Source: a virus. From it: a stretch of DNA of 64,000 nucleotides. The notes below the pieces were generated by a model. The model was not told where the DNA came from, did no database searches, and saw only the letters and a program-made list of their open reading frames with translations. Shown here in pieces: positions 1 to 64,000 of this stretch. Position numbers and translations under genes: made by a program. Position 1 is the first letter of the stretch; each line of letters opens with the position of its first letter. The stretch spans positions 1 through 64,000 of IMG/VR virus record IMGVR_UViG_3300047089_000113. One strand, 5' to 3'.

Positions 1-2772
1 CTCGATGCGCAGCTCCAGCGAGCCCTGGTACTGGAAGGTGCCAGCCTGGACGTTGGCCGTCACCAGCAGCCGGTACAGCGTGTCGGACGTCAGGTTGCCG
101 GGGATGTACTCGCAGATCGGGGTCATATGGTTCAGGTTGGCGTTGGTGCACGCGATGACCGACTGCCGCAGGACAGGCGTTGAGGTGGTCGGCGTGCTGC
201 CATCGGTGGTGGCCCGGAGCTGCATCACGTACTGGGTGGCCGCGTTGGTCGGGATGAAGTCTGTCGGGATGACAGAGAACCGGTAACCCCGCCCGGCGGT
301 GAGCGTCTGGTCCAGCTCCAGGATGGAGGTGTTCCCGGTGCCGACCGGGGTGGACGGCCAGGGACCGCCGGGGGTCCAGCCCCTGGCGACGAGGCCCTGC
401 GCGTAGTTCGGCAGGATGTCACTGATCAGGGAGCCGCCGGGCAGGTTGACGTCCACTGCCGCCGAGAGGGTCTGCCCGGTGATGTTGCCCTGGCTGTCGA
501 TCGAGGCGAGCTGCTGGCCCTGGTACGGGTCGGTGACCCCGAATGCGTTCGTCATGCCGGTCAGGCCGACGAAGTTCATGCCCTGCGGGACCGGGTTGCC
601 TACCGCGTCGATCGTGGCCTGCGGGCTGTTGGAGTAGGCCAGCCCGCCGGGCACGTGCACGCCATCGAGCAGGAACCAGTTGCCCGCCGTGTCGGCCTGC
701 TTCTCCTGCGCGTACACGGTGGCGGACTGCGCCCCGGCCGGGACCGGGATGTTGTAGAGGATGACCGCCTGGAACTGGTTGAACGGGACGGCCCCGAAGG
801 TCCAGAACGTCGCGCCCAGGTTCGCGCCGGTCCCGTTCGGCCCGCCCCACCAGTTGAAGCCGAACTCGAAATTGCCGAGCGCGATGTTGAGCGTGCCGAC
901 CACGAGCCGCACCGCTATCAGCGAGCCGGGCTGGACCGGGAACCCAGGGTACGTCACGCCCCACGGGGTGCCAGCGCCGGACTTGGTGACCTTCAGGCTG
1001 AAGTTGCCCTCATCACCCCACAGGCTGGAGGCGGACACGGTGGAGTTGAGCGGCACGGGGGCGTTGGCCGCGAGGGTCTGCGCCGGGCTGGCCCTGTAGC
1101 CGATGATCACCGCGCACCAGGCCGCGCTGGTGATGGCAGCCGAGGCGGTCAGCGCCGAGCCGGACAGGCTGGGGCCGAAGTACACCGACGTGTACTGCTG
1201 ACCGGCGACCTGGCTCTGCTGGACGAGCTGGAAGCCGTCAACGACGGTGCCAGCTCCCCCGGCGCTGGCCCACGAGGCGATGAGCATCACCGTGTCGCCG
1301 TAGCTGGTAGGCGTGCCGCTTACTGATGGCGCGGCGGACGTGCCGGTGGCCTGCGCGGAGAAGTCCAGCGGGGAGACCGTCAGCAGGCTGGCGGTGTTCA
1401 GCAGGATGAAGTTCTTCTGCTGGGTGTTGGCCGCGCTCATCGTGAAGGTGACCACATCCGGCCCGCCCGCGTTCCCGGTCAGCGTCAGCGCGGCGGTCGC
1501 CCCGGTGGCCTGGAAGACCTGCATGTGCGGCGTGACCGCCGTGCACGACTGGACCAGCGTGTAAGTGTTGCCCTGGGTGTCGGTGACCCCGGTGCAATCG
1601 GTCGCGCCGTTGCACGAGACGATCGCCGTCAGCACGTCCCCGGCGCTGGTCGGGTTGCTGACCGGGTTGGCGTAAGCGCCGAACGAAGTCGCGGCGAACA
1701 GGGCCAGGGCCGGGACCGGCTGGTTGGGCTCGTTGCTGGGTGCCTGCGGGCCGGTCAGGCTGGCGTAGATGAGCTGGGTGCCGCCGGGGCTGATCTGCTG
1801 GAGCAGCGTGCCGGACTGGCTGAACCAGTAGACCGTGCCGTCCGCGCCGATGCGGAAGACCACCACGCCAGCCGCGTTGGTGATCGTGATCGACCCGTCC
1901 GGGTTGATGGAGGTCTTCGGGTTTGTGGTGCTGTTCTGGATCGTGCTGCCGGTCAGTATCGTGCCATCGACAATGCCCGCGAAGATGGTCCCGACCAGGA
2001 TCGTGGCTGCGGTGACCGAGCCGGTCGCCAGCGCGCCGTTCCCCCACTGGTAGGCCGTCCAGGTGGTGCCGTTCCACTGGCTGAGCAGGTTGCCGTTCGC
2101 GGTGTTGAACCACAGGTCGTTGACGGCCGGGGTGACCGGCGCGCTGGTCCCGAAGGTGATGTTGACCCCGCCGCCCGAGACCGTGAAGCCGAGCTGGCTC
2201 TGCTGGATCGAGCCGGGCGGGATGCTGGCCGGGACCGAGACCGGGGTGCCGAGCACCTGGTTAGATACCGGGCCGAGGTTGCCCGCGTTGTTCATCACCA
2301 TGGTGATGACGTAGTAGGTGGCCCCCGGTATCAGGTTGGCGATGCCGAAGGCCCCGGCCCCGACCATATGCCCGGCGAGCGTGGTGGCGTCCGGGGTGAA
2401 GCCGGACACCAGGGAGGCGTGCACCTGGACCGCGTAGAAATCAGCGGTCGGCGGGGTGCCGTCCGCCATCAGCCCGCTCCACAGCACGGTCAGCCCGTTG
2501 ATGGCCGTCTGCACGATCGGGTCGGACGGGGCTTGCAGGGGAACTGCCCCGCCTGTCCCGCTGGCGGCGTAGCTGCCGTCCGGCTGGAGGCCGAGGATCA
2601 GGGTCGGGTTGCCGTTGTCGTCGTTGACGGTGACCGCGCCGCCGTCGATCGAGCTGTTGGCCAGGTTGTAGCTGGCCCGCTGGTTGCGCTCCAGTTGCTG
2701 GATGCGGGCCTGCATCTCGCGGATCTGCGCGCCGAGCTGGGAGACCGCCGGGTCGAGTGTCGGATTCGGCAT
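1..2772 (-). CDS. Large minor tail / receptor-binding protein (>924 aa, runs off the left edge)
   Basis: Not in the ORF track. ATG at 2772 abuts the stop of the previous gene. Hand translation MPNPTLDPAVSQLGAQIREMQARIQQLERNQRASYNL... stays open to position 1. N-terminal coiled coil, FN3-like segment and Thr/Gly-rich beta domains; last gene of the tail module. Confidence 0.75.
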   Translation of the reverse strand, partial: MPNPTLDPAVSQLGAQIREMQARIQQLERNQRASYNLANSSIDGGAVTVNDDNGNPTLILGLQPDGSYAASGTGGAVPLQAPSDPIVQTAINGLTVLWSGLMADGTPPTADFYAVQVHASLVSGFTPDATTLAGHMVGAGAFGIANLIPGATYYVITMVMNNAGNLGPVSNQVLGTPVSVPASIPPGSIQQSQLGFTVSGGGVNITFGTSAPVTPAVNDLWFNTANGNLLSQWNGTTWTAYQWGNGALATGSVTAATILVGTIFAGIVDGTILTGSTIQNSTTNPKTSINPDGSITITNAAGVVVFRIGADGTVYWFSQSGTLLQQISPGGTQLIYASLTGPQAPSNEPNQPVPALALFAATSFGAYANPVSNPTSAGDVLTAIVSCNGATDCTGVTDTQGNTYTLVQSCTAVTPHMQVFQATGATAALTLTGNAGGPDVVTFTMSAANTQQKNFILLNTASLLTVSPLDFSAQATGTSAAPSVSGTPTSYGDTVMLIASWASAGGAGTVVDGFQLVQQSQVAGQQYTSVYFGPSLSGSALTASAAITSAAWCAVIIGYRASPAQTLAANAPVPLNSTVSASSLWGDEGNFSLKVTKSGAGTPWGVTYPGFPVQPGSLIAVRLVVGTLNIALGNFEFGFNWWGGPNGTGANLGATFWTFGAVPFNQFQAVILYNIPVPAGAQSATVYAQEKQADTAGNWFLLDGVHVPGGLAYSNSPQATIDAVGNPVPQGMNFVGLTGMTNAFGVTDPYQGQQLASIDSQGNITGQTLSAAVDVNLPGGSLISDILPNYAQGLVARGWTPGGPWPSTPVGTGNTSILELDQTLTAGRGYRFSVIPTDFIPTNAATQYVMQLRATTDGSTPTTSTPVLRQSVIACTNANLNHMTPICEYIPGNLTSDTLYRLLVTANVQAGTFQYQGSLELRIE

Positions 2773-4587
2773 CTACATCGTCCCCGCCTGCCCGGTCTCG
2801 GCCTGGTACGTGAACGAGTCCGACCTGGCCAGCGCGAGCGTCATCAGGTCGGTGGTCGGGTCCTGGGTCATCGAGACGATCCGGCTCCAGATCACCGTGT
2901 TCCGCCAGCCGCTGGCCAGCATCACCGGGATGTCATCGCCCGGCCCGAAGCTCCCCCACGGCGCGTTGCGGTGGTTCTTGACCACGATCGAGGTCACCGA
3001 GTCGATATTCTGCATCGCGGTGAGCACCTTGGTCGCCTTGGTCGCCAGCCGCACCTTGCTGTACACCGTCTGGTCGGTGTAGACGTAGCTGCGGCGCAGC
3101 CGCCCGGTGTTCAGGTTGGCCGCCTGGGTGCGAATCTGGGCCGAGCCCGAGCCCGCGCCGAGCGCGATGACGTCGTTGGCGTACCTGGCCCCGTCGCGGG
3201 TCACGGTGGCCGCCTGGATGATGTTCTCGCCTTCCGCGAACCGCAGGCCGGTCAGCCGCCCGCCGAGCCGGGGCACGCCGAACAGCACCTGGTGCCGGAT
3301 GGTGCTCTTGGTCTTGTCCGGCCAGTAGTGCCGCTCGCGCCAGTCGAAGATCGCTTCCTGCTGGATGGACGTGATCTCGCTGCCGCAGTCGGTGCTGTTG
3401 TACCAGAGCATCTGCCAGGGCGTGATGGTGCGCACCTGGGTCACCTTCGTGCCCTTGGCGTATGCCTTGCGCAGGTTCGACTTCAGCGTGACGTTGCCGC
3501 TGGGCAGGCCCGACGTCGCGGTCAGGATCTGGTCGATGAGATAGGCATCGCTGCCGATGGTGATCGTCTCGCCGCTGGCGAAGGCGGTGGAGTCGAGCAG
3601 CCAGATGTGGTTGTCCCCGGACTTCCCGGCCACCGAGACCGTGGTGTGGACCGGCGAGGTCTGGAACACCGGGTCACCGATGTTGTGCGTCTCGGCCAAC
3701 GGCGTGGTCAGGTAGACCTGGCCGCTCGGCTTGCCGCTCTTGGCGTCGGCCACCACCGTCTTGAAGGTGTACGGGTACCCGGCGATGGAGACGTTCTCGC
3801 CTCCGGTGAAGGCCCCGGCGTCACCGAGCCAGATCACGGTGTCCCCGGTGTTGGCCTTGCGGGCGATGGAGGTCTGCGCGCCTGCCGGGACCTGCGCGCC
3901 GAGCAGCACCCCGGACTTCTGCGTGCCCAGCTCCAGGCCGACGTTGCCGCCCGGCTGGGACTGTATCCAGCCCCAGATCAGCCGCACCGCGTCCAGGGCG
4001 TCGATGTTGGTCCGGGTGACGTTCGGCCCCTCGTACACGATGCCGTTGGCGTACCCGGCGAAGCCGGTGGCGGTGATGGCCCAGGCTGGCCCGGTCATGT
4101 TCGAGCTGGTGACGATGCCGCCGAACTTGACCTCATCGGCTTCCTCAAGGTAGATCGCGTCCCGCCACTCCAGCAGCAGCGCGTTCCCGCTGCTGTCCAT
4201 CATGTCCGGCCTCGGCGGGGCCAGGGAGCAGGAGAAGGTGTCGGCGGCGTTCAGCGCCCAGGTGATCGACGGGCTGCCCACGGCCTGCACGTCGCGGTGC
4301 AGCCAGGTCCCGGTGAGCAGGTTCTGGACATGCATCCGGGGCATCTGGCTGCGGATGAAGGCCGGGCTGGCGGGCCGGATCGCGGTGCCGGGCACCTGCG
4401 CGGGTGCCGCGCCGATCCTGACGCTGATGGCATCGACCGCGCCCGCCGCCTCGGGCAGCGCTGGCGAGACCGAGATGGTGATCGCAAGGTCTTCCTCGGC
4501 AGCCCCGGTATCGGTCACGGGCACGGCGGTAGTGACGGTGACCTTATCGGTTGCGCCCGCCTTGTCCGGGAGCTGCGGCGTGGTCAA
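2773..4587 (-). CDS. Minor tail protein (baseplate hub/Tal-like, actinophage Gp37-like)
   Basis: 604 aa downstream of TMP/Dit. Motifs FGGIV, YANDVIALGAG and FGPGDDIPV resemble actinophage minor tail proteins. Confidence 0.7.
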   Translation of the reverse strand: MTTPQLPDKAGATDKVTVTTAVPVTDTGAAEEDLAITISVSPALPEAAGAVDAISVRIGAAPAQVPGTAIRPASPAFIRSQMPRMHVQNLLTGTWLHRDVQAVGSPSITWALNAADTFSCSLAPPRPDMMDSSGNALLLEWRDAIYLEEADEVKFGGIVTSSNMTGPAWAITATGFAGYANGIVYEGPNVTRTNIDALDAVRLIWGWIQSQPGGNVGLELGTQKSGVLLGAQVPAGAQTSIARKANTGDTVIWLGDAGAFTGGENVSIAGYPYTFKTVVADAKSGKPSGQVYLTTPLAETHNIGDPVFQTSPVHTTVSVAGKSGDNHIWLLDSTAFASGETITIGSDAYLIDQILTATSGLPSGNVTLKSNLRKAYAKGTKVTQVRTITPWQMLWYNSTDCGSEITSIQQEAIFDWRERHYWPDKTKSTIRHQVLFGVPRLGGRLTGLRFAEGENIIQAATVTRDGARYANDVIALGAGSGSAQIRTQAANLNTGRLRRSYVYTDQTVYSKVRLATKATKVLTAMQNIDSVTSIVVKNHRNAPWGSFGPGDDIPVMLASGWRNTVIWSRIVSMTQDPTTDLMTLALARSDSFTYQAETGQAGTM

Positions 4588-4588
4588 G

Positions 4589-7500
4589 TCAGTACACCGT
4601 CAGCACGCCGACGAACTTCCTCGGTGCCTCGGGCGTGCCCTGCACCTGGCCCCAGACGTCGTACTGGCCCCTGGCCAGCACCGGCCCGGATGTGCCCGGC
4701 CCGACGATGCACTGCTCGACGTAGCCCTTCCCCGTGCCGCCGATCAGCCAGGCCCCGGTGTACCAGGTGCTTGCTGCTGCCGGGTGAGCGATGTCGCCCG
4801 AGCTGACCGACAGCGCGTACTGGCAGGTCAGCGGCGTGATAGTCGGGTCGATGCTAGTCCCGTCCAGGTCCGAGGTCCACCGGATGTTGACGTACTCCGG
4901 GCTGGTCGATGAGATCGGGCTGAATGTCTGCAACGTGGCCTCCCACCTGGCTTGCTCAGGCTCTGTGTCCCATCGTGCCTGACCGGGCTCCGCGTTCCAA
5001 CGCGCGCTGCCGGTACTGGCCTCCCAGCGCTGGCGCTCCAGCACGGCGAGCCACCGGGCGGGCTCCCCGTACGCCGCCCAGGCGACCGTGCCGGTGCGCG
5101 CCTCGGAGCTGACGGCCTCGATCCGGTCGGCGGCGCTGGCGGCCTCTGTGAGCGCCACAGCCGCCGTGAGGGTGATGACATCGGCTGCCGCCGCGCGCTC
5201 GGTCAGCGGCACGCTCACGACCACGGACAGGGCGTCTCGCGCCGCTGCGAAGTCGGCCTGCGCGACCGCCTGCCCCACGGTCACGCTCAGCGTATCGACC
5301 GCGCCCGCCTGATCGGCTACGCTGAGCCCGGCGATCACGCCCAGCGAGTCAGCCGCCCCGCCTCTGTCGGTTTGCGGGGATGTAGCGCTGACCGCGAGCG
5401 CGTCAGCCGCTGCCGCCGCGTCGGCTGGCTGCGCCGTGACCGCCGCCGTGAGCTGGTCGGCTGCGCCCGCTGCGTCGGCCAGGCTCACGGCCTGCCCGCC
5501 GACCGTCACGCTGATCGCGTCAGTGGCCCCGGCTGCCTCGGCTAGGCTCGTGCTGGCGGTTACGGCTAGCTGCTCCGAAGCACCCGCCGTGTCGGCAACA
5601 GCACCCGCTGCCGTGACCGCTACCGCGTCCCTGGCCCCGGCCGCGTCCGCGAACGAGACCGGCTGGCCGACCGTGACCGAGATGGCGTCGGCTGCGGCTG
5701 CGGCGTCGGTCAGCGGGACCGCCGAGCTGACGGAAACCGCCTCGGCTGCACCGGCCGCATCGGAGGTCGATGTCGATACGGCGACGGTTACGGACTCAGC
5801 CGAGGCGGCTGCCTCAGCGTAGCTGAGCCCGATCGCCTGGGACTCGATCGCGCCAGCCGCGTCGGCCAGGGGTAGCGTGACCGTGACGGCCAGGGCATCG
5901 GTCGCCCCCGCCGCGTCTGCCTGGCGGGTGCCTATCACCTGGGATTCGGTCGCGCCCGCCACATCGGGCAGGTTCACGGTTGCGGCGATGGTCAGCGCGT
6001 CCGATGCCCCGGCCGTCTCAGCTAGCGGCGCTGAGACGGCCACAGACAGCGCGTCTACCGCGCCTGCGGCATCGGCCGCCAGTACCGCCGCCGTGACGCT
6101 GACGGCTTCGGTGGCCCCGGCTGCGTCGGCCTGCGCGATGGCAGAGCTGATGACCACGGAGATCGCGTCGGCGGCCCCGGCGGCATCAGCCAGCGGGATC
6201 GTGGCGTTTACTGCTTCCTGGTCCGCTGCGGCTGCCACTTCCGGGAGCGCTACAACAGCGCTCACCGCTACCTGATCCGCCGCTGCGCCCTGCTCGGCCA
6301 GCGGGACCGTGACGCTCACCGCGAGCGCATCTGTGGCTGCCGCGACGTCGGCCGCCGGAACAGCAGCGCTCACTGCTACCTGATCGGCAGCGGCGGCGGT
6401 GTCGGCCACCGGGACGGCTGCGGAAACGACGCTGGCCTCAGCCGCGCCAGCCGCGTCGGCCAGCCCTACGGCTACAGGCCCGGCCCCGCCGGGAACGACG
6501 GCGGTCCAGATGGCGGCAACACCGTTGATCGTGGTGCCGGACTGCTCGACCTGCTTGGTCCAGGTCAGCCCGCCCGTGTCAGTGACTGTCGTGGTCTGCG
6601 AGGCTGACGTGCCCAGGCCCTCGGCGTAGACCAGGGCAACTAGCAGCGCGCCGGGCGGCGGGGTGAAGATCGGGCTGATGGCAGGCCCGGCGGTCGTGAC
6701 GCCCGCGTAGGCAGGCGTAGACCCGTCGATCACCAGGCCCGTCCCCGCCAGCACTTCCATCGCGGCTATCGCGCCGCGCAAGTTGGTGGCGGTCTCGCCC
6801 ACTGTTATCGCGCCCGGCGTGCCCGTCGCTGCCGTGGTGCGCATGGCCCAGTCATCGCAGCCGTTGGTGGAGTCCAGGAACGACCCGATGTTCGTACAGC
6901 CCGCGATGGCCGTGGGCGGGGAGCCAGCCGAGTTGTTGTGACCGCCCGTGACGAACACGAGCGAGCCGGTCACGGTCGTGGTGATGCCGACCTGTATCAG
7001 GCTGCCGGTCGGCAGGGCAGCCGACGCGATGTTGCCCAGGAAGCTGGCAGCCTGCCCGGTGACTACCGCAACCTGGATGCCAGCACCGGCTGTGCTCGCG
7101 GCAATCGCTGCTGACACCCTGGTGCTGAACACAGGGATCGGGTCAGGCTGGGCGGTGACCTTCCGCAGCGCCATCGGGGAGCGACGGCCAGGCGGCCTTC
7201 GCACCGGGTACGACTCGGCTGGCGCGGCAACGGCAGGCGGCAGCACCTCGACGGCGACGATGCCCCACTCATCGGAAATCGTGTTCGTCCAGGTCAGCGT
7301 CTGGTTCGCACCGCCGCCCGTGCTAGGCGCGGTGCCCCCGCCGATGTTGTCCGAGCCCGAGCTGGAGCCGGTGTCGTGCGTGACCCGGACAGTCCCGCCG
7401 GTCAGCCCCCAGGTCCCGCCGTTAGCCCCGTGGCACGCGAACGTGACGATCAGGCCGCCGGTCGTGGTGCCGTTGACCGTGACGGCCTGGGAGGTCGTCC

Positions 7501-7870
7501 CGGCACCGCCGCTGTTCGCGGTGAACAGGGTGCCGAACGAGCCCGAGGCCGAGAAGCTGACCGAGCCCGCGTTGTGGTTGTTCGTATCCGACGCGGTGAC
7601 CGAGACCGTGTTGCTCCCGGTCGGGCAGGTAGGCCCGGCCAGTCCCCAGTATGAGATGCCGCCCGCTGCGGCCCCGGTGTTCGTGAAGCCGATCTTGCTC
7701 AGCGAGACCCCGCCATACGTGGCAGCGGTCACCGTATCGGTAGAGCCAGTGAAAACCGTGCAGGCGACGAGAATCCCGTTGCCGGTGTTGACGTGCGTCC
7801 AGGTACCCGGCCCGGTCGTGAACGCGGTCCCGGCACCGCCAGCGGGGCCTACGGCGTCAAAGGCGACCAC
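4589..7870 (-). CDS. Repeat-rich tail fibre/appendage protein (1093 aa)
   Basis: Two N-terminal Thr/Gly beta domains, a long tract of ~18-19 aa ADAAGAADAVSV repeats, 9-aa ARW repeats, and a C-terminal ~110 aa BppU-like domain. Confidence 0.65.
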   Translation of the reverse strand: MVAFDAVGPAGGAGTAFTTGPGTWTHVNTGNGILVACTVFTGSTDTVTAATYGGVSLSKIGFTNTGAAAGGISYWGLAGPTCPTGSNTVSVTASDTNNHNAGSVSFSASGSFGTLFTANSGGAGTTSQAVTVNGTTTGGLIVTFACHGANGGTWGLTGGTVRVTHDTGSSSGSDNIGGGTAPSTGGGANQTLTWTNTISDEWGIVAVEVLPPAVAAPAESYPVRRPPGRRSPMALRKVTAQPDPIPVFSTRVSAAIAASTAGAGIQVAVVTGQAASFLGNIASAALPTGSLIQVGITTTVTGSLVFVTGGHNNSAGSPPTAIAGCTNIGSFLDSTNGCDDWAMRTTAATGTPGAITVGETATNLRGAIAAMEVLAGTGLVIDGSTPAYAGVTTAGPAISPIFTPPPGALLVALVYAEGLGTSASQTTTVTDTGGLTWTKQVEQSGTTINGVAAIWTAVVPGGAGPVAVGLADAAGAAEASVVSAAVPVADTAAAADQVAVSAAVPAADVAAATDALAVSVTVPLAEQGAAADQVAVSAVVALPEVAAAADQEAVNATIPLADAAGAADAISVVISSAIAQADAAGATEAVSVTAAVLAADAAGAVDALSVAVSAPLAETAGASDALTIAATVNLPDVAGATESQVIGTRQADAAGATDALAVTVTLPLADAAGAIESQAIGLSYAEAAASAESVTVAVSTSTSDAAGAAEAVSVSSAVPLTDAAAAADAISVTVGQPVSFADAAGARDAVAVTAAGAVADTAGASEQLAVTASTSLAEAAGATDAISVTVGGQAVSLADAAGAADQLTAAVTAQPADAAAAADALAVSATSPQTDRGGAADSLGVIAGLSVADQAGAVDTLSVTVGQAVAQADFAAARDALSVVVSVPLTERAAAADVITLTAAVALTEAASAADRIEAVSSEARTGTVAWAAYGEPARWLAVLERQRWEASTGSARWNAEPGQARWDTEPEQARWEATLQTFSPISSTSPEYVNIRWTSDLDGTSIDPTITPLTCQYALSVSSGDIAHPAAASTWYTGAWLIGGTGKGYVEQCIVGPGTSGPVLARGQYDVWGQVQGTPEAPRKFVGVLTVY
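5100..6470 (-). repeat. Degenerate coding tandem repeat (~18-19 aa unit, roughly 25 copies)
   Basis: Recurring (L/A)(A/P)(D/E)xAGA(A/T)(D/E)x(V/L/I)(S/A)V units in the translation. Confidence 0.85.
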
Positions 7871-7902
7871 CGGGTCTCACCCCCTCACGGGCGGCAAGGC
7901 CC

Positions 7903-8502
7903 CTAGTTCATGGTCTCCAGGAACCACTGCGTGCACTGGATCGTGGCGTTGGCCCCGGCCAGTGTTGCCCGCAGCGCGATGCCCTGGGTGCGCGTCGTGT
8001 TGACCGCCGCATTGGTCTCACCGGATACGCTCGGCATTCCCACGATGATGCCGCTGGCCGTGACCATGGTCGGGGTAGCCGTGGTGGCGATCTTCATCAG
8101 GCCCTGCGTGGCTATCGTGTTACCCGCGTTGGCGACGGCGGTGCACCGTGCCGTGAACCACAGCTCCCACGGCAGCCCGGTGAGCGCGCCGGTACCGGTG
8201 GCGATGCCCGCCGTGGTGGCGAGCGTCACGTAGGTGGTGCCGGTGTTGTCGATGTTGGTGCCGATGAACCAGGTGGCGGTGGTGGATGTACCGGTGGTGG
8301 TGATGAAGCCCCTGGCGTGACCCCGGATGTTCTTGCCGACTGACCAGTCCGAGCCGTTGACGAACTTGTTGTAGTCCGCCGTGAGGCCGGTCGGCGTCGG
8401 GCTGATCGTCGCGGTGGCAGCCGTGCTCAGCGCGGTGCCCGCGCCAGTCCACGCAGGCTGATCGCCCTGCGGGAAAAGAGCTACCCAGTCCTGCTCAGCC
8501 AT
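7903..8502 (-). CDS. Putative virion structural protein
   Basis: 199 aa, Thr/Gly-rich beta protein in the tail module, coupled to the upstream gene. Confidence 0.6.
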   Translation of the reverse strand: MAEQDWVALFPQGDQPAWTGAGTALSTAATATISPTPTGLTADYNKFVNGSDWSVGKNIRGHARGFITTTGTSTTATWFIGTNIDNTGTTYVTLATTAGIATGTGALTGLPWELWFTARCTAVANAGNTIATQGLMKIATTATPTMVTASGIIVGMPSVSGETNAAVNTTRTQGIALRATLAGANATIQCTQWFLETMN

Positions 8503-9212
8503 TAGCTGACCGTGCCAGCCCCGGACGGGAAGCCGAAGCTGATCGTCTCGGTGGCGGTCCAGGTCTGACCGCCTGCCTTGGTGCCCTGCGCGGACACGCC
8601 CCGGTTGAAGAAGATATCGGAGGCACCCAGGCCGGTGGAGGTGACGCCCGAGACGTTCCAGTTGTCAGAACCGAACTCGTTCCACGCGAAGTTCGCGTTG
8701 GCACCCCCGAACGCTGCGACCAGCACCAGGGTGGGCGGCGATGAGCCGGTCGAGATCGTCGGTGCACCGGACACGAGCTGGAAGTAGCTGGTGACCGAGG
8801 CACCGCCCGTGTCCCCGACCAGCGTCGTGTTGGCGTAGGCCGCCGCCGTCGCGCTCGTGCCGACGCCGATCCGGCCCTGCGTGGCGCTGAACTTGTTGGT
8901 GATCGAGGTGCCCGCGATGCCGCCGAGCAGCGCCACCCAGCCAGCCTGGACCACCAGGTTGCAGTCGTCTTCCTGGGTCTCGGAGTAGGGCGCGATGCCG
9001 ACGCTGGCGAACTCATCGGGGGTGATGCCGCGCCAGTCCAGCGGCGGCAGCCAGTCCCCGTAGCCGATCCTGGCCATCGCCCAGTCGGTCATCTCCGCGT
9101 CGTATCGTTTCACGTTGAACGACGTGCTGATCTTGCCTGCGAAGTCGGCCAGGCCGAGGTCCACGCCGACGCTCAGCCGCTCGGAACCTGCTGCGAAATC
9201 GGGGTGTGTCAT
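8502..9212 (-). CDS. Putative tail-associated structural protein
   Basis: 236 aa with RIGVG, ANFAWNEFG and GTKAGGQTW motifs, resembling collar/fibre-anchoring proteins. GGAGAG RBS upstream. Confidence 0.6.
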   Translation of the reverse strand: MTHPDFAAGSERLSVGVDLGLADFAGKISTSFNVKRYDAEMTDWAMARIGYGDWLPPLDWRGITPDEFASVGIAPYSETQEDDCNLVVQAGWVALLGGIAGTSITNKFSATQGRIGVGTSATAAAYANTTLVGDTGGASVTSYFQLVSGAPTISTGSSPPTLVLVAAFGGANANFAWNEFGSDNWNVSGVTSTGLGASDIFFNRGVSAQGTKAGGQTWTATETISFGFPSGAGTVS

Positions 9213-9221
9213 TCTCTCTCC

Positions 9222-10187
9222 TTACGCCAGTGCAGCGAGCTGCTGGAACTCATAGATGATGGACGTCGAGCTGCCTTCGTCTACGGACAGGATGCCGGTC
9301 TGCGTGCCGTCCGTGACCTGCTTGAATTGCAGCGTCTGGGTGGTGTTGCGCAGGCTGGCCGGGATAGAGACGGAGAAGCCCCCGCTGATGCTGTGCCGAT
9401 ACGGCCCGGTGGCAGTCGGGATGGAGACCAGGGTCTGCGGCATGGCCAGGTTGGGCGCGGCGACCGAGGTGCCGAAGAACGGGTTGACGTAGCCGCGTGC
9501 CCAGCCGGACTGCCACAGCGCGTCGTTGATCTGCCAGTTGACCTGCATGATCGTGGCCCAGGACGGGATATAGACCTGCCAGTTGGAGGCGGGGGGCCAG
9601 ATCACGCCAGCCGTGCCCACGGTCCAGTTCCTTACCACGGTCTCCTGCGCGCCGATCACCTGGAGCACCCGCTGCGGCTGCGTCACGAAGCGCAGATCCT
9701 TGATGTACGCCTGCTGGACCGTCGAGCTGCTGGCTGGCATGTCGATCCGAGCCAGCGGGATGCCGGACTGGCCGCCGGGCATGGTGGTGGCGGTCGGGGA
9801 CACCCCGGAGATCACGCGGGGGAAGATGATCTGGCCGCTGGCCGGGTTGCCCCAGGGGCTGCCGCTCCAGGTCGGGTCCTCGGCCCGTGCCACGATCAGG
9901 TCCGAGCGGATAGTGCCGGTGGTGGCCGCGATGGTCAGCGACGTGTCGTTGCCGACGTTGTACCCGTAGTAGCTGCCCTGGTAGGGCGTCTCGACGCCGA
10001 GGATCACGCAGGCCCCGCCCGCGATCACGATGCCCGCCGTGGCCGTGGGCGTGGTCGCGGTGACCGCCAGGTCGAGATGGCCGATGATGCCCTGCGCGCC
10101 CGCCGTGGAGGACTGGAGCATCAGCCGCAGGAAGTTGCCGGACTCGGTGTTGCCATCGACCGCGTAGACCGCGTTCTGGAAGGTCAT
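9222..10187 (-). CDS. Minor tail protein
   Basis: Start moved to MTFQNAVYAVDG, which overlaps the Dit stop. RSDLIVAR..DP and IPLARIDMPAS motifs are typical of actinophage minor tail proteins. Confidence 0.7.
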   Translation of the reverse strand: MTFQNAVYAVDGNTESGNFLRLMLQSSTAGAQGIIGHLDLAVTATTPTATAGIVIAGGACVILGVETPYQGSYYGYNVGNDTSLTIAATTGTIRSDLIVARAEDPTWSGSPWGNPASGQIIFPRVISGVSPTATTMPGGQSGIPLARIDMPASSSTVQQAYIKDLRFVTQPQRVLQVIGAQETVVRNWTVGTAGVIWPPASNWQVYIPSWATIMQVNWQINDALWQSGWARGYVNPFFGTSVAAPNLAMPQTLVSIPTATGPYRHSISGGFSVSIPASLRNTTQTLQFKQVTDGTQTGILSVDEGSSTSIIYEFQQLAALA

Positions 10188-11104
10188 GCCGAGCCTCCGA
10201 TTGCCAGCGTGGCGTTGCGCCAGGTGATCACGCAGGTGGCCTGGCCGGTGCTGTCCTGGCCGGTGAATCTCACGACGGTTGACCCCGGCTGCGCCTGCAT
10301 GCTGATCATCGGGCTGCCGGTGAGCAGGCCCGCCACGCTGCTCGTGTTCAGGATGGCCGTCCGAGCCCACGGGCGGGTGTCGATCACCAGCGTGTCCGTG
10401 GCCTTCATGACGCCGTTGTACCCGATCGAGACCGGCGTGTTGACGAAGACCAGGCCGGGGTAGCTGATCGGCCCGGTGATGGTGATCACCGGCCAGGTCG
10501 GCAGCGAGCCGGTGTTGACGATCGCGTTCTGCTGGAAGATGTTGCTGGCGGCGAGCTGGTACGGCGGGGTCAGCGGCGGCGTGATCGTGCCGAAGAAGCT
10601 CGGCCGCTGGGTGAGGTTCAGCACAGTCGGGATGTCGGAGTACCAGATGGTGTCGGCCGCCTGGAACTGGGCGGTGAACGGCACCACGCCCTGGTAGACC
10701 ATGCCGTAGGTGGGCACGATCTTCCGGCCGCGCCCGTAGCAGCGCCGGACCACGTTGCTGCCGGGGTAGTAGCCCCGCAGCACCTGCACCGTGTTGTCCG
10801 TCAGCCGCACACTGGGATCGTTCCAGGCACCCGCCAGCGCCGAGTAGGCGTCCATGGCCAGCGCCCCCTGGGCTGGCGAGGTGAGCGCGTAGCCGGTCTG
10901 GGTGATCACCATGCCGGGCAGCGTGTCGATGCCGAACAGCGTCCCGTCGTGCCCGGTAACCGCCTGGTCCTGGACCACCAGCGAGCCGGTGTCGGTGGCG
11001 GTGTTCTGGATCTGGATCGAGCTGGCCCCGCGCCCGTAGACGTAGCCCGGCCCGCCTTCCCGGCCGATGCTGTACTGGCCCACGGCCAGGGTCGGGTCAG
11101 CCAC
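10184..11104 (-). CDS. Distal tail protein (Dit-like)
   Basis: 306 aa immediately after the TMP; NTGSLPTWPVITITGP motif. Confidence 0.75.
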   Translation of the reverse strand: MADPTLAVGQYSIGREGGPGYVYGRGASSIQIQNTATDTGSLVVQDQAVTGHDGTLFGIDTLPGMVITQTGYALTSPAQGALAMDAYSALAGAWNDPSVRLTDNTVQVLRGYYPGSNVVRRCYGRGRKIVPTYGMVYQGVVPFTAQFQAADTIWYSDIPTVLNLTQRPSFFGTITPPLTPPYQLAASNIFQQNAIVNTGSLPTWPVITITGPISYPGLVFVNTPVSIGYNGVMKATDTLVIDTRPWARTAILNTSSVAGLLTGSPMISMQAQPGSTVVRFTGQDSTGQATCVITWRNATLAIGGSA

Positions 11105-14100
11105 CGGGGAGCACCCCCGCGAAGCCCTGCTGCTGGGCGACCTTCAGCCAGAAGGTCAGCTCAGACAGCGCGCGGGCGACTGTCTGCCCTTCCGGGAGCT
11201 GGATGTGCACGTTCCCTATCATCGCCCCGCCTGACGGACCCCCGCCAGGACCGGCAGGCGATACCCACTCCCGGCCGTTCTCCCCGAACACGTAGCTCTG
11301 CCCCGACATGCCGAAGCCGATCACCGGCTCGTTGATCGGCCCGCCGTCGCCGTACCAGTTGTTGGCCCGGTGGAAGGCCCACGCGCTGTTCGGGTCGTGG
11401 AAGTTCCTGCTCTGGGAGATGTATTTCATCATGAGCTGGAGCTGGGTGTACGGGTTGGAGGTCTTGGTCCCGCCGACCGCCGCCCAGGTGGAGTCAAGGA
11501 ACTGCCCGAGGCCGAACGCGGTGGACGTCGGGTTCTGGGCCAGCGGGTTCCACCCCGCCTCGGACATCTCCAGGGCGTTGAACGACGGCCACTGGCTGCC
11601 CCAGCCGTAGGCGGCGAGCAGCTTCTTGGCGAACGCCTGGATCGGCCCCTTGGCGGCCACGTTCGGCATCCCGCTCTGCTGCTGGCTGGCGAACGACTTC
11701 ACGCCCTTGACCAGGAAGTTCATCGTGTCCTTGATCAGCTTGCCGGGCAGCCCCAGCAGCAGGTTGGCGAGGTCGCCGCCCGCCCCGCCCTTCGTCGCGG
11801 GGAACAGCGCGGACATCGCCCGGCCAGCGCCCCCGGTGTCGCCGTGCGCGAGGTCGATGGCCACCTTGGCGAGGTTCCCCAGCCCGCCGAAGATGTCCTT
11901 CAGGGTGCGGATGATGAAGCCGATGCCTGACGTGCCGCCCTGGATCGGACCCTTGCCGAGGATGCCGCGCGGCCCGCCGAGAGAGCCGATCAGGTCAGAC
12001 GCGGCCTTGCCCCAGGCGGTCGGGTAGAGCCCTGGGTCACCGTGCTTCTGCCCGGCCGCAGCCTGGCCTGCTGCCGCTGCCGCCGTCTTGCCGGTGCCTG
12101 GCGGCGCGGCCCAGCCGACCTCGATACCGGACGGCCCGCCGAGCGCGTCCGCGATGTACTGGCCAGCCGAGACCCCGGCCCCTACGTGAATGCCCCGGTT
12201 GAGCAGCGGCATGATGTCTTCGGCGTAGAACCAGTAGCCGCTGCCGTAGGGCGGGCTGAGCCGCAGCCCGAGGAACGTGCCGCCCGGCCAGCCGCTGTTC
12301 CACAGGTTGGTGATCGTGCCTGAGCCGATCGCGTACAGCGGCCCGGACCCGCCGTAGTCAACGCCCATGTCGATCCGCTCGGGCTTCAGCCCTGGGCCGA
12401 TCGGGTTGACCAGCCCGCCGCTGGCGTAGCCCGGCACGCCGAGAGCGGCCAGCGCCGGGGCCAGGATGCGGGAGTGCAAGGCGGACAGGACGGTCTCATT
12501 GCGGCTGACCCGGACCACCACGTCATCGGCGGTGTCACTGGTGCCTGCCGTGATCTTCCCGCCAGCCGCCAGCCCTTGCAGCGTCTTGATGGCCCCGGCC
12601 AGGGGGTTCTTGCCCAGCACGAAGTTCGTGATGGTGTCGATGCCCTTGAATAGCGGCACGATCGTGGCGTTGGCCACGGTCCTGATCGGCCCGGAGATCT
12701 TGGCCCTGATGAAGTCCCAGGCATTGCCGATCAGCGTTACGGCTGAGCTGAAAGTGTTGGGAAGGGTCTTAGTAAACCAGTTAGATACGGGGGTGATAAA
12801 GTGCTGGCTGATCCAGTTCTTGACGGAGTTAAACCGGTCCCCGATACCGCCGCCCAGCCGGATCAGCGCGCCGATCGTGTTGTTGTAGATGACATCCCAG
12901 GCGTGCGCGATGTCATGGCGGATGCCGTCGAACTTGCTGGCGGTGCTGTGCCGGATGTTGTCGAACCACGCGGCCACGTCGTGCGCGCCGCGCTCGGCCC
13001 GGCCGATCGTGTTGTTCCACACCATGTCCCAGATATGGGCAACCTCGTGCCGCATGCCGTCGAAAATGACCGCAGCCTCGTGCGTGACGGAATTGAACTG
13101 AGTCTCGATGTTGTGCGCGAAACGGATAGCCGCACCGATCGTGTACCCGAACAAGTCATCAAAGATGTGCATGACTTCATGTCGCGCCCCGTCGAAAATG
13201 ACCGCGATCTGGTGCCGCACCGAGTCAAACTGCGTCTCCACGTTGTGGCCGAACCGGATGGCCACGCCGATCGTATATCCGAACATGTCATCGAAGATGT
13301 GCATGGTCTCGTGACGCATGCCATCCCAGATGTTCGCGGCCTCGTGGCGGATCATGTCGAAAATGTGGGCGATCTGGTGGTGGAACTGGGTGACCAGCCC
13401 GGTGACCAGGCCGATAGCCGCTCCCGCCGCGATCCCCCACGGGCCGAACATCGCCCCGGCCGCCGCGCCGGATGCCACGTCTACCCCGACCTGGCCCCAC
13501 TTCTGGCCGGTAGTGCCCGGCCTCGTGGTCGCGCCGACGATGGCCGAACCACCGGCAAAGACGCCTGCGCCGAGAGCCGCCCCGCCGACACCCTTGCCTG
13601 CGAGACTTCCCAGCCTGCTCAGCCGCCCGCCCTTGCCTGCCGCACCCGCAGCACCGCCCGCCGCGCCCGCCGCGCCGCCCTCGGTCGCGGCACCGACCAT
13701 CGTGTCAGCGGCGATCTGCATCTTCGTGGAGGCGGTCACCATCGTGTCGGCGGCGGTCTGCATCGGGGTCGAGCCGCCGATGTTGATCGCGCCGCCGGTC
13801 ATCCACTTCAGCAGCGCCGCGCCGCCCTTGCCGACCAGGTTCACCGCGAAGCTGATGACCTTGGTCCCGCCGGGCAGCTTGGCCAGGATCAGCGCCGCCC
13901 CGGCAATCGCGGCCAGCGGCCCGGCTACCCCCGGCGGCAGCTTGGCGACCAGGTTCAGGAAGGTGGTGAGGACTTGCAGCTCAATCAGGCCCCCGGAGGT
14001 CAGCCCCGGTGCCAGCGCCTTCAGCGCCCCGCCGATGGACTCGATGAACCGGCCGACCGTGGGTCCGTTCTCCTTGAACCACTTCAGGAAGTTGGCGACG

Positions 14101-15116
14101 TCGGTGCGGGCCTTGCCCGAGACCGCCCACGCCTCGAACTTGTCGGCCAGGTGGCCGACGCCGCGCGCAGCGCCCTCGATCAGCGGGGCGAACAGGGGCA
14201 GCAGGACCATCAGCCCGTGCAGGACAGCCAGGATCGACCGCCCGGCCTCACCGACCACCAGTGACCCGGTGCCCGCGATGAAGTTGCGGAATCCGGTGAA
14301 GGCCGGGGAGTTGACCAGCACGTCGAACTGCTTGCCGAGCGAGCCGATCACCCCGGAGACCGCGACGACGATCGGGTGCAGCTTGGTCATCATGGACGTG
14401 ATCGCGGACAGCCACGGGGTCAGCGCCCCGGCCACCACCGGGGTCTCGGCCTTCTTGACCTTCTCCCAGTTCTCGGCCATCTTCCCGAGCTGCTGCGACA
14501 GAGCCCGCTGGGCCGGGGACATATCCGTGTACGCCTTGGCGATGGCCTGCTGCTGAGCCGCGTACGCCTTGGACGGGGAGACGCCGTTGGCGATGGCCTG
14601 GTTGTAGGCGTCCTGGGCCTTCTGTACCGCCTGCTCGGCCTTCAGCGCGTCGGATAGGACCGGCTTGGCGATGGCCCCGAACGCGGCCAGCGCCCCGCCA
14701 GCGGCGGCGAACGCGCCAGCCCCGGCGATCCCCGCACCCAGGCCGACGCCGCCCAGGACAGCGGCAGCCGGGATAGCCGCCAGCCCGGCTCCGATGAGCG
14801 GGCTGACGCCCTTCATGCTGGTGGCGACCCGGCCCCCGGCGCTCTTGGGGTTGAACAGGCCGGACAGCGAGCCGAGCACCGAGCCCTGCGGCGAGTTACG
14901 CGCCCGCTGCGTTGCTTCCCGCGTGATCTGCTGGTCGAACCGGGAGAACTGCTGGCGGGCCTCGTTGAACGCGGAGCTGTCCAGCACCGGGACGATCTTG
15001 ACCTCGTGCTTGGCGTCCTCGAACCGCTTGACCCTGGCCTCGGCCTCGGTCAGCTTGCGGTCGAACTCGGTCAGCGTGACGTCGAGATGAGCCTGGATGG
15101 CACCGGCATCAAACAC
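11097..15116 (-). CDS. Tape measure protein with C-terminal M23-like and lytic transglycosylase domains
   Basis: 1339 aa, Ala/Gly-rich helical protein with 11-aa F/W-periodic repeats. C-terminal SEAGWNPLAQNPTSTAFGLGQFL (SLT-like). Follows the tail chaperones. Confidence 0.92.
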   Translation of the reverse strand: MFDAGAIQAHLDVTLTEFDRKLTEAEARVKRFEDAKHEVKIVPVLDSSAFNEARQQFSRFDQQITREATQRARNSPQGSVLGSLSGLFNPKSAGGRVATSMKGVSPLIGAGLAAIPAAAVLGGVGLGAGIAGAGAFAAAGGALAAFGAIAKPVLSDALKAEQAVQKAQDAYNQAIANGVSPSKAYAAQQQAIAKAYTDMSPAQRALSQQLGKMAENWEKVKKAETPVVAGALTPWLSAITSMMTKLHPIVVAVSGVIGSLGKQFDVLVNSPAFTGFRNFIAGTGSLVVGEAGRSILAVLHGLMVLLPLFAPLIEGAARGVGHLADKFEAWAVSGKARTDVANFLKWFKENGPTVGRFIESIGGALKALAPGLTSGGLIELQVLTTFLNLVAKLPPGVAGPLAAIAGAALILAKLPGGTKVISFAVNLVGKGGAALLKWMTGGAINIGGSTPMQTAADTMVTASTKMQIAADTMVGAATEGGAAGAAGGAAGAAGKGGRLSRLGSLAGKGVGGAALGAGVFAGGSAIVGATTRPGTTGQKWGQVGVDVASGAAAGAMFGPWGIAAGAAIGLVTGLVTQFHHQIAHIFDMIRHEAANIWDGMRHETMHIFDDMFGYTIGVAIRFGHNVETQFDSVRHQIAVIFDGARHEVMHIFDDLFGYTIGAAIRFAHNIETQFNSVTHEAAVIFDGMRHEVAHIWDMVWNNTIGRAERGAHDVAAWFDNIRHSTASKFDGIRHDIAHAWDVIYNNTIGALIRLGGGIGDRFNSVKNWISQHFITPVSNWFTKTLPNTFSSAVTLIGNAWDFIRAKISGPIRTVANATIVPLFKGIDTITNFVLGKNPLAGAIKTLQGLAAGGKITAGTSDTADDVVVRVSRNETVLSALHSRILAPALAALGVPGYASGGLVNPIGPGLKPERIDMGVDYGGSGPLYAIGSGTITNLWNSGWPGGTFLGLRLSPPYGSGYWFYAEDIMPLLNRGIHVGAGVSAGQYIADALGGPSGIEVGWAAPPGTGKTAAAAAGQAAAGQKHGDPGLYPTAWGKAASDLIGSLGGPRGILGKGPIQGGTSGIGFIIRTLKDIFGGLGNLAKVAIDLAHGDTGGAGRAMSALFPATKGGAGGDLANLLLGLPGKLIKDTMNFLVKGVKSFASQQQSGMPNVAAKGPIQAFAKKLLAAYGWGSQWPSFNALEMSEAGWNPLAQNPTSTAFGLGQFLDSTWAAVGGTKTSNPYTQLQLMMKYISQSRNFHDPNSAWAFHRANNWYGDGGPINEPVIGFGMSGQSYVFGENGREWVSPAGPGGGPSGGAMIGNVHIQLPEGQTVARALSELTFWLKVAQQQGFAGVLPGG

Positions 15117-15460
15117 CAGGCTCGCCTCCCTCTTGCTGCCGCCTGGCCCGGTCTGCCTCCAGCTCGGCCCGGAACGCCGTCAGGTCGAACACTCTCTGTC
15201 CCATGTCCACGTTCTCGCGGATCTGCGGCCCGGACACTCCGGGAGTCAGCTCGCCAGCCTCGGGCTCCCTCCAGGTGAACGGGACTGTCTCGTCTTCAGC
15301 CAGCCCTTGCAGGTAGGTCTTCTGTATGTCCCAGGACAGCTCGTCCCATTGGCCCGGAAGCAGGTCCAGGTAGCGCTTGACGGTGTAGAGGATTACCCTG
15401 CGCGCCCGACTGGCAGGCTCCTGACCTCCGCGTTCCCACCTGGACTCACGGGTTCCGGGG
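15109..15460 (-). CDS. Tail assembly chaperone, -1 frame extension (gpGT-like)
   Basis: Open -1 frame with no convincing start of its own (…VILYTVKRYLDLLPGQWDELSWDIQKTYLQGL…GV*). It fills the gap between the chaperone and the TMP. Confidence 0.7.
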
Positions 15461-15827
15461 ACATCACTTCCTGCTGGAGCCAGGAGAAGAAGATGTTGCG
15501 GACCCGCATCGGGAGCTGATGGATGCTCTCAGCGGTCGGCGTGCCCGAGCACAGCCTGGAGTAGACCTCGCACATCTTGCCCATCTGCTTGATGGCGACC
15601 TCGGGGTCCGTGTCCTCCAGCGCGGCCATGATGTCCACCGGGTCGCTGTCCTCGCTGATGCCCTCGGTCACCGAGTCCCGAGCTTCCTTGATCACGTCCT
15701 TCAGGCCGGTGAAGAACTCCGCGATCTGGGTGTCGGTGGGCTCGGGGATGGTCCCCTTCGCGGCCACGTACGGGTTGAAATCCCAGTCCAGCGCCTCGAC
15801 TACGCCCTGCGCCTTGAAAGCTGGCAT
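15393..15827 (-). CDS. Tail assembly chaperone (gpG-like)
   Basis: 144 aa acidic protein between the major tail protein and the TMP; AGGAGG RBS. Confidence 0.8.
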   Translation of the reverse strand: MPAFKAQGVVEALDWDFNPYVAAKGTIPEPTDTQIAEFFTGLKDVIKEARDSVTEGISEDSDPVDIMAALEDTDPEVAIKQMGKMCEVYSRLCSGTPTAESIHQLPMRVRNIFFSWLQQEVMSPEPVSPGGNAEVRSLPVGRAG

Positions 15828-15838
15828 GCATCGACCTC

Positions 15839-16447
15839 CTAGCTCGTGGCGATGGCCGTGAGGTCAGTCCACGTGATCTGGTTGAACGCGCAGATGGTGT
15901 TCAGCGTCAGCGGGTACAGCCGCTGCTGCGCCGCCCGCCGGTAGGCCGTCTGCACCTGGCCCGCGCTCATCACCTGCGGGATGTTCAGCACCCGCGCGTA
16001 GCCGAGCTGGTTGCGGCCGACCAGCGCGCAGGCCATCGCCTGGAAGTTGGTGCTCAGCGTCAGCACCGACTTGCCGGGCTGGCCCGCTCCCGCCGGGGTG
16101 ACCGCGATCGAGCCGCCGTTGCCCCAGGCCAGGTTGACGTTGAACAGCGTTTCCTCGGACAGCGAGCAGGTCACCTGGAGCGTGGCCGTGCTGACCACCG
16201 TGGCGATCGGAGTCGGCTGTTCCTCGATGTTCAGGTCTTGCGTGCTCGGGTTGAAGGTGACCGTCACGCCAGCCTCGGTGGCCCCGACGTAGGCCCAGCC
16301 GAGCCCGGTCCAGGCCGAGGCCACGCCCAGGTTCTGGTCGCTCGGCATGGCTGTGCCGACCGTCGCGGTGAACAAGATCCCGACGCCGTACAGGACGTTG
16401 GTCGTCGTGTAGTTCGGCGCAGAGTAGACAAGCGGAGGCCCGGCCAT
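15839..16447 (-). CDS. Major tail (tube) protein
   Basis: 202 aa with the W.YVGATEAGV and SLSEETL.N motifs of actinophage tail tubes; expected synteny. Confidence 0.85.
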   Translation of the reverse strand: MAGPPLVYSAPNYTTTNVLYGVGILFTATVGTAMPSDQNLGVASAWTGLGWAYVGATEAGVTVTFNPSTQDLNIEEQPTPIATVVSTATLQVTCSLSEETLFNVNLAWGNGGSIAVTPAGAGQPGKSVLTLSTNFQAMACALVGRNQLGYARVLNIPQVMSAGQVQTAYRRAAQQRLYPLTLNTICAFNQITWTDLTAIATS

Positions 16448-16450
16448 GGC

Positions 16451-16786
16451 TTAGCCTTCTTCCTGCGTCAAGGTGACGCCCGAGTTGGCCGCGCCCTCCA
16501 TCAGGGCAGCGACGGAGCTGGATGGGACATCGGTGTACTCGGTGCCCACGACGATATGGCCAAGCACGAAGGCGACGTGCGGGTCCTCGACCTTCATCTT
16601 CACCGTGGCACCCGACCTGGCTGCGGCCCGCAGCTCGGCAAGCTGGCTCTCCAGGTCAGCCACCTGGGTTGACAGATCCTCCGCTGGCGCTGCCGGTGCA
16701 GGCGCTGCCGGTGCAGTCATGTCCGGTACAGGCGCATCCGGGTCAGCCGGAATAGCGGGGATGACCTCTGTCGGCGCATCTGCCAT
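16451..16786 (-). CDS. Hypothetical protein (tail module)
   Basis: 111 aa, GAGGA RBS, Pro/Ala-rich N-terminus plus short coiled coil. Confidence 0.6.
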   Translation of the reverse strand: MADAPTEVIPAIPADPDAPVPDMTAPAAPAPAAPAEDLSTQVADLESQLAELRAAARSGATVKMKVEDPHVAFVLGHIVVGTEYTDVPSSSVAALMEGAANSGVTLTQEEG

Positions 16787-16799
16787 CAGTTTCTTCCTC

Positions 16800-17282
16800 T
16801 CACGGCTGGACCGGGATGAGCGAGTAGGCGCGCAGCGCTAGCGTGGTCGTCGTGGTGAAGTCCACGACCACGCAGCCCTGCGCGGCGGTGGTGAGCGCCT
16901 GGGTGTTGATCGCGCCCGCGTAGGTGACCTGCGCCGGGGCCTGCTGGTTGTAGGTGAGCGGCGACCACGGCCCCAGCCAGCCCACGGTGTTGGCCGCGAT
17001 CGTCCCGGCGATGGCAGTACCGGCGGCGACCTGGCCGGTGTTGCCGATCAGGTCCCCGACGAGCACCTGGAACGCGCCAGCGGGGGTGGCCCCGCAGGCG
17101 AAGCCGAGGATGACCTGGCCGTTGTTCGGGACCTGCACGCCGAGCTGGCCAGCCCACGCGGTGATCGCGCTCGGGCTGCCCAGGTCGTAGCCGGGCGTGG
17201 TGGCGACGATGAACAGGCCCGGCCCGGACGGGTTGAGGTTCAGCGGAATCGGCTGAAGGGTAACGCGGGGTCCGGCAGGCAT
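16800..17282 (-). CDS. Putative structural protein
   Basis: 160 aa beta-rich protein in the head-tail module. Confidence 0.6.
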   Translation of the reverse strand: MPAGPRVTLQPIPLNLNPSGPGLFIVATTPGYDLGSPSAITAWAGQLGVQVPNNGQVILGFACGATPAGAFQVLVGDLIGNTGQVAAGTAIAGTIAANTVGWLGPWSPLTYNQQAPAQVTYAGAINTQALTTAAQGCVVVDFTTTTTLALRAYSLIPVQP

Positions 17283-17283
17283 C

Positions 17284-17706
17284 TCACACTCCAGCTATCA
17301 CGATGTAGGAACAGGTGAACTCATGCCGCAGGTCATTCGGGTCGAGCGGCAGCGGCGTCGGCGGGCTCCCGGCCCGGTTCGCGGCCAGCACCCGCACGCC
17401 GTCCACGGTCAGCGGGTACGGCGCTCCCAGCAGCATCTGGTCCAGCCGCAGTGCCATGATCTCGGGCTCGTAGGGCTCATCGGTGGGTCCGCGCACGCGG
17501 GCCTGGAAGGACCAGGCGTCGGTGGCCGCTTCCTCGGTGGTGAAGCCCGGCCCGCCGGTAGCGGTGATGAACACCGCCCGGTCAGGCTCGGTCAGGATCT
17601 CGATGCCGGGATACAGCGGGTAACCCAGCTCCTGCGCCCCGTCCCAGCCCATGGCAGTGAGCAGGTCGATCACGACCTTGGTCATGGCGACAGTCGGCGT
17701 GCTCAT
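17284..17706 (-). CDS. Tail terminator / minor capsid-type protein
   Basis: Start moved to MSTPTVAM. PDRAVFIT..GGPG, FQARVRG and RHEFTCSY motifs. Confidence 0.75.
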   Translation of the reverse strand: MSTPTVAMTKVVIDLLTAMGWDGAQELGYPLYPGIEILTEPDRAVFITATGGPGFTTEEAATDAWSFQARVRGPTDEPYEPEIMALRLDQMLLGAPYPLTVDGVRVLAANRAGSPPTPLPLDPNDLRHEFTCSYIVIAGV

Positions 17707-18209
17707 CCGCGCCTCCCGCCCAGGTGCGGCGGCGGCTCCTGCTTGTGCATCACGTGCCACCAGATCCAGCCGATCAGCTCGGGCGGCAGGTGCCGCAGCC
17801 GGGCCTTGATCCGCAGCTCGCCCTCGGTCAGCCGGTGCTGCTTGGGCTGCCGGTCGTAGACCTGGCGCTGCCCGGAGTAGACCTCGGGGTGCCCGGAGCG
17901 CCGCAGGTCAGCGAACTCCACGGGTGCCTCGATCTCCACCCGGTAGCTCAGGTGGTTCATCGCCTGGGCCATCGCGTCCTGGCCGCCGTTGTCCAGCACC
18001 TCGCGGGCGTAGCCGCCCAGGTACCCGTTGTAGTACTCGTACAGCGGGGACTGGAGGTAGAGCGCGTGCCCGCCGCGCGGGTGCCGGAACTCCAGGTGCT
18101 CGTGCTGGTAGTGGGCGTAGATCTGGTCCACGGTGACCTGCCCGCGCAGCGTATGCGGAGCGCCGGTCATCCGGCGAAGCTCCGCTATCCGCGCGCTGAA
18201 GGTCTCCAT
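17703..18209 (-). CDS. Head-tail joining protein (HK97 gp10-like)
   Basis: Start METFSAR. YAHYQHE.LEFRHPRGG.A.YL and APVEFADLRRS motifs. Confidence 0.65.
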   Translation of the reverse strand: METFSARIAELRRMTGAPHTLRGQVTVDQIYAHYQHEHLEFRHPRGGHALYLQSPLYEYYNGYLGGYAREVLDNGGQDAMAQAMNHLSYRVEIEAPVEFADLRRSGHPEVYSGQRQVYDRQPKQHRLTEGELRIKARLRHLPPELIGWIWWHVMHKQEPPPHLGGRRG

Positions 18210-18210
18210 G

Positions 18211-18753
18211 TCACCCCTGGCTGCTGCTCCAGCCCATGGCCCGAGGCGACCACAGACCGGCTGGCACATCGACTTCTAGCTGGTTGTTCACGACCCGCGT
18301 GTTGCTGTCTTCCCCGGTGAAGATGTTCGGGATGCGATTGATGGGATGCGAGGTCTCGCTTGGCCCGACACCGCTCCCGGCCACCATGACGTCCAGGTCG
18401 ATCTTGTTCTCGCGGACGTCGTTGAGCATCTGCTGGGCGCTCTGGTAGGCCACGAACACCGGATGGTCGGCGGCCATGACCTTGCCCTTGAGGTAGGTCC
18501 GCCAGGCGAAGAACGCGGCCAGGTCGAGCGTGAGGTCATGGAAGACCGGCGGCGGGGTGGCCGCCGCCGTGCTGCCGTCGTAGATGCCGCCGCCGTAGAC
18601 GCTGACCCGGTTGGACGCCGAGTACAGGCACAGCGACAGTTGATCGTCGCTGAGCTGGGCTGGCGTGCCGGTCCCGGAATCAGTACCGCTCACCCACTCC
18701 TTCAGGTCATTGACCGAGGCGTAGAGCGGCCCGGTGGGCAGGGGAGTAGTCAT
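18211..18753 (-). CDS. Head-tail adaptor (Mu gp36-like)
   Basis: 180 aa with the YASV.DL…AS..V..Y…LTLDLA…Y..A..ML pattern. Confidence 0.7.
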   Translation of the reverse strand: MTTPLPTGPLYASVNDLKEWVSGTDSGTGTPAQLSDDQLSLCLYSASNRVSVYGGGIYDGSTAAATPPPVFHDLTLDLAAFFAWRTYLKGKVMAADHPVFVAYQSAQQMLNDVRENKIDLDVMVAGSGVGPSETSHPINRIPNIFTGEDSNTRVVNNQLEVDVPAGLWSPRAMGWSSSQG

Positions 18754-18950
18754 GGCACCGACCAGGCCAGGAAGAACGCCGAGAGGCCGCCAGCTCCCCA
18801 GGCCCAGCCCATGTCAGCGCCGCCGTGCAGGATGCGGGAGAACTCCAGCGCGGCGATGAACAGGCAGACGGCGGCGACCAGGCACAGCAGCCGGAACACG
18901 AACCACGGCGACCGGCCGGTGTAGGCGGGAGCGGGAGCGGGTGCGGTCAC
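18750..18950 (-). CDS. Small membrane protein (2 TM)
   Basis: 66 aa, two hydrophobic segments, overlaps both neighbours. Confidence 0.6.
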   Translation of the reverse strand: MTAPAPAPAYTGRSPWFVFRLLCLVAAVCLFIAALEFSRILHGGADMGWAWGAGGLSAFFLAWSVP

Positions 18951-19168
18951 AGGTTGCCGCCTCCCGAGTCCCCTACGGGCTCTGTGTCGCCGGACACTAC
19001 CTGGGCGCTGGTCGGCCCGAGCGCGACCAGGTTGCCAGCGCCGCCGTAGGCCGCCTCCAGGGGTCCGCCGGGCGGGATGTCCACGATGGTGCCTCGCCTG
19101 ACGAGGGTCGAGACGAGATCCCAGGCCACGATGACGTCATTGGCGACAATGCGCGGGCTGGCGGCCAT
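18947..19168 (-). CDS. Small GAGN-motif virion protein
   Basis: MAASPRIVAND… (73 aa); its ATG overlaps the upstream stop (TGATG). Confidence 0.6.
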   Translation of the reverse strand: MAASPRIVANDVIVAWDLVSTLVRRGTIVDIPPGGPLEAAYGGAGNLVALGPTSAQVVSGDTEPVGDSGGGNL

Positions 19169-19527
19169 CAGTTGCACACCCCCACGCCCCAGCCGGTGAA
19201 GCCGGACAGGGAATGCGCCGCGTACGGCATCGCGGTGATCGGGCTGTATCCAGGCCCCGAGGCACCGGAGTTGTAGGCCGAGTAGCCGGGCGTGTAGCTG
19301 GTGGCGATCGGCGCGGTCCAGGTCCAGGTGGGCGCGACCGTATAGGTCATCGAGATGGTGCCGCCGGGCGGCAGCGAGTAGTTGCCCGCGCCCGCGCCAG
19401 CGGTCACCCCGTTGATGCTCACGTTGGTCATAGTGCCGCCGACGATGGCGACCGAGACATACTGGCCGGTGGTGTTGGTCACCACGACCGTGGTGAGCGG
19501 GACCGCAGGTGTCGAGACAGCCATCAT
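19168..19527 (-). CDS. Small beta-rich structural protein
   Basis: 119 aa, AGGAGG RBS, normal codon bias. Confidence 0.65.
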   Translation of the reverse strand: MMAVSTPAVPLTTVVVTNTTGQYVSVAIVGGTMTNVSINGVTAGAGAGNYSLPPGGTISMTYTVAPTWTWTAPIATSYTPGYSAYNSGASGPGYSPITAMPYAAHSLSGFTGWGVGVCN

Positions 19528-19533
19528 GCCCTC

Positions 19534-19807
19534 CTAAATTCCCGAGCGCGGCGTGGCCAACATCGTCCTGGCCCTGCACGTAGGCTCGCAGGTTCCCGGC
19601 CCCGATCGCGGTGTACAGCGGGCTCGCCGGGTCGAGCACGATCGCCGTGTTCTTGACGAAAGTCGCCGGGTACAGCGGGCCTCCGGTGGTGCTGGCGTTG
19701 CCGAAGCCAGCCGCGCCGCCGGTTCCGGGCTCCCCGGCGACCAGCGTGGAGGCCGTGCCTGGGGCAACCGTCACGGTGGCGGTCAGGACGTACTTGTTCA
19801 GCGCCAT
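19534..19807 (-). CDS. Small GAGN-motif virion protein (~90 aa; expected stop is out of frame)
   Basis: MALNKYVLTATV…GHAALGN. The TAG at 19534-19536 is in the +1 frame, so the ORF formally continues to 18947. Confidence 0.55.
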
Positions 19808-20214
19808 CAGAAGCCCCAGCCAGCCGCTGGCGGTACCCGCTCGGAGGCGAGCTGCGACGGGGTGAGCAGGAGCTGGCCGAACGCAGCGCCGCCGCCGTGC
19901 GCGCGGTAAAACTTGGCCACCGGGACCGACGTGCCGGTCGGCACGCCGCTGACCCGGACGATCTCGGCGTTAGCCGCCGTGTCGTACAGCAGCGACATGC
20001 CGTTGGTGAAGGCCGCGCCGCCGCTGGCCACGGTGATCGCGGTCGATGCGGTGGTCACCGCGCCCGTGCCGGTCCCGGTCGGGGCCACCGTGCTCGCCGT
20101 GAACGCCCACTCGCACGCGCCGCACAGGTAGGCCGTGCCGGTGCCGATGAGCGTCCGCAGTATGTTGCAGCGCGGGCACGGGGCGAAGACGTTGGCTGGC
20201 ACCAGTGGCGGCAT
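19807..20214 (-). CDS. Zn-ribbon + beta-domain protein
   Basis: 135 aa with CPRC…CGAC at the N-terminus. Confidence 0.6.
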   Translation of the reverse strand: MPPLVPANVFAPCPRCNILRTLIGTGTAYLCGACEWAFTASTVAPTGTGTGAVTTASTAITVASGGAAFTNGMSLLYDTAANAEIVRVSGVPTGTSVPVAKFYRAHGGGAAFGQLLLTPSQLASERVPPAAGWGF

Positions 20215-20220
20215 GAGCGG

Positions 20221-20835
20221 TTACCTCCCGGCCTGAGCTTGCGCTGCCCTCGCTCGGGTGCGCTCGGGCAGGATGTCCTCGGCGCTGACGTACGTGCCGC
20301 CCGCGCCGGGGTCACCGTCGCTGTTCTCGCTGCCCGGCACCGGCTCACCGGTCTCCGGGACCTCCTGCTGGAGGATCGCGGATGCGCCAGCCGGGTCGGG
20401 CAGCGGCATGCCCGAGCCCGGAGCGGGCGTTGCGGGCTGCCGCAACGCCCCCGAGACCGCGCGTGGGGGGACACGCTGCGGTGCCTCGCTGCTGGACTTC
20501 GGGCCGGTCGCGGGCCGGATAACCGGCACCCTGCGTCCGTCTCCCGGCCCGTGCCGCATGTAGCCAGCCGCTTCCTCGGGCGTGAGATTGACCGTCTCGC
20601 CCGCCATCACCAGGTCCGAGCCGCGCAGCGGGTCAGTCCCGCGCCGGGGCACGTTCAGGTTGATCAGCGCGATGTACGGGTCGCCGGGCCTGGAGGCAGG
20701 CGTCTGCACCTGGCTCTCCCGCGCGAGCAGCTTGTTCATCACCTCGCGCTCGGCCTCGGACAGCGGGGTCATCTCCGATGCCTCGTTGATGACCGGCATT
20801 GGGCGTCCTGCGCCTGGCCGTGTCTGCGGGGGCAT
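20221..20835 (-). CDS. Hypothetical protein downstream of the capsid gene
   Basis: 204 aa, Pro-rich, coupled to the capsid stop. Confidence 0.6.
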   Translation of the reverse strand: MPPQTRPGAGRPMPVINEASEMTPLSEAEREVMNKLLARESQVQTPASRPGDPYIALINLNVPRRGTDPLRGSDLVMAGETVNLTPEEAAGYMRHGPGDGRRVPVIRPATGPKSSSEAPQRVPPRAVSGALRQPATPAPGSGMPLPDPAGASAILQQEVPETGEPVPGSENSDGDPGAGGTYVSAEDILPERTRARAAQAQAGR

Positions 20836-21746
20836 CAGACTCCGCTCAGCAGCACGATGGCCAGCGGCTGGTCCAGGCCGATGGCAGCGGCGCGCTGCGT
20901 GTCCGACCGCCAGGTCTTGCGCGGCTCGTCGCGGTAGAGCGGGCCTGCCATGAACGGCAGCTCGTCCGCGAAGAAGCCCGCCCGCTGGCGCTGCATGATG
21001 AGCGCGTTGCCCGCCGGGACCTGGCGGGAGACCATCACGTCCAGGTTGAGGATCTGCTGCGGGAGCGTGCCCGTGTACAGCAGGTTCTCGCTGGCGATGT
21101 CACCGATGTACGGCGCGGCGAACGTGGCGCTCTGGAGCAGCGTGTTCTTGGTGCCGTGGTTGATGATCAGCGTGTCGGCCTCGAATCCGAGCCACTGCGT
21201 CACGCCGCTCGGGGACACGATGTTGGCGTTCTCGATCAGGTAGACCGCCTGCATGATGTCGGCCCGGATGGTCGCAGCCGCGCTGGCCCAGGCGTTCGCC
21301 ACGGCGAGTGTCTGGATCGAGGCGTTGGAGACTACCGCCGAGTAGAAGGCGGTGTTCCACGAGTAGACCATCGTGTTCTTGACCTGCAAGAGCTGGCGGG
21401 TCACCGGGTCGATGGCCTGACGGCGGCGCATCTCATCGGAGACCATGATCGCCATCGCGCGCTCGTGGCTGAAGACCACTCGCGGGATTCCGACGCTGGT
21501 CGGCACGATCGGGACCTCACCGAACTCAGGCCGGATCTCCGGGTAGTCGTCGGCGTACAGAGGCGTGCTCTCGGCGTACCTGACCGCGCCGGATGGTGCC
21601 GCCCCGCCCGACCGCAGCACCGAGTCCATGACGAACTCGTTGCGCGTGATATCGAGGATGAGCTGGGGGATGACCAGCGGGTCCTTCAGCAGCTCGTTGA
21701 CGGTGATCCGTGGTGCATCGCTATAGCTCCTGGCACCAGTCGGCAT
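20835..21746 (-). CDS. Major capsid protein
   Basis: 303 aa after the scaffold and decoration genes. E.GEVP motif and C-terminal DQPLA.V.L.GV are typical of HK97-fold actinophage capsids. Confidence 0.85.
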   Translation of the reverse strand: MPTGARSYSDAPRITVNELLKDPLVIPQLILDITRNEFVMDSVLRSGGAAPSGAVRYAESTPLYADDYPEIRPEFGEVPIVPTSVGIPRVVFSHERAMAIMVSDEMRRRQAIDPVTRQLLQVKNTMVYSWNTAFYSAVVSNASIQTLAVANAWASAAATIRADIMQAVYLIENANIVSPSGVTQWLGFEADTLIINHGTKNTLLQSATFAAPYIGDIASENLLYTGTLPQQILNLDVMVSRQVPAGNALIMQRQRAGFFADELPFMAGPLYRDEPRKTWRSDTQRAAAIGLDQPLAIVLLSGV

Positions 21747-21757
21747 GACTCACTCCC

Positions 21758-22264
21758 TCAAATCTCGACTCGGCAGCGGCCGAAGAAGTAGGACGCGCCG
21801 CCCTGGCCGCCGATTTGCTGGGTGAGCATCCCGGCTGAGATGCCGCCGGGGTGCGTGCAGCGAGCGACGATGAGGTCAGCCGTGCCAGCCGCGTAGGCGA
21901 CCACGGTCCCGGCGTTGCCGCCGACCGCGCTGATCATCAGCGGCTGGCCGACGTAGGCCGCCCCTGAGTACCAGCAGAAGATGTCCACGCCGCCGTAGTA
22001 GACCGCCACGTAGTCAGTCAGCACGGAGATGTCAATCAGCGGCTGGCCGTAGGTGTTCGGCAGGCCGGTCTGGACGGAGATGGGCGCGGCATCACTTCCG
22101 GCCACGCCGAGCGCGTAGTTGACCGAGGGTGTCGCAAGCGCCACCGTCAGGTCTGTGGTACCCGGCGTGATCGAGTGGTGCATGACCCACTGACCGCCGT
22201 AGATCAGGCCGAACACCTGGTAGTTGGACGGGCCAACCTTGTAGTGCGGCAGGGCTCCTGCCAT
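21758..22264 (-). CDS. Capsid decoration/cement protein
   Basis: 168 aa, Gly/Ala-rich, ALGVA..DA motif, just upstream of the capsid gene. Confidence 0.65.
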   Translation of the reverse strand: MAGALPHYKVGPSNYQVFGLIYGGQWVMHHSITPGTTDLTVALATPSVNYALGVAGSDAAPISVQTGLPNTYGQPLIDISVLTDYVAVYYGGVDIFCWYSGAAYVGQPLMISAVGGNAGTVVAYAAGTADLIVARCTHPGGISAGMLTQQIGGQGGASYFFGRCRVEI

Positions 22265-22272
22265 CGTTCCTC

Positions 22273-22476
22273 CTAAGAGCCGTTCGATACGCCGACAGCT
22301 TCACCTTGCTGGTCGTGGACGGTGGCGGTGGCGACCGCCCGCATGTTGCCAGCCCCGAGAGCGGTGACCTCGGCTGGCGACAGGTCCACGGTCTGCCCCT
22401 TGACGTGCACACGGCCGGGTTGCAGGTAGTTGACGAACGCCACCTGCGCTGCCGTGGTGAGGATGTACTTGGCCAT
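22273..22476 (-). CDS. Small GAGN-motif virion protein
   Basis: 67 aa; paralog of 19534-19807. Confidence 0.6.
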   Translation of the reverse strand: MAKYILTTAAQVAFVNYLQPGRVHVKGQTVDLSPAEVTALGAGNMRAVATATVHDQQGEAVGVSNGS

Positions 22477-22479
22477 CGG

Positions 22480-23682
22480 CTACAGGCCCATCTGCTGCCT
22501 GGCGCGGTCGATGACCTCGCTGCGCGCCGTCTGCTCCGCGCTCGGCTGCGCGCCGGGCGGCTCGTCCATCGGGGTGCCCAGCTCCGCGCCCAGGTCGAGC
22601 ATCTGCGCCATCTTGGCGTACTCGCTCAGCACCTTGCGCATGACCTGGCCGACGTCCACCCGCTGGCCGTTGGCCAGGTCGATGGTGTGCCCGGAGCCCT
22701 GGAGCACCGGCCGGGCCAGGTCGGTGATGTAGGGCGGCACGCCGAGATCCGCGAGCTGCCGCTTCTCCACATCGAACGTCTGCGCCTCGAACCGCGTCTG
22801 GAAGACGCCAAGCTGGCGCTCGGTCTCATCCGCGCGGGAGTTGGCGAGGTCGATGGCCATCTGCGCCTCGGCCGTCAGGCCGGTGGTCTGCATGGCATCG
22901 GCGGTGTCGGCGTCAAGCCCGGCCTCGACGGCGGCCAGCTCGTCATCGTCCAGGGCGGCGATCAGGTCGGCCAGCTCGGCGTCGGTCAGCTCGTCATCGG
23001 CTGGCGGTGCGGGCGGCGTGCTGCCGTTACCAGCAGGCGGGGCTTGCTGCTGCCCGAGCAGCCGGTCCAGGGCAGCCGGGTCCATGTTGAGCAGCTTGCT
23101 CAGGTTGGCCTGCTGCTGGGGGTTCATCTGCTCGGGCATGGTCTCCACTTCCTGTCCGGCGTAACTCGATCCGGTGAGGTCTATAACGAGTGACGGCGTG
23201 TTGGCCGCCTCGATGGTCTGCCAGGCCCCGAGGCCCGGAATGCGCGGGTCCAGTGTCCCGAGCACGTGCTGAACGGCGGCAGGGTAGAACTTCCCGTCCG
23301 CGCGCTGGTACTGCTCGACTATCCGCGCCGATACGCCCAGGTACGGATTCTCCCTCAGCACCTGCTCGCCAGCCGGGGTCGGGTCGAGCGTGATATAGAG
23401 CCCGTCCGGCTCGGTCTGCATGTCCACGATCGTGCCGCGATGACGCTCCGGGTCATTGGTATGACTGTTGCCCGCGTCCGCGAGCTGGAAGGACACCTGG
23501 TCATACGCCCGGCTGCGGAACGCCTCTGCCAGCCCCGCCAGGTAGCCCGGCGTGAAGTGCAGCGTGCGGCCCTGGTACTGGATGTCCCCGATCGGCAGCA
23601 CCCGCTTGCGCCAGAGCTTGTTGCCCAGCTCGATCGCAGTGCCCCGGTCGAACGGGGTCAGCAGCGCGGCGAAAGCGGTCAT
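22480..23682 (-). CDS. Prohead protease/scaffold fusion (Mu gpI-like)
   Basis: N-terminal protease-like domain (SH..DP..H.G.I…DGLY…YLGVSARI…HVLGT.DP.IPGL) plus an acidic coiled-coil scaffold C-terminus. Confidence 0.75.
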   Translation of the reverse strand: MTAFAALLTPFDRGTAIELGNKLWRKRVLPIGDIQYQGRTLHFTPGYLAGLAEAFRSRAYDQVSFQLADAGNSHTNDPERHRGTIVDMQTEPDGLYITLDPTPAGEQVLRENPYLGVSARIVEQYQRADGKFYPAAVQHVLGTLDPRIPGLGAWQTIEAANTPSLVIDLTGSSYAGQEVETMPEQMNPQQQANLSKLLNMDPAALDRLLGQQQAPPAGNGSTPPAPPADDELTDAELADLIAALDDDELAAVEAGLDADTADAMQTTGLTAEAQMAIDLANSRADETERQLGVFQTRFEAQTFDVEKRQLADLGVPPYITDLARPVLQGSGHTIDLANGQRVDVGQVMRKVLSEYAKMAQMLDLGAELGTPMDEPPGAQPSAEQTARSEVIDRARQQMGL

Positions 23683-24293
23683 GAGGGTGCCCCGAACGAC
23701 TGGGCGCGCTTGGCGAACTTGTGCGCCTTGGCGTGGTCCCAGCCCTTGGCCTTCAGCTTCTTCCTGATGCTCAGGCCCTTGGGTGACAACTCGTTGTCGT
23801 CGGCGTCGGGCTCCTTGCCGCCGTTGGCCATGGTGACCCGAGCGCCGTCACCGGCTGAGCGCGCGGGCGTGGCCAGGGCGTTGATAGCGGGCACCCCGTA
23901 CTGCTCCATCAGCGGCGTCTGGACCGGCGGCGGCTGGAGCGCCCCGTCAGCAGGCTGGTCGGTGCCCCGGTTCCACAGGCCCAGCAGCTCGGCCAGGGCT
24001 CCGCGCTGGTGCACATGCGGCCGGGTGGACGTCTTGCCGCCGTAGACCGCCCGCCAGCCGTCCTCGTCCCTGATCTCCCCGATCAGCGTGCCGCCCCTGC
24101 GGTGCCGGATCGACGCGCCGCCGGTTGCGCTGCGGCCGATCAGGACGTCGCCGGGCGACGTGACCGGGTATCGCGGGGTGGCCAGCTCGACCCTGCTGCC
24201 CCTGGTGCGGCTGGCGATGTAGGCGGCTAGATGCTCGGGGTTGCTCACTCCGCGTACGGCTAGTGCTGCGATGGCAGCCTGCCGTGAGGCCAT
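23679..24293 (-). CDS. Head-module protein (204 aa)
   Basis: AGGAGG RBS before MASRQAAI. Contains a VELAT junction and a C-terminal KKLKAKGWDHAKA module. Confidence 0.65.
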   Translation of the reverse strand: MASRQAAIAALAVRGVSNPEHLAAYIASRTRGSRVELATPRYPVTSPGDVLIGRSATGGASIRHRRGGTLIGEIRDEDGWRAVYGGKTSTRPHVHQRGALAELLGLWNRGTDQPADGALQPPPVQTPLMEQYGVPAINALATPARSAGDGARVTMANGGKEPDADDNELSPKGLSIRKKLKAKGWDHAKAHKFAKRAQSFGAPS

Positions 24294-24378
24294 GACGCCT
24301 CCTAGACTCTCAACGTCTACTTGAAGGCCATCGTAGGCTGCCGCGTCCAGGAACGCATGACCCGGTATGCAGGAATCT

Positions 24379-24522
24379 TCAGGATTGCTGCTGCGCGATG
24401 GCCTGATCCGTAACCTCGGTGGCAAATTCCTCGGCGCGTTCTTCGTCCATGCCCTTGCTCACCAGAAGCTCTGTCCACACGTCGATGAGGTACTGGCGAT
24501 CCTCTGGTTTGACGGTCGCCAT
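24379..24522 (-). CDS. Small acidic protein (47 aa)
   Basis: Not in the track: MATVKPEDRQYLIDVWTELLVSKGMDEERAEEFATEVTDQAIAQQQS, with TGATG coupling. Confidence 0.6.
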   Translation of the reverse strand: MATVKPEDRQYLIDVWTELLVSKGMDEERAEEFATEVTDQAIAQQQS

Positions 24523-25391
24523 CACAGCTTCTTAAAGAACTCGATGATGGTCTGGATCAGGAACGGACCCACCGTGGCGATGATCGGCAGGATCTCGGGA
24601 GCGCCCGACTTCACCGCGAGATAGGCCAGGGCACCGCCCGTGACGGCAAGACCGGCCTCGGTGGCGAGCTTCATCTTGGCCTTGCGGCCCGCCCAGGTGT
24701 CTTCTTCCTTCTTGGCCTCTGCCAGCTTCTGGCTTACGAGCTGCTGGGCCTGGGCCACCGCCTGCTGGGCCTTGCTCTCGGCCAGCGGCGCGACCTGGGT
24801 GGCGATGAGCTGCTGGTGGATAAGCTGCTCGCGCCTGGTCGGCTGCACCTTGCCGCTGACCTGGTAGGCAACCTCGGCCGCCTTGTTCTCGGGCGCGATG
24901 TCCGCCGGGACCTTGATCTGCTTGGCCAGCTCCTGCTGGATGAGCTGGCGCAGGTGCTCGTCGGAGACGTCGCTGCCCGCGCCGAGACTGCCGGTGCTGC
25001 TGGCGTGGCGGGACTGGGCGGCCTGTATCCGCCGCAGCCGTGCCGCCCGCTTGGCTTCCGTGCCGACAGCGCCGCCGGGGCCGACCCACTTCCCGCCCTT
25101 GCCCCGTCGTTCGGTGCGCCAGGCTTCGTTGGCCAGGTCGATGAGCTGGCTGGTGATGGTGTCACCCGCCAACTGCCCCAGGAGCGTGCCTTCTCCGACC
25201 ACGGGTCCAGTATCCAGCGTCCCGGCCAATCTGGAAAGCATCACGCCCGCATCCTGGATCTCGCGCAGCTCCGCGCCGGTCGCGGCGATGGCCATCTCGC
25301 GCACCTGGCTGAGCGCGCTGGCGACCCGGCCCGCCGGGTCTTCCCAGGCCCATTTGGCGATGCTGAGTGCCCGCTGCCCGTCTGGTGTCAT
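24522..25391 (-). CDS. Head-module protein with tag motif and C-terminal hydrophobic hairpin
   Basis: 289 aa; contains LIDLA-NEAWRTERRGKGGKW and two C-terminal hydrophobic helices. Confidence 0.7.
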   Translation of the reverse strand: MTPDGQRALSIAKWAWEDPAGRVASALSQVREMAIAATGAELREIQDAGVMLSRLAGTLDTGPVVGEGTLLGQLAGDTITSQLIDLANEAWRTERRGKGGKWVGPGGAVGTEAKRAARLRRIQAAQSRHASSTGSLGAGSDVSDEHLRQLIQQELAKQIKVPADIAPENKAAEVAYQVSGKVQPTRREQLIHQQLIATQVAPLAESKAQQAVAQAQQLVSQKLAEAKKEEDTWAGRKAKMKLATEAGLAVTGGALAYLAVKSGAPEILPIIATVGPFLIQTIIEFFKKL

Positions 25392-28300
25392 GCCGCTTCC
25401 GCCATCTCGCGCTGCTTCTCGACCACCTGCTGGAAGGCCGCGCTCTTGGCTGACCTGAACGCCTGCCTGGCCGCGCCCTCCGGGTTATCGGTGTTCCACT
25501 GCTGAAGGATGCTCTCGGTGATCGTGCTGGCCATCTGGTCCATGAACGCCTTGTCCGCGCGCATCTTCGGCTCGTCGGTGGTCATCGCCAGGGCGAGTTG
25601 CGCCGCCATGGCCTGGACCTTGCCGGATGCTCCCTGGCGGTTCACCTGGTTAGCCAGTTCAACGATCCGCGCCCTGCCCTGCGGGCTGTCCAGGATCAGG
25701 TTCTCCTGCTGGACCACCTGCTGCACCCAGTCCTGGGCGTCCTTGGTCTGCGACGGGTAGTGCCCCCAGGCGTTGCCGTTGTGGATCTCGTCCGGGTTGT
25801 TGATGGTCTCGGCCATCTCCTTCACGGTGTGACCGGGGAACGTCCGGGCCTGCCGGTCCCCGATGCCCATCTGGTCAAAAAACTCGGGAGCGTGGTGGAT
25901 CGCGCCCAGCTCGGTGAAGCCTTCCTCGATCTGGGATACGGCGAAGACCTGGTACGCCTTCTCGTTGGCCTTCGCCGTGCCCGCCGGGACCACGCCGTGG
26001 ATCATCTCGTGCGCCAGCACCTCGAACGCATCGGGGTAGCGGACGGGATCGTCCGGGCGGTCGCTGGCGTCCTTGATCGCGGCGGCTACGTTGTCCGCGA
26101 TGGACAAGGTGCCGTTCCACTCCATCTCGGCCAGGATGTGCGGCTTGGACTCCTTGCGGTAGAGGCTGGCTTCACCGTCCCATTCCTCGTGACTGCCGCC
26201 GAGCAGGCGCGGGATGATGTTCGCCGCCTTGGTCGTCTCGGCCACGACCGCCGTATCCAGCTCCTGCTCATTCGGGATCGGCGGGCCGACGAACGGGACA
26301 GCCGCCGCGCGCAGCAGCTTGCCGATGTGCATCTGCTCGGTGCGGCCCCTGGTCCAGCGTCCCCGGAAGTCACGCAGCTCATCGGGATGGAACGCGAGGT
26401 CTAGGAGCGGTGCGTCAATCCCGCCTGGACCTGCTCGGCTATCTTCTCCGCTGCCGCCAGCCGCTCGTCCTCCGGGAGGTCCCAGTAGCCAGGCGGGATA
26501 GGCACGATCACCTTCGGCGTTGGCGTGCTCGATGATGCTTCCGCCACCGGTTCCTCCAGTCTGGATCTCCGCGCCGTTGTTCACGTCCCAGATGGCGATC
26601 TGGTTGCGCTCGGCTGCCGCGCGCACCGCCTCGGACTTGCTGGTGATGTTGTCGCTCGGCTCCAGCCATAGCTTACCGCCGTGTACCCACCCGCCGAGGA
26701 ACGTGCTCCGGTCCCTGAAGGCCGACTTCTCGGACATCAGCATGTCGTCAATAGCACGGGTCAGGGCCTTGCGATCGTCCAGGACCGACTCGGGGAAGAC
26801 GTGCGTGTGATCGGTCTGCGCCACCATGTAGCCGGTCTTCGGCTCACCGCCGGTATGCAGGCTGACGCTGAAGCCCTCGCGGTTCTGGCGCATGATGTCG
26901 GCGGCCTCGCCTACCGCGCCGAACTTCGCCCAGCGCCCCCGGTCATCGCGGAGCTGGTCCGGGTTGAACGCCATGTCGATCAGCGGCTCGCTGTCCGTGT
27001 TCGCGCCCTCGACCAGCCTGGCGTTGCCCAGCGCCCGGCCGCCGATGCCCATGCCGACAGCGAAGGAGATGGCGTAGGGGATGGCCAGCCGGGCTGGCAG
27101 GCCGATCCGCTGGACCTCGATCTCCTTCGGCCCGAGCCCGGCGTACGCCAGCGCCTCATCTGACGCCCATCGGTGGTGCCCGTCGATCACGTAGTTGTCG
27201 CTGGTGACCCAGATGGGCTCCTTCAGCATCTTCCGCACGGCCGGGACGTTCTTCTCGGCCGCCGCCGTGATGCCCGCCACCGTCGCGGCGGTGAGCTGGG
27301 TCTGGGTGGCGCGCAGGTTACCGGCCGGTACGCGCTCGTTCTTGACGTCGATGCCGTCGCGCCTGAGCTGGTCACGGAACTCGGGGTCCAGCTCGATGAA
27401 CTTGTTGGCCCCGCCCGCCAGCAGCGCCGCCTCGGAGCCGGGCCGGGCCGGGCCGTTGAGCTGCGGCATGTCGGTGCGCGGGATGCCCAGGGTCTGCTCG
27501 TTGAACAGCCGGGTGCCCTTGACGCTGACCAGGCCCAGGTCCCAGGGCGGCTCGTTGTCCCGCGTGTAGCCCTGCGCGCTGGCCTTCGCGTTCACCGCGT
27601 CGAGCAGCGGCTTGATCTCGGCCGGGCTGCTCAGCCGGACGTGGCTGCCAGCCGCCATCAGGTCCACGGCGCGGCCCATGTCGCCCTGGGCGTCGATCGG
27701 GTCCTCGGGGGTACCGGCACCGTCAGGCCGTCCCGGCAAGTTCAGCGGCTTGCGCTGGTCGGCTGCCTCCATCGACGGGATCTGCGGGTCGTAGCCCTCG
27801 AACCGCCCCCGGTAGCCGTGCCGCTCCAGGCTGGCCGCGTGCGACTCCAGCCCGCCGCCGCCGTGGGTCCACCGGCCGGTGATGTCCCGTTCCTCGTGCA
27901 GCCAGCCGGTGCCCATGTCAAGCACCTGGGCGGACAGCAGGCGTTCAGTTTCCTGAACGTTCGAGAACTGCTCGGTCAGCAGCCCGGTGGTGCCGGGCAC
28001 CAGCGTGTAGCCGTGCCGGGCGGCTTCCGCCTGCCACTTGTCCCAGGCGTTGCGCAGCATGGTGGACCGGCCCTTGGACAGCCGCCGTCCGCCCCGGCTG
28101 GCGGCCACCGATGAGGACAGCTCGTGCGCGGCCTCGTCCTCGGCCTCGTTGATCCGCTGCTGGCGCAGCCAGGTGATCGCCTGCACCTGGTGCGGGCTGA
28201 CCGGCGTGCCCCGCGCGCTGATCTCCAGGGCGGCGTTGCGGTAGGTGTCGGCCACGTACTGGTAGTAGCGGTCCTTGCCGATCGGGGCCTTGTCGGCTTC

Positions 28301-28948
28301 CTTCTTGGGCAGCCGCTCGTCCATAGCCACGGTCATCGCGTGCCGGTCGATGACCACCTGGCCGAGGTGATCGTCCGGCTCGTCACCGCCCGCGCGGATC
28401 AGCCGGGCGAACGCCTTGGTCTTGGAGCTGTTGTTGGCCTCGTCGGCGTCCATGCCGTCGATGGCTTCCTGGGCGTTGGCCTGCATCGAGCCGGTGATCA
28501 TGCCCTCGCCCGGCCCGAGCGCCCGGTTCTCGTCCAGCGACCGGTCGGCGTTGAACATGTTGACCGCCCAGCCGGTCTGCGGGGACAGGGCGGCGATCAC
28601 GCCCGCGTTCTTCTCGATGTCTCCCTGGTCCATCTTGGCGGCCAGGTTGTGCGCGTCGGCGTACCAGCGCATCCCCTGGGCGCGCTCCTGGGCATCGGAA
28701 TCGTCGTAGGCGGCGACCACGTTGGCCGCGCTGACCGGGTGCTCCTTGAAGAACGGGTGATCGGCGGGGGTGCGGTAGTAGTAGGACCCGCGCCGCTTGG
28801 CCAGGATCAGCCGGTCGGGGTCCGGCGCGGTGTACGCCTCGCCGCCCTTGGTCCAGCGCCCGCGCTCGTCGCGCTTCTCGAACGGGTCGAACCGCCAGCC
28901 CAGCTCCAGCTCATCCGGGCCGGTGAACCACTCCAGCAGCTCGGTCAT
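25388..28948 (-). CDS. Four-module polyvalent protein: HhH-glycosylase-like (DUF7178-like), ParB/Srx-like, unknown alpha/beta domain, HExxH zincin
   Basis: 1186 aa. Motifs AALSPQ..W/VVIDRH/QVQAITW, YVIDGHHRW, GGW…NQIAIWD and LAHEMIH…EEGFTE, each preceded by an RD..GRW tag. Confidence 0.75.
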   Translation of the reverse strand: MTELLEWFTGPDELELGWRFDPFEKRDERGRWTKGGEAYTAPDPDRLILAKRRGSYYYRTPADHPFFKEHPVSAANVVAAYDDSDAQERAQGMRWYADAHNLAAKMDQGDIEKNAGVIAALSPQTGWAVNMFNADRSLDENRALGPGEGMITGSMQANAQEAIDGMDADEANNSSKTKAFARLIRAGGDEPDDHLGQVVIDRHAMTVAMDERLPKKEADKAPIGKDRYYQYVADTYRNAALEISARGTPVSPHQVQAITWLRQQRINEAEDEAAHELSSSVAASRGGRRLSKGRSTMLRNAWDKWQAEAARHGYTLVPGTTGLLTEQFSNVQETERLLSAQVLDMGTGWLHEERDITGRWTHGGGGLESHAASLERHGYRGRFEGYDPQIPSMEAADQRKPLNLPGRPDGAGTPEDPIDAQGDMGRAVDLMAAGSHVRLSSPAEIKPLLDAVNAKASAQGYTRDNEPPWDLGLVSVKGTRLFNEQTLGIPRTDMPQLNGPARPGSEAALLAGGANKFIELDPEFRDQLRRDGIDVKNERVPAGNLRATQTQLTAATVAGITAAAEKNVPAVRKMLKEPIWVTSDNYVIDGHHRWASDEALAYAGLGPKEIEVQRIGLPARLAIPYAISFAVGMGIGGRALGNARLVEGANTDSEPLIDMAFNPDQLRDDRGRWAKFGAVGEAADIMRQNREGFSVSLHTGGEPKTGYMVAQTDHTHVFPESVLDDRKALTRAIDDMLMSEKSAFRDRSTFLGGWVHGGKLWLEPSDNITSKSEAVRAAAERNQIAIWDVNNGAEIQTGGTGGGSIIEHANAEGDRAYPAWLLGPPGGRAAGGSGEDSRAGPGGIDAPLLDLAFHPDELRDFRGRWTRGRTEQMHIGKLLRAAAVPFVGPPIPNEQELDTAVVAETTKAANIIPRLLGGSHEEWDGEASLYRKESKPHILAEMEWNGTLSIADNVAAAIKDASDRPDDPVRYPDAFEVLAHEMIHGVVPAGTAKANEKAYQVFAVSQIEEGFTELGAIHHAPEFFDQMGIGDRQARTFPGHTVKEMAETINNPDEIHNGNAWGHYPSQTKDAQDWVQQVVQQENLILDSPQGRARIVELANQVNRQGASGKVQAMAAQLALAMTTDEPKMRADKAFMDQMASTITESILQQWNTDNPEGAARQAFRSAKSAAFQQVVEKQREMAEAA

Positions 28949-31900
28949 GCTGCCTTCGCCCGTGCCTGCTTCTCCAGCTCACCGGCCTCGGCCTTGCCAG
29001 CCGCAGCCCTGACCTCGGGGTGCACCTTGCCGCCGCCCGCTGCCCAGCGCCGGATTGCCGCTCGGGCAATCGCGTACGCCTTGTCCTCGGACATGCCGCG
29101 CTTCTCGATCAGTGCCTTGACGATCTGCTGGAGGTACGGGGTGTGACCGAGCCCCTTGACGTCATATAGTCCGGGACCGCCGGGCTTCCCGCGCGGAGCC
29201 GGTGTGACACTGAGCACACCCGTCTGCGCGGACAGCTCGGCGGCGAACTGGCTGACGGATGAGACGGTCTCCATCTGCGGGATGCGCAGCGCGCCGCGCG
29301 TCGGGTTGGACGGCAGGCGGGTGCCGACGTAGTGACCCGGATGCGCTGCCCGGCGCGAGATCGGGCTGTAGGTCCGCTCCCGCCAGCCGGTGGCCTGCTT
29401 CGGCACCCGGTCCAGTTGCTTCTCCAGCTCGGCCAGGTCCCTGGTCCACATGCCGCTGGCCTCGGTGACGTTCGCCTGCTTGGCGACCTCCAGGTGTATC
29501 CGCGCCGACTTCATGTCCCGCCCGGCCAGCGAGTGAGCCAGGTTGTGCAGCGCGGTCTGCAAGGTCGATGACCTGTTGCCCGGCGCGGTGTCGGAGCTGA
29601 CCGCCTTCGCGCCCAGATCCTCGATCGCGCGCAGGTGCTCGAACGAGCCGGGCTGGAGCCCGGCCGCGAACTTGGTCGGGTCCACCTTGATCCAGCCGTG
29701 GATGTAGCCCTTCGGCCCGACCAGATCGAGCGGCGTGGCGAGATTCCTGGCCCTGGCCAGCACCGCCTGCGCCTTGCTGTGGGACGCGCCGCCCTTGCGC
29801 AGCTTCGCGTACAGCTTCTGCTTGCGCGCATCACCGCCGAACATCGCGCTGAAGCCCCTGGCCTCCTTGCCGGACAGGTGCCTGCCGAACGGGCCGGGGA
29901 TGCCCGCCACGCCGGTTACCGCCTCGTTGCGCATCGCCTGCTTGCTGACGTGCCCGCCGCTGACGTGGCCGCGCCTGGCCCCGAGCATGCTGGCCATGCC
30001 CGCTGCCTCGTGCCGGGAGACGTGCTTGCCGGTCAGGGCCGAGATCGGCATCTGCGCGGGGTCCTTGATCCAGCCGTGCCGGTAGCCCTTCGGGCCTGCC
30101 AGCTCGATGGCGTCGGTCACGTCCTCCCAGGACAGCGCGGCAGCCCGCTTCGTGTAGCTGGCGATCTCCCTCGCGTAGGTGCCGATCTGCCGGTTGATGG
30201 CCGCCGCCTCGGACGCGGCGGACAGCGGCCCGGCCGCCTTCTTGGCTCCCGCCGCCTTCCCGGTCTTGGCCCTGGCACCCGCCGCCGAGATGGCTGCCGC
30301 GCCCCTCTTGGCCGGTGCGCCCTTCTTGGCCGGGGTGGACGTGGCGGCCTTGCCGATCTGGCCCGCCTGGGTGGCCTTGTTCCGGGCGTCCAGCGCGGTG
30401 ATCCGGCCGCTGGCGAGCGCCTTCAGTATCCGGCGCAGCGTCTCGATCCTGGCCCGGTCATTGGCGATGGCCGCGAGCAGCGCAGACTTCGCCTGCTGAT
30501 TCGCTGACTTCTGCGCGGGCTTCTTCTGGGCTGCCCCGCCGCTGCTGCCCTTGATGAACTGCCCGCCGGTAGCGATACCGGCACCCGCGCGGGCCTGGCC
30601 AGGGTTGCCAGCCGGGTTGAACAGCTCTACAACGCGAAAGGGCGCGGCCCCGGTAGGCGTGGCAAAGCCAGCCGGGGGCACGGCCTTTCCCGCGTCAAAG
30701 CTCTTGCCGATGCTCCGCAGCACGGCCATCGCCCGGCTGTGCGAGTGCCCCCTGGCCCGCAGCGTCTTGTAGGCCCGCTGCTTCCTCGGGCTCATGCTCC
30801 TGACCCGGCTCTCCAGCGGCAGGCCGGTGCCCGCTGCCGCCGCCTCGGTGGCCGAGCCAGCCTGGAACAGCTTGCCCAGTGACCCGCCGGACGCCGGGAC
30901 GAAGTGATGCGTCGGGGTCCTGGGGAAGCGCAGGGACGGCGGGCCTTCCACGAACTTGTACTTCTTGCCCCGGATCGTGATCGGCGGCCCGGCCCCCCTG
31001 GCGGCCTCGGCCTTCTTCTGCGCCTCGATGCCCCCGCCGATCTTGATCCAGCCGTGCCTGAAGCGGAACGCCAGATCGACCTCGTTGGAGAACTGCGCCG
31101 TGGCGAGCTGGCGGGCCTGCTCCCGGTGGTTGGCCTCGGAAGCGAAATCGCCGCGCCTGTGCGCCGCGCCCGCTATCTTCAGGTGCAGCGCCATGGACAG
31201 CTTGCGCTTCTTCTCGCTGCGCCCGGCCGACTGGCTGGCCCCCAGTGCCCTGATCAGCCCGGCTCGCCGGGCCATCTTCATGCTCGCGGTGCCCGCCATC
31301 ATGCCGGGGACACCCTGCCACCGGCCGTGCCGGTCGCGCACCTCATCCGGGTTGTACCGCAGCTCGACCACGAAGCGGTCCTCGATGCCGTACGCGGCCA
31401 GGTTGAACTCGCTGCCCATCGTCTTAGCACCGGGCTCGGCCCAGGTGCCCTTCAGGTGGTGCGCCACGCCCATCCGCTTCGCGTTCTTCTGGATGGCACG
31501 CTTCAGCACTCCGCGCTTGCCCGGCGCGACCCGGCCGACCGCCTTCAGCGCCTTGTGCAGGTAGCTCACGTTCGGCATCGGGTAGCTGGTGCCGTACGCG
31601 GTCTGTCCCTTCTTCTGGAGCGCCCGCCTGCCAGCCGCCGTCTCATGATGGGGCACGGCGGCCAGCTCGATCGCGCCCAGCACATCGCCCCAGCTTGCGG
31701 CGACGTTCATCGGCGGCGGTGCCGGTGCTGATGATGTGCGCATGGCTCTCTCCTGGGCCTGCTGGTCCCGCTCGTCGCGGCGTTCCTGGCCGATAGCCCG
31801 GTTGGACCCGTGGATGTCCTCGATGTCCTTGACCAGCAGCAGGTGCCGGTGGGCCTGCTGCATGAACGCCTTGCCGCGCATGTGCCCGGCGTCATCGTGC

Positions 31901-32151
31901 ACGCCGTGGCGTCGGAGCTGGACCGGCTGGAGCCCGAAGATCGCGGCGTTCAGGTGACGCTGGGAGCTATTCGTGCGCCCGGCGTCCAGCTCGCGCGCCG
32001 CGTCCCGCAGGTGGTCGTGCACCGCCATCTCGGGGTAGGCATCGGCCATGTCGGCGGCCAGCTTGCGCAGGCTGGCCGATGTTCGCTGCTTCATCGGGCC
32101 GGTGGAGATGGCCCGGTGGAACCGGGGAGGTCCCTGCGGCTGCTCGGACAT
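28945..32151 (-). CDS. Basic multi-module head-associated polyprotein
   Basis: 1068 aa, Lys/Arg/Ala-rich, with at least 7 [DE]L junctions. Includes a DUF6582-like module (GTSYPMPN..L.KA…GR…I.KNAK.MG). Confidence 0.7.
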   Translation of the reverse strand: MSEQPQGPPRFHRAISTGPMKQRTSASLRKLAADMADAYPEMAVHDHLRDAARELDAGRTNSSQRHLNAAIFGLQPVQLRRHGVHDDAGHMRGKAFMQQAHRHLLLVKDIEDIHGSNRAIGQERRDERDQQAQERAMRTSSAPAPPPMNVAASWGDVLGAIELAAVPHHETAAGRRALQKKGQTAYGTSYPMPNVSYLHKALKAVGRVAPGKRGVLKRAIQKNAKRMGVAHHLKGTWAEPGAKTMGSEFNLAAYGIEDRFVVELRYNPDEVRDRHGRWQGVPGMMAGTASMKMARRAGLIRALGASQSAGRSEKKRKLSMALHLKIAGAAHRRGDFASEANHREQARQLATAQFSNEVDLAFRFRHGWIKIGGGIEAQKKAEAARGAGPPITIRGKKYKFVEGPPSLRFPRTPTHHFVPASGGSLGKLFQAGSATEAAAAGTGLPLESRVRSMSPRKQRAYKTLRARGHSHSRAMAVLRSIGKSFDAGKAVPPAGFATPTGAAPFRVVELFNPAGNPGQARAGAGIATGGQFIKGSSGGAAQKKPAQKSANQQAKSALLAAIANDRARIETLRRILKALASGRITALDARNKATQAGQIGKAATSTPAKKGAPAKRGAAAISAAGARAKTGKAAGAKKAAGPLSAASEAAAINRQIGTYAREIASYTKRAAALSWEDVTDAIELAGPKGYRHGWIKDPAQMPISALTGKHVSRHEAAGMASMLGARRGHVSGGHVSKQAMRNEAVTGVAGIPGPFGRHLSGKEARGFSAMFGGDARKQKLYAKLRKGGASHSKAQAVLARARNLATPLDLVGPKGYIHGWIKVDPTKFAAGLQPGSFEHLRAIEDLGAKAVSSDTAPGNRSSTLQTALHNLAHSLAGRDMKSARIHLEVAKQANVTEASGMWTRDLAELEKQLDRVPKQATGWRERTYSPISRRAAHPGHYVGTRLPSNPTRGALRIPQMETVSSVSQFAAELSAQTGVLSVTPAPRGKPGGPGLYDVKGLGHTPYLQQIVKALIEKRGMSEDKAYAIARAAIRRWAAGGGKVHPEVRAAAGKAEAGELEKQARAKAA

Positions 32152-32154
32152 GGC

Positions 32155-32829
32155 TCACACTCCCGCCATAGCTGGCTCGGGACTGGTGCTGGGTAGCATT
32201 CTCGCACCGATGCGCGGCGGCCCCGCGTAGCACCGGCAGTGCGGGTGCACCGAGCCGGGGTAGCCGATCAGCGGCACCGAGCTGGCCCGGAAGTTCGCGC
32301 CGTTCGCGGCCCGGCAGTCGGCGCTGGTCCGGGAGTCGAGCACCGTGTTCCAGCCGAGCATGTCGCCCCAGGTCCACGCGGCCATGTCCACCTGCATGGC
32401 CGCCTGGGCACGCTGCCAGATGGCGTCCCGGTGCTGGCCGAAATAAAGGCGCTCGCGGGCCATCCCAGCCGCGAGCGCCTTTATCACTGCCTCCCCGCGT
32501 GACCGGGCCTCAACCATGTCCCTGGTCAGCCGCCGGGCTGCGGCCAGGGCGAACTGGGCGCGGCGGATCAGGTTGGTGCGGCTGGCGTTCATCGTGGCCG
32601 ATCCCGCGACCCCGGTCTGCTCGGGCGGCATCGCCATCACGACCTCCAGCGCGGCCCGCATCGCGCCCCGGCTGACCTTCCAGGTGACCAGCGCCGCGCC
32701 GCCGAGCATGGTCAGCGCGGCGACCGCGCTGGCCGCGCCGACCAGCGCGGTGGCGATGGCCGTCACCGCCGCCGCGTCAGCCGCCGCGTCCTGCTGCGGC
32801 TCCGGTGGCGGCTGCTGCGGGGTGCTCAC
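32155..32829 (-). CDS. MuF-like (SPP1 gp7 family) minor head protein
   Basis: W.TVLDSRT..DC…NG…PG.VHPHCRC signature; follows the portal gene. Confidence 0.85.
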   Translation of the reverse strand: MSTPQQPPPEPQQDAAADAAAVTAIATALVGAASAVAALTMLGGAALVTWKVSRGAMRAALEVVMAMPPEQTGVAGSATMNASRTNLIRRAQFALAAARRLTRDMVEARSRGEAVIKALAAGMARERLYFGQHRDAIWQRAQAAMQVDMAAWTWGDMLGWNTVLDSRTSADCRAANGANFRASSVPLIGYPGSVHPHCRCYAGPPRIGARMLPSTSPEPAMAGV

Positions 32830-34403
32830 GCCAGCCGTCCGGGCGGCGGGACACTCGGCGGCTTAGCAGGCGGTGTCCGCTGCTGTGCCGGGGCCAGCGG
32901 CGCTCCGGGCGGCGGTCGCATCTGCGCGCCCTGCGGACGCCCGGCCGCGCGGTTGGCGATGGCAACGCCCGCGCCCGCCAGGCCCTGGAGCCCGCCGAGC
33001 GCCCCGGCGGCCTCGGGCGGCATGCCGGGCGGCGGCTGGGCCTGCAACTGCTCGGCCCGCTGGCTGGAGGTGGACATCAGCGCGGCGTGCACCTGGTCCA
33101 CGTCGAGCTGGAGGACCGAGGCCATCCGCTCGGTGATCAGGTCCACCACCTGGATCGGGATGTGCAGCGCGGGTGCCGCCACGATCTGGCCGAACAGGGT
33201 CAGCAGCGCCTGCTCCTGCTCATCCTGGAGCGGGCCGAACTTGGCCTGCGGGATCGCGGCCTCGGGACCGAAGTTGAGCACGGTCAGCGGCATGATGACC
33301 TGGTTGGAGTACGCCTGCGCGATCTCGGCAGCCACGCCCTGCCGGGACTTGAGGTAGAAGCTGGACTGGTCCTGGCTCAGTGCGTAGGAGCCCTTGCCGC
33401 CTGTTGCCGAGCTGGTCAGCGCCATGAAACCGGCCAGCACCGAGTGCACCTGCCAGCCCTCCAGGAAGTTCAGCGCCTCCACGAAGAACTTGCCGCCGTC
33501 GCCGCTGTTCTCCATCATCTCGAACGCCTTCTGGCCCGCCTGCGGCTGCTCCATGCCGACCACGCCCGAGGACTTCAGCGAGGCGATCGAGTCGGCGCGG
33601 TTGTTGGCGGACGGCTGGTCCGGCCCGTACACGACCACGCGGGGCAGCGCCTGGGTCTCCAGGAAGTGGTACCAGAGGTAGAGCAGCTTCATCTTGGTCT
33701 GGTAGCACCAGTAGCTGACCTCCATCTCCGACGCGCCGGTCAGCGGCTCGCGGTGCTTGCCGTGCGTGTAGATGAAGCTGCGGACGTGCGGGATGTCCAC
33801 GTAGCCGGGGACCTTCTGCTTGGACGCCGTGCTCATGAGCTGCCCGCCGAACAGCCACACCTGCTGGCGGAAGCCGTGCGGCGCGGCGGTCTTGGCGTTG
33901 TAGCGGGCCTGGCAGGTGGCGCTCGGCCGGAACGCGATCTTGTCGTAGATGATCTTGCCGTCGCTCTCGCGGATCTTCCAGACCTTCTCGAAGAACGCGC
34001 GCCGGTAGATCTGGCCGGACGTGATCTGGCCGATCAGGTCCACGTTGGGCGTCTTCATGCCGCCGATGTGGTCCGGCGTCAGCAGGACGCTGGTAGCCAG
34101 CTCCAGCTCGCCCTTGTCGCCCTTGGCCCCGGTGATGTCAAAGTCGGCCTCGCGGATCGGCAGGGTCAGCGCGGCCTCGACGGCTGAGCACAGCCCGTCG
34201 CGGCTGAACATCACCTTCATGTCCCGGCTTGACCACTCGCCGTAGTCAAAGACGTCGCCCTCGCCGTAGTAGGCGAATAGCCGCTGGCCCCAGTCGAACT
34301 GCGTGCCGATCTCCGGTCCCAGGAGCTGGCCCTTGGTCGCCTTCAGGTCCGGCAGCTTCAGCACCTGCGCGAGCGTGCCGGTGGCGTTCTGGCGAGGCGG
34401 CAT
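32826..34403 (-). CDS. Portal protein (Mu gp29/DUF935-like)
   Basis: 525 aa after TerL. FFEKVW, SVLAGF.L…GSYALS and NFGP..P motifs. Confidence 0.85.
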   Translation of the reverse strand: MPPRQNATGTLAQVLKLPDLKATKGQLLGPEIGTQFDWGQRLFAYYGEGDVFDYGEWSSRDMKVMFSRDGLCSAVEAALTLPIREADFDITGAKGDKGELELATSVLLTPDHIGGMKTPNVDLIGQITSGQIYRRAFFEKVWKIRESDGKIIYDKIAFRPSATCQARYNAKTAAPHGFRQQVWLFGGQLMSTASKQKVPGYVDIPHVRSFIYTHGKHREPLTGASEMEVSYWCYQTKMKLLYLWYHFLETQALPRVVVYGPDQPSANNRADSIASLKSSGVVGMEQPQAGQKAFEMMENSGDGGKFFVEALNFLEGWQVHSVLAGFMALTSSATGGKGSYALSQDQSSFYLKSRQGVAAEIAQAYSNQVIMPLTVLNFGPEAAIPQAKFGPLQDEQEQALLTLFGQIVAAPALHIPIQVVDLITERMASVLQLDVDQVHAALMSTSSQRAEQLQAQPPPGMPPEAAGALGGLQGLAGAGVAIANRAAGRPQGAQMRPPPGAPLAPAQQRTPPAKPPSVPPPGRLA

Positions 34404-34406
34404 CAG

Positions 34407-36062
34407 CTACTTCCATTCCCGCCGGTTGGGGCTCTGCCCGTCCGGGGTGTCATCCTCGGCCGGGGCGAACGTATCCAGGGACCAGTCACTGCCGCCATCG
34501 TAGGCTCCCCCGTGAGCCTCGGCCAGCCTGCGCTGCGCCCTGGTGCCGGTCGGGCTGAACGTCGAGTCGGCCAGGTGACCGGTCACGTCGGTGCCGGTGT
34601 TCAGGTCATCGGCGCGTATCCACTCGCGCTTGCCGCCTGCTACCGGCGGGCCGAACCAGGTGTCCAGGAACGGGTAGCAGCCCCAGACGAGGGAGTCGAG
34701 CCGGTCGGGGGAGCGCTCACCAGCCGCCCCGGTGAAGCTGCACATCTGGTCTTCCAGCTCCACGAAGCGCTCGGTGTCGGTGTGCCAGATCCGCTCGCTG
34801 GTCCTGGCGTCGGTGATCTGGTAGGTGACCTGCCGCTGGCAGTGCCGGACGATCTTGCGCTCGTACAGCGCGCTCACCGGCTCGGCGCGGGTCCGCTTGG
34901 CCTGGCTGGCGTGCACCTCGCGGTACTTGCACCGGCCGGTCTCCTTCATCACCTGCTCGAACGTGGCGCTCAGCCAGCCGCCGCCGTGGTTCTTCTCCAC
35001 CACCAGCGTGGCGTCCAGCTCCTGGGCCTTCTTGATCACCCGCTTGGCGAACATGACCGGGCTCTCCTGCCCGCCCCAGCTCTCGATCACGTACAGGTGC
35101 GGGTCGTCTATCAGCCCGCGCGCCACGATGGTGTACGCCTGCTCGTCGGAGTCCTCCCGGCCGTCGCTCGGGTCCACGCCGATGAAGACCTGGGTCAGCC
35201 AGGGCGGCCCGCCTTCCTCGCCCACGGCCGGGCACTGGCTGGCCTCGATCAGCTCGCGGGTCCACAGCGCGTTGGCGACGTCATCCAGCAGCTCGCCTTC
35301 CAGCTCCTGGCGCTCCAGCCGGGTGCCGCGCGCCGCGCCGACCACGGCGCGGTAGAACGCCTCGGACAGGTTGGCGATGTTGTCGATGGTGCGCAGCCGC
35401 CGGGTGATCACGCCGCCGTGCTCGGGCTCGTCGCGGATCAGCGACCGGATCAGCTTGCGTGCGCTCATCGAGACCTTCGGGGTGCCGGTGGCGATGATCT
35501 TGGACACGCCCTGCCGGACGGCGAACTTCAGCGACTCGCCCCAGGCCACCTCCCACTTCTTCCACAGCCCGATCTCGTCGCACCAGGCGGCGCGCAGGTT
35601 GCGGCCCTGGATGCGCAGGCCCCCCTCGTCCGCTGAGTCCACGTAGACGATCAGCCCGGAGTGCAGCACCACCTGCCCGTAGGTGCGCCAGGCGCTGCGC
35701 ACGATGTGCGACTTGTGGTCCTTGACCTCGGCCATCGAGGTGCCCAGCGCCCGCAGGATGCCGGATTCGCCCTCGACGCACTTGGTCCAGGCGTCGGCGT
35801 AGGTGGGCGCGATGATGCCGTACTCGCCCTCGGTGTCGGTGTCGTCCAGGATGATGTCTGCCAGCCCCTGAGCCCCGGCGCGGGTCTTGCCGCTGCCCCG
35901 GCCGCCCTGGAGATAGAACACGCGCCACGGGTCGGCCAGCGGCGGCAGCACCTGCTCGGGCCGGGCCACCCCGGAGCGCCAGCGGACGCGCGGGTCCTTG
36001 ACCGGCTCAGCCAGCCGCTCGTCCCACTCGGCCAGGATGACGTCATCAGCAGTGGCAGTCAT
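34407..36062 (-). CDS. terL: Terminase large subunit
   Basis: Walker A GGRGSGKT, Walker B WCDE, and nuclease motifs GVDP, VEKNHGG and SPDRLDSLVW. Confidence 0.95.
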   Translation of the reverse strand: MTATADDVILAEWDERLAEPVKDPRVRWRSGVARPEQVLPPLADPWRVFYLQGGRGSGKTRAGAQGLADIILDDTDTEGEYGIIAPTYADAWTKCVEGESGILRALGTSMAEVKDHKSHIVRSAWRTYGQVVLHSGLIVYVDSADEGGLRIQGRNLRAAWCDEIGLWKKWEVAWGESLKFAVRQGVSKIIATGTPKVSMSARKLIRSLIRDEPEHGGVITRRLRTIDNIANLSEAFYRAVVGAARGTRLERQELEGELLDDVANALWTRELIEASQCPAVGEEGGPPWLTQVFIGVDPSDGREDSDEQAYTIVARGLIDDPHLYVIESWGGQESPVMFAKRVIKKAQELDATLVVEKNHGGGWLSATFEQVMKETGRCKYREVHASQAKRTRAEPVSALYERKIVRHCQRQVTYQITDARTSERIWHTDTERFVELEDQMCSFTGAAGERSPDRLDSLVWGCYPFLDTWFGPPVAGGKREWIRADDLNTGTDVTGHLADSTFSPTGTRAQRRLAEAHGGAYDGGSDWSLDTFAPAEDDTPDGQSPNRREWK

Positions 36063-36161
36063 ATCAAGTGTCCGCTAGACACTTGGTCTGGTCAGTCGCG
36101 GCGGTCATCGGTGACCAGCGTCCGGTTGAACAGCCGCCACAGCGCGCCTCTCAGGCCGTGG

Positions 36162-36893
36162 CTATGACGCCATCTTGATGTGCTTGCGGAAGGTCTCACG
36201 TGCCGCTTCCATCTTCTCGGGCGGGACGTTGGCCCTGGTGAACGCCAGGGTCAGCGCCCGGTCGAGCATGTCCAGGGTGTTCTGGCGGATGCCGACCAGC
36301 CGGGCGTCCAGGTTGAGCTTGGCGATGGCGACCAGCATCGAGCCCAGCCGTTCCATGGCCCGCTCGTACAGCACGATCTCGGCCCGCATCTGCTCGCCGG
36401 TCCTGCCCGCGTAGCGGTACTGGGCTGGCTTCAGGAGCTGCACCCGCCCCCGCAGCAGGTTCTTCCACTCGCGCATCTCCCCGGCCAGCAGCATCAGCTC
36501 AACGTAGGGGTCCTCGACCGGCCGGGGATTGGCCAGGTCGGCACCGTACTCCGCGATGATCTCGCCAGCCCGCTCGTCCGCCTGGCCGTTGATCAGCCGC
36601 AGCGCCGCGCCCTTGGACGTGTTGGAGCCCTCGTTGGCCCCGTGGTTCTTGCAGCGCGGCGGCTCGGTCCCGGCGACCGCGAAGAAGTGGCAGGCGGCCG
36701 GGGTGCCGTATTCGTGGCGGCAGCGCCGGAAGCCGGTGGCCTGCTCGGCTTCCTCCAGCAGCTCGTCGGGCATGTGGTGCAGGCAGTACTCCAGGCCCTC
36801 GACCTCGACGTTGCCGCACCGGCCGCCGCCGCGCTTGGTTCCGGCGCAGAGCGCGGTGCCGAAACCGGGAGGCGTGGGAGGTGTGCTCGGCAT
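36162..36893 (-). CDS. Probable terminase small subunit
   Basis: Cys/His N-terminus (CAGTKRGG.RC…CLHH; RCKNHG) then a helical region with LYERAMER…IAKLNLD. Directly upstream of terL. Confidence 0.65.
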   Translation of the reverse strand: MPSTPPTPPGFGTALCAGTKRGGGRCGNVEVEGLEYCLHHMPDELLEEAEQATGFRRCRHEYGTPAACHFFAVAGTEPPRCKNHGANEGSNTSKGAALRLINGQADERAGEIIAEYGADLANPRPVEDPYVELMLLAGEMREWKNLLRGRVQLLKPAQYRYAGRTGEQMRAEIVLYERAMERLGSMLVAIAKLNLDARLVGIRQNTLDMLDRALTLAFTRANVPPEKMEAARETFRKHIKMAS

Positions 36894-36913
36894 GCCCTCA
36901 TTGTGCAACACGA

Positions 36914-36941
36914 GAGCCCCGCAGCCGTAGCTGCGGGGCTC
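36914..36941 (-). terminator. Perfect 12-bp hairpin, likely terminator of the secreted-protein cassette
   Basis: GAGCCCCGCAGC-cgta-GCTGCGGGGCTC, with a second bulged stem at 36946-36990. Confidence 0.65.
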
Positions 36942-36995
36942 CCAGTAACCGCGTTGCCTGCCGCCCTCCGGTGCCGGGCGGCTGCGGTTAGTACC

Positions 36996-37742
36996 TCAGC
37001 GGCGGGCGAGCCCGGTGGCCCACACCTGGATGTTGGTGTAGCGCGGCGTGATCCGGTTCTGGAGGATCGGGTTGCCGCGCAGGAAGCGCAGCGAGCAGAC
37101 GCCCCTGATGGTCGGGAACACCCACTGGCCGGTCAGCAGGAAGGTGCCGTTGCCGACCGCGTTGCGGAACAGCCCGGTGCCACGGTTGAACCTCCACAGG
37201 CCGAGCTGGTTGACCGAGGCCACGCACAGCCGCAGGTCGATGCTCGGGAACGCGAGACCGGTGTGGTCCACGTTGACCGAGCGGAAGAAGCCCGGCAGGT
37301 CGAACACGTCGCGCGTGTTGGTCTGGAGGGACAGGTCATCGGAGCCGGTACCGAAGACGGGGCCGGACGCGATGACGCGGTTCTGGACCACGGTGCTGCC
37401 CAGCGCCGTGATCTGGGCGACGAACTGCTCAGGCGAGCACCGCAGCGGGTTGACCACGGGGCGCTGGTGATCGGTCGGCTTGCCGGTCGGGCTGACCGTG
37501 CGGAGATCCGGCTGGCTGGACAGGCCGTCAGTCGGGCTGACCTCATCGGTCGGGCTGACCGTGGGTGCGAAGGTGATCGGCCGGGTCGGCGCGCAGGTCT
37601 GCACCGGGCGCGGCGGCGGGGTGAACGTCTCGGTGACGGACGGCTCGGGGGTCGGCGTACCGGCGAATGCGGCAGTCGATCCCAGGCCGACCATCATGCA
37701 GGATGCGGCAGCTACTGCCAGCACATTGGTCCTGACGGACAT
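36996..37742 (-). CDS. Secreted protein: signal peptide, Pro/Thr linker, beta-barrel (dirigent/AOC-like?)
   Basis: Start MSVRTNVLAV…AAFA (AAAGGG RBS), SPT repeats, RGTGLFRNAVGNG motif. Confidence 0.6.
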   Translation of the reverse strand: MSVRTNVLAVAAASCMMVGLGSTAAFAGTPTPEPSVTETFTPPPRPVQTCAPTRPITFAPTVSPTDEVSPTDGLSSQPDLRTVSPTGKPTDHQRPVVNPLRCSPEQFVAQITALGSTVVQNRVIASGPVFGTGSDDLSLQTNTRDVFDLPGFFRSVNVDHTGLAFPSIDLRLCVASVNQLGLWRFNRGTGLFRNAVGNGTFLLTGQWVFPTIRGVCSLRFLRGNPILQNRITPRYTNIQVWATGLARR

Positions 37743-37930
37743 ACTTGTCCCTTTCGTTGTTTTACCGTGGCTGACCGAGATCCGCCCCCCCTGTATCAGC
37801 GAGGCTTTCCAGGTCATCGTGATCTCCATCGTGATCGTGGTACCAGGGCACACACCGGGTGCCCGCGTTTACACTACACGCCCCCCAGGGGGTGTTGACA
37901 CGCTTCCGATCACGAAACGATCACGAACGC

Positions 37931-38377
37931 TCATATAAAACGCATAGCCATCGTAGGCTCGTAGCTTCCCGGCCACCACCGTGACCAGCCCACTGTTGTC
38001 CCGCTGTGATGCGCGCCGAAGCTCATGTTCGTCCAGATCGTGGCGAACTCGACGTGCCCGGAGCCGAAGAACAGCAGGTCACCGCGCCGGGCATCGGCAA
38101 GCGGTATCCGCACCAGGTGAGCGGTGCCGCCGAGCATGGCGTAGGTGGAGTGCGGCAGGCTGATGCCGTGCTGCGCCGCCGCCCAGACCACGAGCCCGGA
38201 GCAGTCGAACGCGCCCGGCCCGGCCGCGCCGTAGGAGTACCAGGCACCGGTACGCGATTCGGCGGTGTCCAGGATCGAGCCGCCGAGGCTGCCGGTGCTA
38301 GCGTGCGCGGCCGGTGCGGTGATCAGGAAGCTGGCCATCAGCGTGATGGCAGCCAGCAACCACGCATAGCGCCGCAT
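37931..38377 (-). CDS. Secreted NlpC/P60 peptidoglycan endopeptidase
   Basis: Signal peptide ending AHA; Y.YGAAGP.AFDCSGLV, GDLLFF and GHV catalytic motifs. Confidence 0.92.
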   Translation of the reverse strand: MRRYAWLLAAITLMASFLITAPAAHASTGSLGGSILDTAESRTGAWYSYGAAGPGAFDCSGLVVWAAAQHGISLPHSTYAMLGGTAHLVRIPLADARRGDLLFFGSGHVEFATIWTNMSFGAHHSGTTVGWSRWWPGSYEPTMAMRFI

Positions 38378-38380
38378 GGC

Positions 38381-39265
38381 TCAGCACCCGCCGCTGGCGG
38401 CCCAGGCCGAGTAGCCGGACTGGGCCACCTGCTGGTGGTACGCCTGGTTCTGCTCGGCCACGCTGGCGTTCTGAGCCAGCCCGGAGTGCCCGAGCCCCTG
38501 CCAGGTCGATGGCAGGAACTGGTAGAGACCGCCCGCCCCGCTGGACGGGTTGACCGCGCGGGCGTTGCCGCCGGACTCGTCCGCGATGATGTGCGACTGG
38601 CAGCCGCCCGAGCCCCGGTAGCTGGAGTTGCTGTAGCTCCTGGACCTGCTGCCCCGGTAGACGGTTACCGCGCGGTAGGCGTGGCCGCTGCTGCGGGGCT
38701 GCGCCCACCCGGCTGGCGGGTGGTCCAGGTCGAGCCCGTCGCCGTCGCCGTCGCCCCACAGGAACGGGCCGTGGTGCGCGGGCTGCGCGTGCCAGGTATA
38801 GGCCGCCGTGGTGACCGCTCTCGGCGTCATCGACTGGGCGTACTTCAGCTCGGCTGGCAGGTAGGCGCAGTTGAGCGCCAGTTCCTGGCCGATCCTCAGC
38901 ACGTTGGCGTTGCGCGCGGTCAGGTGCGCGGCGCGGCTGGCGGCGTAGATGCCGGTCCACATCCGGGCCTGGCCGTGGCAGGCGTTGACCGCTACCGATG
39001 AGATCGACTCGCCAGCCCGCACCGTGTGCAGGGCCAGTGCCCGGTCGGCGTGCGCGCGGGCGGCGTGCAGCACCGATCGCACGGCCAGCCGCATCACGCT
39101 GGCATCCCGGCTAGAGTGCAGGTCAGGGGTGTCCCGTACGCCCGTGGCAGCCGCGTGGGACGGGGCGGCGCTGATCAGGCCGGGCAGCACCGCGATGAGA
39201 GAGATCCAGGCCCACCGGAGATTACGGCGGATAGCGGCGGGCAGGTGCGCAGATATGCGCTGCAT
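38381..39265 (-). CDS. Secreted LysM-like + Rpf-type transglycosylase
   Basis: Signal peptide; HTVRAGESIS…NVLRIGQEL (LysM); C…ESGGN..AVN…GLYQF..STW…ASVAEQ…Q.G..AW…C (resuscitation-promoting factor-like). Confidence 0.85.
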   Translation of the reverse strand: MQRISAHLPAAIRRNLRWAWISLIAVLPGLISAAPSHAAATGVRDTPDLHSSRDASVMRLAVRSVLHAARAHADRALALHTVRAGESISSVAVNACHGQARMWTGIYAASRAAHLTARNANVLRIGQELALNCAYLPAELKYAQSMTPRAVTTAAYTWHAQPAHHGPFLWGDGDGDGLDLDHPPAGWAQPRSSGHAYRAVTVYRGSRSRSYSNSSYRGSGGCQSHIIADESGGNARAVNPSSGAGGLYQFLPSTWQGLGHSGLAQNASVAEQNQAYHQQVAQSGYSAWAASGGC

Positions 39266-39392
39266 GTGTACCCTTTTCGCAGAGATGGCCGCTACTCGGG
39301 GGGATTTCCAGGTCTTGCCCCTTGCAGCGCTGTGTCCTCACCGACGATAACAAGACGGCCTCGCGCTGTCCTGGCTTTGCCGGTGTCACATG

Positions 39393-39434
39393 CGAGAGCC
39401 CAGGACCCGCCGCTAAGGCGGGCCTGGGCTCTCG
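39393..39434 (-). terminator. Long hairpin upstream of the Rpf-like gene
   Basis: CGAGAGCCCAGG-a-CCCGCC-gctaa-GGCGGG-CCTGGGCTCTCG. Confidence 0.65.
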
Positions 39435-39495
39435 TTCAGGCACGAGCTGATTTTGACCGCATGGCCAGCCAGCCTAACCCCGTGTACCCGGCTCA

Positions 39496-39783
39496 TCAAG
39501 CGTGCGGGTACCGGCACAGCGCCTCGATGCACCGCCCGTCGTTGTGGAAGAACAAGCTGACCTGGGACGCGATGTCGCACACCCGGCAGGCCGGGTCCTC
39601 CTTGTCGTGCGCGGGGCAGATGACGTCCACGCAGAGGACCGGCCAGGCGCGACCGCCCGGACACGTTCTCCAGCCGGTGGCGATGTGGTACCAGTCAGGC
39701 ACCGTGACCAGCACGTACCCGCTCCGCGCGAAGCCGGTGCAGTCGCGGATGCGCTCGCCGCAGCGGGCGCAGCGCGAGATCAC
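39496..39783 (-). CDS. Cys-rich hypothetical protein
   Basis: GTG start overlaps the upstream stop; multiple CxxC motifs. Confidence 0.5.
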   Translation of the reverse strand: MISRCARCGERIRDCTGFARSGYVLVTVPDWYHIATGWRTCPGGRAWPVLCVDVICPAHDKEDPACRVCDIASQVSLFFHNDGRCIEALCRYPHA

Positions 39784-40379
39784 TTCAGCTTGAAGCGGTA
39801 GATGACCCCCGCGATCCAGACCAGCAGCCCGATCAGGTGCTGCCCGGCGGCCATCAGCGCGCACCCGGAGAACACGATGGCCATCGCGGTGGCCCGGTCC
39901 CAGTGCCGCTCCCGCCGTGGTGCCGGGACGGGCCTCGGCGGGAGCGGGGCCGGGGCCATGATGCGCAGCTCGTCGCACCACTGGCACAGCTCCGCGCCAG
40001 CCGGTCCCTTGACCTGCTCGTTCTCGGTCCCGCAGCCGGTGCAGGCACCGTCATGCCAGCCCTCGGCCAGCCTGCGGCGGTGCTCGCGCAGCGCGGCTTC
40101 CTCGACCGGCAGCGGGACGCCAAGGCCGTACGATGCCCGCATGTTGGCCTCGTTCGCCCGGATGTGCCAGTGGAACGGGCACTGGCAGTCCGGCCCGCCG
40201 TCGCAGGCCGGGTACGGCGGGTACTTCGGCCGGGCCTCGTTCTCCAGCCGCCTGACCTCAGCGGCCAGCTCCCGGTTATCCCGCATGAGCTGGTCGGCCG
40301 CCTCGGTGTCGAGCTTGCGCATCGCCTCGCGCAGCGCGTTCTCGGCCTGGCGCTCGGGGTGCTCTACCTCGCCGTCCAT
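39780..40379 (-). CDS. Hypothetical protein with coiled coil, CxxC motifs and C-terminal TM
   Basis: 199 aa ORF, GAGGA RBS. Confidence 0.55.
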   Translation of the reverse strand: MDGEVEHPERQAENALREAMRKLDTEAADQLMRDNRELAAEVRRLENEARPKYPPYPACDGGPDCQCPFHWHIRANEANMRASYGLGVPLPVEEAALREHRRRLAEGWHDGACTGCGTENEQVKGPAGAELCQWCDELRIMAPAPLPPRPVPAPRRERHWDRATAMAIVFSGCALMAAGQHLIGLLVWIAGVIYRFKLK

Positions 40380-40642
40380 GTCTGGTCCTCGCCTAGCACG
40401 TAGTCCCGCCGCTGGCCGTCAGTCTCGCGCAACACGGTACCGGGGTCTTCCTCGCGGCAGATCGCCATGGCTTCCTGGATATGGCTGGTCTTGACGTGGA
40501 TCGTGTGGTGGTCGGCCTGCATGTTGTCCATCTCGCCGCGCAGCCGGGCGGTCTCGGCCTCCAGCTCCGCGATGCGCTCGCGCATCCACTGGAGCCGGGC
40601 GACCGGGACCTCCACCATCGGCTCGTCGTCAAGTGCTGTCAT
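40364..40642 (-). CDS. Hypothetical coiled-coil protein
   Basis: 92 aa ORF with normal codon bias. Confidence 0.55.
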   Translation of the reverse strand: MTALDDEPMVEVPVARLQWMRERIAELEAETARLRGEMDNMQADHHTIHVKTSHIQEAMAICREEDPGTVLRETDGQRRDYVLGEDQTWTAR

Positions 40643-41165
40643 CGTGCACCGCCTCGGGCTCGTCGGCCATGACGTTGGCCGCGTGCGCCATCAGCGTCAG
40701 GAGCTGGTCGGCCCCCTCGATGGCGCTGCGCTTGATCTCCCTCGGCTCGACCGCGCCGGGGTGGGTGTCCGACATCCACCCCGCGAACGCGGCGAACCGC
40801 TCCGGGTCGCTGTGCACCCACTCCGTGGTGAAGGACCCGACCGCCAGCGCCCCGGCGCTCTGCTCCAGGCCGTCATCGTCCGGCGTGTGCGGGATCACGA
40901 CCTGGAACGTCGCCAGCGGCCCCTGGTGGCGCAGCAGCTTCTGCCCGATGATGGTCAGCGCCATCTCGGACATCTCCAGCGCCTTGGCGTCCACCCGGTC
41001 AGGGTTGAACGGGGTCTTGGCCTTCCTGGCGGCCTGCTGGAGCTGTACGACCAGCACGGGGTCCTCGCGGATCATCTGGAGCGCGATCACCGCGATCATG
41101 TGCGCGGTGCTGGCGGACGCCGCCGCCTGGCTGGTGCCCATCTTGATGCGGTCTCCCATCGTCAT
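40629..41165 (-). CDS. Hypothetical protein
   Basis: Start moved to MTMGDRIK (ATGA overlap). Confidence 0.55.
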   Translation of the reverse strand: MTMGDRIKMGTSQAAASASTAHMIAVIALQMIREDPVLVVQLQQAARKAKTPFNPDRVDAKALEMSEMALTIIGQKLLRHQGPLATFQVVIPHTPDDDGLEQSAGALAVGSFTTEWVHSDPERFAAFAGWMSDTHPGAVEPREIKRSAIEGADQLLTLMAHAANVMADEPEAVHDDST

Positions 41166-41482
41166 CGTGTCTTGGCTTTCCCGGCGGCGGATTCCAGCCG
41201 GGCGACGGCGGCCTTCTCGTACGGCGTCAGCGTGACCTGGTGCTTCACGCGCTCCAGGATCAGCTCGATGTCGCGGACCTGCACGGTGCCGCCCAGCAGG
41301 ACGACGTTGTTCGCCCACTCCAGCGGCGGGGATTCCTTGCCGTCGCGCATCAGCGCGTCCAGCTCGGCCCAGGCGCGGGTGAACGCCTCGGCCGCCTCGT
41401 GCTCAGGGCGCGAGCGCGGCTCGGTCTGCTCCCATTCGAGCATCTGGGCGTTGACCTCGTTGCGCAGGTCGTCGGCCTTCAC
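41162..41482 (-). CDS. Hypothetical protein
   Basis: GTG start after a GAGGGG RBS, overlapping the upstream stop. Confidence 0.55.
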   Translation of the reverse strand: MKADDLRNEVNAQMLEWEQTEPRSRPEHEAAEAFTRAWAELDALMRDGKESPPLEWANNVVLLGGTVQVRDIELILERVKHQVTLTPYEKAAVARLESAAGKAKTR

Positions 41483-41769
41483 TGTCCCCTCACCACGACT
41501 TTCGCGGGCCAGGAGTACAGGTGCCACACCAGGCCCTCGCGGGTGCGCGGCGCGGTGCCGACGTACGTCCCGCCCTCGGGGACGGGGTGACCGGTGCCGA
41601 TCACCAGGAACTTGAATGCGTACTCGGGCAGGGTGTCGTCGTGCTCGGCCCAGAACTCCACGTCGCGGGGCTCGCCCGGCCCGTTGGCCACCGATAGCAG
41701 CCTGCCGGTCAGCTTGTGCTCGTGCACCCGGTCATCCACCGGCACCTTGTAGCGGTAGATCGTCCTCAT
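41479..41769 (-). CDS. Conserved phage protein (DUF7352-like)
   Basis: TIYRY…FWAE…GTGHP…YVGT…LVWHLY pattern. Confidence 0.65.
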   Translation of the reverse strand: MRTIYRYKVPVDDRVHEHKLTGRLLSVANGPGEPRDVEFWAEHDDTLPEYAFKFLVIGTGHPVPEGGTYVGTAPRTREGLVWHLYSWPAKVVVRGQ

Positions 41770-41894
41770 GACTGCGCCGCCGTCTCGTAGGTCTTGGTCA
41801 GCTCGCCGTAGAGCCCGGCCAGCTCGTCGTAGAGCCTGGCCTGCTCCAGGGTCAGGCGCTCGATCTCGCGGTAGATCCTCACGCGCTCGTTCAC
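41766..41894 (-). CDS. Small coiled-coil protein
   Basis: 42 aa after the ACGATGAGGGAG motif. Confidence 0.5.
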   Translation of the reverse strand: MNERVRIYREIERLTLEQARLYDELAGLYGELTKTYETAAQS

Positions 41895-41932
41895 GGTATG
41901 TTCTCCCTCATCGTTGCCGCCGGGTCTCGGCG

Positions 41933-41944
41933 GGTGTTTACACC
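41933..41944. promoter_or_regulatory. Palindromic operator-like box GGTGTTTACACC
   Basis: One of several near-identical intergenic copies; lies between divergent ORFs. Confidence 0.6.
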
Positions 41945-41964
41945 CTACAGCGTATCGTGGGCTT

Positions 41965-42216
41965 GTGACATTCCCGGCTAGCCCCGTCCTGATGAAGGCC
42001 CTGCGTCCTCTCAAGCGCTGGTCGCAGGCCGGGCCGTGCCCGCCGGTCCCGACTAACGGGATCTTCTGGGCGACCGCGAAGCAGGCCCCGCTGCTGGCCG
42101 CCGGGAACCTGGCGATCTACGCGCCGGACGGCACCCCGGTCCCGCCAGCCGAGCCCCCGCTGACCGTCAACATGGTGCCGGGCCTGGCAGCGGGCGTGAG
42201 CAACGCCAGCCGGTAG
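41965..42216 (+). CDS. Small opposite-strand protein, possible GAGN-family paralog
   Basis: 83 aa with LLAAGNLA…GVSNASR; fills an otherwise empty gap. Confidence 0.5.
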   Translation: MTFPASPVLMKALRPLKRWSQAGPCPPVPTNGIFWATAKQAPLLAAGNLAIYAPDGTPVPPAEPPLTVNMVPGLAAGVSNASR

Positions 42217-42285
42217 TTGTCGAGCGATCGACAATTATTGCCGGTCGGGCTGGTCCTGGCGGCTAGTAGGTAGGGAGATCCCTAC

Positions 42286-42552
42286 TTACCGCCCTGGCAG
42301 GCCCGGCGGCGGCGCTCCCCCTTCCGGCGGCTGCACCGGGGCCAGGTCCGGGCGGTGCGTGTGCGGCGAGAAGTAGGCGGCTACCGCGCCGAGCAGCCAG
42401 GCGATGATGACCGGCAGGTTCTGCTTCTGGTCGGCGGTCAGGTTGTCCCGCAGCCACGGCACGATCTCGACCAGTAGCCCGGACAGGTACCCGGCGGCCA
42501 GGTACGTGACGCTGCCAGCCGCTACCTTGGTCTCGATCCCGCCGCCGCTCAT
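42286..42552 (-). CDS. Holin
   Basis: 88 aa, IETKVAA…2 TM…PHTHRPD, typical of actinophage holins; near the endolysin. Confidence 0.7.
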   Translation of the reverse strand: MSGGGIETKVAAGSVTYLAAGYLSGLLVEIVPWLRDNLTADQKQNLPVIIAWLLGAVAAYFSPHTHRPDLAPVQPPEGGAPPPGLPGR

Positions 42553-42881
42553 CAGCCGGGCGGCTTGTTCTCGGTCACCTGGGAGAGCTGCTGCCGCAGC
42601 AGGTAACCTTCCAGCTCCCAGATCTTGTCGCGGGCCTCGGTGTAGGCGATGGACCGGCCCAGCTCGGCGTCGAAGTTCTCCTGGCTGGCGGCGGCGCTGT
42701 GCCCGACCGTGGTGAACCCGTTGGCCAGGGTCAGCGCGCAGACGGTGACCGTGGTGCCGGGGAAGACGTGGTAGTCCTCGCGCACGATCTTGCCGGTGAC
42801 CTGCTCGGGCGTGACGCGCGGCGCGGTCAGGCCCTTGTCCTGCACGGCCTGCTCGATCGCGGCCTCGTTGGATGTGATCAC
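42552..42881 (-). CDS. N4 Gp49/Sf6 gp66 family protein (Acb4-like nucleotide sponge candidate)
   Basis: APRVT…TVC.L.L.NGF..VG.SA..S.ENFD.ELG..IA…A..KIW.LEGY signature. Confidence 0.8.
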   Translation of the reverse strand: MITSNEAAIEQAVQDKGLTAPRVTPEQVTGKIVREDYHVFPGTTVTVCALTLANGFTTVGHSAAASQENFDAELGRSIAYTEARDKIWELEGYLLRQQLSQVTENKPPG

Positions 42882-43243
42882 TGCTTCCTCCGGGAGTTGA
42901 GCTGGGCGGCCTGGCCGAACATGGCCGCTTCCTGCGGGCTGGCGGGAGCAACGCCGCCGGGCATCAGCTCCAGCCCCAGCGAATGGCTCCAGCAGACCGG
43001 CAGCGCGCCGAACTGCGGCACGACGGTGCTGATCGCGTGGGTGACGGCGGGCTTCAGCTCGGTCCCGGCCAGGTCCCGCGCCATGTTCACCCGCACCGCC
43101 GGGGCGTCTTCCGCCGACCGGCTGGCCAGGGAGACCATCGCCTGCTGCTCGTGCACCACGTGCTGCTTGGCCAGCATCACGCAGACCGCGCACCACTCCT
43201 TGCCCTCGGGCGGTTCCGGGCCGTCGAAATACAGGTCAGCCAT
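42878..43243 (-). CDS. Hypothetical protein (CxxC…CxxH)
   Basis: 121 aa, AAGGAG RBS. Confidence 0.55.
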   Translation of the reverse strand: MADLYFDGPEPPEGKEWCAVCVMLAKQHVVHEQQAMVSLASRSAEDAPAVRVNMARDLAGTELKPAVTHAISTVVPQFGALPVCWSHSLGLELMPGGVAPASPQEAAMFGQAAQLNSRRKQ

Positions 43244-43273
43244 CTGCTCTCCTTGCTCGTGTCCGCACCTACT

Positions 43274-43606
43274 CTAGCCACCGGGCGGCGGACATGGCAT
43301 CAGGGCCGTGCCGGGGATCGCGGGCAGCCCGTGGGCGATGAGCTGCATCTCCAGCTCGACGGCTGCCTGCTGGTACAGGCACACCGTGCCGGACAGGCGC
43401 GCGACCTGGGCCTGGAGCTGGGCGTTCTCGTTGTGCAGCGACCAGATCAGCCAGAACTGCCAGCCCAGGAAGCACCCGAGCAGCACCGCCAGGCCGATCA
43501 CGGCGTACTGCCAGCCGGTTATCCGTGCCGGTGGAAGAACACCGTCACCGATGTCAGCAGCAGGGGCAGCGCCAGGCCCGTCAGGATTATCGTGACCAGG
43601 GTCCAT
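43274..43606 (-). CDS. Membrane protein, lysis region
   Basis: Single TM plus coiled coil. Confidence 0.5.
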   Translation of the reverse strand: MDPGHDNPDGPGAAPAADIGDGVLPPARITGWQYAVIGLAVLLGCFLGWQFWLIWSLHNENAQLQAQVARLSGTVCLYQQAAVELEMQLIAHGLPAIPGTALMPCPPPGG

Positions 43607-43833
43607 ATCCGCTGCTTCCGCTCATCGACCTGCTTGCGCAGCAGGTCAACCCGCTCGGACAGGCTGCGCCGGTTTTCCTCGGCGGTGGCCAGCGAGTCGC
43701 CGTACCGTTCGAGCAGGATGGACTGGGCCTGGTTCTGGTCCCGGAGCGCGGCCAGCCGGTCATCGAACGCCTCCATCTCGGCGGAATAGCGTCCCCAGGT
43801 GACCGGTGAGTCATCCGGGTGGCTGTTCGGCAC
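43519..43833 (-). CDS. Coiled-coil + C-terminal TM protein, lysis region
   Basis: 104 aa directly after the endolysin. Confidence 0.6.
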   Translation of the reverse strand: MPNSHPDDSPVTWGRYSAEMEAFDDRLAALRDQNQAQSILLERYGDSLATAEENRRSLSERVDLLRKQVDERKQRIWTLVTIILTGLALPLLLTSVTVFFHRHG

Positions 43834-43836
43834 GGC

Positions 43837-44856
43837 TCACAGCGCGCCGAGAGCTGCCCACGTGGCCGGGCCGATCACGCTGTCCGCCGTCAGCTTGTGG
43901 CTGGCCTGGAAGGTGTGCACGGCGGCACTGGTGGCCGGGCCGAATCCGCCGTCCGTGGCGATGCCCGCGCTGGTCTTGTTCAGGTCGTGCTGGGCCAGGC
44001 GCACCCACCCGCTGGCATCGCCCTGGCGCAGCAGCGGGCCGTCGCCCGCGATGATGGTGACCGTCGTGCCGGGCTTGACGTCGGAGCCGATCACGGGGGC
44101 CAGGCCCGAGCAGATCTGGCTGGCCTTCTGCCCGGTGGCCGCCGCCGGGATCATGTGCGCGGCCACCAGCCGGTTGTGCGCGTTCCCGGCGGTCTTGCCC
44201 GCGCAGTCCGGCACGGTGAGCATGCCCGCCGGGGCGGGGTGCGGCGGCTGCGGGCCGGGCGCTGCGGCATGCCCGCCGACCATGGCGGCGAGCTGGGCGA
44301 AGGTGCCCTTGTAGGCGTTGCAGTCCACCTGGCCGAACCCGCCGGTCCTCATCGTGGACGTGTACTGCCACACGTCCGGCCGCATCCCGCCGTAGGGAGC
44401 CCAGCCGCCGCCGTGGTCGGAGTAGGCGCTGTACGCGGAGCTGACCAGGTGCAGGTGCCGGTTGATGAACGGCGTGAGGGACGGCGACCCGATCTGCTGC
44501 CAGTACCAGTGCGGCAGGTAGACCATGTTCACGATGCCGCCGCGAGCCCGCAGCCGGTCGCAGAAGGAGATCGCGTCCCCCATGCCGGGCCGGGTGTTGC
44601 TCGGCTCGAAGTCGATCATGGCGGGCAGCCTTCCGGCCCTGGACCAGTAGTAGTCGGCCTGGCCAGCGCCGTTGCCTGCGGTCAGGAAGTGGTAGCCGAA
44701 GAAGTACGCGCCGACGTTGGCGGCGCTGCCCTTGAAGCGGGTCCAGTAGGGGTTGGTGTAGCCGGTGCCCTGGGAGATCTTGGCGCAGACGGTGTGCCAG
44801 CCAGCGAGGTTGATCCCGGCCTGGTACGAGCTGATGTCGATGTAGAAGACGGTCAC
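43837..44856 (-). CDS. Endolysin: GH25 muramidase + PASTA-like + peptidoglycan-binding domain
   Basis: IDISSYQ, KISQG, YHF, IDFE and WQYTS (GH25); VPD..GKT…P..GS.VKPGTTVTI (PASTA-like); LRQGD…DGGFGPAT..AV..FQ…IGPATW (PG_binding_1). Confidence 0.93.
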   Translation of the reverse strand: MTVFYIDISSYQAGINLAGWHTVCAKISQGTGYTNPYWTRFKGSAANVGAYFFGYHFLTAGNGAGQADYYWSRAGRLPAMIDFEPSNTRPGMGDAISFCDRLRARGGIVNMVYLPHWYWQQIGSPSLTPFINRHLHLVSSAYSAYSDHGGGWAPYGGMRPDVWQYTSTMRTGGFGQVDCNAYKGTFAQLAAMVGGHAAAPGPQPPHPAPAGMLTVPDCAGKTAGNAHNRLVAAHMIPAAATGQKASQICSGLAPVIGSDVKPGTTVTIIAGDGPLLRQGDASGWVRLAQHDLNKTSAGIATDGGFGPATSAAVHTFQASHKLTADSVIGPATWAALGAL

Positions 44857-44905
44857 CTGGGTCCTCCTTCAGCGGCGGATAACCCCATGGTGCCATCGCC
44901 CAGTG

Positions 44906-45187
44906 TCAACAGCCAGCGCTGTCCCAGGGCCGCACCCCGCCCGAGCGCTCATACCAGCGGTCGCACATCGGGGTGCGCGGCGGCCGGGCTATCGCCGCGA
45001 TGTCATCCTTGATGCCCGTGTACCCAGGATCTGCCCACGGGCTGTCCGCGTAAATGCAGCCGCACTCGGGACATGGGCAGTGCCCGATGAAGGACAGCGT
45101 GCCCTCATCGGCGGTGGACCGGATGCCGCAGTGATGGCCGCAGGCGGGAGACAGGTGCTCCCCCGGCAGCGCCTGCCGGGTGCTCAT
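44906..45187 (-). CDS. Cys-rich hypothetical protein
   Basis: Start MSTRQALP with ATGA coupling. Confidence 0.45.
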   Translation of the reverse strand: MSTRQALPGEHLSPACGHHCGIRSTADEGTLSFIGHCPCPECGCIYADSPWADPGYTGIKDDIAAIARPPRTPMCDRWYERSGGVRPWDSAGC

Positions 45188-45350
45188 GCGTGGCACCGCT
45201 CCCGCAGCCAGCAGGTGACCGCCTGCGGGTGCTCCCGCCAGCCGCAGTGCTCCGGGCTCGGCCAGGGCGTGGTCCAGGTGCACGCCACGAAGGCGTGATC
45301 AGCCGCGAGCTGGCGGCACTTCAGCCCGAGCTTGTGCCGCAGCCAGTCGG

Positions 45351-45614
45351 TCATGACGCCGGGTAGAACGGCTCGGGCACCACCTGGGCCAGGGCCGTGT
45401 CCTGCGGTCCCTGGTCATAGTGGTGCACGACCAGCGCATCGCCCAGGAACGCGCGGATCTCGTCAATGCAGCCGCCGCACAGGTCGAACGGCTTGTAGTC
45501 ATCCTGGCTGACCACCTCGCCGCCCGCCCTGGCGTGCATCTCGGCCAGGTGCAGGTGCCCGGTCCTGTACGCGCACTCGGCCCCGCACCGGTCGCAGTAG
45601 GTCTTGCGGCTCAC
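45351..45614 (-). CDS. Zn-finger protein (CDRC…DLCGGC)
   Basis: 87 aa; common phage motif. Confidence 0.6.
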   Translation of the reverse strand: MSRKTYCDRCGAECAYRTGHLHLAEMHARAGGEVVSQDDYKPFDLCGGCIDEIRAFLGDALVVHHYDQGPQDTALAQVVPEPFYPAS

Positions 45615-45997
45615 AGGATTCCGCCTCCCCCGATGTTCGTGATCGCCTTCGGGTCGTTGATGTTCATGCCCGCGATGGCGTGCTGCCGCAGCCGCTCGAC
45701 CCGCGCCTGCTCGGCCGCGTCCTCGCGCGCCCAGCGCTCCAGCACCCAGCCGATCGCCTGCGCTGCGGTGTCCGCGTCGTAGATCAGGACGCTGCGCATC
45801 GTGGTCTCCAGGTGCCAGTGCACCTCGCTGCCGGACTCGACGGTGCGCTGGCCCCAGCCAGCCCCCGGCAGGTCACGGCTCGCGTACAGCCGGATCTTCC
45901 CGTCCGGCTTGCGTACCCAGGTCAGGATGCACTCGGGCTCGGCGTTGCTCGCCTGGACCTGGATCTCGTTGCTGGCCAGGTTCTGGTAGTAGTCCAC
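45611..45997 (-). CDS. Hypothetical protein
   Basis: 128 aa, AAGGG RBS. Confidence 0.55.
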   Translation of the reverse strand: MDYYQNLASNEIQVQASNAEPECILTWVRKPDGKIRLYASRDLPGAGWGQRTVESGSEVHWHLETTMRSVLIYDADTAAQAIGWVLERWAREDAAEQARVERLRQHAIAGMNINDPKAITNIGGGGIL

Positions 45998-46168
45998 TGC
46001 GGGCGTCCCTTCTCAGTTGTGCCGCGCCGATCCGCAGCATCTCGCGGGTGGCGTGCGCGGTCGGGTCCATCATCACCTGGGCGTAGAACCGCCGTTCGAG
46101 CACGCCGATCGCGCGCTCCAAGATGATGGCGTCGGCTTCCATTCGCTGGTGATCTGCGCAGGTCATTC

Positions 46169-46615
46169 CTAGAATCCCCCCTGACTCGGGCTAGACGGTG
46201 ACGGAGACGGGGCCGTCACGCCAGGGGTCGGGTTATCCGTGCTAGGCGGCGGTGGCTCACCTCCGGTGGTGCTCGGCGGGATGTACCCCGGCACGCCGGG
46301 GATGTTCGCAGAGCCGGATGACGGCCGGGTCAGGCTCGGCTGCGGCCGGGCGGCTGGCTGCTGATGGCTAGGTCGCACAATGACAGGCGGCTCAGTGACA
46401 TACCGCGTGCTGGCGTGCGGCGCTGGCGCGCGGATAGTGGAGTGGATGACCTGCGGCGGCGGGGTGATCACCTCAACCGGGGCGGGCCGGACAGCGTAGT
46501 AGTAGGCGGTGACGCCTCCCATCCCGAGCAGGGCCGAGGTGATCAGCACAGCCAGCAGCAGCGGCCAGCCGCCAGCCGGTCGCCACTTCCTGCTCCACCT
46601 CACCGGCTTAGCCAC
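46169..46615 (-). CDS. Membrane-anchored Pro-rich protein
   Basis: N-terminal TM and a Pro/Ser/Thr tail. Confidence 0.55.
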   Translation of the reverse strand: MAKPVRWSRKWRPAGGWPLLLAVLITSALLGMGGVTAYYYAVRPAPVEVITPPPQVIHSTIRAPAPHASTRYVTEPPVIVRPSHQQPAARPQPSLTRPSSGSANIPGVPGYIPPSTTGGEPPPPSTDNPTPGVTAPSPSPSSPSQGGF

Positions 46616-46893
46616 GAGATCACGGACGGGTGCGCCCTGGCCTTCTCCGCGTGCCTGCGGACGTAGTGCCGCCGGTACCGGGCCAGCGTCCTGCCCCTGC
46701 GCCGCCTGCTCCAGTCGCAGCGCGGGCAGCTCAGGTGGCCGCCGCCCAGGACGGGCGGCTCGGACTTCACAGCTTCCCGGCCAGCCAGGTCATCCAGCGC
46801 GGCGGCGCGTACCGCCTGCCGTGGCAGCTCGTGCACGAGCAGCAGTAGCCGTACCGGTCGCGCGCAGATACCGGGCGGCAGTGCGGGCCGCAG

Positions 46894-47307
46894 TCAGGGG
46901 TGCTCATCGGCGGTGATCTTCTCCTTCTTGATGAAGCGGGCCAGCACGACCCCGCCGCCCCTGTCCCAGCACAGCGAGCACCGCCAGCCGAACTCGGCCT
47001 GCTCGACCTCGGTTATGTGCCTGTCGCAGACCCCGGACGGCGCGATGTGCTCGTGCGGGCAGCCGATCCAGGCTTTCCATGCCTCGGGCTGGTCACAGCG
47101 CCGGGTGCCGTGGTAGACCACGCAGCCGCTGTCGGTATGGCGGCGGGCCGCGCGGTTGTCCCAGTGCGGGTAGAGCCCGCCGCCGGTAGCACGGTCCAGG
47201 GCCTGCTGAATAGGGTCACCGGGATCGCCCATGGTGAGCATGCCCGGCGGCGGGCCTAGCAGCTCGTCGTCACGATCGCGTTGATCGGACACCGTTGATC
47301 CGCTCAT
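46894..47307 (-). CDS. Cys-rich hypothetical protein
   Basis: 137 aa with C…C…CPHEH…C…CSLC. Confidence 0.5.
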   Translation of the reverse strand: MSGSTVSDQRDRDDELLGPPPGMLTMGDPGDPIQQALDRATGGGLYPHWDNRAARRHTDSGCVVYHGTRRCDQPEAWKAWIGCPHEHIAPSGVCDRHITEVEQAEFGWRCSLCWDRGGGVVLARFIKKEKITADEHP

Positions 47308-47419
47308 CAGTCACCTTGCCCAGCAGGCAGATCACGAAGTCGGCGTACCGGGGCAGGTTCAGGAACGCATTGAGCACGTCCAGCCGCTCGGCCTCGCTGG
47401 TGGTAGACACGGTGATCAT

Positions 47420-47611
47420 CTACAGCGCCTTGATCAGGACGCCGAGCTGGGTGAACGTCCACTTGATGCCGGTCCCGACGCCGCTCATGAACGGGGCACC
47501 GCTGGTGCCGGGCGTGCTGATGATGCCGATGATCCAGAACACGATCAGCACCGCCGCGATGGTCAGCGCCGCGCCGAAGACCTTGATCGCGCCTTCCAGG
47601 ATGCTGCTCAT
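47420..47611 (-). CDS. Small membrane protein
   Basis: 63 aa, hydrophobic. Confidence 0.55.
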   Translation of the reverse strand: MSSILEGAIKVFGAALTIAAVLIVFWIIGIISTPGTSGAPFMSGVGTGIKWTFTQLGVLIKAL

Positions 47612-47938
47612 GACGGCTCGGCGCTCACGTCGATGTTGTCCCCCAGCTCGCCCAGGCGGTCGCAGATGATGTTGTAACCGTCCGAGGTGATGCCCATCTC
47701 GTGCCCGGCGTCCTCATACTCGGGGTCGATCGTCATCGTGATGCGGATCTTCACGACCGCCCCCAGAACCAGTCAGCGCGGCAGGAGACCTGCTCGTGCC
47801 GGGAGTCGCCCGGCGCGACGGGCAGGACGCTCTGCCAGTAGTAGGTGCCGCCAGCCTGGCCGGTGAACCGGTACCGCGTTCTCGCCATCATCGTTCCTCA
47901 TCGTTGCCGTCTCGGAGCAGGGTATCAGGCCGGTGTCC

Positions 47939-48163
47939 TCACTTCTTGCCCTTCTTCGCCCCGCCGCCTCGCCCGCCCCTGCCCTTGGCGTGCTGTTCCC
48001 TGCGGGCCTTGCTGATCTTCGCCCGGTAGGCCGGGTCCTTCCAGGTGGCCGCCGCACCCTGGGACTGGCGCTTGCGAAATTCCTCATCCTCGTAGTGCTT
48101 CTTCATCGCCGCCGCCTTCTTGGCGGCTATCTCGGCCTTCTTGGCTTCGTCATCGTCGGCCAC
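47939..48163 (-). CDS. Small basic protein (NUMOD3-like nucleic-acid-binding repeats)
   Basis: 74 aa; tandem Y.DEEFRKRQS / WKDPAYRAKIS repeats. Confidence 0.6.
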   Translation of the reverse strand: MADDDEAKKAEIAAKKAAAMKKHYEDEEFRKRQSQGAAATWKDPAYRAKISKARREQHAKGRGGRGGGAKKGKK

Positions 48164-48167
48164 TGGC

Positions 48168-48929
48168 CTATGACCGCAGCCAGTCCTCGACGCCCGGCGT
48201 CATGCTGCCGAAGTCCGGGCCGGGCACCAGCCCGATCGACTCGGACGTGATGACGCCCGCGTGGATCAGCACCACGATCACGCGCGCCAGCTTGGAGACG
48301 TTCAGCACTTCCACCTGGTGCGGCTGCTGGGCCATGTACAGGTCGGGGAACTCCCGCTCGTTGCGCTCGGCGTCGGCTGTCGCCCAGGCGGGCGGCTCCG
48401 GGACGGGCTGCGGCCGGTCATCGCCCAGCACCTGCCGCATCACCTCGGCTTGCGCCTCGGTCGGCGTGGTCTGCCCCCTGCGCACCCGCTCGCGGAGCTG
48501 GCTGATGTCGTAGCCAGCCTCGGCCTCGGCCGCCCATCGCTCGATCATCGCCTCGGTGATGATCTTGCCGCTCTTGGTGCGGTACAGCGGCGGGGGCAGC
48601 CAGCCCTCGGCCTCGGCCTGGGTCTGCGCCATGGCAGTATCCAGGCGCTGCTGCTCGGGCGGCGTCAGCTCGTGCTCGCTGCCGACATAGCGGAACCGCA
48701 GCACCGGACGCCCGGCTACCGGGTACTCCATGCCGGTGAGGGTCATCCGGTACTCGCCAGCCGGTAGCTGGCCGGGCAGCCCGTCGATCCTGATCTCGCA
48801 GTGCCGGGCGCTGGCCAGGTCGGTCGGCTCGTCGCCGTGCCGCTCGCGGTATGTCTCGTCGCTCTCACCGGGCTGCGGGCCGTCCGGGTCAGGGGCCAGG
48901 CCCTCGCAGCCCGCGTCGTTGCTCATCAT
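48168..48929 (-). CDS. Hypothetical protein
   Basis: 253 aa with normal codon bias; contains a WAAEAEAGYD motif. Confidence 0.55.
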   Translation of the reverse strand: MMSNDAGCEGLAPDPDGPQPGESDETYRERHGDEPTDLASARHCEIRIDGLPGQLPAGEYRMTLTGMEYPVAGRPVLRFRYVGSEHELTPPEQQRLDTAMAQTQAEAEGWLPPPLYRTKSGKIITEAMIERWAAEAEAGYDISQLRERVRRGQTTPTEAQAEVMRQVLGDDRPQPVPEPPAWATADAERNEREFPDLYMAQQPHQVEVLNVSKLARVIVVLIHAGVITSESIGLVPGPDFGSMTPGVEDWLRS

Positions 48930-49154
48930 CAGGTCCAGTGCCTCCAGACGTGGGCGACGGTGATCACGAAGATCGCCGCCAGCAGGACGATGACGGTCGT
49001 CAGGTCGGTGCCGATGCTCATCATCGCTGCGTCTCTCCGTTTTTGTGCTCGCGCTTCCAGCGGTGCCGGTCAGCGATCCTGAACAGGACCGGCCGGGCCG
49101 CGAGGATCGCCAGGATCGCCAGCGTGACCAGCACGCCCGTCCACAGAGCCGGGC

Positions 49155-49406
49155 TCATGAGTCATCCTCCGGGAGGAACACCCAGGCTTGGGGCACGGTT
49201 TTCAGCGCCTCATCGCCCAGGAAGTAGACGTTGGACCGGAAGACCTCGATGCCCTTGGTGATCTGCTCGTGGCCGCCTTCCACGATGGCCAGCGCCGTAG
49301 CGCGCGGCATCGGGGTGCCCTCAGTGTCGGCGTAGTTCTCCATCAGGTAGCGGACCACCTGGCTGAAGCTGGTGCAGGGCTCGGTGCCCTCGTACCGCTC
49401 GCTCAT
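49155..49406 (-). CDS. Hypothetical protein
   Basis: 83 aa after an ACGATGAGG motif. Confidence 0.55.
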   Translation of the reverse strand: MSERYEGTEPCTSFSQVVRYLMENYADTEGTPMPRATALAIVEGGHEQITKGIEVFRSNVYFLGDEALKTVPQAWVFLPEDDS

Positions 49407-49744
49407 CGTTTATCCTCATCGTCGTGCGGGTGCGTCTCACCCGCTTCCGGTGTAAACATAGCAGGCTGCACGGGCATTCCTGGCAGGACCGGCTGGCCGG
49501 TGTAGGGGTGGCTCATCATCATGCCGTGGATCGGGCAGTGGATCTGCGGCGGGTAGGGGTCCTCGCGGTCGTACGCCATCGCGCAGTTGCACAGGATCGG
49601 CGCGAAGAACTGGACCAGCTCGATCCGCTTCAGCATCTCGGAGCGTTCATACTCCTGAACGCGCTCCATGTGCTCGCGCTGAGCGCGGGTCAGCCGCTGC
49701 TGCGGCTGGCCGAACAGCTCGCTCAGGTCGTTGATCTCCGTCAT
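49403..49744 (-). CDS. Hypothetical protein (CNC…CPIHG)
   Basis: Start moved to MTEINDLS (ATGA overlap). Confidence 0.5.
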   Translation of the reverse strand: MTEINDLSELFGQPQQRLTRAQREHMERVQEYERSEMLKRIELVQFFAPILCNCAMAYDREDPYPPQIHCPIHGMMMSHPYTGQPVLPGMPVQPAMFTPEAGETHPHDDEDKR

Positions 49745-49956
49745 GCCGCCCGCCGGGCCGCGCGGCCGATCTTGCGCCGGATGCGCCCGCGCTGGGCGGG
49801 CGTCTGGTGGCCGGTGACCGCTCCTGTCTCCAGGTCGCGCAGCCCGTAACTGGCCAGCCGCCGCTCGTAGCTCATCGGCACCGTGTCCGGGGTGCCCTTC
49901 TTGCCGAGCCGGGTGCCCCGCCTGCGCCCGCGCACCCTGCGCCTGCTCGTGCTCAT
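49741..49956 (-). CDS. Small Arg-rich protein
   Basis: 71 aa after an ACGATGAGGGAG motif. Confidence 0.5.
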   Translation of the reverse strand: MSTSRRRVRGRRRGTRLGKKGTPDTVPMSYERRLASYGLRDLETGAVTGHQTPAQRGRIRRKIGRAARRAA

Positions 49957-50318
49957 CGTGTATCACTCCCTCATCGTAGAGATGCTGCCGCCAGGCGGCG
50001 ACAGCATCTGCGGCCTTCAAGCGTACCCCCGCGATCAGCGCAGATCCGCAGGTACAGCCGATCTCGGCCCGCCAGCCGTACCCGTGGATCGTGATCGCGT
50101 GACCGCGCATGGATCAGGTCCGCCGCCGTCCCCGCGTCCGCGCCCGGATGGCGCGCAGCCCCGGCATGTTCTTCTGCAAGATCCGGTTCTCGACAACGTG
50201 TATGCCTATCCGGTTTGACCTGGCCCTTCGCAGCAGGAAATCCTGCTTGGCCTTGCCTCTCACCGCGCCTCCTAGTGTTGGATCGTGTTGATTCTCACCC
50301 TGCGTAGATAACCGCAGC

Positions 50319-50609
50319 TCACCCTAGCCGCAGGTCGTAGATGCCGAGCACGCCGCCATCGGCGGGCACGGTGCCGAGGCTCGGCACGCGGTTGTGCTCG
50401 AACGTGGACGCCTGCCAGGCGTCGGCGGCGGCCTGGTCGCGGTAGACGTACCCGGCCACCTGCGCCGGATCGACATCCTGCCGCCCGAGGTCCGCCAGCG
50501 CCTGGATCACCACCCCGGCGGGGGCTCGCACCGGCCTGCCGTGCGTCCGCTCCAGCTCGGCGCGGCGGCGGTTCCGCCCGGTCTCCCGCTGGTAATCGTC
50601 CCAGGTCAT
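50319..50609 (-). CDS. Hypothetical protein
   Basis: Start MTWDDYQ with ATGA coupling. Confidence 0.5.
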   Translation of the reverse strand: MTWDDYQRETGRNRRRAELERTHGRPVRAPAGVVIQALADLGRQDVDPAQVAGYVYRDQAAADAWQASTFEHNRVPSLGTVPADGGVLGIYDLRLG

Positions 50610-50905
50610 GGCGCATCTGAGCACCGGTCACGCCCCAGGAACTTCTCCATGCAGCGCTGCATCGCGCCGGGCTTGCCGCAGCGGTCCATCCCGCGCAGCG
50701 GGGCCTGGCACGTCTTCGGCTCGGGCAGCGGCGGCGCTTCGGCGTACGTTTCCGAGCGCCTGAGAGCCGCTGAGAGCCGCGCCCGCTCGCCGGGGTCCAG
50801 GGCTGCGGTTGCGTCCCCCAGGGGGCCGTCAGCGGCTCTCAGGGCCTCGCGCAGGGCCGTCCGCGCCATGGCCGCGTCGGTCTGCTCGGCGCTGGTCGCG
50901 CTCAC
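50606..50905 (-). CDS. Hypothetical protein
   Basis: 99 aa, coupled to neighbours. Confidence 0.45.
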   Translation of the reverse strand: MSATSAEQTDAAMARTALREALRAADGPLGDATAALDPGERARLSAALRRSETYAEAPPLPEPKTCQAPLRGMDRCGKPGAMQRCMEKFLGRDRCSDAP

Positions 50906-51123
50906 GACGGGATCACCCGCTCGGGCAGCGCGGCGGTGATCTTCCGCAGCCGCCCGCCCTGGCCCTCGGTCATGACCACCGGCTCGACCGCGACGGAGCG
51001 GGCATCGCCAGCCGCCATCGTGTCCACGGCAAGATCCCAGACGCGCACGAATGTCCGCAGGTCAGCCATGGTGAGCCAGCCCTGCTTGGTCTCGGTGACG
51101 ACTTGCACGGACGTCGTGCTCAC
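50902..51123 (-). CDS. Hypothetical protein
   Basis: GTG start (VSTTSVQ), GTGA overlap. Confidence 0.45.
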   Translation of the reverse strand: MSTTSVQVVTETKQGWLTMADLRTFVRVWDLAVDTMAAGDARSVAVEPVVMTEGQGGRLRKITAALPERVIPS

Positions 51124-51629
51124 TCGGCCACGGCTTCGTGGTCGGCCGCGTCCCAGGCCGCCTGCCAGTCGATCGGCTCGAACGGCGTCTCGACCGGCAT
51201 GACCGGCTGCGCGATGCCCAGGTGCGCCAGGATCGCGTTCAGCTTGGCGTCCAGGCCCGCCAGGCTCACGCCGGGGCTCGGCACCCGCGCCCCCGCCAGG
51301 ACACCCGCCTGGGTGGCGCTGGCGACGATCTCGCCGGGGCTCGGCATGCCGGGCAGCGGGTCGGGCTGCGCGAGCTGTTCCGGGGTGATCCCGGCATCGC
51401 GCGCCGAGGCCACGATCCGCTGCTGGCGGTACTCGGTCATGGTCACTTCCCACGCCTCTGCCAGCCCTTCCTGTGACTCGAACAGCCCTCTGTCGCGCAT
51501 GTGGCGCTCGATGTTTCCGGGGTTGCTGAGCTTCGGCGTATCGGCCAGGTCCCGCCAGTACTTCGCAGCCCATCCCACCTGGTCAGACCGGTCGCGCTGC
51601 TCCTTGAGCCAGCCGCTAAAAGTTACCAC
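51120..51629 (-). CDS. Hypothetical protein with YozE/SAM-like N-terminus
   Basis: F..WL..Q.DR.D.VG..A pattern. Confidence 0.55.
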   Translation of the reverse strand: MVTFSGWLKEQRDRSDQVGWAAKYWRDLADTPKLSNPGNIERHMRDRGLFESQEGLAEAWEVTMTEYRQQRIVASARDAGITPEQLAQPDPLPGMPSPGEIVASATQAGVLAGARVPSPGVSLAGLDAKLNAILAHLGIAQPVMPVETPFEPIDWQAAWDAADHEAVAE

Positions 51630-51815
51630 CTGTAATCATCTGCTCCCTCATCGTTGCCGAGCGTGCTGCATGCCCGTCCCAGGCTGTCCCAGGATGTCTC
51701 GCGCCGGTCACGGGCTCACGGGCTGAGGCCCGCGACCGGCACTCCCGATCCTACCGCCTGAGTACACCGCTCGCATCTCATCCTCTCAAGTTCTACATGA
51801 ATCCTCGGAATCCTC

Positions 51816-52013
51816 GCTGCGGGTGTGTGCGCAGTTTTCCTTACTTACTACCCCCTTAAATTCTCCGGTCCATAAAGGTAAGAGAAAAGATGCCCGCACC
51901 CCCGCATACACCCGCACACACCCGCACCGAACTTCTACTTACAACACCCGCACACCCGCATTCCTGTGTTTACACGCTTCAGGATTGCGGGTGTTGGTTT
52001 TGTACACCCGCAA
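51816..52013. repeat. Iteron-like CACCCGCA cluster with AT-rich core: candidate replication origin
   Basis: About 7 direct and 2 inverted (C)ACCCGCA-like copies around an AT-rich stretch (51835-51890), right after the helicase gene. Confidence 0.6.
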
Positions 52014-53460
52014 CGTAGATTCCGCTCAATCCTGGAGGCGGAACCAGCATGATCCGGCGTGATTTCTTGTGACCGTCAAGCGGCCTGGAGACCATCCAGC
52101 CGCTGTCCCTCAGCGCCGCCGTGCACCGGTCCAGCCGGGCACTGACAAGCCTCGGCGTCCACTCCCGCCCGCTCATCAGCGGGAGCTGGAGCTTGATCAG
52201 CAGGTCCCGCGCGGTGCCTTCCCACGGCTGCGTGATCTTCTCCGTGATGTACCAGGACACCGGGTCATCATCGAGCTGATCGGTGTAGCTGATCGCCTGC
52301 CCGGCCTTCCACGTGCCCAGCGCCTGCGTGCCCCACATCGCGTCACACGCCATCAGCACCCGCGCGAAGTCGGGCATGGTCTCGCCCTGCGGCGCATTAA
52401 TCCTCGGCAGCATGGCCATCACCGTGCACAGCGTGTCGAACAGCCAGCCCAGGGCTTCCGGGTGCGCCCGCTCCCACGCCGCCGCCAGCTCGACGTCCCC
52501 GAGGAAGGTCCCCGGCGGCATCAGCTCGTGCACAGCCGCGCGCCGCACCAGGTCCCCGCGAATGCTCATCTCGATGGTGTTGATGATCACCGACACCGGG
52601 TCGAACTGGACGGCGAACAGCTCGGCGTCCTTGTAGAGCTTGCGCGCGGTGAAGCTGTCCCCGCTGGCCGCCTTGCAGATCAGGTCCGACTGGTAGCCGC
52701 TCAGCCCGCTCACGTTGTCATGGCCGATGCAGTGCGTGTTGGACGCCAGCGCCGCCCAGTCCTTCGGGTCCTTGCCGAGCTGGGCCATGTAGCCGCCCAG
52801 CCAGCCGACCGTCATCCTCGTAGTGCCTGTCTTGGCGGTTCCCGGCTGGCCGGTGAAGATCTCGACCGGCAGCGTGCAGCCGGGCATGCACGCCATCAGG
52901 CGGCAGGCCGAGTAGACCGCCTTGGCATCCCAGTCCCGCAGGTTGACCAGGGAAAGCGCGGGCACTCCGCTGCCGCCTGGCACCGGCACGGGCAGCGGAG
53001 CGGTGAAGGAGTTGCGCCGGAACAGCGCGTTTCCGCGCGTGCTGATCTCCCAGCCGTATGGCCCGGCGAGCACGGCGGCACCGTCATCGCGCCCGAGGTC
53101 GATGGCGATCCGGCCGTCACTGAGCCGGGCGGTGCGCAGGTGGGGCTTGACCTTCGGGGCGTCCCCGGCCTCGCCCTTGATGATGCTCATGACCGCGCCC
53201 AGCGCCTCGGAGCTGGTGGTCATGCCGAGCAGTTTGTACAGGTGAGCGGACAGCAGGTCTTTCAGGCCGATCGTGCCGTCCAGCGGGATCGCCACGCCGG
53301 GCACGGCCTGGTTCACCACGTAGGGATCACCGCCGGTTGACGCGCCGATCCGGTAGTTGTCCTTGAAGATGGCCAGCAGTGCCCGCTGCGGCGGGATCTT
53401 GGCACCGGTCGGCGCGGCGGCGGCGACCTCGGCCGCCCAGGCGTCCCCCAGCCTGGCCAT
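51979..53460 (-). CDS. Primase-associated P-loop ATPase/helicase
   Basis: Walker A GQPGTAKT, Walker B-like HDNVS, RKLY.D and GDLVRR motifs; C-terminal winged helix. Confidence 0.8.
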   Translation of the reverse strand: MARLGDAWAAEVAAAAPTGAKIPPQRALLAIFKDNYRIGASTGGDPYVVNQAVPGVAIPLDGTIGLKDLLSAHLYKLLGMTTSSEALGAVMSIIKGEAGDAPKVKPHLRTARLSDGRIAIDLGRDDGAAVLAGPYGWEISTRGNALFRRNSFTAPLPVPVPGGSGVPALSLVNLRDWDAKAVYSACRLMACMPGCTLPVEIFTGQPGTAKTGTTRMTVGWLGGYMAQLGKDPKDWAALASNTHCIGHDNVSGLSGYQSDLICKAASGDSFTARKLYKDAELFAVQFDPVSVIINTIEMSIRGDLVRRAAVHELMPPGTFLGDVELAAAWERAHPEALGWLFDTLCTVMAMLPRINAPQGETMPDFARVLMACDAMWGTQALGTWKAGQAISYTDQLDDDPVSWYITEKITQPWEGTARDLLIKLQLPLMSGREWTPRLVSARLDRCTAALRDSGWMVSRPLDGHKKSRRIMLVPPPGLSGIYVAGVQNQHPQS

Positions 53461-53861
53461 CAGACTGTAACCGCTGAGTACACGACAAATCGGCGCTGGT
53501 CAGCTAGGATCGTCATCGTCAGTGTCTCCTGTTCTCGGCATGGAGTGCTGGCCTCGCGGGTGCTTCTGCCAGGAAGCGCCCGAAGGCGTAGGCGCGGGCT
53601 GATAGCCAATGCGACTCGGGGATCAGCCCGCCCGGCCCACACTAGTCCGCGACCGGCCGGTAGGGCAGGCCCGGCACCGGGTGATTTCACGGGTCCACCC
53701 CGCAGCACTCGGCCAGCCAGCCCATCTCGCCGTCATACCACCGGATCAGCTCCCCGGCTCCGAACCGCGCGCCGCAGCCCCGGCAGAAGCCGTCATACAG
53801 GGACAGCCGCCAGGAGCCCAGGCCGGTGGCCCGCTGGGACATCCGCCACAGTGACTCCCAG

Positions 53862-54068
53862 TCATAGCTGTGCGGCGTGCCGCGCGACGGCATGGGCGTC
53901 CATCCAGTCGTACCAGCGGGCTCCGTGCACGTCGGGGCTGGGCGTGCCGTTGACGGTGCCGTTGCGCCCGGTATAGGAGACGCACATCTCGCCCTTGGCC
54001 GCGCCGCAGGCCCGGCACGCGATGGCCGCCCTGATCCGGGTGCGGATGCCCGGATGCCTACTGCCCAC
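53862..54068 (-). CDS. Small Zn-finger protein
   Basis: CRAC.A..G..C…H..R actinophage motif. Confidence 0.55.
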   Translation of the reverse strand: MGSRHPGIRTRIRAAIACRACGAAKGEMCVSYTGRNGTVNGTPSPDVHGARWYDWMDAHAVARHAAQL

Positions 54069-55041
54069 TGCCCCGCCAGGACGCGAAGGCCATGTGCTCC
54101 TGCTGCCGCTGGCGGCTGATGAACTTGCGTGCACTCTCCACGCACACCAGCACCTCCCGCCACGTGAAGTCCCGTTGATCACTGGCTTCCCAGATCTCGC
54201 GGATGATGCCGACCACGATCGACGCGACGTCCGGCTCAGTCCCGTACCGGCGGTAGAGAGAGCACGCGACCCGGTAGACCGTGTGGTTGCGCTCCCCCAC
54301 CGGGACACCGGTCTTGCGCAGCTCGCCCACGTCCGGCGGCGGATTAGCAGTGCTTCCCTGCTGCTGCTGCTGCGGCGCGGACATCGCCCACGCAGGCAGC
54401 CAGGCCGGTGCCCACGGTGCTCCCGCCATGCACGGGCAGCCGTGCTCCCAGGCGTACGGCACCGGGACCGGCTCGACCCGCTCGCCGTCCCTCCCGTCCG
54501 GCATGATCAGCCGCGCGGACGGGGCCGCGAGCACGTAGCCGCCGTCCCCCTTCAGGTCCACGCCGGGCAGGATGCCGGGACGCTCGGGGACGGCCAGGCC
54601 GGGCGGCAGCCGCATCCACAGGTGCACGCCACCGCTAGGCGTCCGCGCTACCGGGTGACCGGCCATGGTGCTGATGGGGCTGCCGTGCAGAAATTCAACC
54701 AGCGAGTCCATGCCGTTGGCCGTGCCCTTGACGTCGCAGTCGATCACGGCGAGCGCGGAGACCTGCCCCGTCGCAACCCCGATGCCCGCCGCCGGGTCGT
54801 TGCTCCACCAGCGGCGTATCTGTGCCGGGTCAGTGCTGGCCCAGTGCACCCCGCCTTCCGGCGGGAGCATCCGGTGCGGCTTCTTGCCTCCGCGCTCGCA
54901 CGGAAGGACAGCGTATCCCCAGGACGCATAGCGCAGGGCCATAACGCCGAAGCCGATCTGGCCGACCTCCCCGCCAGCCGGTACCGCCCAGCTATGCCCG
55001 CAGTTCACGGCTCGCCGCCTGCCACAGAGTCTCCCAGTCAA
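54058..55041 (-). CDS. Bifunctional DNA primase/polymerase (Prim-Pol) with PriCT-like C-terminus
   Basis: VLPC…KKP…ASTD…WW…IGVATG…VIDCD…TPSGGVHLW…GVDLKGDGGYVLAAPS; G.RN motif. Exact start uncertain. Confidence 0.9.
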   Translation of the reverse strand: MTGRLCGRRRAVNCGHSWAVPAGGEVGQIGFGVMALRYASWGYAVLPCERGGKKPHRMLPPEGGVHWASTDPAQIRRWWSNDPAAGIGVATGQVSALAVIDCDVKGTANGMDSLVEFLHGSPISTMAGHPVARTPSGGVHLWMRLPPGLAVPERPGILPGVDLKGDGGYVLAAPSARLIMPDGRDGERVEPVPVPYAWEHGCPCMAGAPWAPAWLPAWAMSAPQQQQQGSTANPPPDVGELRKTGVPVGERNHTVYRVACSLYRRYGTEPDVASIVVGIIREIWEASDQRDFTWREVLVCVESARKFISRQRQQEHMAFASWRGSGQ

Positions 55042-55294
55042 TCGGCGGCGGTGTCCCGGTCAGCGACCAGTGTCTGAGGATGTCTCCTTGAGGTGGCTCC
55101 ATCCTGTCGGCCAGGCGGTTGATGGCGGTAGCCAGCCCGTCGATCGACTCAGCCACCGTGCTGAGCCCTTCGTATGCTGCCGAGCCCGCGCCTTCTATCG
55201 CCGGGCCGACAGGACTGCGCAGGCCCTGGCCGCCAAGCGCCATGGCCACGCCTTCCAGCATCTCGGCTATGTCGTGCGGGTTGACGCCGGTCAC
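54992..55294 (-). CDS. Hypothetical protein
   Basis: GTG start (VTGVNPH), GTGA overlap. Confidence 0.5.
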   Translation of the reverse strand: MTGVNPHDIAEMLEGVAMALGGQGLRSPVGPAIEGAGSAAYEGLSTVAESIDGLATAINRLADRMEPPQGDILRHWSLTGTPPPIDWETLWQAASRELRA

Positions 55295-55527
55295 TGCGCC
55301 GCCTGCTGGGCCTCGGCGGTGAGCAGCCGGGCGAACAGGGTGCCGAAGTCCACGATGCCGGTCTGCACCGACGCGATCACCAGCCGCCGCTGGAAGACCT
55401 CGACCAGCGCGAACGTGTAGATATCCTCGGTGCCGGGCACCTGGTACATCCCCTGCTCGACCGCGCCGGGCGAGACCTCGTGCACCTTGCCCGCGAACGG
55501 GCCGTCCATCCATACCGGGCTGACCAT
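55291..55527 (-). CDS. Hypothetical protein (DGP.AG motif)
   Basis: First gene of the leftward arm, after an ACGATGAGGGAG motif. Confidence 0.55.
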   Translation of the reverse strand: MVSPVWMDGPFAGKVHEVSPGAVEQGMYQVPGTEDIYTFALVEVFQRRLVIASVQTGIVDFGTLFARLLTAEAQQAAQ

Positions 55528-55583
55528 GTTCTCTCCCTCATCGTGATCGGCGTACTCAGGCACCACTGTACCGGCGGAATCGC

Positions 55584-55608
55584 TAGGATGTCCTTGGTGT
55601 TTACACCA
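55584..55608 (+). promoter_or_regulatory. Divergent control region: TAGGAT -10-like box followed by the palindrome TGGTGTTTACACCA
   Basis: Sits at the strand switch between the left and right arms. Confidence 0.6.
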
Positions 55609-55657
55609 GTGACCGGCGCATCCCGCGACCGGGGATGACGTTAAAGGAGAGAGTCAA

Positions 55658-56605
55658 ATGGGAGAGCGCCCGAGAGGCCCGCTGCCCGGCTGGCAGCCGC
55701 AGCCCGGCTTCCAGGCCGCGCTGCTGGCCGACATCATGGACCGGCTGAACCAGCACGACCGCGAGGGAACGCTGCCGCGCTCCCCGCGCGGGCTGTTCTA
55801 CGACCTGCGCCCGTCCGGCTACGGCCGGGGCATCACCTACACCAAGTACCCGGCGATGCACCGGGTGGGCACCCAGCAGCGCAAGGTCAACCCGATGGAC
55901 GCCTCCGTATCTCACGTGCAGGAAGTCCTGGCCCTGGCCCGGCGAGCCGGGCTCGTGCGCGAGAGCTGGATAGAGGACACCCGCGCCCCGCTCCCGGCGG
56001 TGCCGTCCTACGACACCGAGACCGCCGAGCAGGTGGCCGGGCAGCTAGCCGATATGGTCCGCAACCCGGCCCTGGAGTACAGCCCGCAGGAGGACCAGGA
56101 GACCTACCTGGAGGTGCTGGTGGAGGCCGCCGGGCTGATCAGCCGCCTGGAGCGGATCGCCGCGCCGTACGGCGTGCCGGTCTACTCCGGTGGCGGGTAC
56201 GGCGGCATCAAGGGCAAGCGGGCGGCAGGTGGCCGCGCCGCGCGCCGCGAGGTGCCGACCGTGGTGCTCCAGGTCACCGACTACGACGACCACGGGCTGA
56301 GGATCGCCCGCGCGTCAACGGAGGACAGCACCGCCTGGGCCGAGCAGTACTACGACGCGGAGCCGGGCTGGCTGACGTTCGAGCGGATCGCGCTGACCGA
56401 GGACCAGGCCGCCAGCGCCGACCTGCTCGACCAGTTCGGCAAGGCCGAGGCGGACGGGCTGCCGGTGCCGGTCATGGACCAGATCCTGCGCGATGCGATC
56501 GAGGGCTACCAGGACCCGGCCCTGCGCGAGCAGACCATCGCCCGCGCCGCCGGGGAGCGCGAGCGCGTCCCGGATCTGGTCCGGGAGCTGCTGGCCCAGG
56601 ACTAG
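55658..56605 (+). CDS. Topo VI-A/Spo11-like winged helix + TOPRIM protein
   Basis: RGLFY…ARRAGL..WIED…EVLVEA..L…YGV.V…GY…TDYDDHG..I motifs. Confidence 0.7.
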   Translation: MGERPRGPLPGWQPQPGFQAALLADIMDRLNQHDREGTLPRSPRGLFYDLRPSGYGRGITYTKYPAMHRVGTQQRKVNPMDASVSHVQEVLALARRAGLVRESWIEDTRAPLPAVPSYDTETAEQVAGQLADMVRNPALEYSPQEDQETYLEVLVEAAGLISRLERIAAPYGVPVYSGGGYGGIKGKRAAGGRAARREVPTVVLQVTDYDDHGLRIARASTEDSTAWAEQYYDAEPGWLTFERIALTEDQAASADLLDQFGKAEADGLPVPVMDQILRDAIEGYQDPALREQTIARAAGERERVPDLVRELLAQD

Positions 56606-56752
56606 TGATAGCCTCCGGGGAATGCCTGGTGTACGCAGGGTGTTGACACCAACTGCGGCCACCAGGCCGCCAAGGTCACGATCAAGATCAAGATGATCCT
56701 GGCCAGTCTCTATGCCCCGTCCTGGGGCTGACTAGCAAAGGAAGTACCACAA

Positions 56753-57673
56753 GTGGAAAACGAGGACTTCAAGGTCCCGTGCAAGGCCGCGTTCGAGTTC
56801 ATCACGCCCGAGAAGGCGAAGCAGATGCTCGACACCGGCATCAACCGGCGCAACCGGAAGGTGACGGAGCCCGCCAAGAAGCGGCTCCAGGGCATCATCG
56901 AGCGCGGCGAGTGGATGTTCGACTCCACCGACGCGATCGGCACGGCCAAGGACGGCTCTGTCGTCAACGGCCAGCACCGCCTCACCGCGATCTCCGAGGG
57001 CAGCAAGGGAGTCTGGGCACTGGTTGTCCGGGGCGTCCGGCCCGAGATCATCAAGGTGATCGACCAGCCGACGATGCGGACGATCCAGCAGGCGCTGGAA
57101 ATCGACGGCCGGTTCCCCGAGCCGGGTCCGCTGGCATCTGCGCTGAAGGACACCCACAAGTACCTGATCCACGGGTTCAAGAAGACCCTGCCGACCGAGT
57201 ACAAGCCCACCATCCCGCAGCTCCTGGAGCTGCTGGCTGAGCACCCGCACCTGGTAGACAGCCTCGGCCTGGCCGGGAAGGTCTACCGCAACCCCTACAA
57301 GGCGCTCCCCAAGGGAGCCTGGACCGCCCTGCACTACGCCTTTAGCTGCGCCGACGCGGAGCTGGCTGACCAGTTCCTCACGGCCATCGCTACCGGCGAG
57401 GACATCAACGACGGCGATCCCGCCTACCTGCTCCGGGAGCGGTTCTTCATCACCGAGCCCAGCAAGGCCAACGACACGCGCAAGCGGACCCTGGAGGTTC
57501 ACGAGGCCGTGTCCCTGGCCATCATGGCGTGGGAGGCAACCCGCGCTGGCGGGCTGACCGTCAAGGAGACCAAGGTGCTCCGCACCGGCTTCCCGCTGGC
57601 GGCTGCCCCGATGCCGGTCGTGACCGGCGTGCCGTGGCTGGCCCGCGACGACAACGGGAAGGCGGCTGCCTGA
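56753..57673 (+). CDS. ParB/Srx-like (xGQHRL) protein
   Basis: ITPEKA..ML…N..NR…GEW…DG.VVNGQHRL.AI…ID…R. Confidence 0.75.
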   Translation: MENEDFKVPCKAAFEFITPEKAKQMLDTGINRRNRKVTEPAKKRLQGIIERGEWMFDSTDAIGTAKDGSVVNGQHRLTAISEGSKGVWALVVRGVRPEIIKVIDQPTMRTIQQALEIDGRFPEPGPLASALKDTHKYLIHGFKKTLPTEYKPTIPQLLELLAEHPHLVDSLGLAGKVYRNPYKALPKGAWTALHYAFSCADAELADQFLTAIATGEDINDGDPAYLLRERFFITEPSKANDTRKRTLEVHEAVSLAIMAWEATRAGGLTVKETKVLRTGFPLAAAPMPVVTGVPWLARDDNGKAAA

Positions 57674-57674
57674 G

Positions 57675-58592
57675 ATGAACACCCGCCACCTCGCGGTGGT
57701 GGACTCGGCGGGCCGGGGCGATTCAGCCCCGGCCCTGCCGGGCTCTGGCCGCGAATATGACAGGATCGTGGCCGCCGCGCTCGATGAAGACGAGAAGAAG
57801 GGCAGCTACTTCAAGTTCCGCACAGCCGAAGCCCTGGCGCTGGATATCCCGGAAATAGGCGGCGGCAACCGGCGGCCTGAGAAGGACATCCCCGCGAGGC
57901 TTGCCGAAGCTCGCCAGGCCATCATCGACGCTGGCGGGAAAGCACGGTCAGCGGGGACACTAAAGGACTACCGCCTGGCCGCTCTGTGGGTCATAGATAG
58001 GGATCTCCCTACTTATGCTTTCCGGTGGGTAACCGGGGCGGCGATCAACACGCACGCCGAGGCTCGCAAGTATGGCATGTCCTATGAGGACTTTGCCACC
58101 TTGCCCCCGGAAGACCGGAAGGTGGACAGGATACGCGAGATGCACGGTGCCGCGACAACTCACGGCAGCCCGAGCGGCAGGAAGCCCGCCAAGGTGGCTA
58201 AGGCCGAGGTCAGCGCTCGCAAAGAGAAGCGCAAGGCTGAGCTAGCTGAAAGCGCGAAGTCCAGGGACGCCATCCGCGAGAACGCCTACAACACGATGCG
58301 CAACGCCCCGCCCGGAGCGCAGAATAACCCGATGTTCTGGCGCGCGTCCAAGGTGGAAGCGCTGATCAACGAGCTGCGCTCGATCGAGCCCGAGGTTGCG
58401 GCCAGTAATCTCGTCCCGCCCGCGTTCCGCTTCTTCACCGCCGAGAACCGCGACTGGTGGGACCGGTTTGTCACGGCCTGCGAGAAGCGGCTGGCGGATG
58501 AGATGCCAGGTGAGAAGCCGCTGAAGCGGCACCCGGCACGGGCTCCGTGGGCCGAGTCGGGCCTGGACACCGGGCGGGAGTCACCGTCATGA
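57675..58592 (+). CDS. Hypothetical protein (305 aa)
   Basis: Long ORF starting 1 bp after the ParB-like stop; less biased codon usage. Confidence 0.6.
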   Translation: MNTRHLAVVDSAGRGDSAPALPGSGREYDRIVAAALDEDEKKGSYFKFRTAEALALDIPEIGGGNRRPEKDIPARLAEARQAIIDAGGKARSAGTLKDYRLAALWVIDRDLPTYAFRWVTGAAINTHAEARKYGMSYEDFATLPPEDRKVDRIREMHGAATTHGSPSGRKPAKVAKAEVSARKEKRKAELAESAKSRDAIRENAYNTMRNAPPGAQNNPMFWRASKVEALINELRSIEPEVAASNLVPPAFRFFTAENRDWWDRFVTACEKRLADEMPGEKPLKRHPARAPWAESGLDTGRESPS

Positions 58593-58861
58593 ACAGCGAG
58601 CTGGTCAAGCGGCTGCTGGACATCGGGGACACCATGATGGAGCCCGAGCAGCAGCGTGTCCTGCACGGCAGCATGATCATGGAGATGCTGGCCGAGGCGC
58701 AGCAGGCCCGCGATGACTACCTGGCCGACATCCAGATGCTGCGCGAGCGCGGCCACGATTTCGAGCCCGACCAGAAGCTGCTGACCGCCCTGTCCGATGT
58801 GATCACCGCACTTGCCGAGCACGCGACGGCCCTGTTCGAGGGCGGCGAGGACGGTGAGTAA
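58589..58861 (+). CDS. Small acidic helical protein
   Basis: MNSELVKR…, GGGAG RBS, ATGA overlap. Confidence 0.55.
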   Translation: MNSELVKRLLDIGDTMMEPEQQRVLHGSMIMEMLAEAQQARDDYLADIQMLRERGHDFEPDQKLLTALSDVITALAEHATALFEGGEDGE

Positions 58862-59066
58862 GCGCCGGTTCCAGAACAAGGCGGCGAAGGAGCTGGCTGA
58901 CCAGATCCGGGCGGCCGACCCGTCTGCGGTGATCGAGTTCAACCGGCTCGGACATCTCAAGGTCACCGGCCCGGCCGGGACCGCCGTGATCCCCGGCAAG
59001 CCGAAGTTCCCGGCCAAGTCGCGGGTGCGGCTGGCCCGTTACGCTGGCATCTACCTGGCCGCCTGA
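58854..59066 (+). CDS. HicA-like small basic protein
   Basis: 70 aa with the KEL…GHLKV…G.AVIP pattern. Confidence 0.5.
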   Translation: MSKRRFQNKAAKELADQIRAADPSAVIEFNRLGHLKVTGPAGTAVIPGKPKFPAKSRVRLARYAGIYLAA

Positions 59067-59191
59067 GCACCGAGCGCCCGTCACTTTCAGGTCCCCCAGT
59101 GGCGGGCGTTCGGCATTCCCGCAGGCCAGCGGGAAGACCGGCGTCAGTTACCCTGTTTACAGGAAGATGACGATGAGGAATAGGTGCTGAG

Positions 59192-59695
59192 ATGGCTGTT
59201 ACCGTTGCCGGTCGCGTGATCGAGGGCCACCTGGCGTGCCCGCCGGTCAGCACCGAGCTGGACGAGGAAACCGGGCGCAAGCGCGAGCGCTTCGTGACCA
59301 TGGAGCTGTACGCCCTGGATGACGGCGGCTGGCTGGCGCACCGTACCGGCTGGTCGGTGATCTACCACCGCCGCGATACCTTCTGCACCACGCGCGGGGG
59401 CCGCAAGAGCGGGGACCTGGCCAGCGTCGATGACCTGCCCGACGACGCGATGCCGTGCCCGCAGTGCCAGCCCCCCGCTCCCCGCAGGCTGCCCGATGGG
59501 CCGGGCGTGGTCCGGTTCGAGTTCCCCCGGCATAGCTGGGACCAGTGCCCGACGCCTGAGCTGATCAAGATGCGGCTGACCACGGTGCGGTCCCGCGACG
59601 GCGGGATCAGCGAGTTCATGAGCGAGCCGGTGGCCGAGCTGCTGCGCAACGCCGCCGCGATCTACCCTGAGTTTGCGCCGCTGCTCGCGGCGTGA
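59192..59695 (+). CDS. Hypothetical protein (H…C…CPQC)
   Basis: 167 aa after the palindrome and ACGATGAGG motif. Confidence 0.6.
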   Translation: MAVTVAGRVIEGHLACPPVSTELDEETGRKRERFVTMELYALDDGGWLAHRTGWSVIYHRRDTFCTTRGGRKSGDLASVDDLPDDAMPCPQCQPPAPRRLPDGPGVVRFEFPRHSWDQCPTPELIKMRLTTVRSRDGGISEFMSEPVAELLRNAAAIYPEFAPLLAA

Positions 59696-59774
59696 CGTAG
59701 GGTGTAAACACCTGGCTCGCGCTCTCCCCCCCAGGCGCGGGCCAGGTCTGATAACGATGAGGAAGGCCGCAGCC

Positions 59775-60353
59775 GTGAACACCGATATCGACAAGCTGGA
59801 GCCCGGCACGTTCGGCGTCAGCCACGGCGGCGGCACCGCCGGGGAGCTGATCCGGCACGCTACCGGCTCCTGGGCCGGGCACGCCTTCCTGTACCTGGGC
59901 GGCGGGCTGATCGTGCAGGGCCAGCCCCCGCAGGCGGCCACCGCGCCCGCAGCCAGCCACGGTGACGCCATCTGGGCCTGGCGGATGTGGGACTACCTGC
60001 GCGAGAACGGCTGGACCGCCGACCAGGCCGCCGCCGCCCAGGCCAAGGTGGTCGAGCGCGGCAGGCAGCTCATCGGGTGCAGCTACGATTTCGAGGCGTA
60101 CGGCGCGTTCACCCTGATGGTGCTGAAGCTGCGCACCGCCGGGCAGCTCTCCCCGCTGTTCCGCCGGGACGCCTGGCGGGTGTGCTCGGCGCTGGTGGCC
60201 GATGCCGTGGAGTACGGCGGGGTGCCGCTGCACTTTGAGTCCGGCGACGGGCCGGGCCTGGCGCAGCAGGAAGACCTGAAGGTGATCATGCCGCCCAACC
60301 TGGTGGCCCCCGGCATGCTGCTGGGCCTGTCCCAGCGGCTCGGCTGGTCCTGA
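59775..60353 (+). CDS. Permuted papain-like NlpC/P60 (YiiX/YebB-like) enzyme
   Basis: His before Cys: IR.ATGSWAGHA.LY…YDF…VCSALVA…P. GTG start chosen after ACGATGAGGAAGG (ATG at 59757 is also in frame). Confidence 0.75.
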   Translation: MNTDIDKLEPGTFGVSHGGGTAGELIRHATGSWAGHAFLYLGGGLIVQGQPPQAATAPAASHGDAIWAWRMWDYLRENGWTADQAAAAQAKVVERGRQLIGCSYDFEAYGAFTLMVLKLRTAGQLSPLFRRDAWRVCSALVADAVEYGGVPLHFESGDGPGLAQQEDLKVIMPPNLVAPGMLLGLSQRLGWS

Positions 60354-60496
60354 TGGCCGACGATGATCCTCGGGCGCACTACGCCGTCAGGGTGACCGAT
60401 CTCCCGCCCACCGAGATCGTCTGCAAGTGCGGCGAGACGTTCACCGGAGACGACACGATCGGCCAGGTCAAGGCCCACATGGACGCGCTCAACTGA
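60353..60496 (+). CDS. Small CxC…H protein (47 aa)
   Basis: TGATG-coupled at both ends; not in the track. Confidence 0.5.
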   Translation: MADDDPRAHYAVRVTDLPPTEIVCKCGETFTGDDTIGQVKAHMDALN

Positions 60497-62253
60497 TGCC
60501 CGGAGCCCTGGACTCGGTGCGGCTTCACCTCGTTTCCAGCCTGGACGAGCTGGAAGCCTGCCGCCGCTGGGCTGGCGAGCGCCGCGACGTGCCGCTGTTC
60601 GCGGACACCGAGTCCGCCGGGCTCAATCCCCATCATGACCGGATGCGGATGGTGCAACTGGGGGACCTGAACCACGGCTGGGCGTTCCCGCGCGGCTGGT
60701 GGGGAGGCGCGATCGAGCTGCTGACCCGGTACGCCGGGGCCATCGGCTTCCACAACTCCCCGTACGACTGGCGGGTGCTGGCCGTCCACGAGCAGGTTGA
60801 GCCGCAGTGGCACAAGACCGAGGACACGCTGCTGCTCGGGCACATCGCGGACTCACTGCGGCTGGCCGGGCTGAAGCCGAGGGCCACCCAGGAAGTGGAC
60901 CCTCGGGCGCTGCGCGGCGAGCAGGTACTGAGCGAGGGCATGAAGGCCCGGCACTGGACCTGGGATGACGTGCCGGATACCTGGGCTCCCTACTGGATGT
61001 ACGCCGCCCTGGACCCGGTGCTGGCCGCGCACCTGTGGGCCGCGCCGTCCTTCACCCGCGCCCGGACCATCTACCGCGAGGCGTACGACCTGGAGCGCGC
61101 GACCGCGCGGATCTGCGCCCGGATGATGCTCACCGGGATGAGGCTCGACGTCCCCTACATCACCGAGCGGATCTCCGAGATCCAGGACTACACGCACCGC
61201 GCCGGGAGCTGGCTGAGCGGCACGTTCGGGATCAATAATCCGGGGTCAACGAAGCAGGTCACGGCGGCGATGGCCGAGTGGGGCATCCCGGTCTCGGTGT
61301 ACACCGAGAAGGGCAACCCGAGCCTGAACAAAGAGGCGCTGGGCTATTACGCGCTGGCGTACCCGCAGCACAAGGAGCTGTTCGACGCCGTTCGCTGGTG
61401 CCGCAAGGGCAACTCGATGGTGAACAACTACCTGGGCAAGTTCCTGACCTTGCGCAATGACGACATCCTGCACTACAACATCCACTCCTGCCGCGCCCGC
61501 ACGACGCGGATGAGCATTACCGACCCGGCCATGCAGACCTTTGACCGCGACGTCCCGGCTATCCGGGGCGGCTTCCAGCCGCGTGAGGGCTACGCGCTGA
61601 TCACCATTGACGCCGATCAGATAGAGGCACGGCTTACTGCTCATTACGCCAATGACCCGCGCATGATCGCGGACTTCCGCTATGCCGATGAGCACAAGCT
61701 GAAGTTCTTCATCGAGATGGCCAGCCGCATTTACGCCGAGCGGATATCCAAGCGCGACCCCCGGTACACCTGGACCAAGAACGCCACCTACGGCCAGATT
61801 TACGGTGCCGGGCTGGCGAAGGCGGCGGTAACCGCCGGGGTGCCGGTGGAGGTCATGAGGCCCGCTTACGAGGGCCTGAGCCAGATGTACCCGAACGTCG
61901 CCCGGTACATGAACTACCTGATCCGCACCGGCAAGAGCGGTCGGCCGAAAGTGCAGACCATCGACGGCCGGTGGCTGTACACCAACCGGGGGCATGAGTA
62001 CGCGCTGCTCAACACGCAGATCCAGGCCAACGCCGCGATCGTGCTGAAGCGCGGCATCATCAACCTGGACGCGGGCGGCCTGGGCGAGTTCCTGCGGCTG
62101 CCGGTGCACGACGAGCTGTTGCTTGAGGCCCCGGTCGCCATGGCGGCCGACGTGCTGCGCGAGGCCGAGCGCATCCTGACCGACCGCGAGAGCTTCAGAG
62201 TTCCAATTACTTGGAGCGGCAGCATCCTCACCGAGAGATGGGTGAAAACCTGA
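60496..62253 (+). CDS. polA: Family A DNA polymerase with 3'-5' exonuclease
   Basis: ExoI DTES, ExoII HN..YD, ExoIII YAALD; motif A DADQIEAR, motif B K…YG..YG, motif C VHDEL. Start moved to the TGATG at 60496. Confidence 0.93.
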   Translation: MPGALDSVRLHLVSSLDELEACRRWAGERRDVPLFADTESAGLNPHHDRMRMVQLGDLNHGWAFPRGWWGGAIELLTRYAGAIGFHNSPYDWRVLAVHEQVEPQWHKTEDTLLLGHIADSLRLAGLKPRATQEVDPRALRGEQVLSEGMKARHWTWDDVPDTWAPYWMYAALDPVLAAHLWAAPSFTRARTIYREAYDLERATARICARMMLTGMRLDVPYITERISEIQDYTHRAGSWLSGTFGINNPGSTKQVTAAMAEWGIPVSVYTEKGNPSLNKEALGYYALAYPQHKELFDAVRWCRKGNSMVNNYLGKFLTLRNDDILHYNIHSCRARTTRMSITDPAMQTFDRDVPAIRGGFQPREGYALITIDADQIEARLTAHYANDPRMIADFRYADEHKLKFFIEMASRIYAERISKRDPRYTWTKNATYGQIYGAGLAKAAVTAGVPVEVMRPAYEGLSQMYPNVARYMNYLIRTGKSGRPKVQTIDGRWLYTNRGHEYALLNTQIQANAAIVLKRGIINLDAGGLGEFLRLPVHDELLLEAPVAMAADVLREAERILTDRESFRVPITWSGSILTERWVKT

Positions 62254-62498
62254 TGACTGACTACTACACCAAGCGCCCCGTCAAGGGAACCGGCACTGGC
62301 GGCCAGGCAACCGTGACGCAGCCGAAGGTCCAGGAAGTTCTCAGGTGGATCAGGGCGCTACCGATGGGGGCAGGGCCGAGACGCGCCGACTACCCGTCTT
62401 CGCATCATGTGGCGGATCTTGCCCGCCAGGTTGCCGTGGCGGACGGGCTCATGGTGCATACGGGGGGCCGCTACGTCCGCACCAGCAAGCTGGCCTAG
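62253..62498 (+). CDS. Hypothetical protein
   Basis: TGATG-coupled to polA (MTDYYTKR). Confidence 0.5.
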   Translation: MTDYYTKRPVKGTGTGGQATVTQPKVQEVLRWIRALPMGAGPRRADYPSSHHVADLARQVAVADGLMVHTGGRYVRTSKLA

Positions 62499-62810
62499 AT
62501 GATCGGCTACCTGCACATCGGCAAGGTCCGCACCGAGATCGAGAGCATCACCTTCAACGAGGACTGCATGGTGGTGCGGGCCACGCTCGGGCCGGAAGTC
62601 GCGGCCGAGCTGAGAGGCCACGTGAAGATCGAGGGCCTGGACGGCACGGTCTGCTGGCGCGGCACCAAATGGCACGACTACGGCGTCAAGACAGCCGGGG
62701 GCGCGTTCGGGCCGAGCACCTGGACGATCGTGCTCAACGCCGACCTGTTCGACCGGACCAGCGCCACGATCACGGCCAGGTACGAGAACGGGCCGCTGGA
62801 GATCCCGTGA
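62499..62810 (+). CDS. Hypothetical protein
   Basis: 103 aa with normal codon bias. Confidence 0.55.
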   Translation: MIGYLHIGKVRTEIESITFNEDCMVVRATLGPEVAAELRGHVKIEGLDGTVCWRGTKWHDYGVKTAGGAFGPSTWTIVLNADLFDRTSATITARYENGPLEIP

Positions 62811-62812
62811 CG

Positions 62813-63187
62813 TCAGACGGCGGGCGGGGCGTCGGGAGGCGCGGCTGGCGGGGTCACCAGCCCGCTGACGCCCTGCGTAGCCGTGTCGAGCGATGTCTGC
62901 ACGCTCTGGGCTCGGGCCGCGAGCGCGTCGAGCTGGGTGGTGTCCACGGGGGTACCGGCGGCTACCTGGGTAGCGAGGGCCTGGGTATCGGTGACGAGCT
63001 GGGCTGCGTCCGCCGCGACTGCATCCATCATCGAGCTGATGGCTGCGACGTCGGCCTGGATCTGCTGTTCTGACATGAGGATCTGGTTTACCTTCCCGTG
63101 CATACGGTCAACGGAGGTCTGGAGGTTGGACAGTGCCGTGGTCACCTGGACGTACCAGGCTTGCGACGGGGCACGAGACGGGAACAC
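62813..63187 (-). CDS. Coiled-coil protein
   Basis: Heptad-rich ORF (…KVNQILMSEQQIQADV…); start uncertain. Confidence 0.5.
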   Translation of the reverse strand: MFPSRAPSQAWYVQVTTALSNLQTSVDRMHGKVNQILMSEQQIQADVAAISSMMDAVAADAAQLVTDTQALATQVAAGTPVDTTQLDALAARAQSVQTSLDTATQGVSGLVTPPAAPPDAPPAV

Positions 63188-63200
63188 GGCGGCGAGCCGC

Positions 63201-63380
63201 CTACGCAGGCGGTGCTGGCGGGACACTCTCGGCAGCCGGTGCAGTCTCGGCAACCTCATCGGCGCTGGCGCTGGCCTCGGCCACGACAGGCGTCTCCTGC
63301 GCGGCAGTGGCTTCCTCATCCCTGGCGCGCTGCTCCGCGATCTCGGCAGCTACGGCCTCGCGGTCTTGCGGCATGGTCAT
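63201..63380 (-). CDS. Small acidic Ala/Glu-rich protein
   Basis: GGGAGG RBS before MTMPQDRE. Confidence 0.5.
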   Translation of the reverse strand: MTMPQDREAVAAEIAEQRARDEEATAAQETPVVAEASASADEVAETAPAAESVPPAPPA

Positions 63381-63431
63381 GATGACCTCCCTTCGCCCTG
63401 AGCATTGCACCTACCCCTGAAGGAGGCAAAT

Positions 63432-63878
63432 ATGCCAGCCCCGCCGCCGGTCACGCTCTGGATAGACCCCGGTGGTCAGACCGGCTTCGCCTGCCTGGAG
63501 TTCAGCACGTTCTGGGCCGAGGAACACCCGTGGGACCGTGCCTGCGACAAGCTCACCGGCATGGCCAGCTACTACCGCACCGCGCTCTACATCGGCTGGG
63601 AGACGTTCACCATCCTGCCGAGCACGCACAAGCTGAGCCCGCAGCCCGAGGCGTACGAGTTCCCCGGCGTGATCAAGTACGTCGCCCGGACGTGGGGGTG
63701 CCGCCTGCTGCCGCCAGCCCGGCCGTCTGAGCGGAATGTGGCCACGCCCGAGATGCTGAAGCGGGTCGGCTGGTGGGTGCCCGGCAAGGATGACGCCCAG
63801 TCCGCCAGCCAGCATCTGCTGGCCTTCTGCCTCCGCGAGAATTGCGTGCCGCACGCCATTGCGCCGATGATACGGTAG
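63432..63878 (+). CDS. RuvC-like (RNase H fold) resolvase-type nuclease
   Basis: WIDPG.QTGFA…GWETF…DDAQSA..H; AGGAGG RBS. Confidence 0.7.
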   Translation: MPAPPPVTLWIDPGGQTGFACLEFSTFWAEEHPWDRACDKLTGMASYYRTALYIGWETFTILPSTHKLSPQPEAYEFPGVIKYVARTWGCRLLPPARPSERNVATPEMLKRVGWWVPGKDDAQSASQHLLAFCLRENCVPHAIAPMIR

Positions 63879-63922
63879 GCTGTTTACACCGTCCGACCAA
63901 CGATCACGATAAGGGACAGAAG

Positions 63923-64000
63923 ATGGCATCAAAGTCATCGCTTGCCGAGCGCCCGCGCATGCCCAAAGGCACGCCCGCTCAGCGCAAGCGCAAGGCGACC
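63923..64000 (+). CDS. Partial CDS (runs off the right edge)
   Basis: ATG after ACGATAAGGG; MASKSSLAERPRMPK…. Confidence 0.5.
   Translation, partial: MASKSSLAERPRMPKGTPAQRKRKAT

Follow-up and report, generated by a model that had tools for sequence, protein, structure and literature searches.

Phage-type polyvalent proteins (Iyer 2017, PMC5512222) are large proteins of several domains whose genes neighbour those for portal, terminase and MuF, and their repertoire includes ParB-like, zincin MPTase, ART, kinase, NUDIX and GNAT modules. Their packaging, and their processing by the MPTase or by assemblin-like peptidases, were already predicted in that work, the text of which, as searched, contains no inter-module linker code. 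Head maturation in T4, phiKZ and SPN3US provides a second point of comparison: the gp21-fold proteases of these phages (gp21, gp175 and gp245, respectively) recognize short motifs with an acidic residue, cleave themselves, make multiple cuts in scaffold and core proteins and, in phiKZ and SPN3US, process ejection proteins, and T4 injects the internal proteins IPI-III and Alt, i.e. basic proteins and enzymes, together with its DNA (PMC9958956, PMC5694885). A third is offered by the MuF-associated polymorphic toxins of prophages (Zhang et al. 2012, PMC3482391), in which variable effector modules are tied to a head-packaging module and are predicted to travel in the capsid. The locus described here has likenesses to all three, and fits a protease site and a universal header placed on phage-type polyvalent proteins.

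The window, a stretch of 64,000 nucleotides from a high-GC phage genome of 80,594 bases, carries a Mu-like head module, with a Mu-type portal (PF06074, E-value 8.7e-28) and a MuF-like minor head protein of 224 aa (32155-32829, minus strand; PF04233, E-value 4.2e-7; phrog_115). The gene order is TerL, Mu-like portal, MuF, cargo, protease and major capsid protein (MCP), all on a single strand and with overlapping stops and starts, and the cargo block is thus sited between the portal and MCP genes, with MuF as its upstream border. The MCP (20835-21746, minus strand; phrog_1650 E-value 1.4e-73, PF25209), which forms the downstream border of the head module, has no junction motif according to a motif scan. 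An earlier note on this DNA had placed five ORFs between MuF and the protease, and we confirmed these, all on the minus strand: a 1068-aa cargo polyprotein (28945-32151), an acidic 1186-aa polyvalent protein (25388-28948), a 289-aa protein (24522-25391), an ORF of 47/48 aa (24379-24525) and a 204-aa protein (23679-24293). They are followed by a 400-aa protein with a predicted prohead-protease fold (22480-23682, minus strand). As in the class defined in PMC5512222, we found at least two unrelated modules in one polypeptide (the 1186-aa protein), a head-gene neighbourhood, and a shared repertoire with domain shuffling. Unlike in the MuF-associated toxins, MuF is here a separate gene and the cargo resides in downstream multi-module genes, and no immunity gene was noted; whereas the cargo of T4 is encoded by separate genes, here many modules are strung into polyproteins.

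The feature that distinguishes these proteins from those of PMC5512222 is that their modules are punctuated by a protease-family-specific junction and a pan-phage header peptide (tag), and that the same junction recurs in the separately encoded head protease. In its extended form the junction reads [ST]-x-Q-h-h-[DE]-[LM]-[AG]; its core, h-[DE]-[LM]-[AG], differs from the (L/I)-x-E or [SAG]-x-E motifs of T4, phiKZ and SPN3US. The headers are of two types, F/Y-N-P-x-E-x-R-D-x-x-G-R-W and G-P-K-G-Y-I-H-G-W-I. In a six-frame scan of the whole genome R[DE]xxG[RK]W gave five matches and HGWI three; no RDxxGRW or HGWI tag lies outside the 1068-aa and 1186-aa proteins, and a junction immediately precedes every one of them. 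Per 1000 aa, the short form [ILV][DE][LM][AG] occurs 3.6 times in the four cargo proteins and 10 times in the 400-aa protein, vs 0.64 in the remaining 21,744 aa of the proteome, i.e. it is 6-15 times denser in the former, and the observed count was reached by 0/2000 composition-preserving shuffles; the motif was defined post hoc, and its abundance was borne out by 116 homologues of the 400-aa protein. All junctions and tags listed in the earlier note, together with the enrichment in head genes that it had proposed to check, were recovered, the former at about the coordinates it had given. Among 53 homologues of the 1186-aa protein, 122 of the 147 RD tags have a junction 4-20 aa upstream (chance expectation ~10%). 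The portal and MuF have one motif copy each (LELA and VDMA, respectively), which their orthologues do not share and which look fortuitous. We also rejected a T4-type capsid targeting sequence, i.e. a conserved propeptide of 10-20 aa that is removed: in T4 it precedes the cut and is lost, whereas here the leaders ahead of the junction are short and their conservation is limited to [ST]-x-Q-h-h, and the conserved peptide follows the putative cut and would be kept.

Judging from its AF2 model, the 400-aa protein is a T4 gp21/assemblin-fold prohead protease, with predicted activity: a gp21/assemblin-fold domain (residues 1-148) is followed by a disordered linker and an acidic helical tail. Foldseek matched it to 5JBL (E-value 8e-5, probability 1.0), and for residues 2-146 a VIA comparison gave a Z-score of 11.1 for the T4 gp21 fold (131 aa aligned, rmsd 3.4) and Z-scores of 5-7 for herpes proteases; many BFVD models named "prohead protease" also resemble this fold. 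No Pfam or PHROG family (Peptidase_S77, S78 and Mu-like_Pro included) was matched at E ≤ 0.01, and the profile gave no PDB sequence match; the protease belongs to a sequence family of its own, unannotated and with more than 806 members. Six residues are invariant in an alignment of 25 diverse homologues: H74, S118, H139 and D145, candidate catalytic residues according to the sequence alignment, and D168 and L169. The latter two form the D-L of a junction motif (VIDLT, 23173-23196, minus strand) in the linker after the catalytic domain (pLDDT <50). A further motif, AIELG, is located at the N-terminus (23623-23643, minus strand) and three others in the acidic helical tail (22840-22863, 22669-22692 and 22585-22608, minus strand). 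The identification of this gene as a "protease/scaffold", made in the earlier note from the letters, agrees with the fold and the tail, and the recurrence of the junction within it proved to be a conserved trait, with a mean of 5.25 motifs per homologue vs 0.54 in shuffles, and eight in gp14, the motif-rich protease of Streptomyces phage Araceli. Several motifs of the tail are in or beside helices or strands of the AF2 model, which counts against reading them as cut sites.

Encapsulin cargo-loading peptides are short and conserved, and steer diverse cargo into an HK97-fold shell; they are usually C-terminal, single and without a link to a protease site, and their likeness to the units described here is one of concept. 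Along these lines, junction and tag could together be a flexible peptide that docks to the protease tail, the shell or a core component, with the motif in the protease tail reflecting shared binding and with the proteins entering the capsid at full length, uncut. The unit is intact even at protein N-termini, behind leaders of just 6-24 aa, which would equally fit a binding epitope; its conserved upstream part, [ST]-x-Q-h-h, exceeds a minimal protease site, and polyvalent proteins of the N4 vRNAP type are packaged unprocessed (PMC5512222). We nevertheless regard docking without cleavage as rather improbable. Between junction and tag core lie 3-13 residues, depending on the site (RD tags of the 53 homologues), a variation that argues for two separate elements; the invariant D-L in the disordered linker behind the protease domain fits self-release, in parallel to the known auto-cleavage of gp21 and gp245 (PMC9958956, PMC5694885), and the multiple sites in the acidic helical tail fit scaffold clearance.

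Probably, the tagged chains are taken up into the capsid, and the phage's own head protease cleaves them into their modules inside it. The full reading, namely that the genes lying between MuF and MCP code for capsid-bound polyvalent proteins that are cut at their junctions by the 400-aa protease and retain their headers, is the one we favor on balance, if with considerable reserve. According to this proposal, the phage-type polyvalent proteins would be bound for the capsid interior, each module being preceded by a two-part linker (lineage-specific junction, variable spacer and pan-phage header), and the junction would be both the recognition and the cut site of the head-maturation protease. 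The chains would co-assemble into the procapsid, where the protease would release itself at the invariant D-L and then shred its own tail at three or four more sites. The chains would give roughly 16 pieces: the 1068-aa protein would yield eight basic ones of 10-18 kDa, the 1186-aa protein four enzyme-like modules of 20-37 kDa, and the 289-aa and 204-aa proteins two apiece. The header would be kept at the new N-terminus of each piece and would probably anchor it in the core or to the DNA until it leaves with the genome; as to its role in capsid retention, DNA binding or ejection, we can only speculate. Directly observed are the statistics of the motif, the fold of the protease, the position of the linkers, the mosaicism of the modules and the co-variation of junction and protease; that the proteins are packaged and cleaved, at which bond, and what the header does we infer from these. 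The precedents for self-cleavage of the protease and for multiple cuts in head proteins are those of PMC5694885 and PMC9958956.

The 1186-aa protein is composed of four folded modules: DUF7178, a ParB-like module, a small alpha/beta module and a zincin with HExxH. Sequence matches cover residues 74-261 (PF23802), 470-624 (phrog_2859) and 746-796 (phrog_17808), and the fold matches, which are weak, are to ParB-N and to thermolysin-type zincins. In the AlphaFold (AF2) model (pLDDT 78) all four junction-tag units fall in disordered low-confidence linkers between the four confident domains, the outcome that the earlier note had expected of structure prediction: LELG with an RD-type tag in the N-terminal leader (residues 11-33, 28850-28918; pLDDT <50 for residues 1-35), VLDMG with TGWLHEERDITGRW (residues 338-362, 27863-27937; within disordered 327-380), LIDMA with FNPDQLRDDRGRW (residues 654-676, 26921-26989; disordered segment 642-673) and LLDLA with FHPDELRDFRGRW (residues 846-868, 26345-26413; within disordered 810-887), all on the minus strand. 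Many homologues have the same start, with leader, LELG and RD tag. An untagged VELA at residue 1096 is inside a confident helix of the model and was rejected as a junction. In relatives, DUF7178 is paired with PI3/PI4-kinase-like, NUDIX, Arr-ms, ADPrib_exo_Tox, Zeta_toxin and hydrolase modules.

The 1068-aa protein is very basic (pI 10.9), has no Pfam or PHROG match and is mosaic among relatives. Its seven junctions, all on the minus strand, delimit the eight predicted pieces (pI 9.4-11.7). The first, AIELA (residues 158-165, 31657-31680), is untagged, and a protein of the relative L008 begins with a homologue of the module that follows it (residues 166-252). Next are VVELR with the RD-type tag YNPDEVRDRHGRW (31309-31377) and EVDLA with the HGW-type tag FRFRHGWIK (31030-31089), the latter unit being present also in L020 and in Araceli gp9. 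VVELF with an NP...GGQF tag variant (30529-30639) has related NPxQxR...G[GTK]W forms in L024 and L005. AIELA with GPKGYRHGWIK (30061-30117) and PLDLV with GPKGYIHGWIK (29683-29739) are followed by AAELS (29182-29250), which stands ahead of a mobile C-terminal module of 95 aa, is kept as IELS or LEFS in L020 and L004, and has four homology breakpoints near it (residues 972-991). The protein looks more like a string of basic internal-protein-like pieces than like the "effectors" envisaged in the earlier note.

Relatives keep TerL, portal, MuF, protease and MCP in the same order, and their cargo genes are mosaic, with modules occurring as separate ORFs or at other positions, and with homology breakpoints at a median of 26 aa from junctions vs 53 at random (P ~1e-4). 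The tags are common to many phages, and the residues immediately before them are lineage-specific; the supposition that tags stay constant while modules are swapped is supported. Such strong mosaicism, with breakpoints clustered near junctions and modules placed elsewhere in relatives, would also be expected if the linkers were mainly recombination joints for module shuffling, similar to the pre-toxin motifs of polymorphic toxins and without a role in assembly. We consider this very unlikely: identical tag residues are encoded by different codons about half the time and the DNA identity of the copies is just 40-70% over ~60 nt, which indicates conservation at the peptide level, and recombination leaves unexplained both the abundance of the motif in the protease and the protease-linked L/K switch.

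This switch is seen at the GPKGYxHGW header. Where the header follows [DE]-L (17 sites), the 400-aa protease family is present in 8/8 informative records and an HK97-like protease in 0/5; where it follows x-K (32 sites in 12 records), the 400-aa family is found in 0/12 and an HK97-like protease in 9/12, and these K-type proteases have h-h-x-K-[AS] directly past the catalytic domain. As the junction classes coincide with two clades of phages, this co-variation represents only a small number of independent events. In 81 tag-rich proteins the four pre-tag residues are 37% identical within a protein vs 13% when shuffled among proteins (0/2000). That the junction class follows the head-protease family speaks against cutting, in cis or in trans, by the C-terminal zincin-like metallopeptidase module of the 1186-aa protein, with the head protease uninvolved. 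Autoproteolysis by such modules was proposed in PMC5512222, with P1 DdrB as precedent, and HExxH...EEG is present in the 1186-aa protein and in 44 of its 53 homologues, with the thermolysin-type fold matches pointing the same way. Yet the junction is densest in the head protease itself, where it is conserved in 116 homologues, the tagged cargo protein of Araceli, which has a motif-rich protease, lacks HExxH, and most tagged K-type loci are without such a zincin; cleavage by the zincin is in our view distinctly unlikely, and the 400-aa protease remains our candidate.

The concept extends beyond the Mu-like-head actinophage of which the earlier note spoke: it belongs to the phage-type polyvalent class (PMC5512222), and at least 825 protein clusters contain the tags. 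Other tag-bearing proteins match ART-PolyVal and LPD1, Pfam families defined from the PMC5512222 work, as well as Phage_Mu_F, Acb1 and ParB_N; in the literature searched we found no description of the tags. Tentatively, and with more doubt than for the locus itself, one may envisage a two-part capsid-cargo address code common to several tailed-phage lineages, composed of a lineage-evolving cut site ([DE]-L, x-K, F/L-A, E-A, D-A and others) and a near-universal retained header of the RDxxGRW or GPKGYIHGWI type. Since the header does not depend on the family of portal, capsid or protease, it would bind something present in all heads, most simply the packaged DNA; if so, a released module would be kept in the capsid and leave with the genome, and any protein could be loaded into such capsids via ~30 added residues.

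The two smaller proteins show the same punctuation. The 289-aa protein has an acidic N-terminal piece, then LIDLA with the tag NEAWRTERRGKGGKW (25080-25157, minus strand), and finally a basic piece that ends in a hydrophobic C-terminus. This junction is retained by 6/6 orthologues, and in the one from L005 the C-terminal part is replaced past it. In the 204-aa protein RVELA (24150-24200, minus strand) precedes a conserved C-terminal module, [VL][ED][LMF]A is conserved at this site in seven of eight orthologues, and the homology with L002 starts 3 aa beyond the junction. The longest ORF at this locus has 248 aa and reaches 24425, and the orthologues suggest M45 as the start of the 204-aa protein.

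The virus record is a single sequence of 80,594 bases (69% G+C), of which the window forms the first 64 kb. Its late operon lies on the minus strand, with neighbouring stops and starts overlapping or abutting, and comprises the large terminase (34407-36062), the Mu-type portal (PF06074; 32826-34403) and MuF (32155-32829), followed by proteins of 1068, 1186 and 289 aa, an ORF of 47/48 aa and a protein of 204 aa (248 aa from the longest ORF); the 3' part encodes the 400-aa protein, two small proteins and then the major capsid protein, all on the same strand. A 1339-aa protein further downstream is presumably the tape-measure protein, judged by length and position alone, in which case the phage is a siphovirus. 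The longest ORF of the 204-aa gene (23679-24425, 248 aa, TTG start) overlaps the 47/48-aa ORF, and since orthologues align from M45, with the start then at 24293, the real extent of this gene is probably 23679-24293. A 168-aa protein encoded between the protease and capsid genes (21758-22264) is 57-88% conserved in relatives, and gave no BLAST match to the protein annotated as "scaffolding protein" at the same position in Streptomyces phage Araceli. Neither megablast with the region nor tblastn with the 1068-aa protein found a match among isolated phages.

The 400-aa protein (22480-23682) is a predicted head protease, as judged by its modelled fold. It belongs to a family of more than 806 homologues, all without a name; Pfam and PHROGs gave no family match, and comparison of the family profile with PDB sequences returned only coiled-coil noise. 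In an alignment of 25 diverse members the N-terminal 150 residues are highly conserved, with H74, S118, H139 and D145 invariant. The AlphaFold model has pLDDT >90 over the N-terminal domain, whose best structural match is T4 gp21 (Foldseek E 8e-5, VIA Z 11.1 over 131 residues), followed by herpesvirus assemblins (Z 5-7), with matches also to many predicted viral "prohead proteases"; the protease assignment made in the earlier note is thus upheld by the fold. T4 gp21 and SPN3US gp245 cleave themselves and make many cuts in core proteins (PMC9958956, PMC5694885). Behind the protease domain of the 400-aa protein there is a disordered linker with an invariant D-L (V-I-D-L-T, about residues 165-169), and then an acidic helical tail with three further conserved junction motifs. 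The repetition of junctions inside the protease, which had also been remarked on before, is a property of the family, with 5.25 motifs per protein in 116 homologues versus 0.54 in shuffles, and Araceli gp14, which is 45% identical to the 400-aa protein and annotated "hypothetical", has eight. In isolated Streptomyces phages (Araceli, Henoccus, JackieB and others) members of this family are labelled "hypothetical protein", and the small MuF gene in the same records is labelled "capsid maturation protease and MuF-like fusion protein"; for family members such as 22480-23682 in the window and 9989-11095 in the compared viral record L025, this looks like an annotation gap or a mislabelling.

Every junction (h-[DE]-[LM]-x, between modules) and tag (the RD-type or HGW-type peptide behind it) listed in the earlier note was located in the sequence. 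A six-frame search of the whole genome revealed five copies of R[DE]xxG[RK]W and three of HGWI, all confined to the two large proteins, where h-[DE]-[LM]-x immediately precedes every copy. The expected enrichment of the junction was also found: [ILV][DE][LM][AG] occurs 3.6 times per 1000 residues across the four cargo proteins (1068, 1186, 289 and 204 aa), 10 times in the 400-aa protein and 0.64 times in the rest of the proteome (21.7 thousand residues), and the observed number was attained by none of 2000 shuffles. The portal and MuF each contain one copy, which orthologues lack and which is probably a chance occurrence. The junction of the 289-aa protein is retained in 6 of 6 orthologues, and that of the 204-aa protein in 7 of 8. 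Within the window the same tag residues are encoded by different codons about half the time, which indicates that it is the peptide that is conserved, not the DNA. Homologues of the 1186-aa protein (53 sequences) contain 147 distinct RD-type tags, 122 of which have a junction 4-20 residues upstream (about 10% expected by chance). The consensus upstream of the tag is [ST]-x-Q-h-h-[DE]-L-[GA], and the junction and the RD core are separated by 3 to 13 residues, so the linker unit is bipartite. The complete unit is kept at protein N-termini even when the leader consists of a few residues. A short basic helical hairpin, L..(K/R)G.SHS(K/R)A, is repeated shortly before junctions in the 1068-aa protein (~29740-29810 and ~30680-30750) and found again at the C-terminal end of the 204-aa protein (~23690-23760).

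The HGW-type tag G-P-K-G-Y-x-H-G-W is found in many viral contigs, and the residue two positions before it is either L (17 sites) or K (32 sites). The preceding residue is D/E in 16 of the 17 L-type sites and N in the remaining one; in K-type sites it can be any residue. Among L-type records, the 400-aa protease family is encoded by 8/8 of those with enough DNA, and an HK97-like protease by 0/5 tested; K-type records encode the 400-aa family in 0/12 cases and an HK97-like protease, sub-threshold for Peptidase_S78, in 9/12. RD-type tags of K-type phages likewise follow a lysine, and K-type proteases carry h-h-x-K-[AS] just after the catalytic domain, the same place in which the 400-aa family has h-h-D-L-[ST]. 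Most simply, the linker is read as a protease site specific to the lineage, followed by a header that is shared, and we favour, by somewhat more than even chances, cutting of the cargo chains by the 400-aa protease. The L/K correspondence suggests that the bond cut would be the one after L or K, and analogy to gp21 suggests the one after the acidic residue. The portal (PF04860) and the HK97-like protease of K-type phages are likewise joined, via a GPKGYIHGWI tag, to downstream cargo modules (8153-11416 in record L016, 4625-8416 in L009, and a minus-strand ORF of 506 aa in L026). Because the portal families differ (PF04860 in K-type, PF06074 in L-type phages), as do the protease families, and MuF was found in only 2/5 K-type records, we conjecture that the partner of the header may be something universal, e.g. 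DNA. The search for the window's own capsid family, phrog_1650, in K-type phages gave no match, with positive controls also silent. One tag-bearing K-type record (L045, complete, 106 kb, with terminal repeats) has the junction V-K-V, and neither protease family was found in it.

A profile of the RD unit (36 positions), run against 1.84 billion proteins, matched at least 825 cluster representatives (E <= 0.001), the majority of them 800-3800 aa long with 2-12 tag copies. As the earlier note had envisaged, the tag core stays constant across them while the attached domains vary. Within a given protein the residues immediately ahead of the tag are uniform; between proteins they differ (e.g. F/L-A, E-A, D-A, K-E), with a pre-tag identity within proteins of 0.37 versus 0.13 in shuffled data (0/2000), and the tag core is conserved throughout. 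A docking peptide, made up of junction and tag and never cleaved, is a rather doubtful alternative to cutting. A sample of 33 tag-bearing proteins, with the setting of the distant ones judged from Pfam content alone, matches ART-PolyVal, LPD1, Phage_Mu_F, Zeta_toxin, GNAT, Acb1, NUDIX and ParB_N, which makes the tags characteristic of polyvalent proteins of the phage type.

The 1186-aa protein is acidic, and its AlphaFold model, built from 54 sequences (mean pLDDT 78), has four confident modules: DUF7178 (residues ~36-326), a ParB-like one that contains DGHHRW (388-641), a small one of alpha/beta type (674-809) and a zincin with HEMIH (888-1186). The pLDDT falls below 50 in residues 1-35, 327-380, 642-673 and 810-887; these segments coincide with the four junction-tag units, so the tagged junctions fall in linkers. 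Cutting by the zincin module, instead of by the favoured 400-aa protease, we consider improbable. Foldseek with the whole model gave nothing better than weak zincin and ParB-N rows, none of them at E <= 0.001. No family match was obtained for the 1068-aa protein, and no usable match in the ESM Atlas. This protein is extremely basic (pI 10.9), and cuts at its seven junctions would yield pieces of 10-18 kDa (pI 9.4-11.7), which would resemble internal head proteins associated with DNA more than enzymes. The small effectors proposed earlier look like a poor description of these basic pieces. The 289-aa protein consists of an acidic piece, a junction with tag, and a basic piece with hydrophobic helices at its end. 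Its C-terminus (24522-24700) contains two hydrophobic, transmembrane-like segments, and the protein is a candidate for a membrane-active role in ejection.

Polyvalent proteins were defined by Iyer et al. (2017), who predicted their processing by MPTase or assemblin-like peptidases (PMC5512222); that text contains no linker code, whereas here the modules carry a junction and a header. Literature searches, with incomplete coverage, found no paper describing the tags: the string "GYIHGW" returned only unrelated papers, and polyvalent protein, prohead protease and cleavage together returned only PMC5512222 and one unrelated preprint. A rule readable from sequence, i.e. a protease-specific junction plus a shared header, would mark every module of a large, fast-evolving, probably injected protein set. 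Kinases, ADP-ribosyltransferases, NUDIX, ParB-like and zincin modules belong to it, as does the anti-CBASS Acb1 in relatives. How phages choose the non-structural passengers of their capsids is understood in detail mainly from T4. The rule would make cargo modules and their boundaries predictable in hundreds of uncultured phages, give a function to a large unannotated protease family, and open cargo loading to direct test in culturable relatives such as Araceli.

Related IMG/VR contigs have their terminase, portal, MuF, protease and capsid genes in collinear order, at 50-96% identity; their cargo genes encode 787-1822 aa and have only some modules in common. Homology ends at a median of 26 residues from the junctions versus 53 for random positions (P about 1e-4, with breakpoints that are not independent) in a test that used the a-priori junction list of the earlier note, AAELS included; an earlier test with strictly defined junctions alone was weak (P 0.03). 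That the linker is purely a recombination joint we regard as very unlikely. Some modules are separate ORFs or occupy protein N-termini in relatives, and in the 53 database homologues of the 1186-aa protein DUF7178 is joined to PI3/PI4-kinase-like, NUDIX, Arr-ms, ADP-ribosyltransferase, zeta-toxin-like and hydrolase modules. The C-terminal ~95 aa of the 1068-aa protein (residues 974-1068; 28945-29229) form a mobile module, TPAPRGKPGGPGLY... followed by a helical part, which stands alone as an ORF of 159 aa, with a junction in front, in the viral record L004, is internal in other proteins of L009, L014 and L024, and is located at the N-terminus of Araceli gp9.
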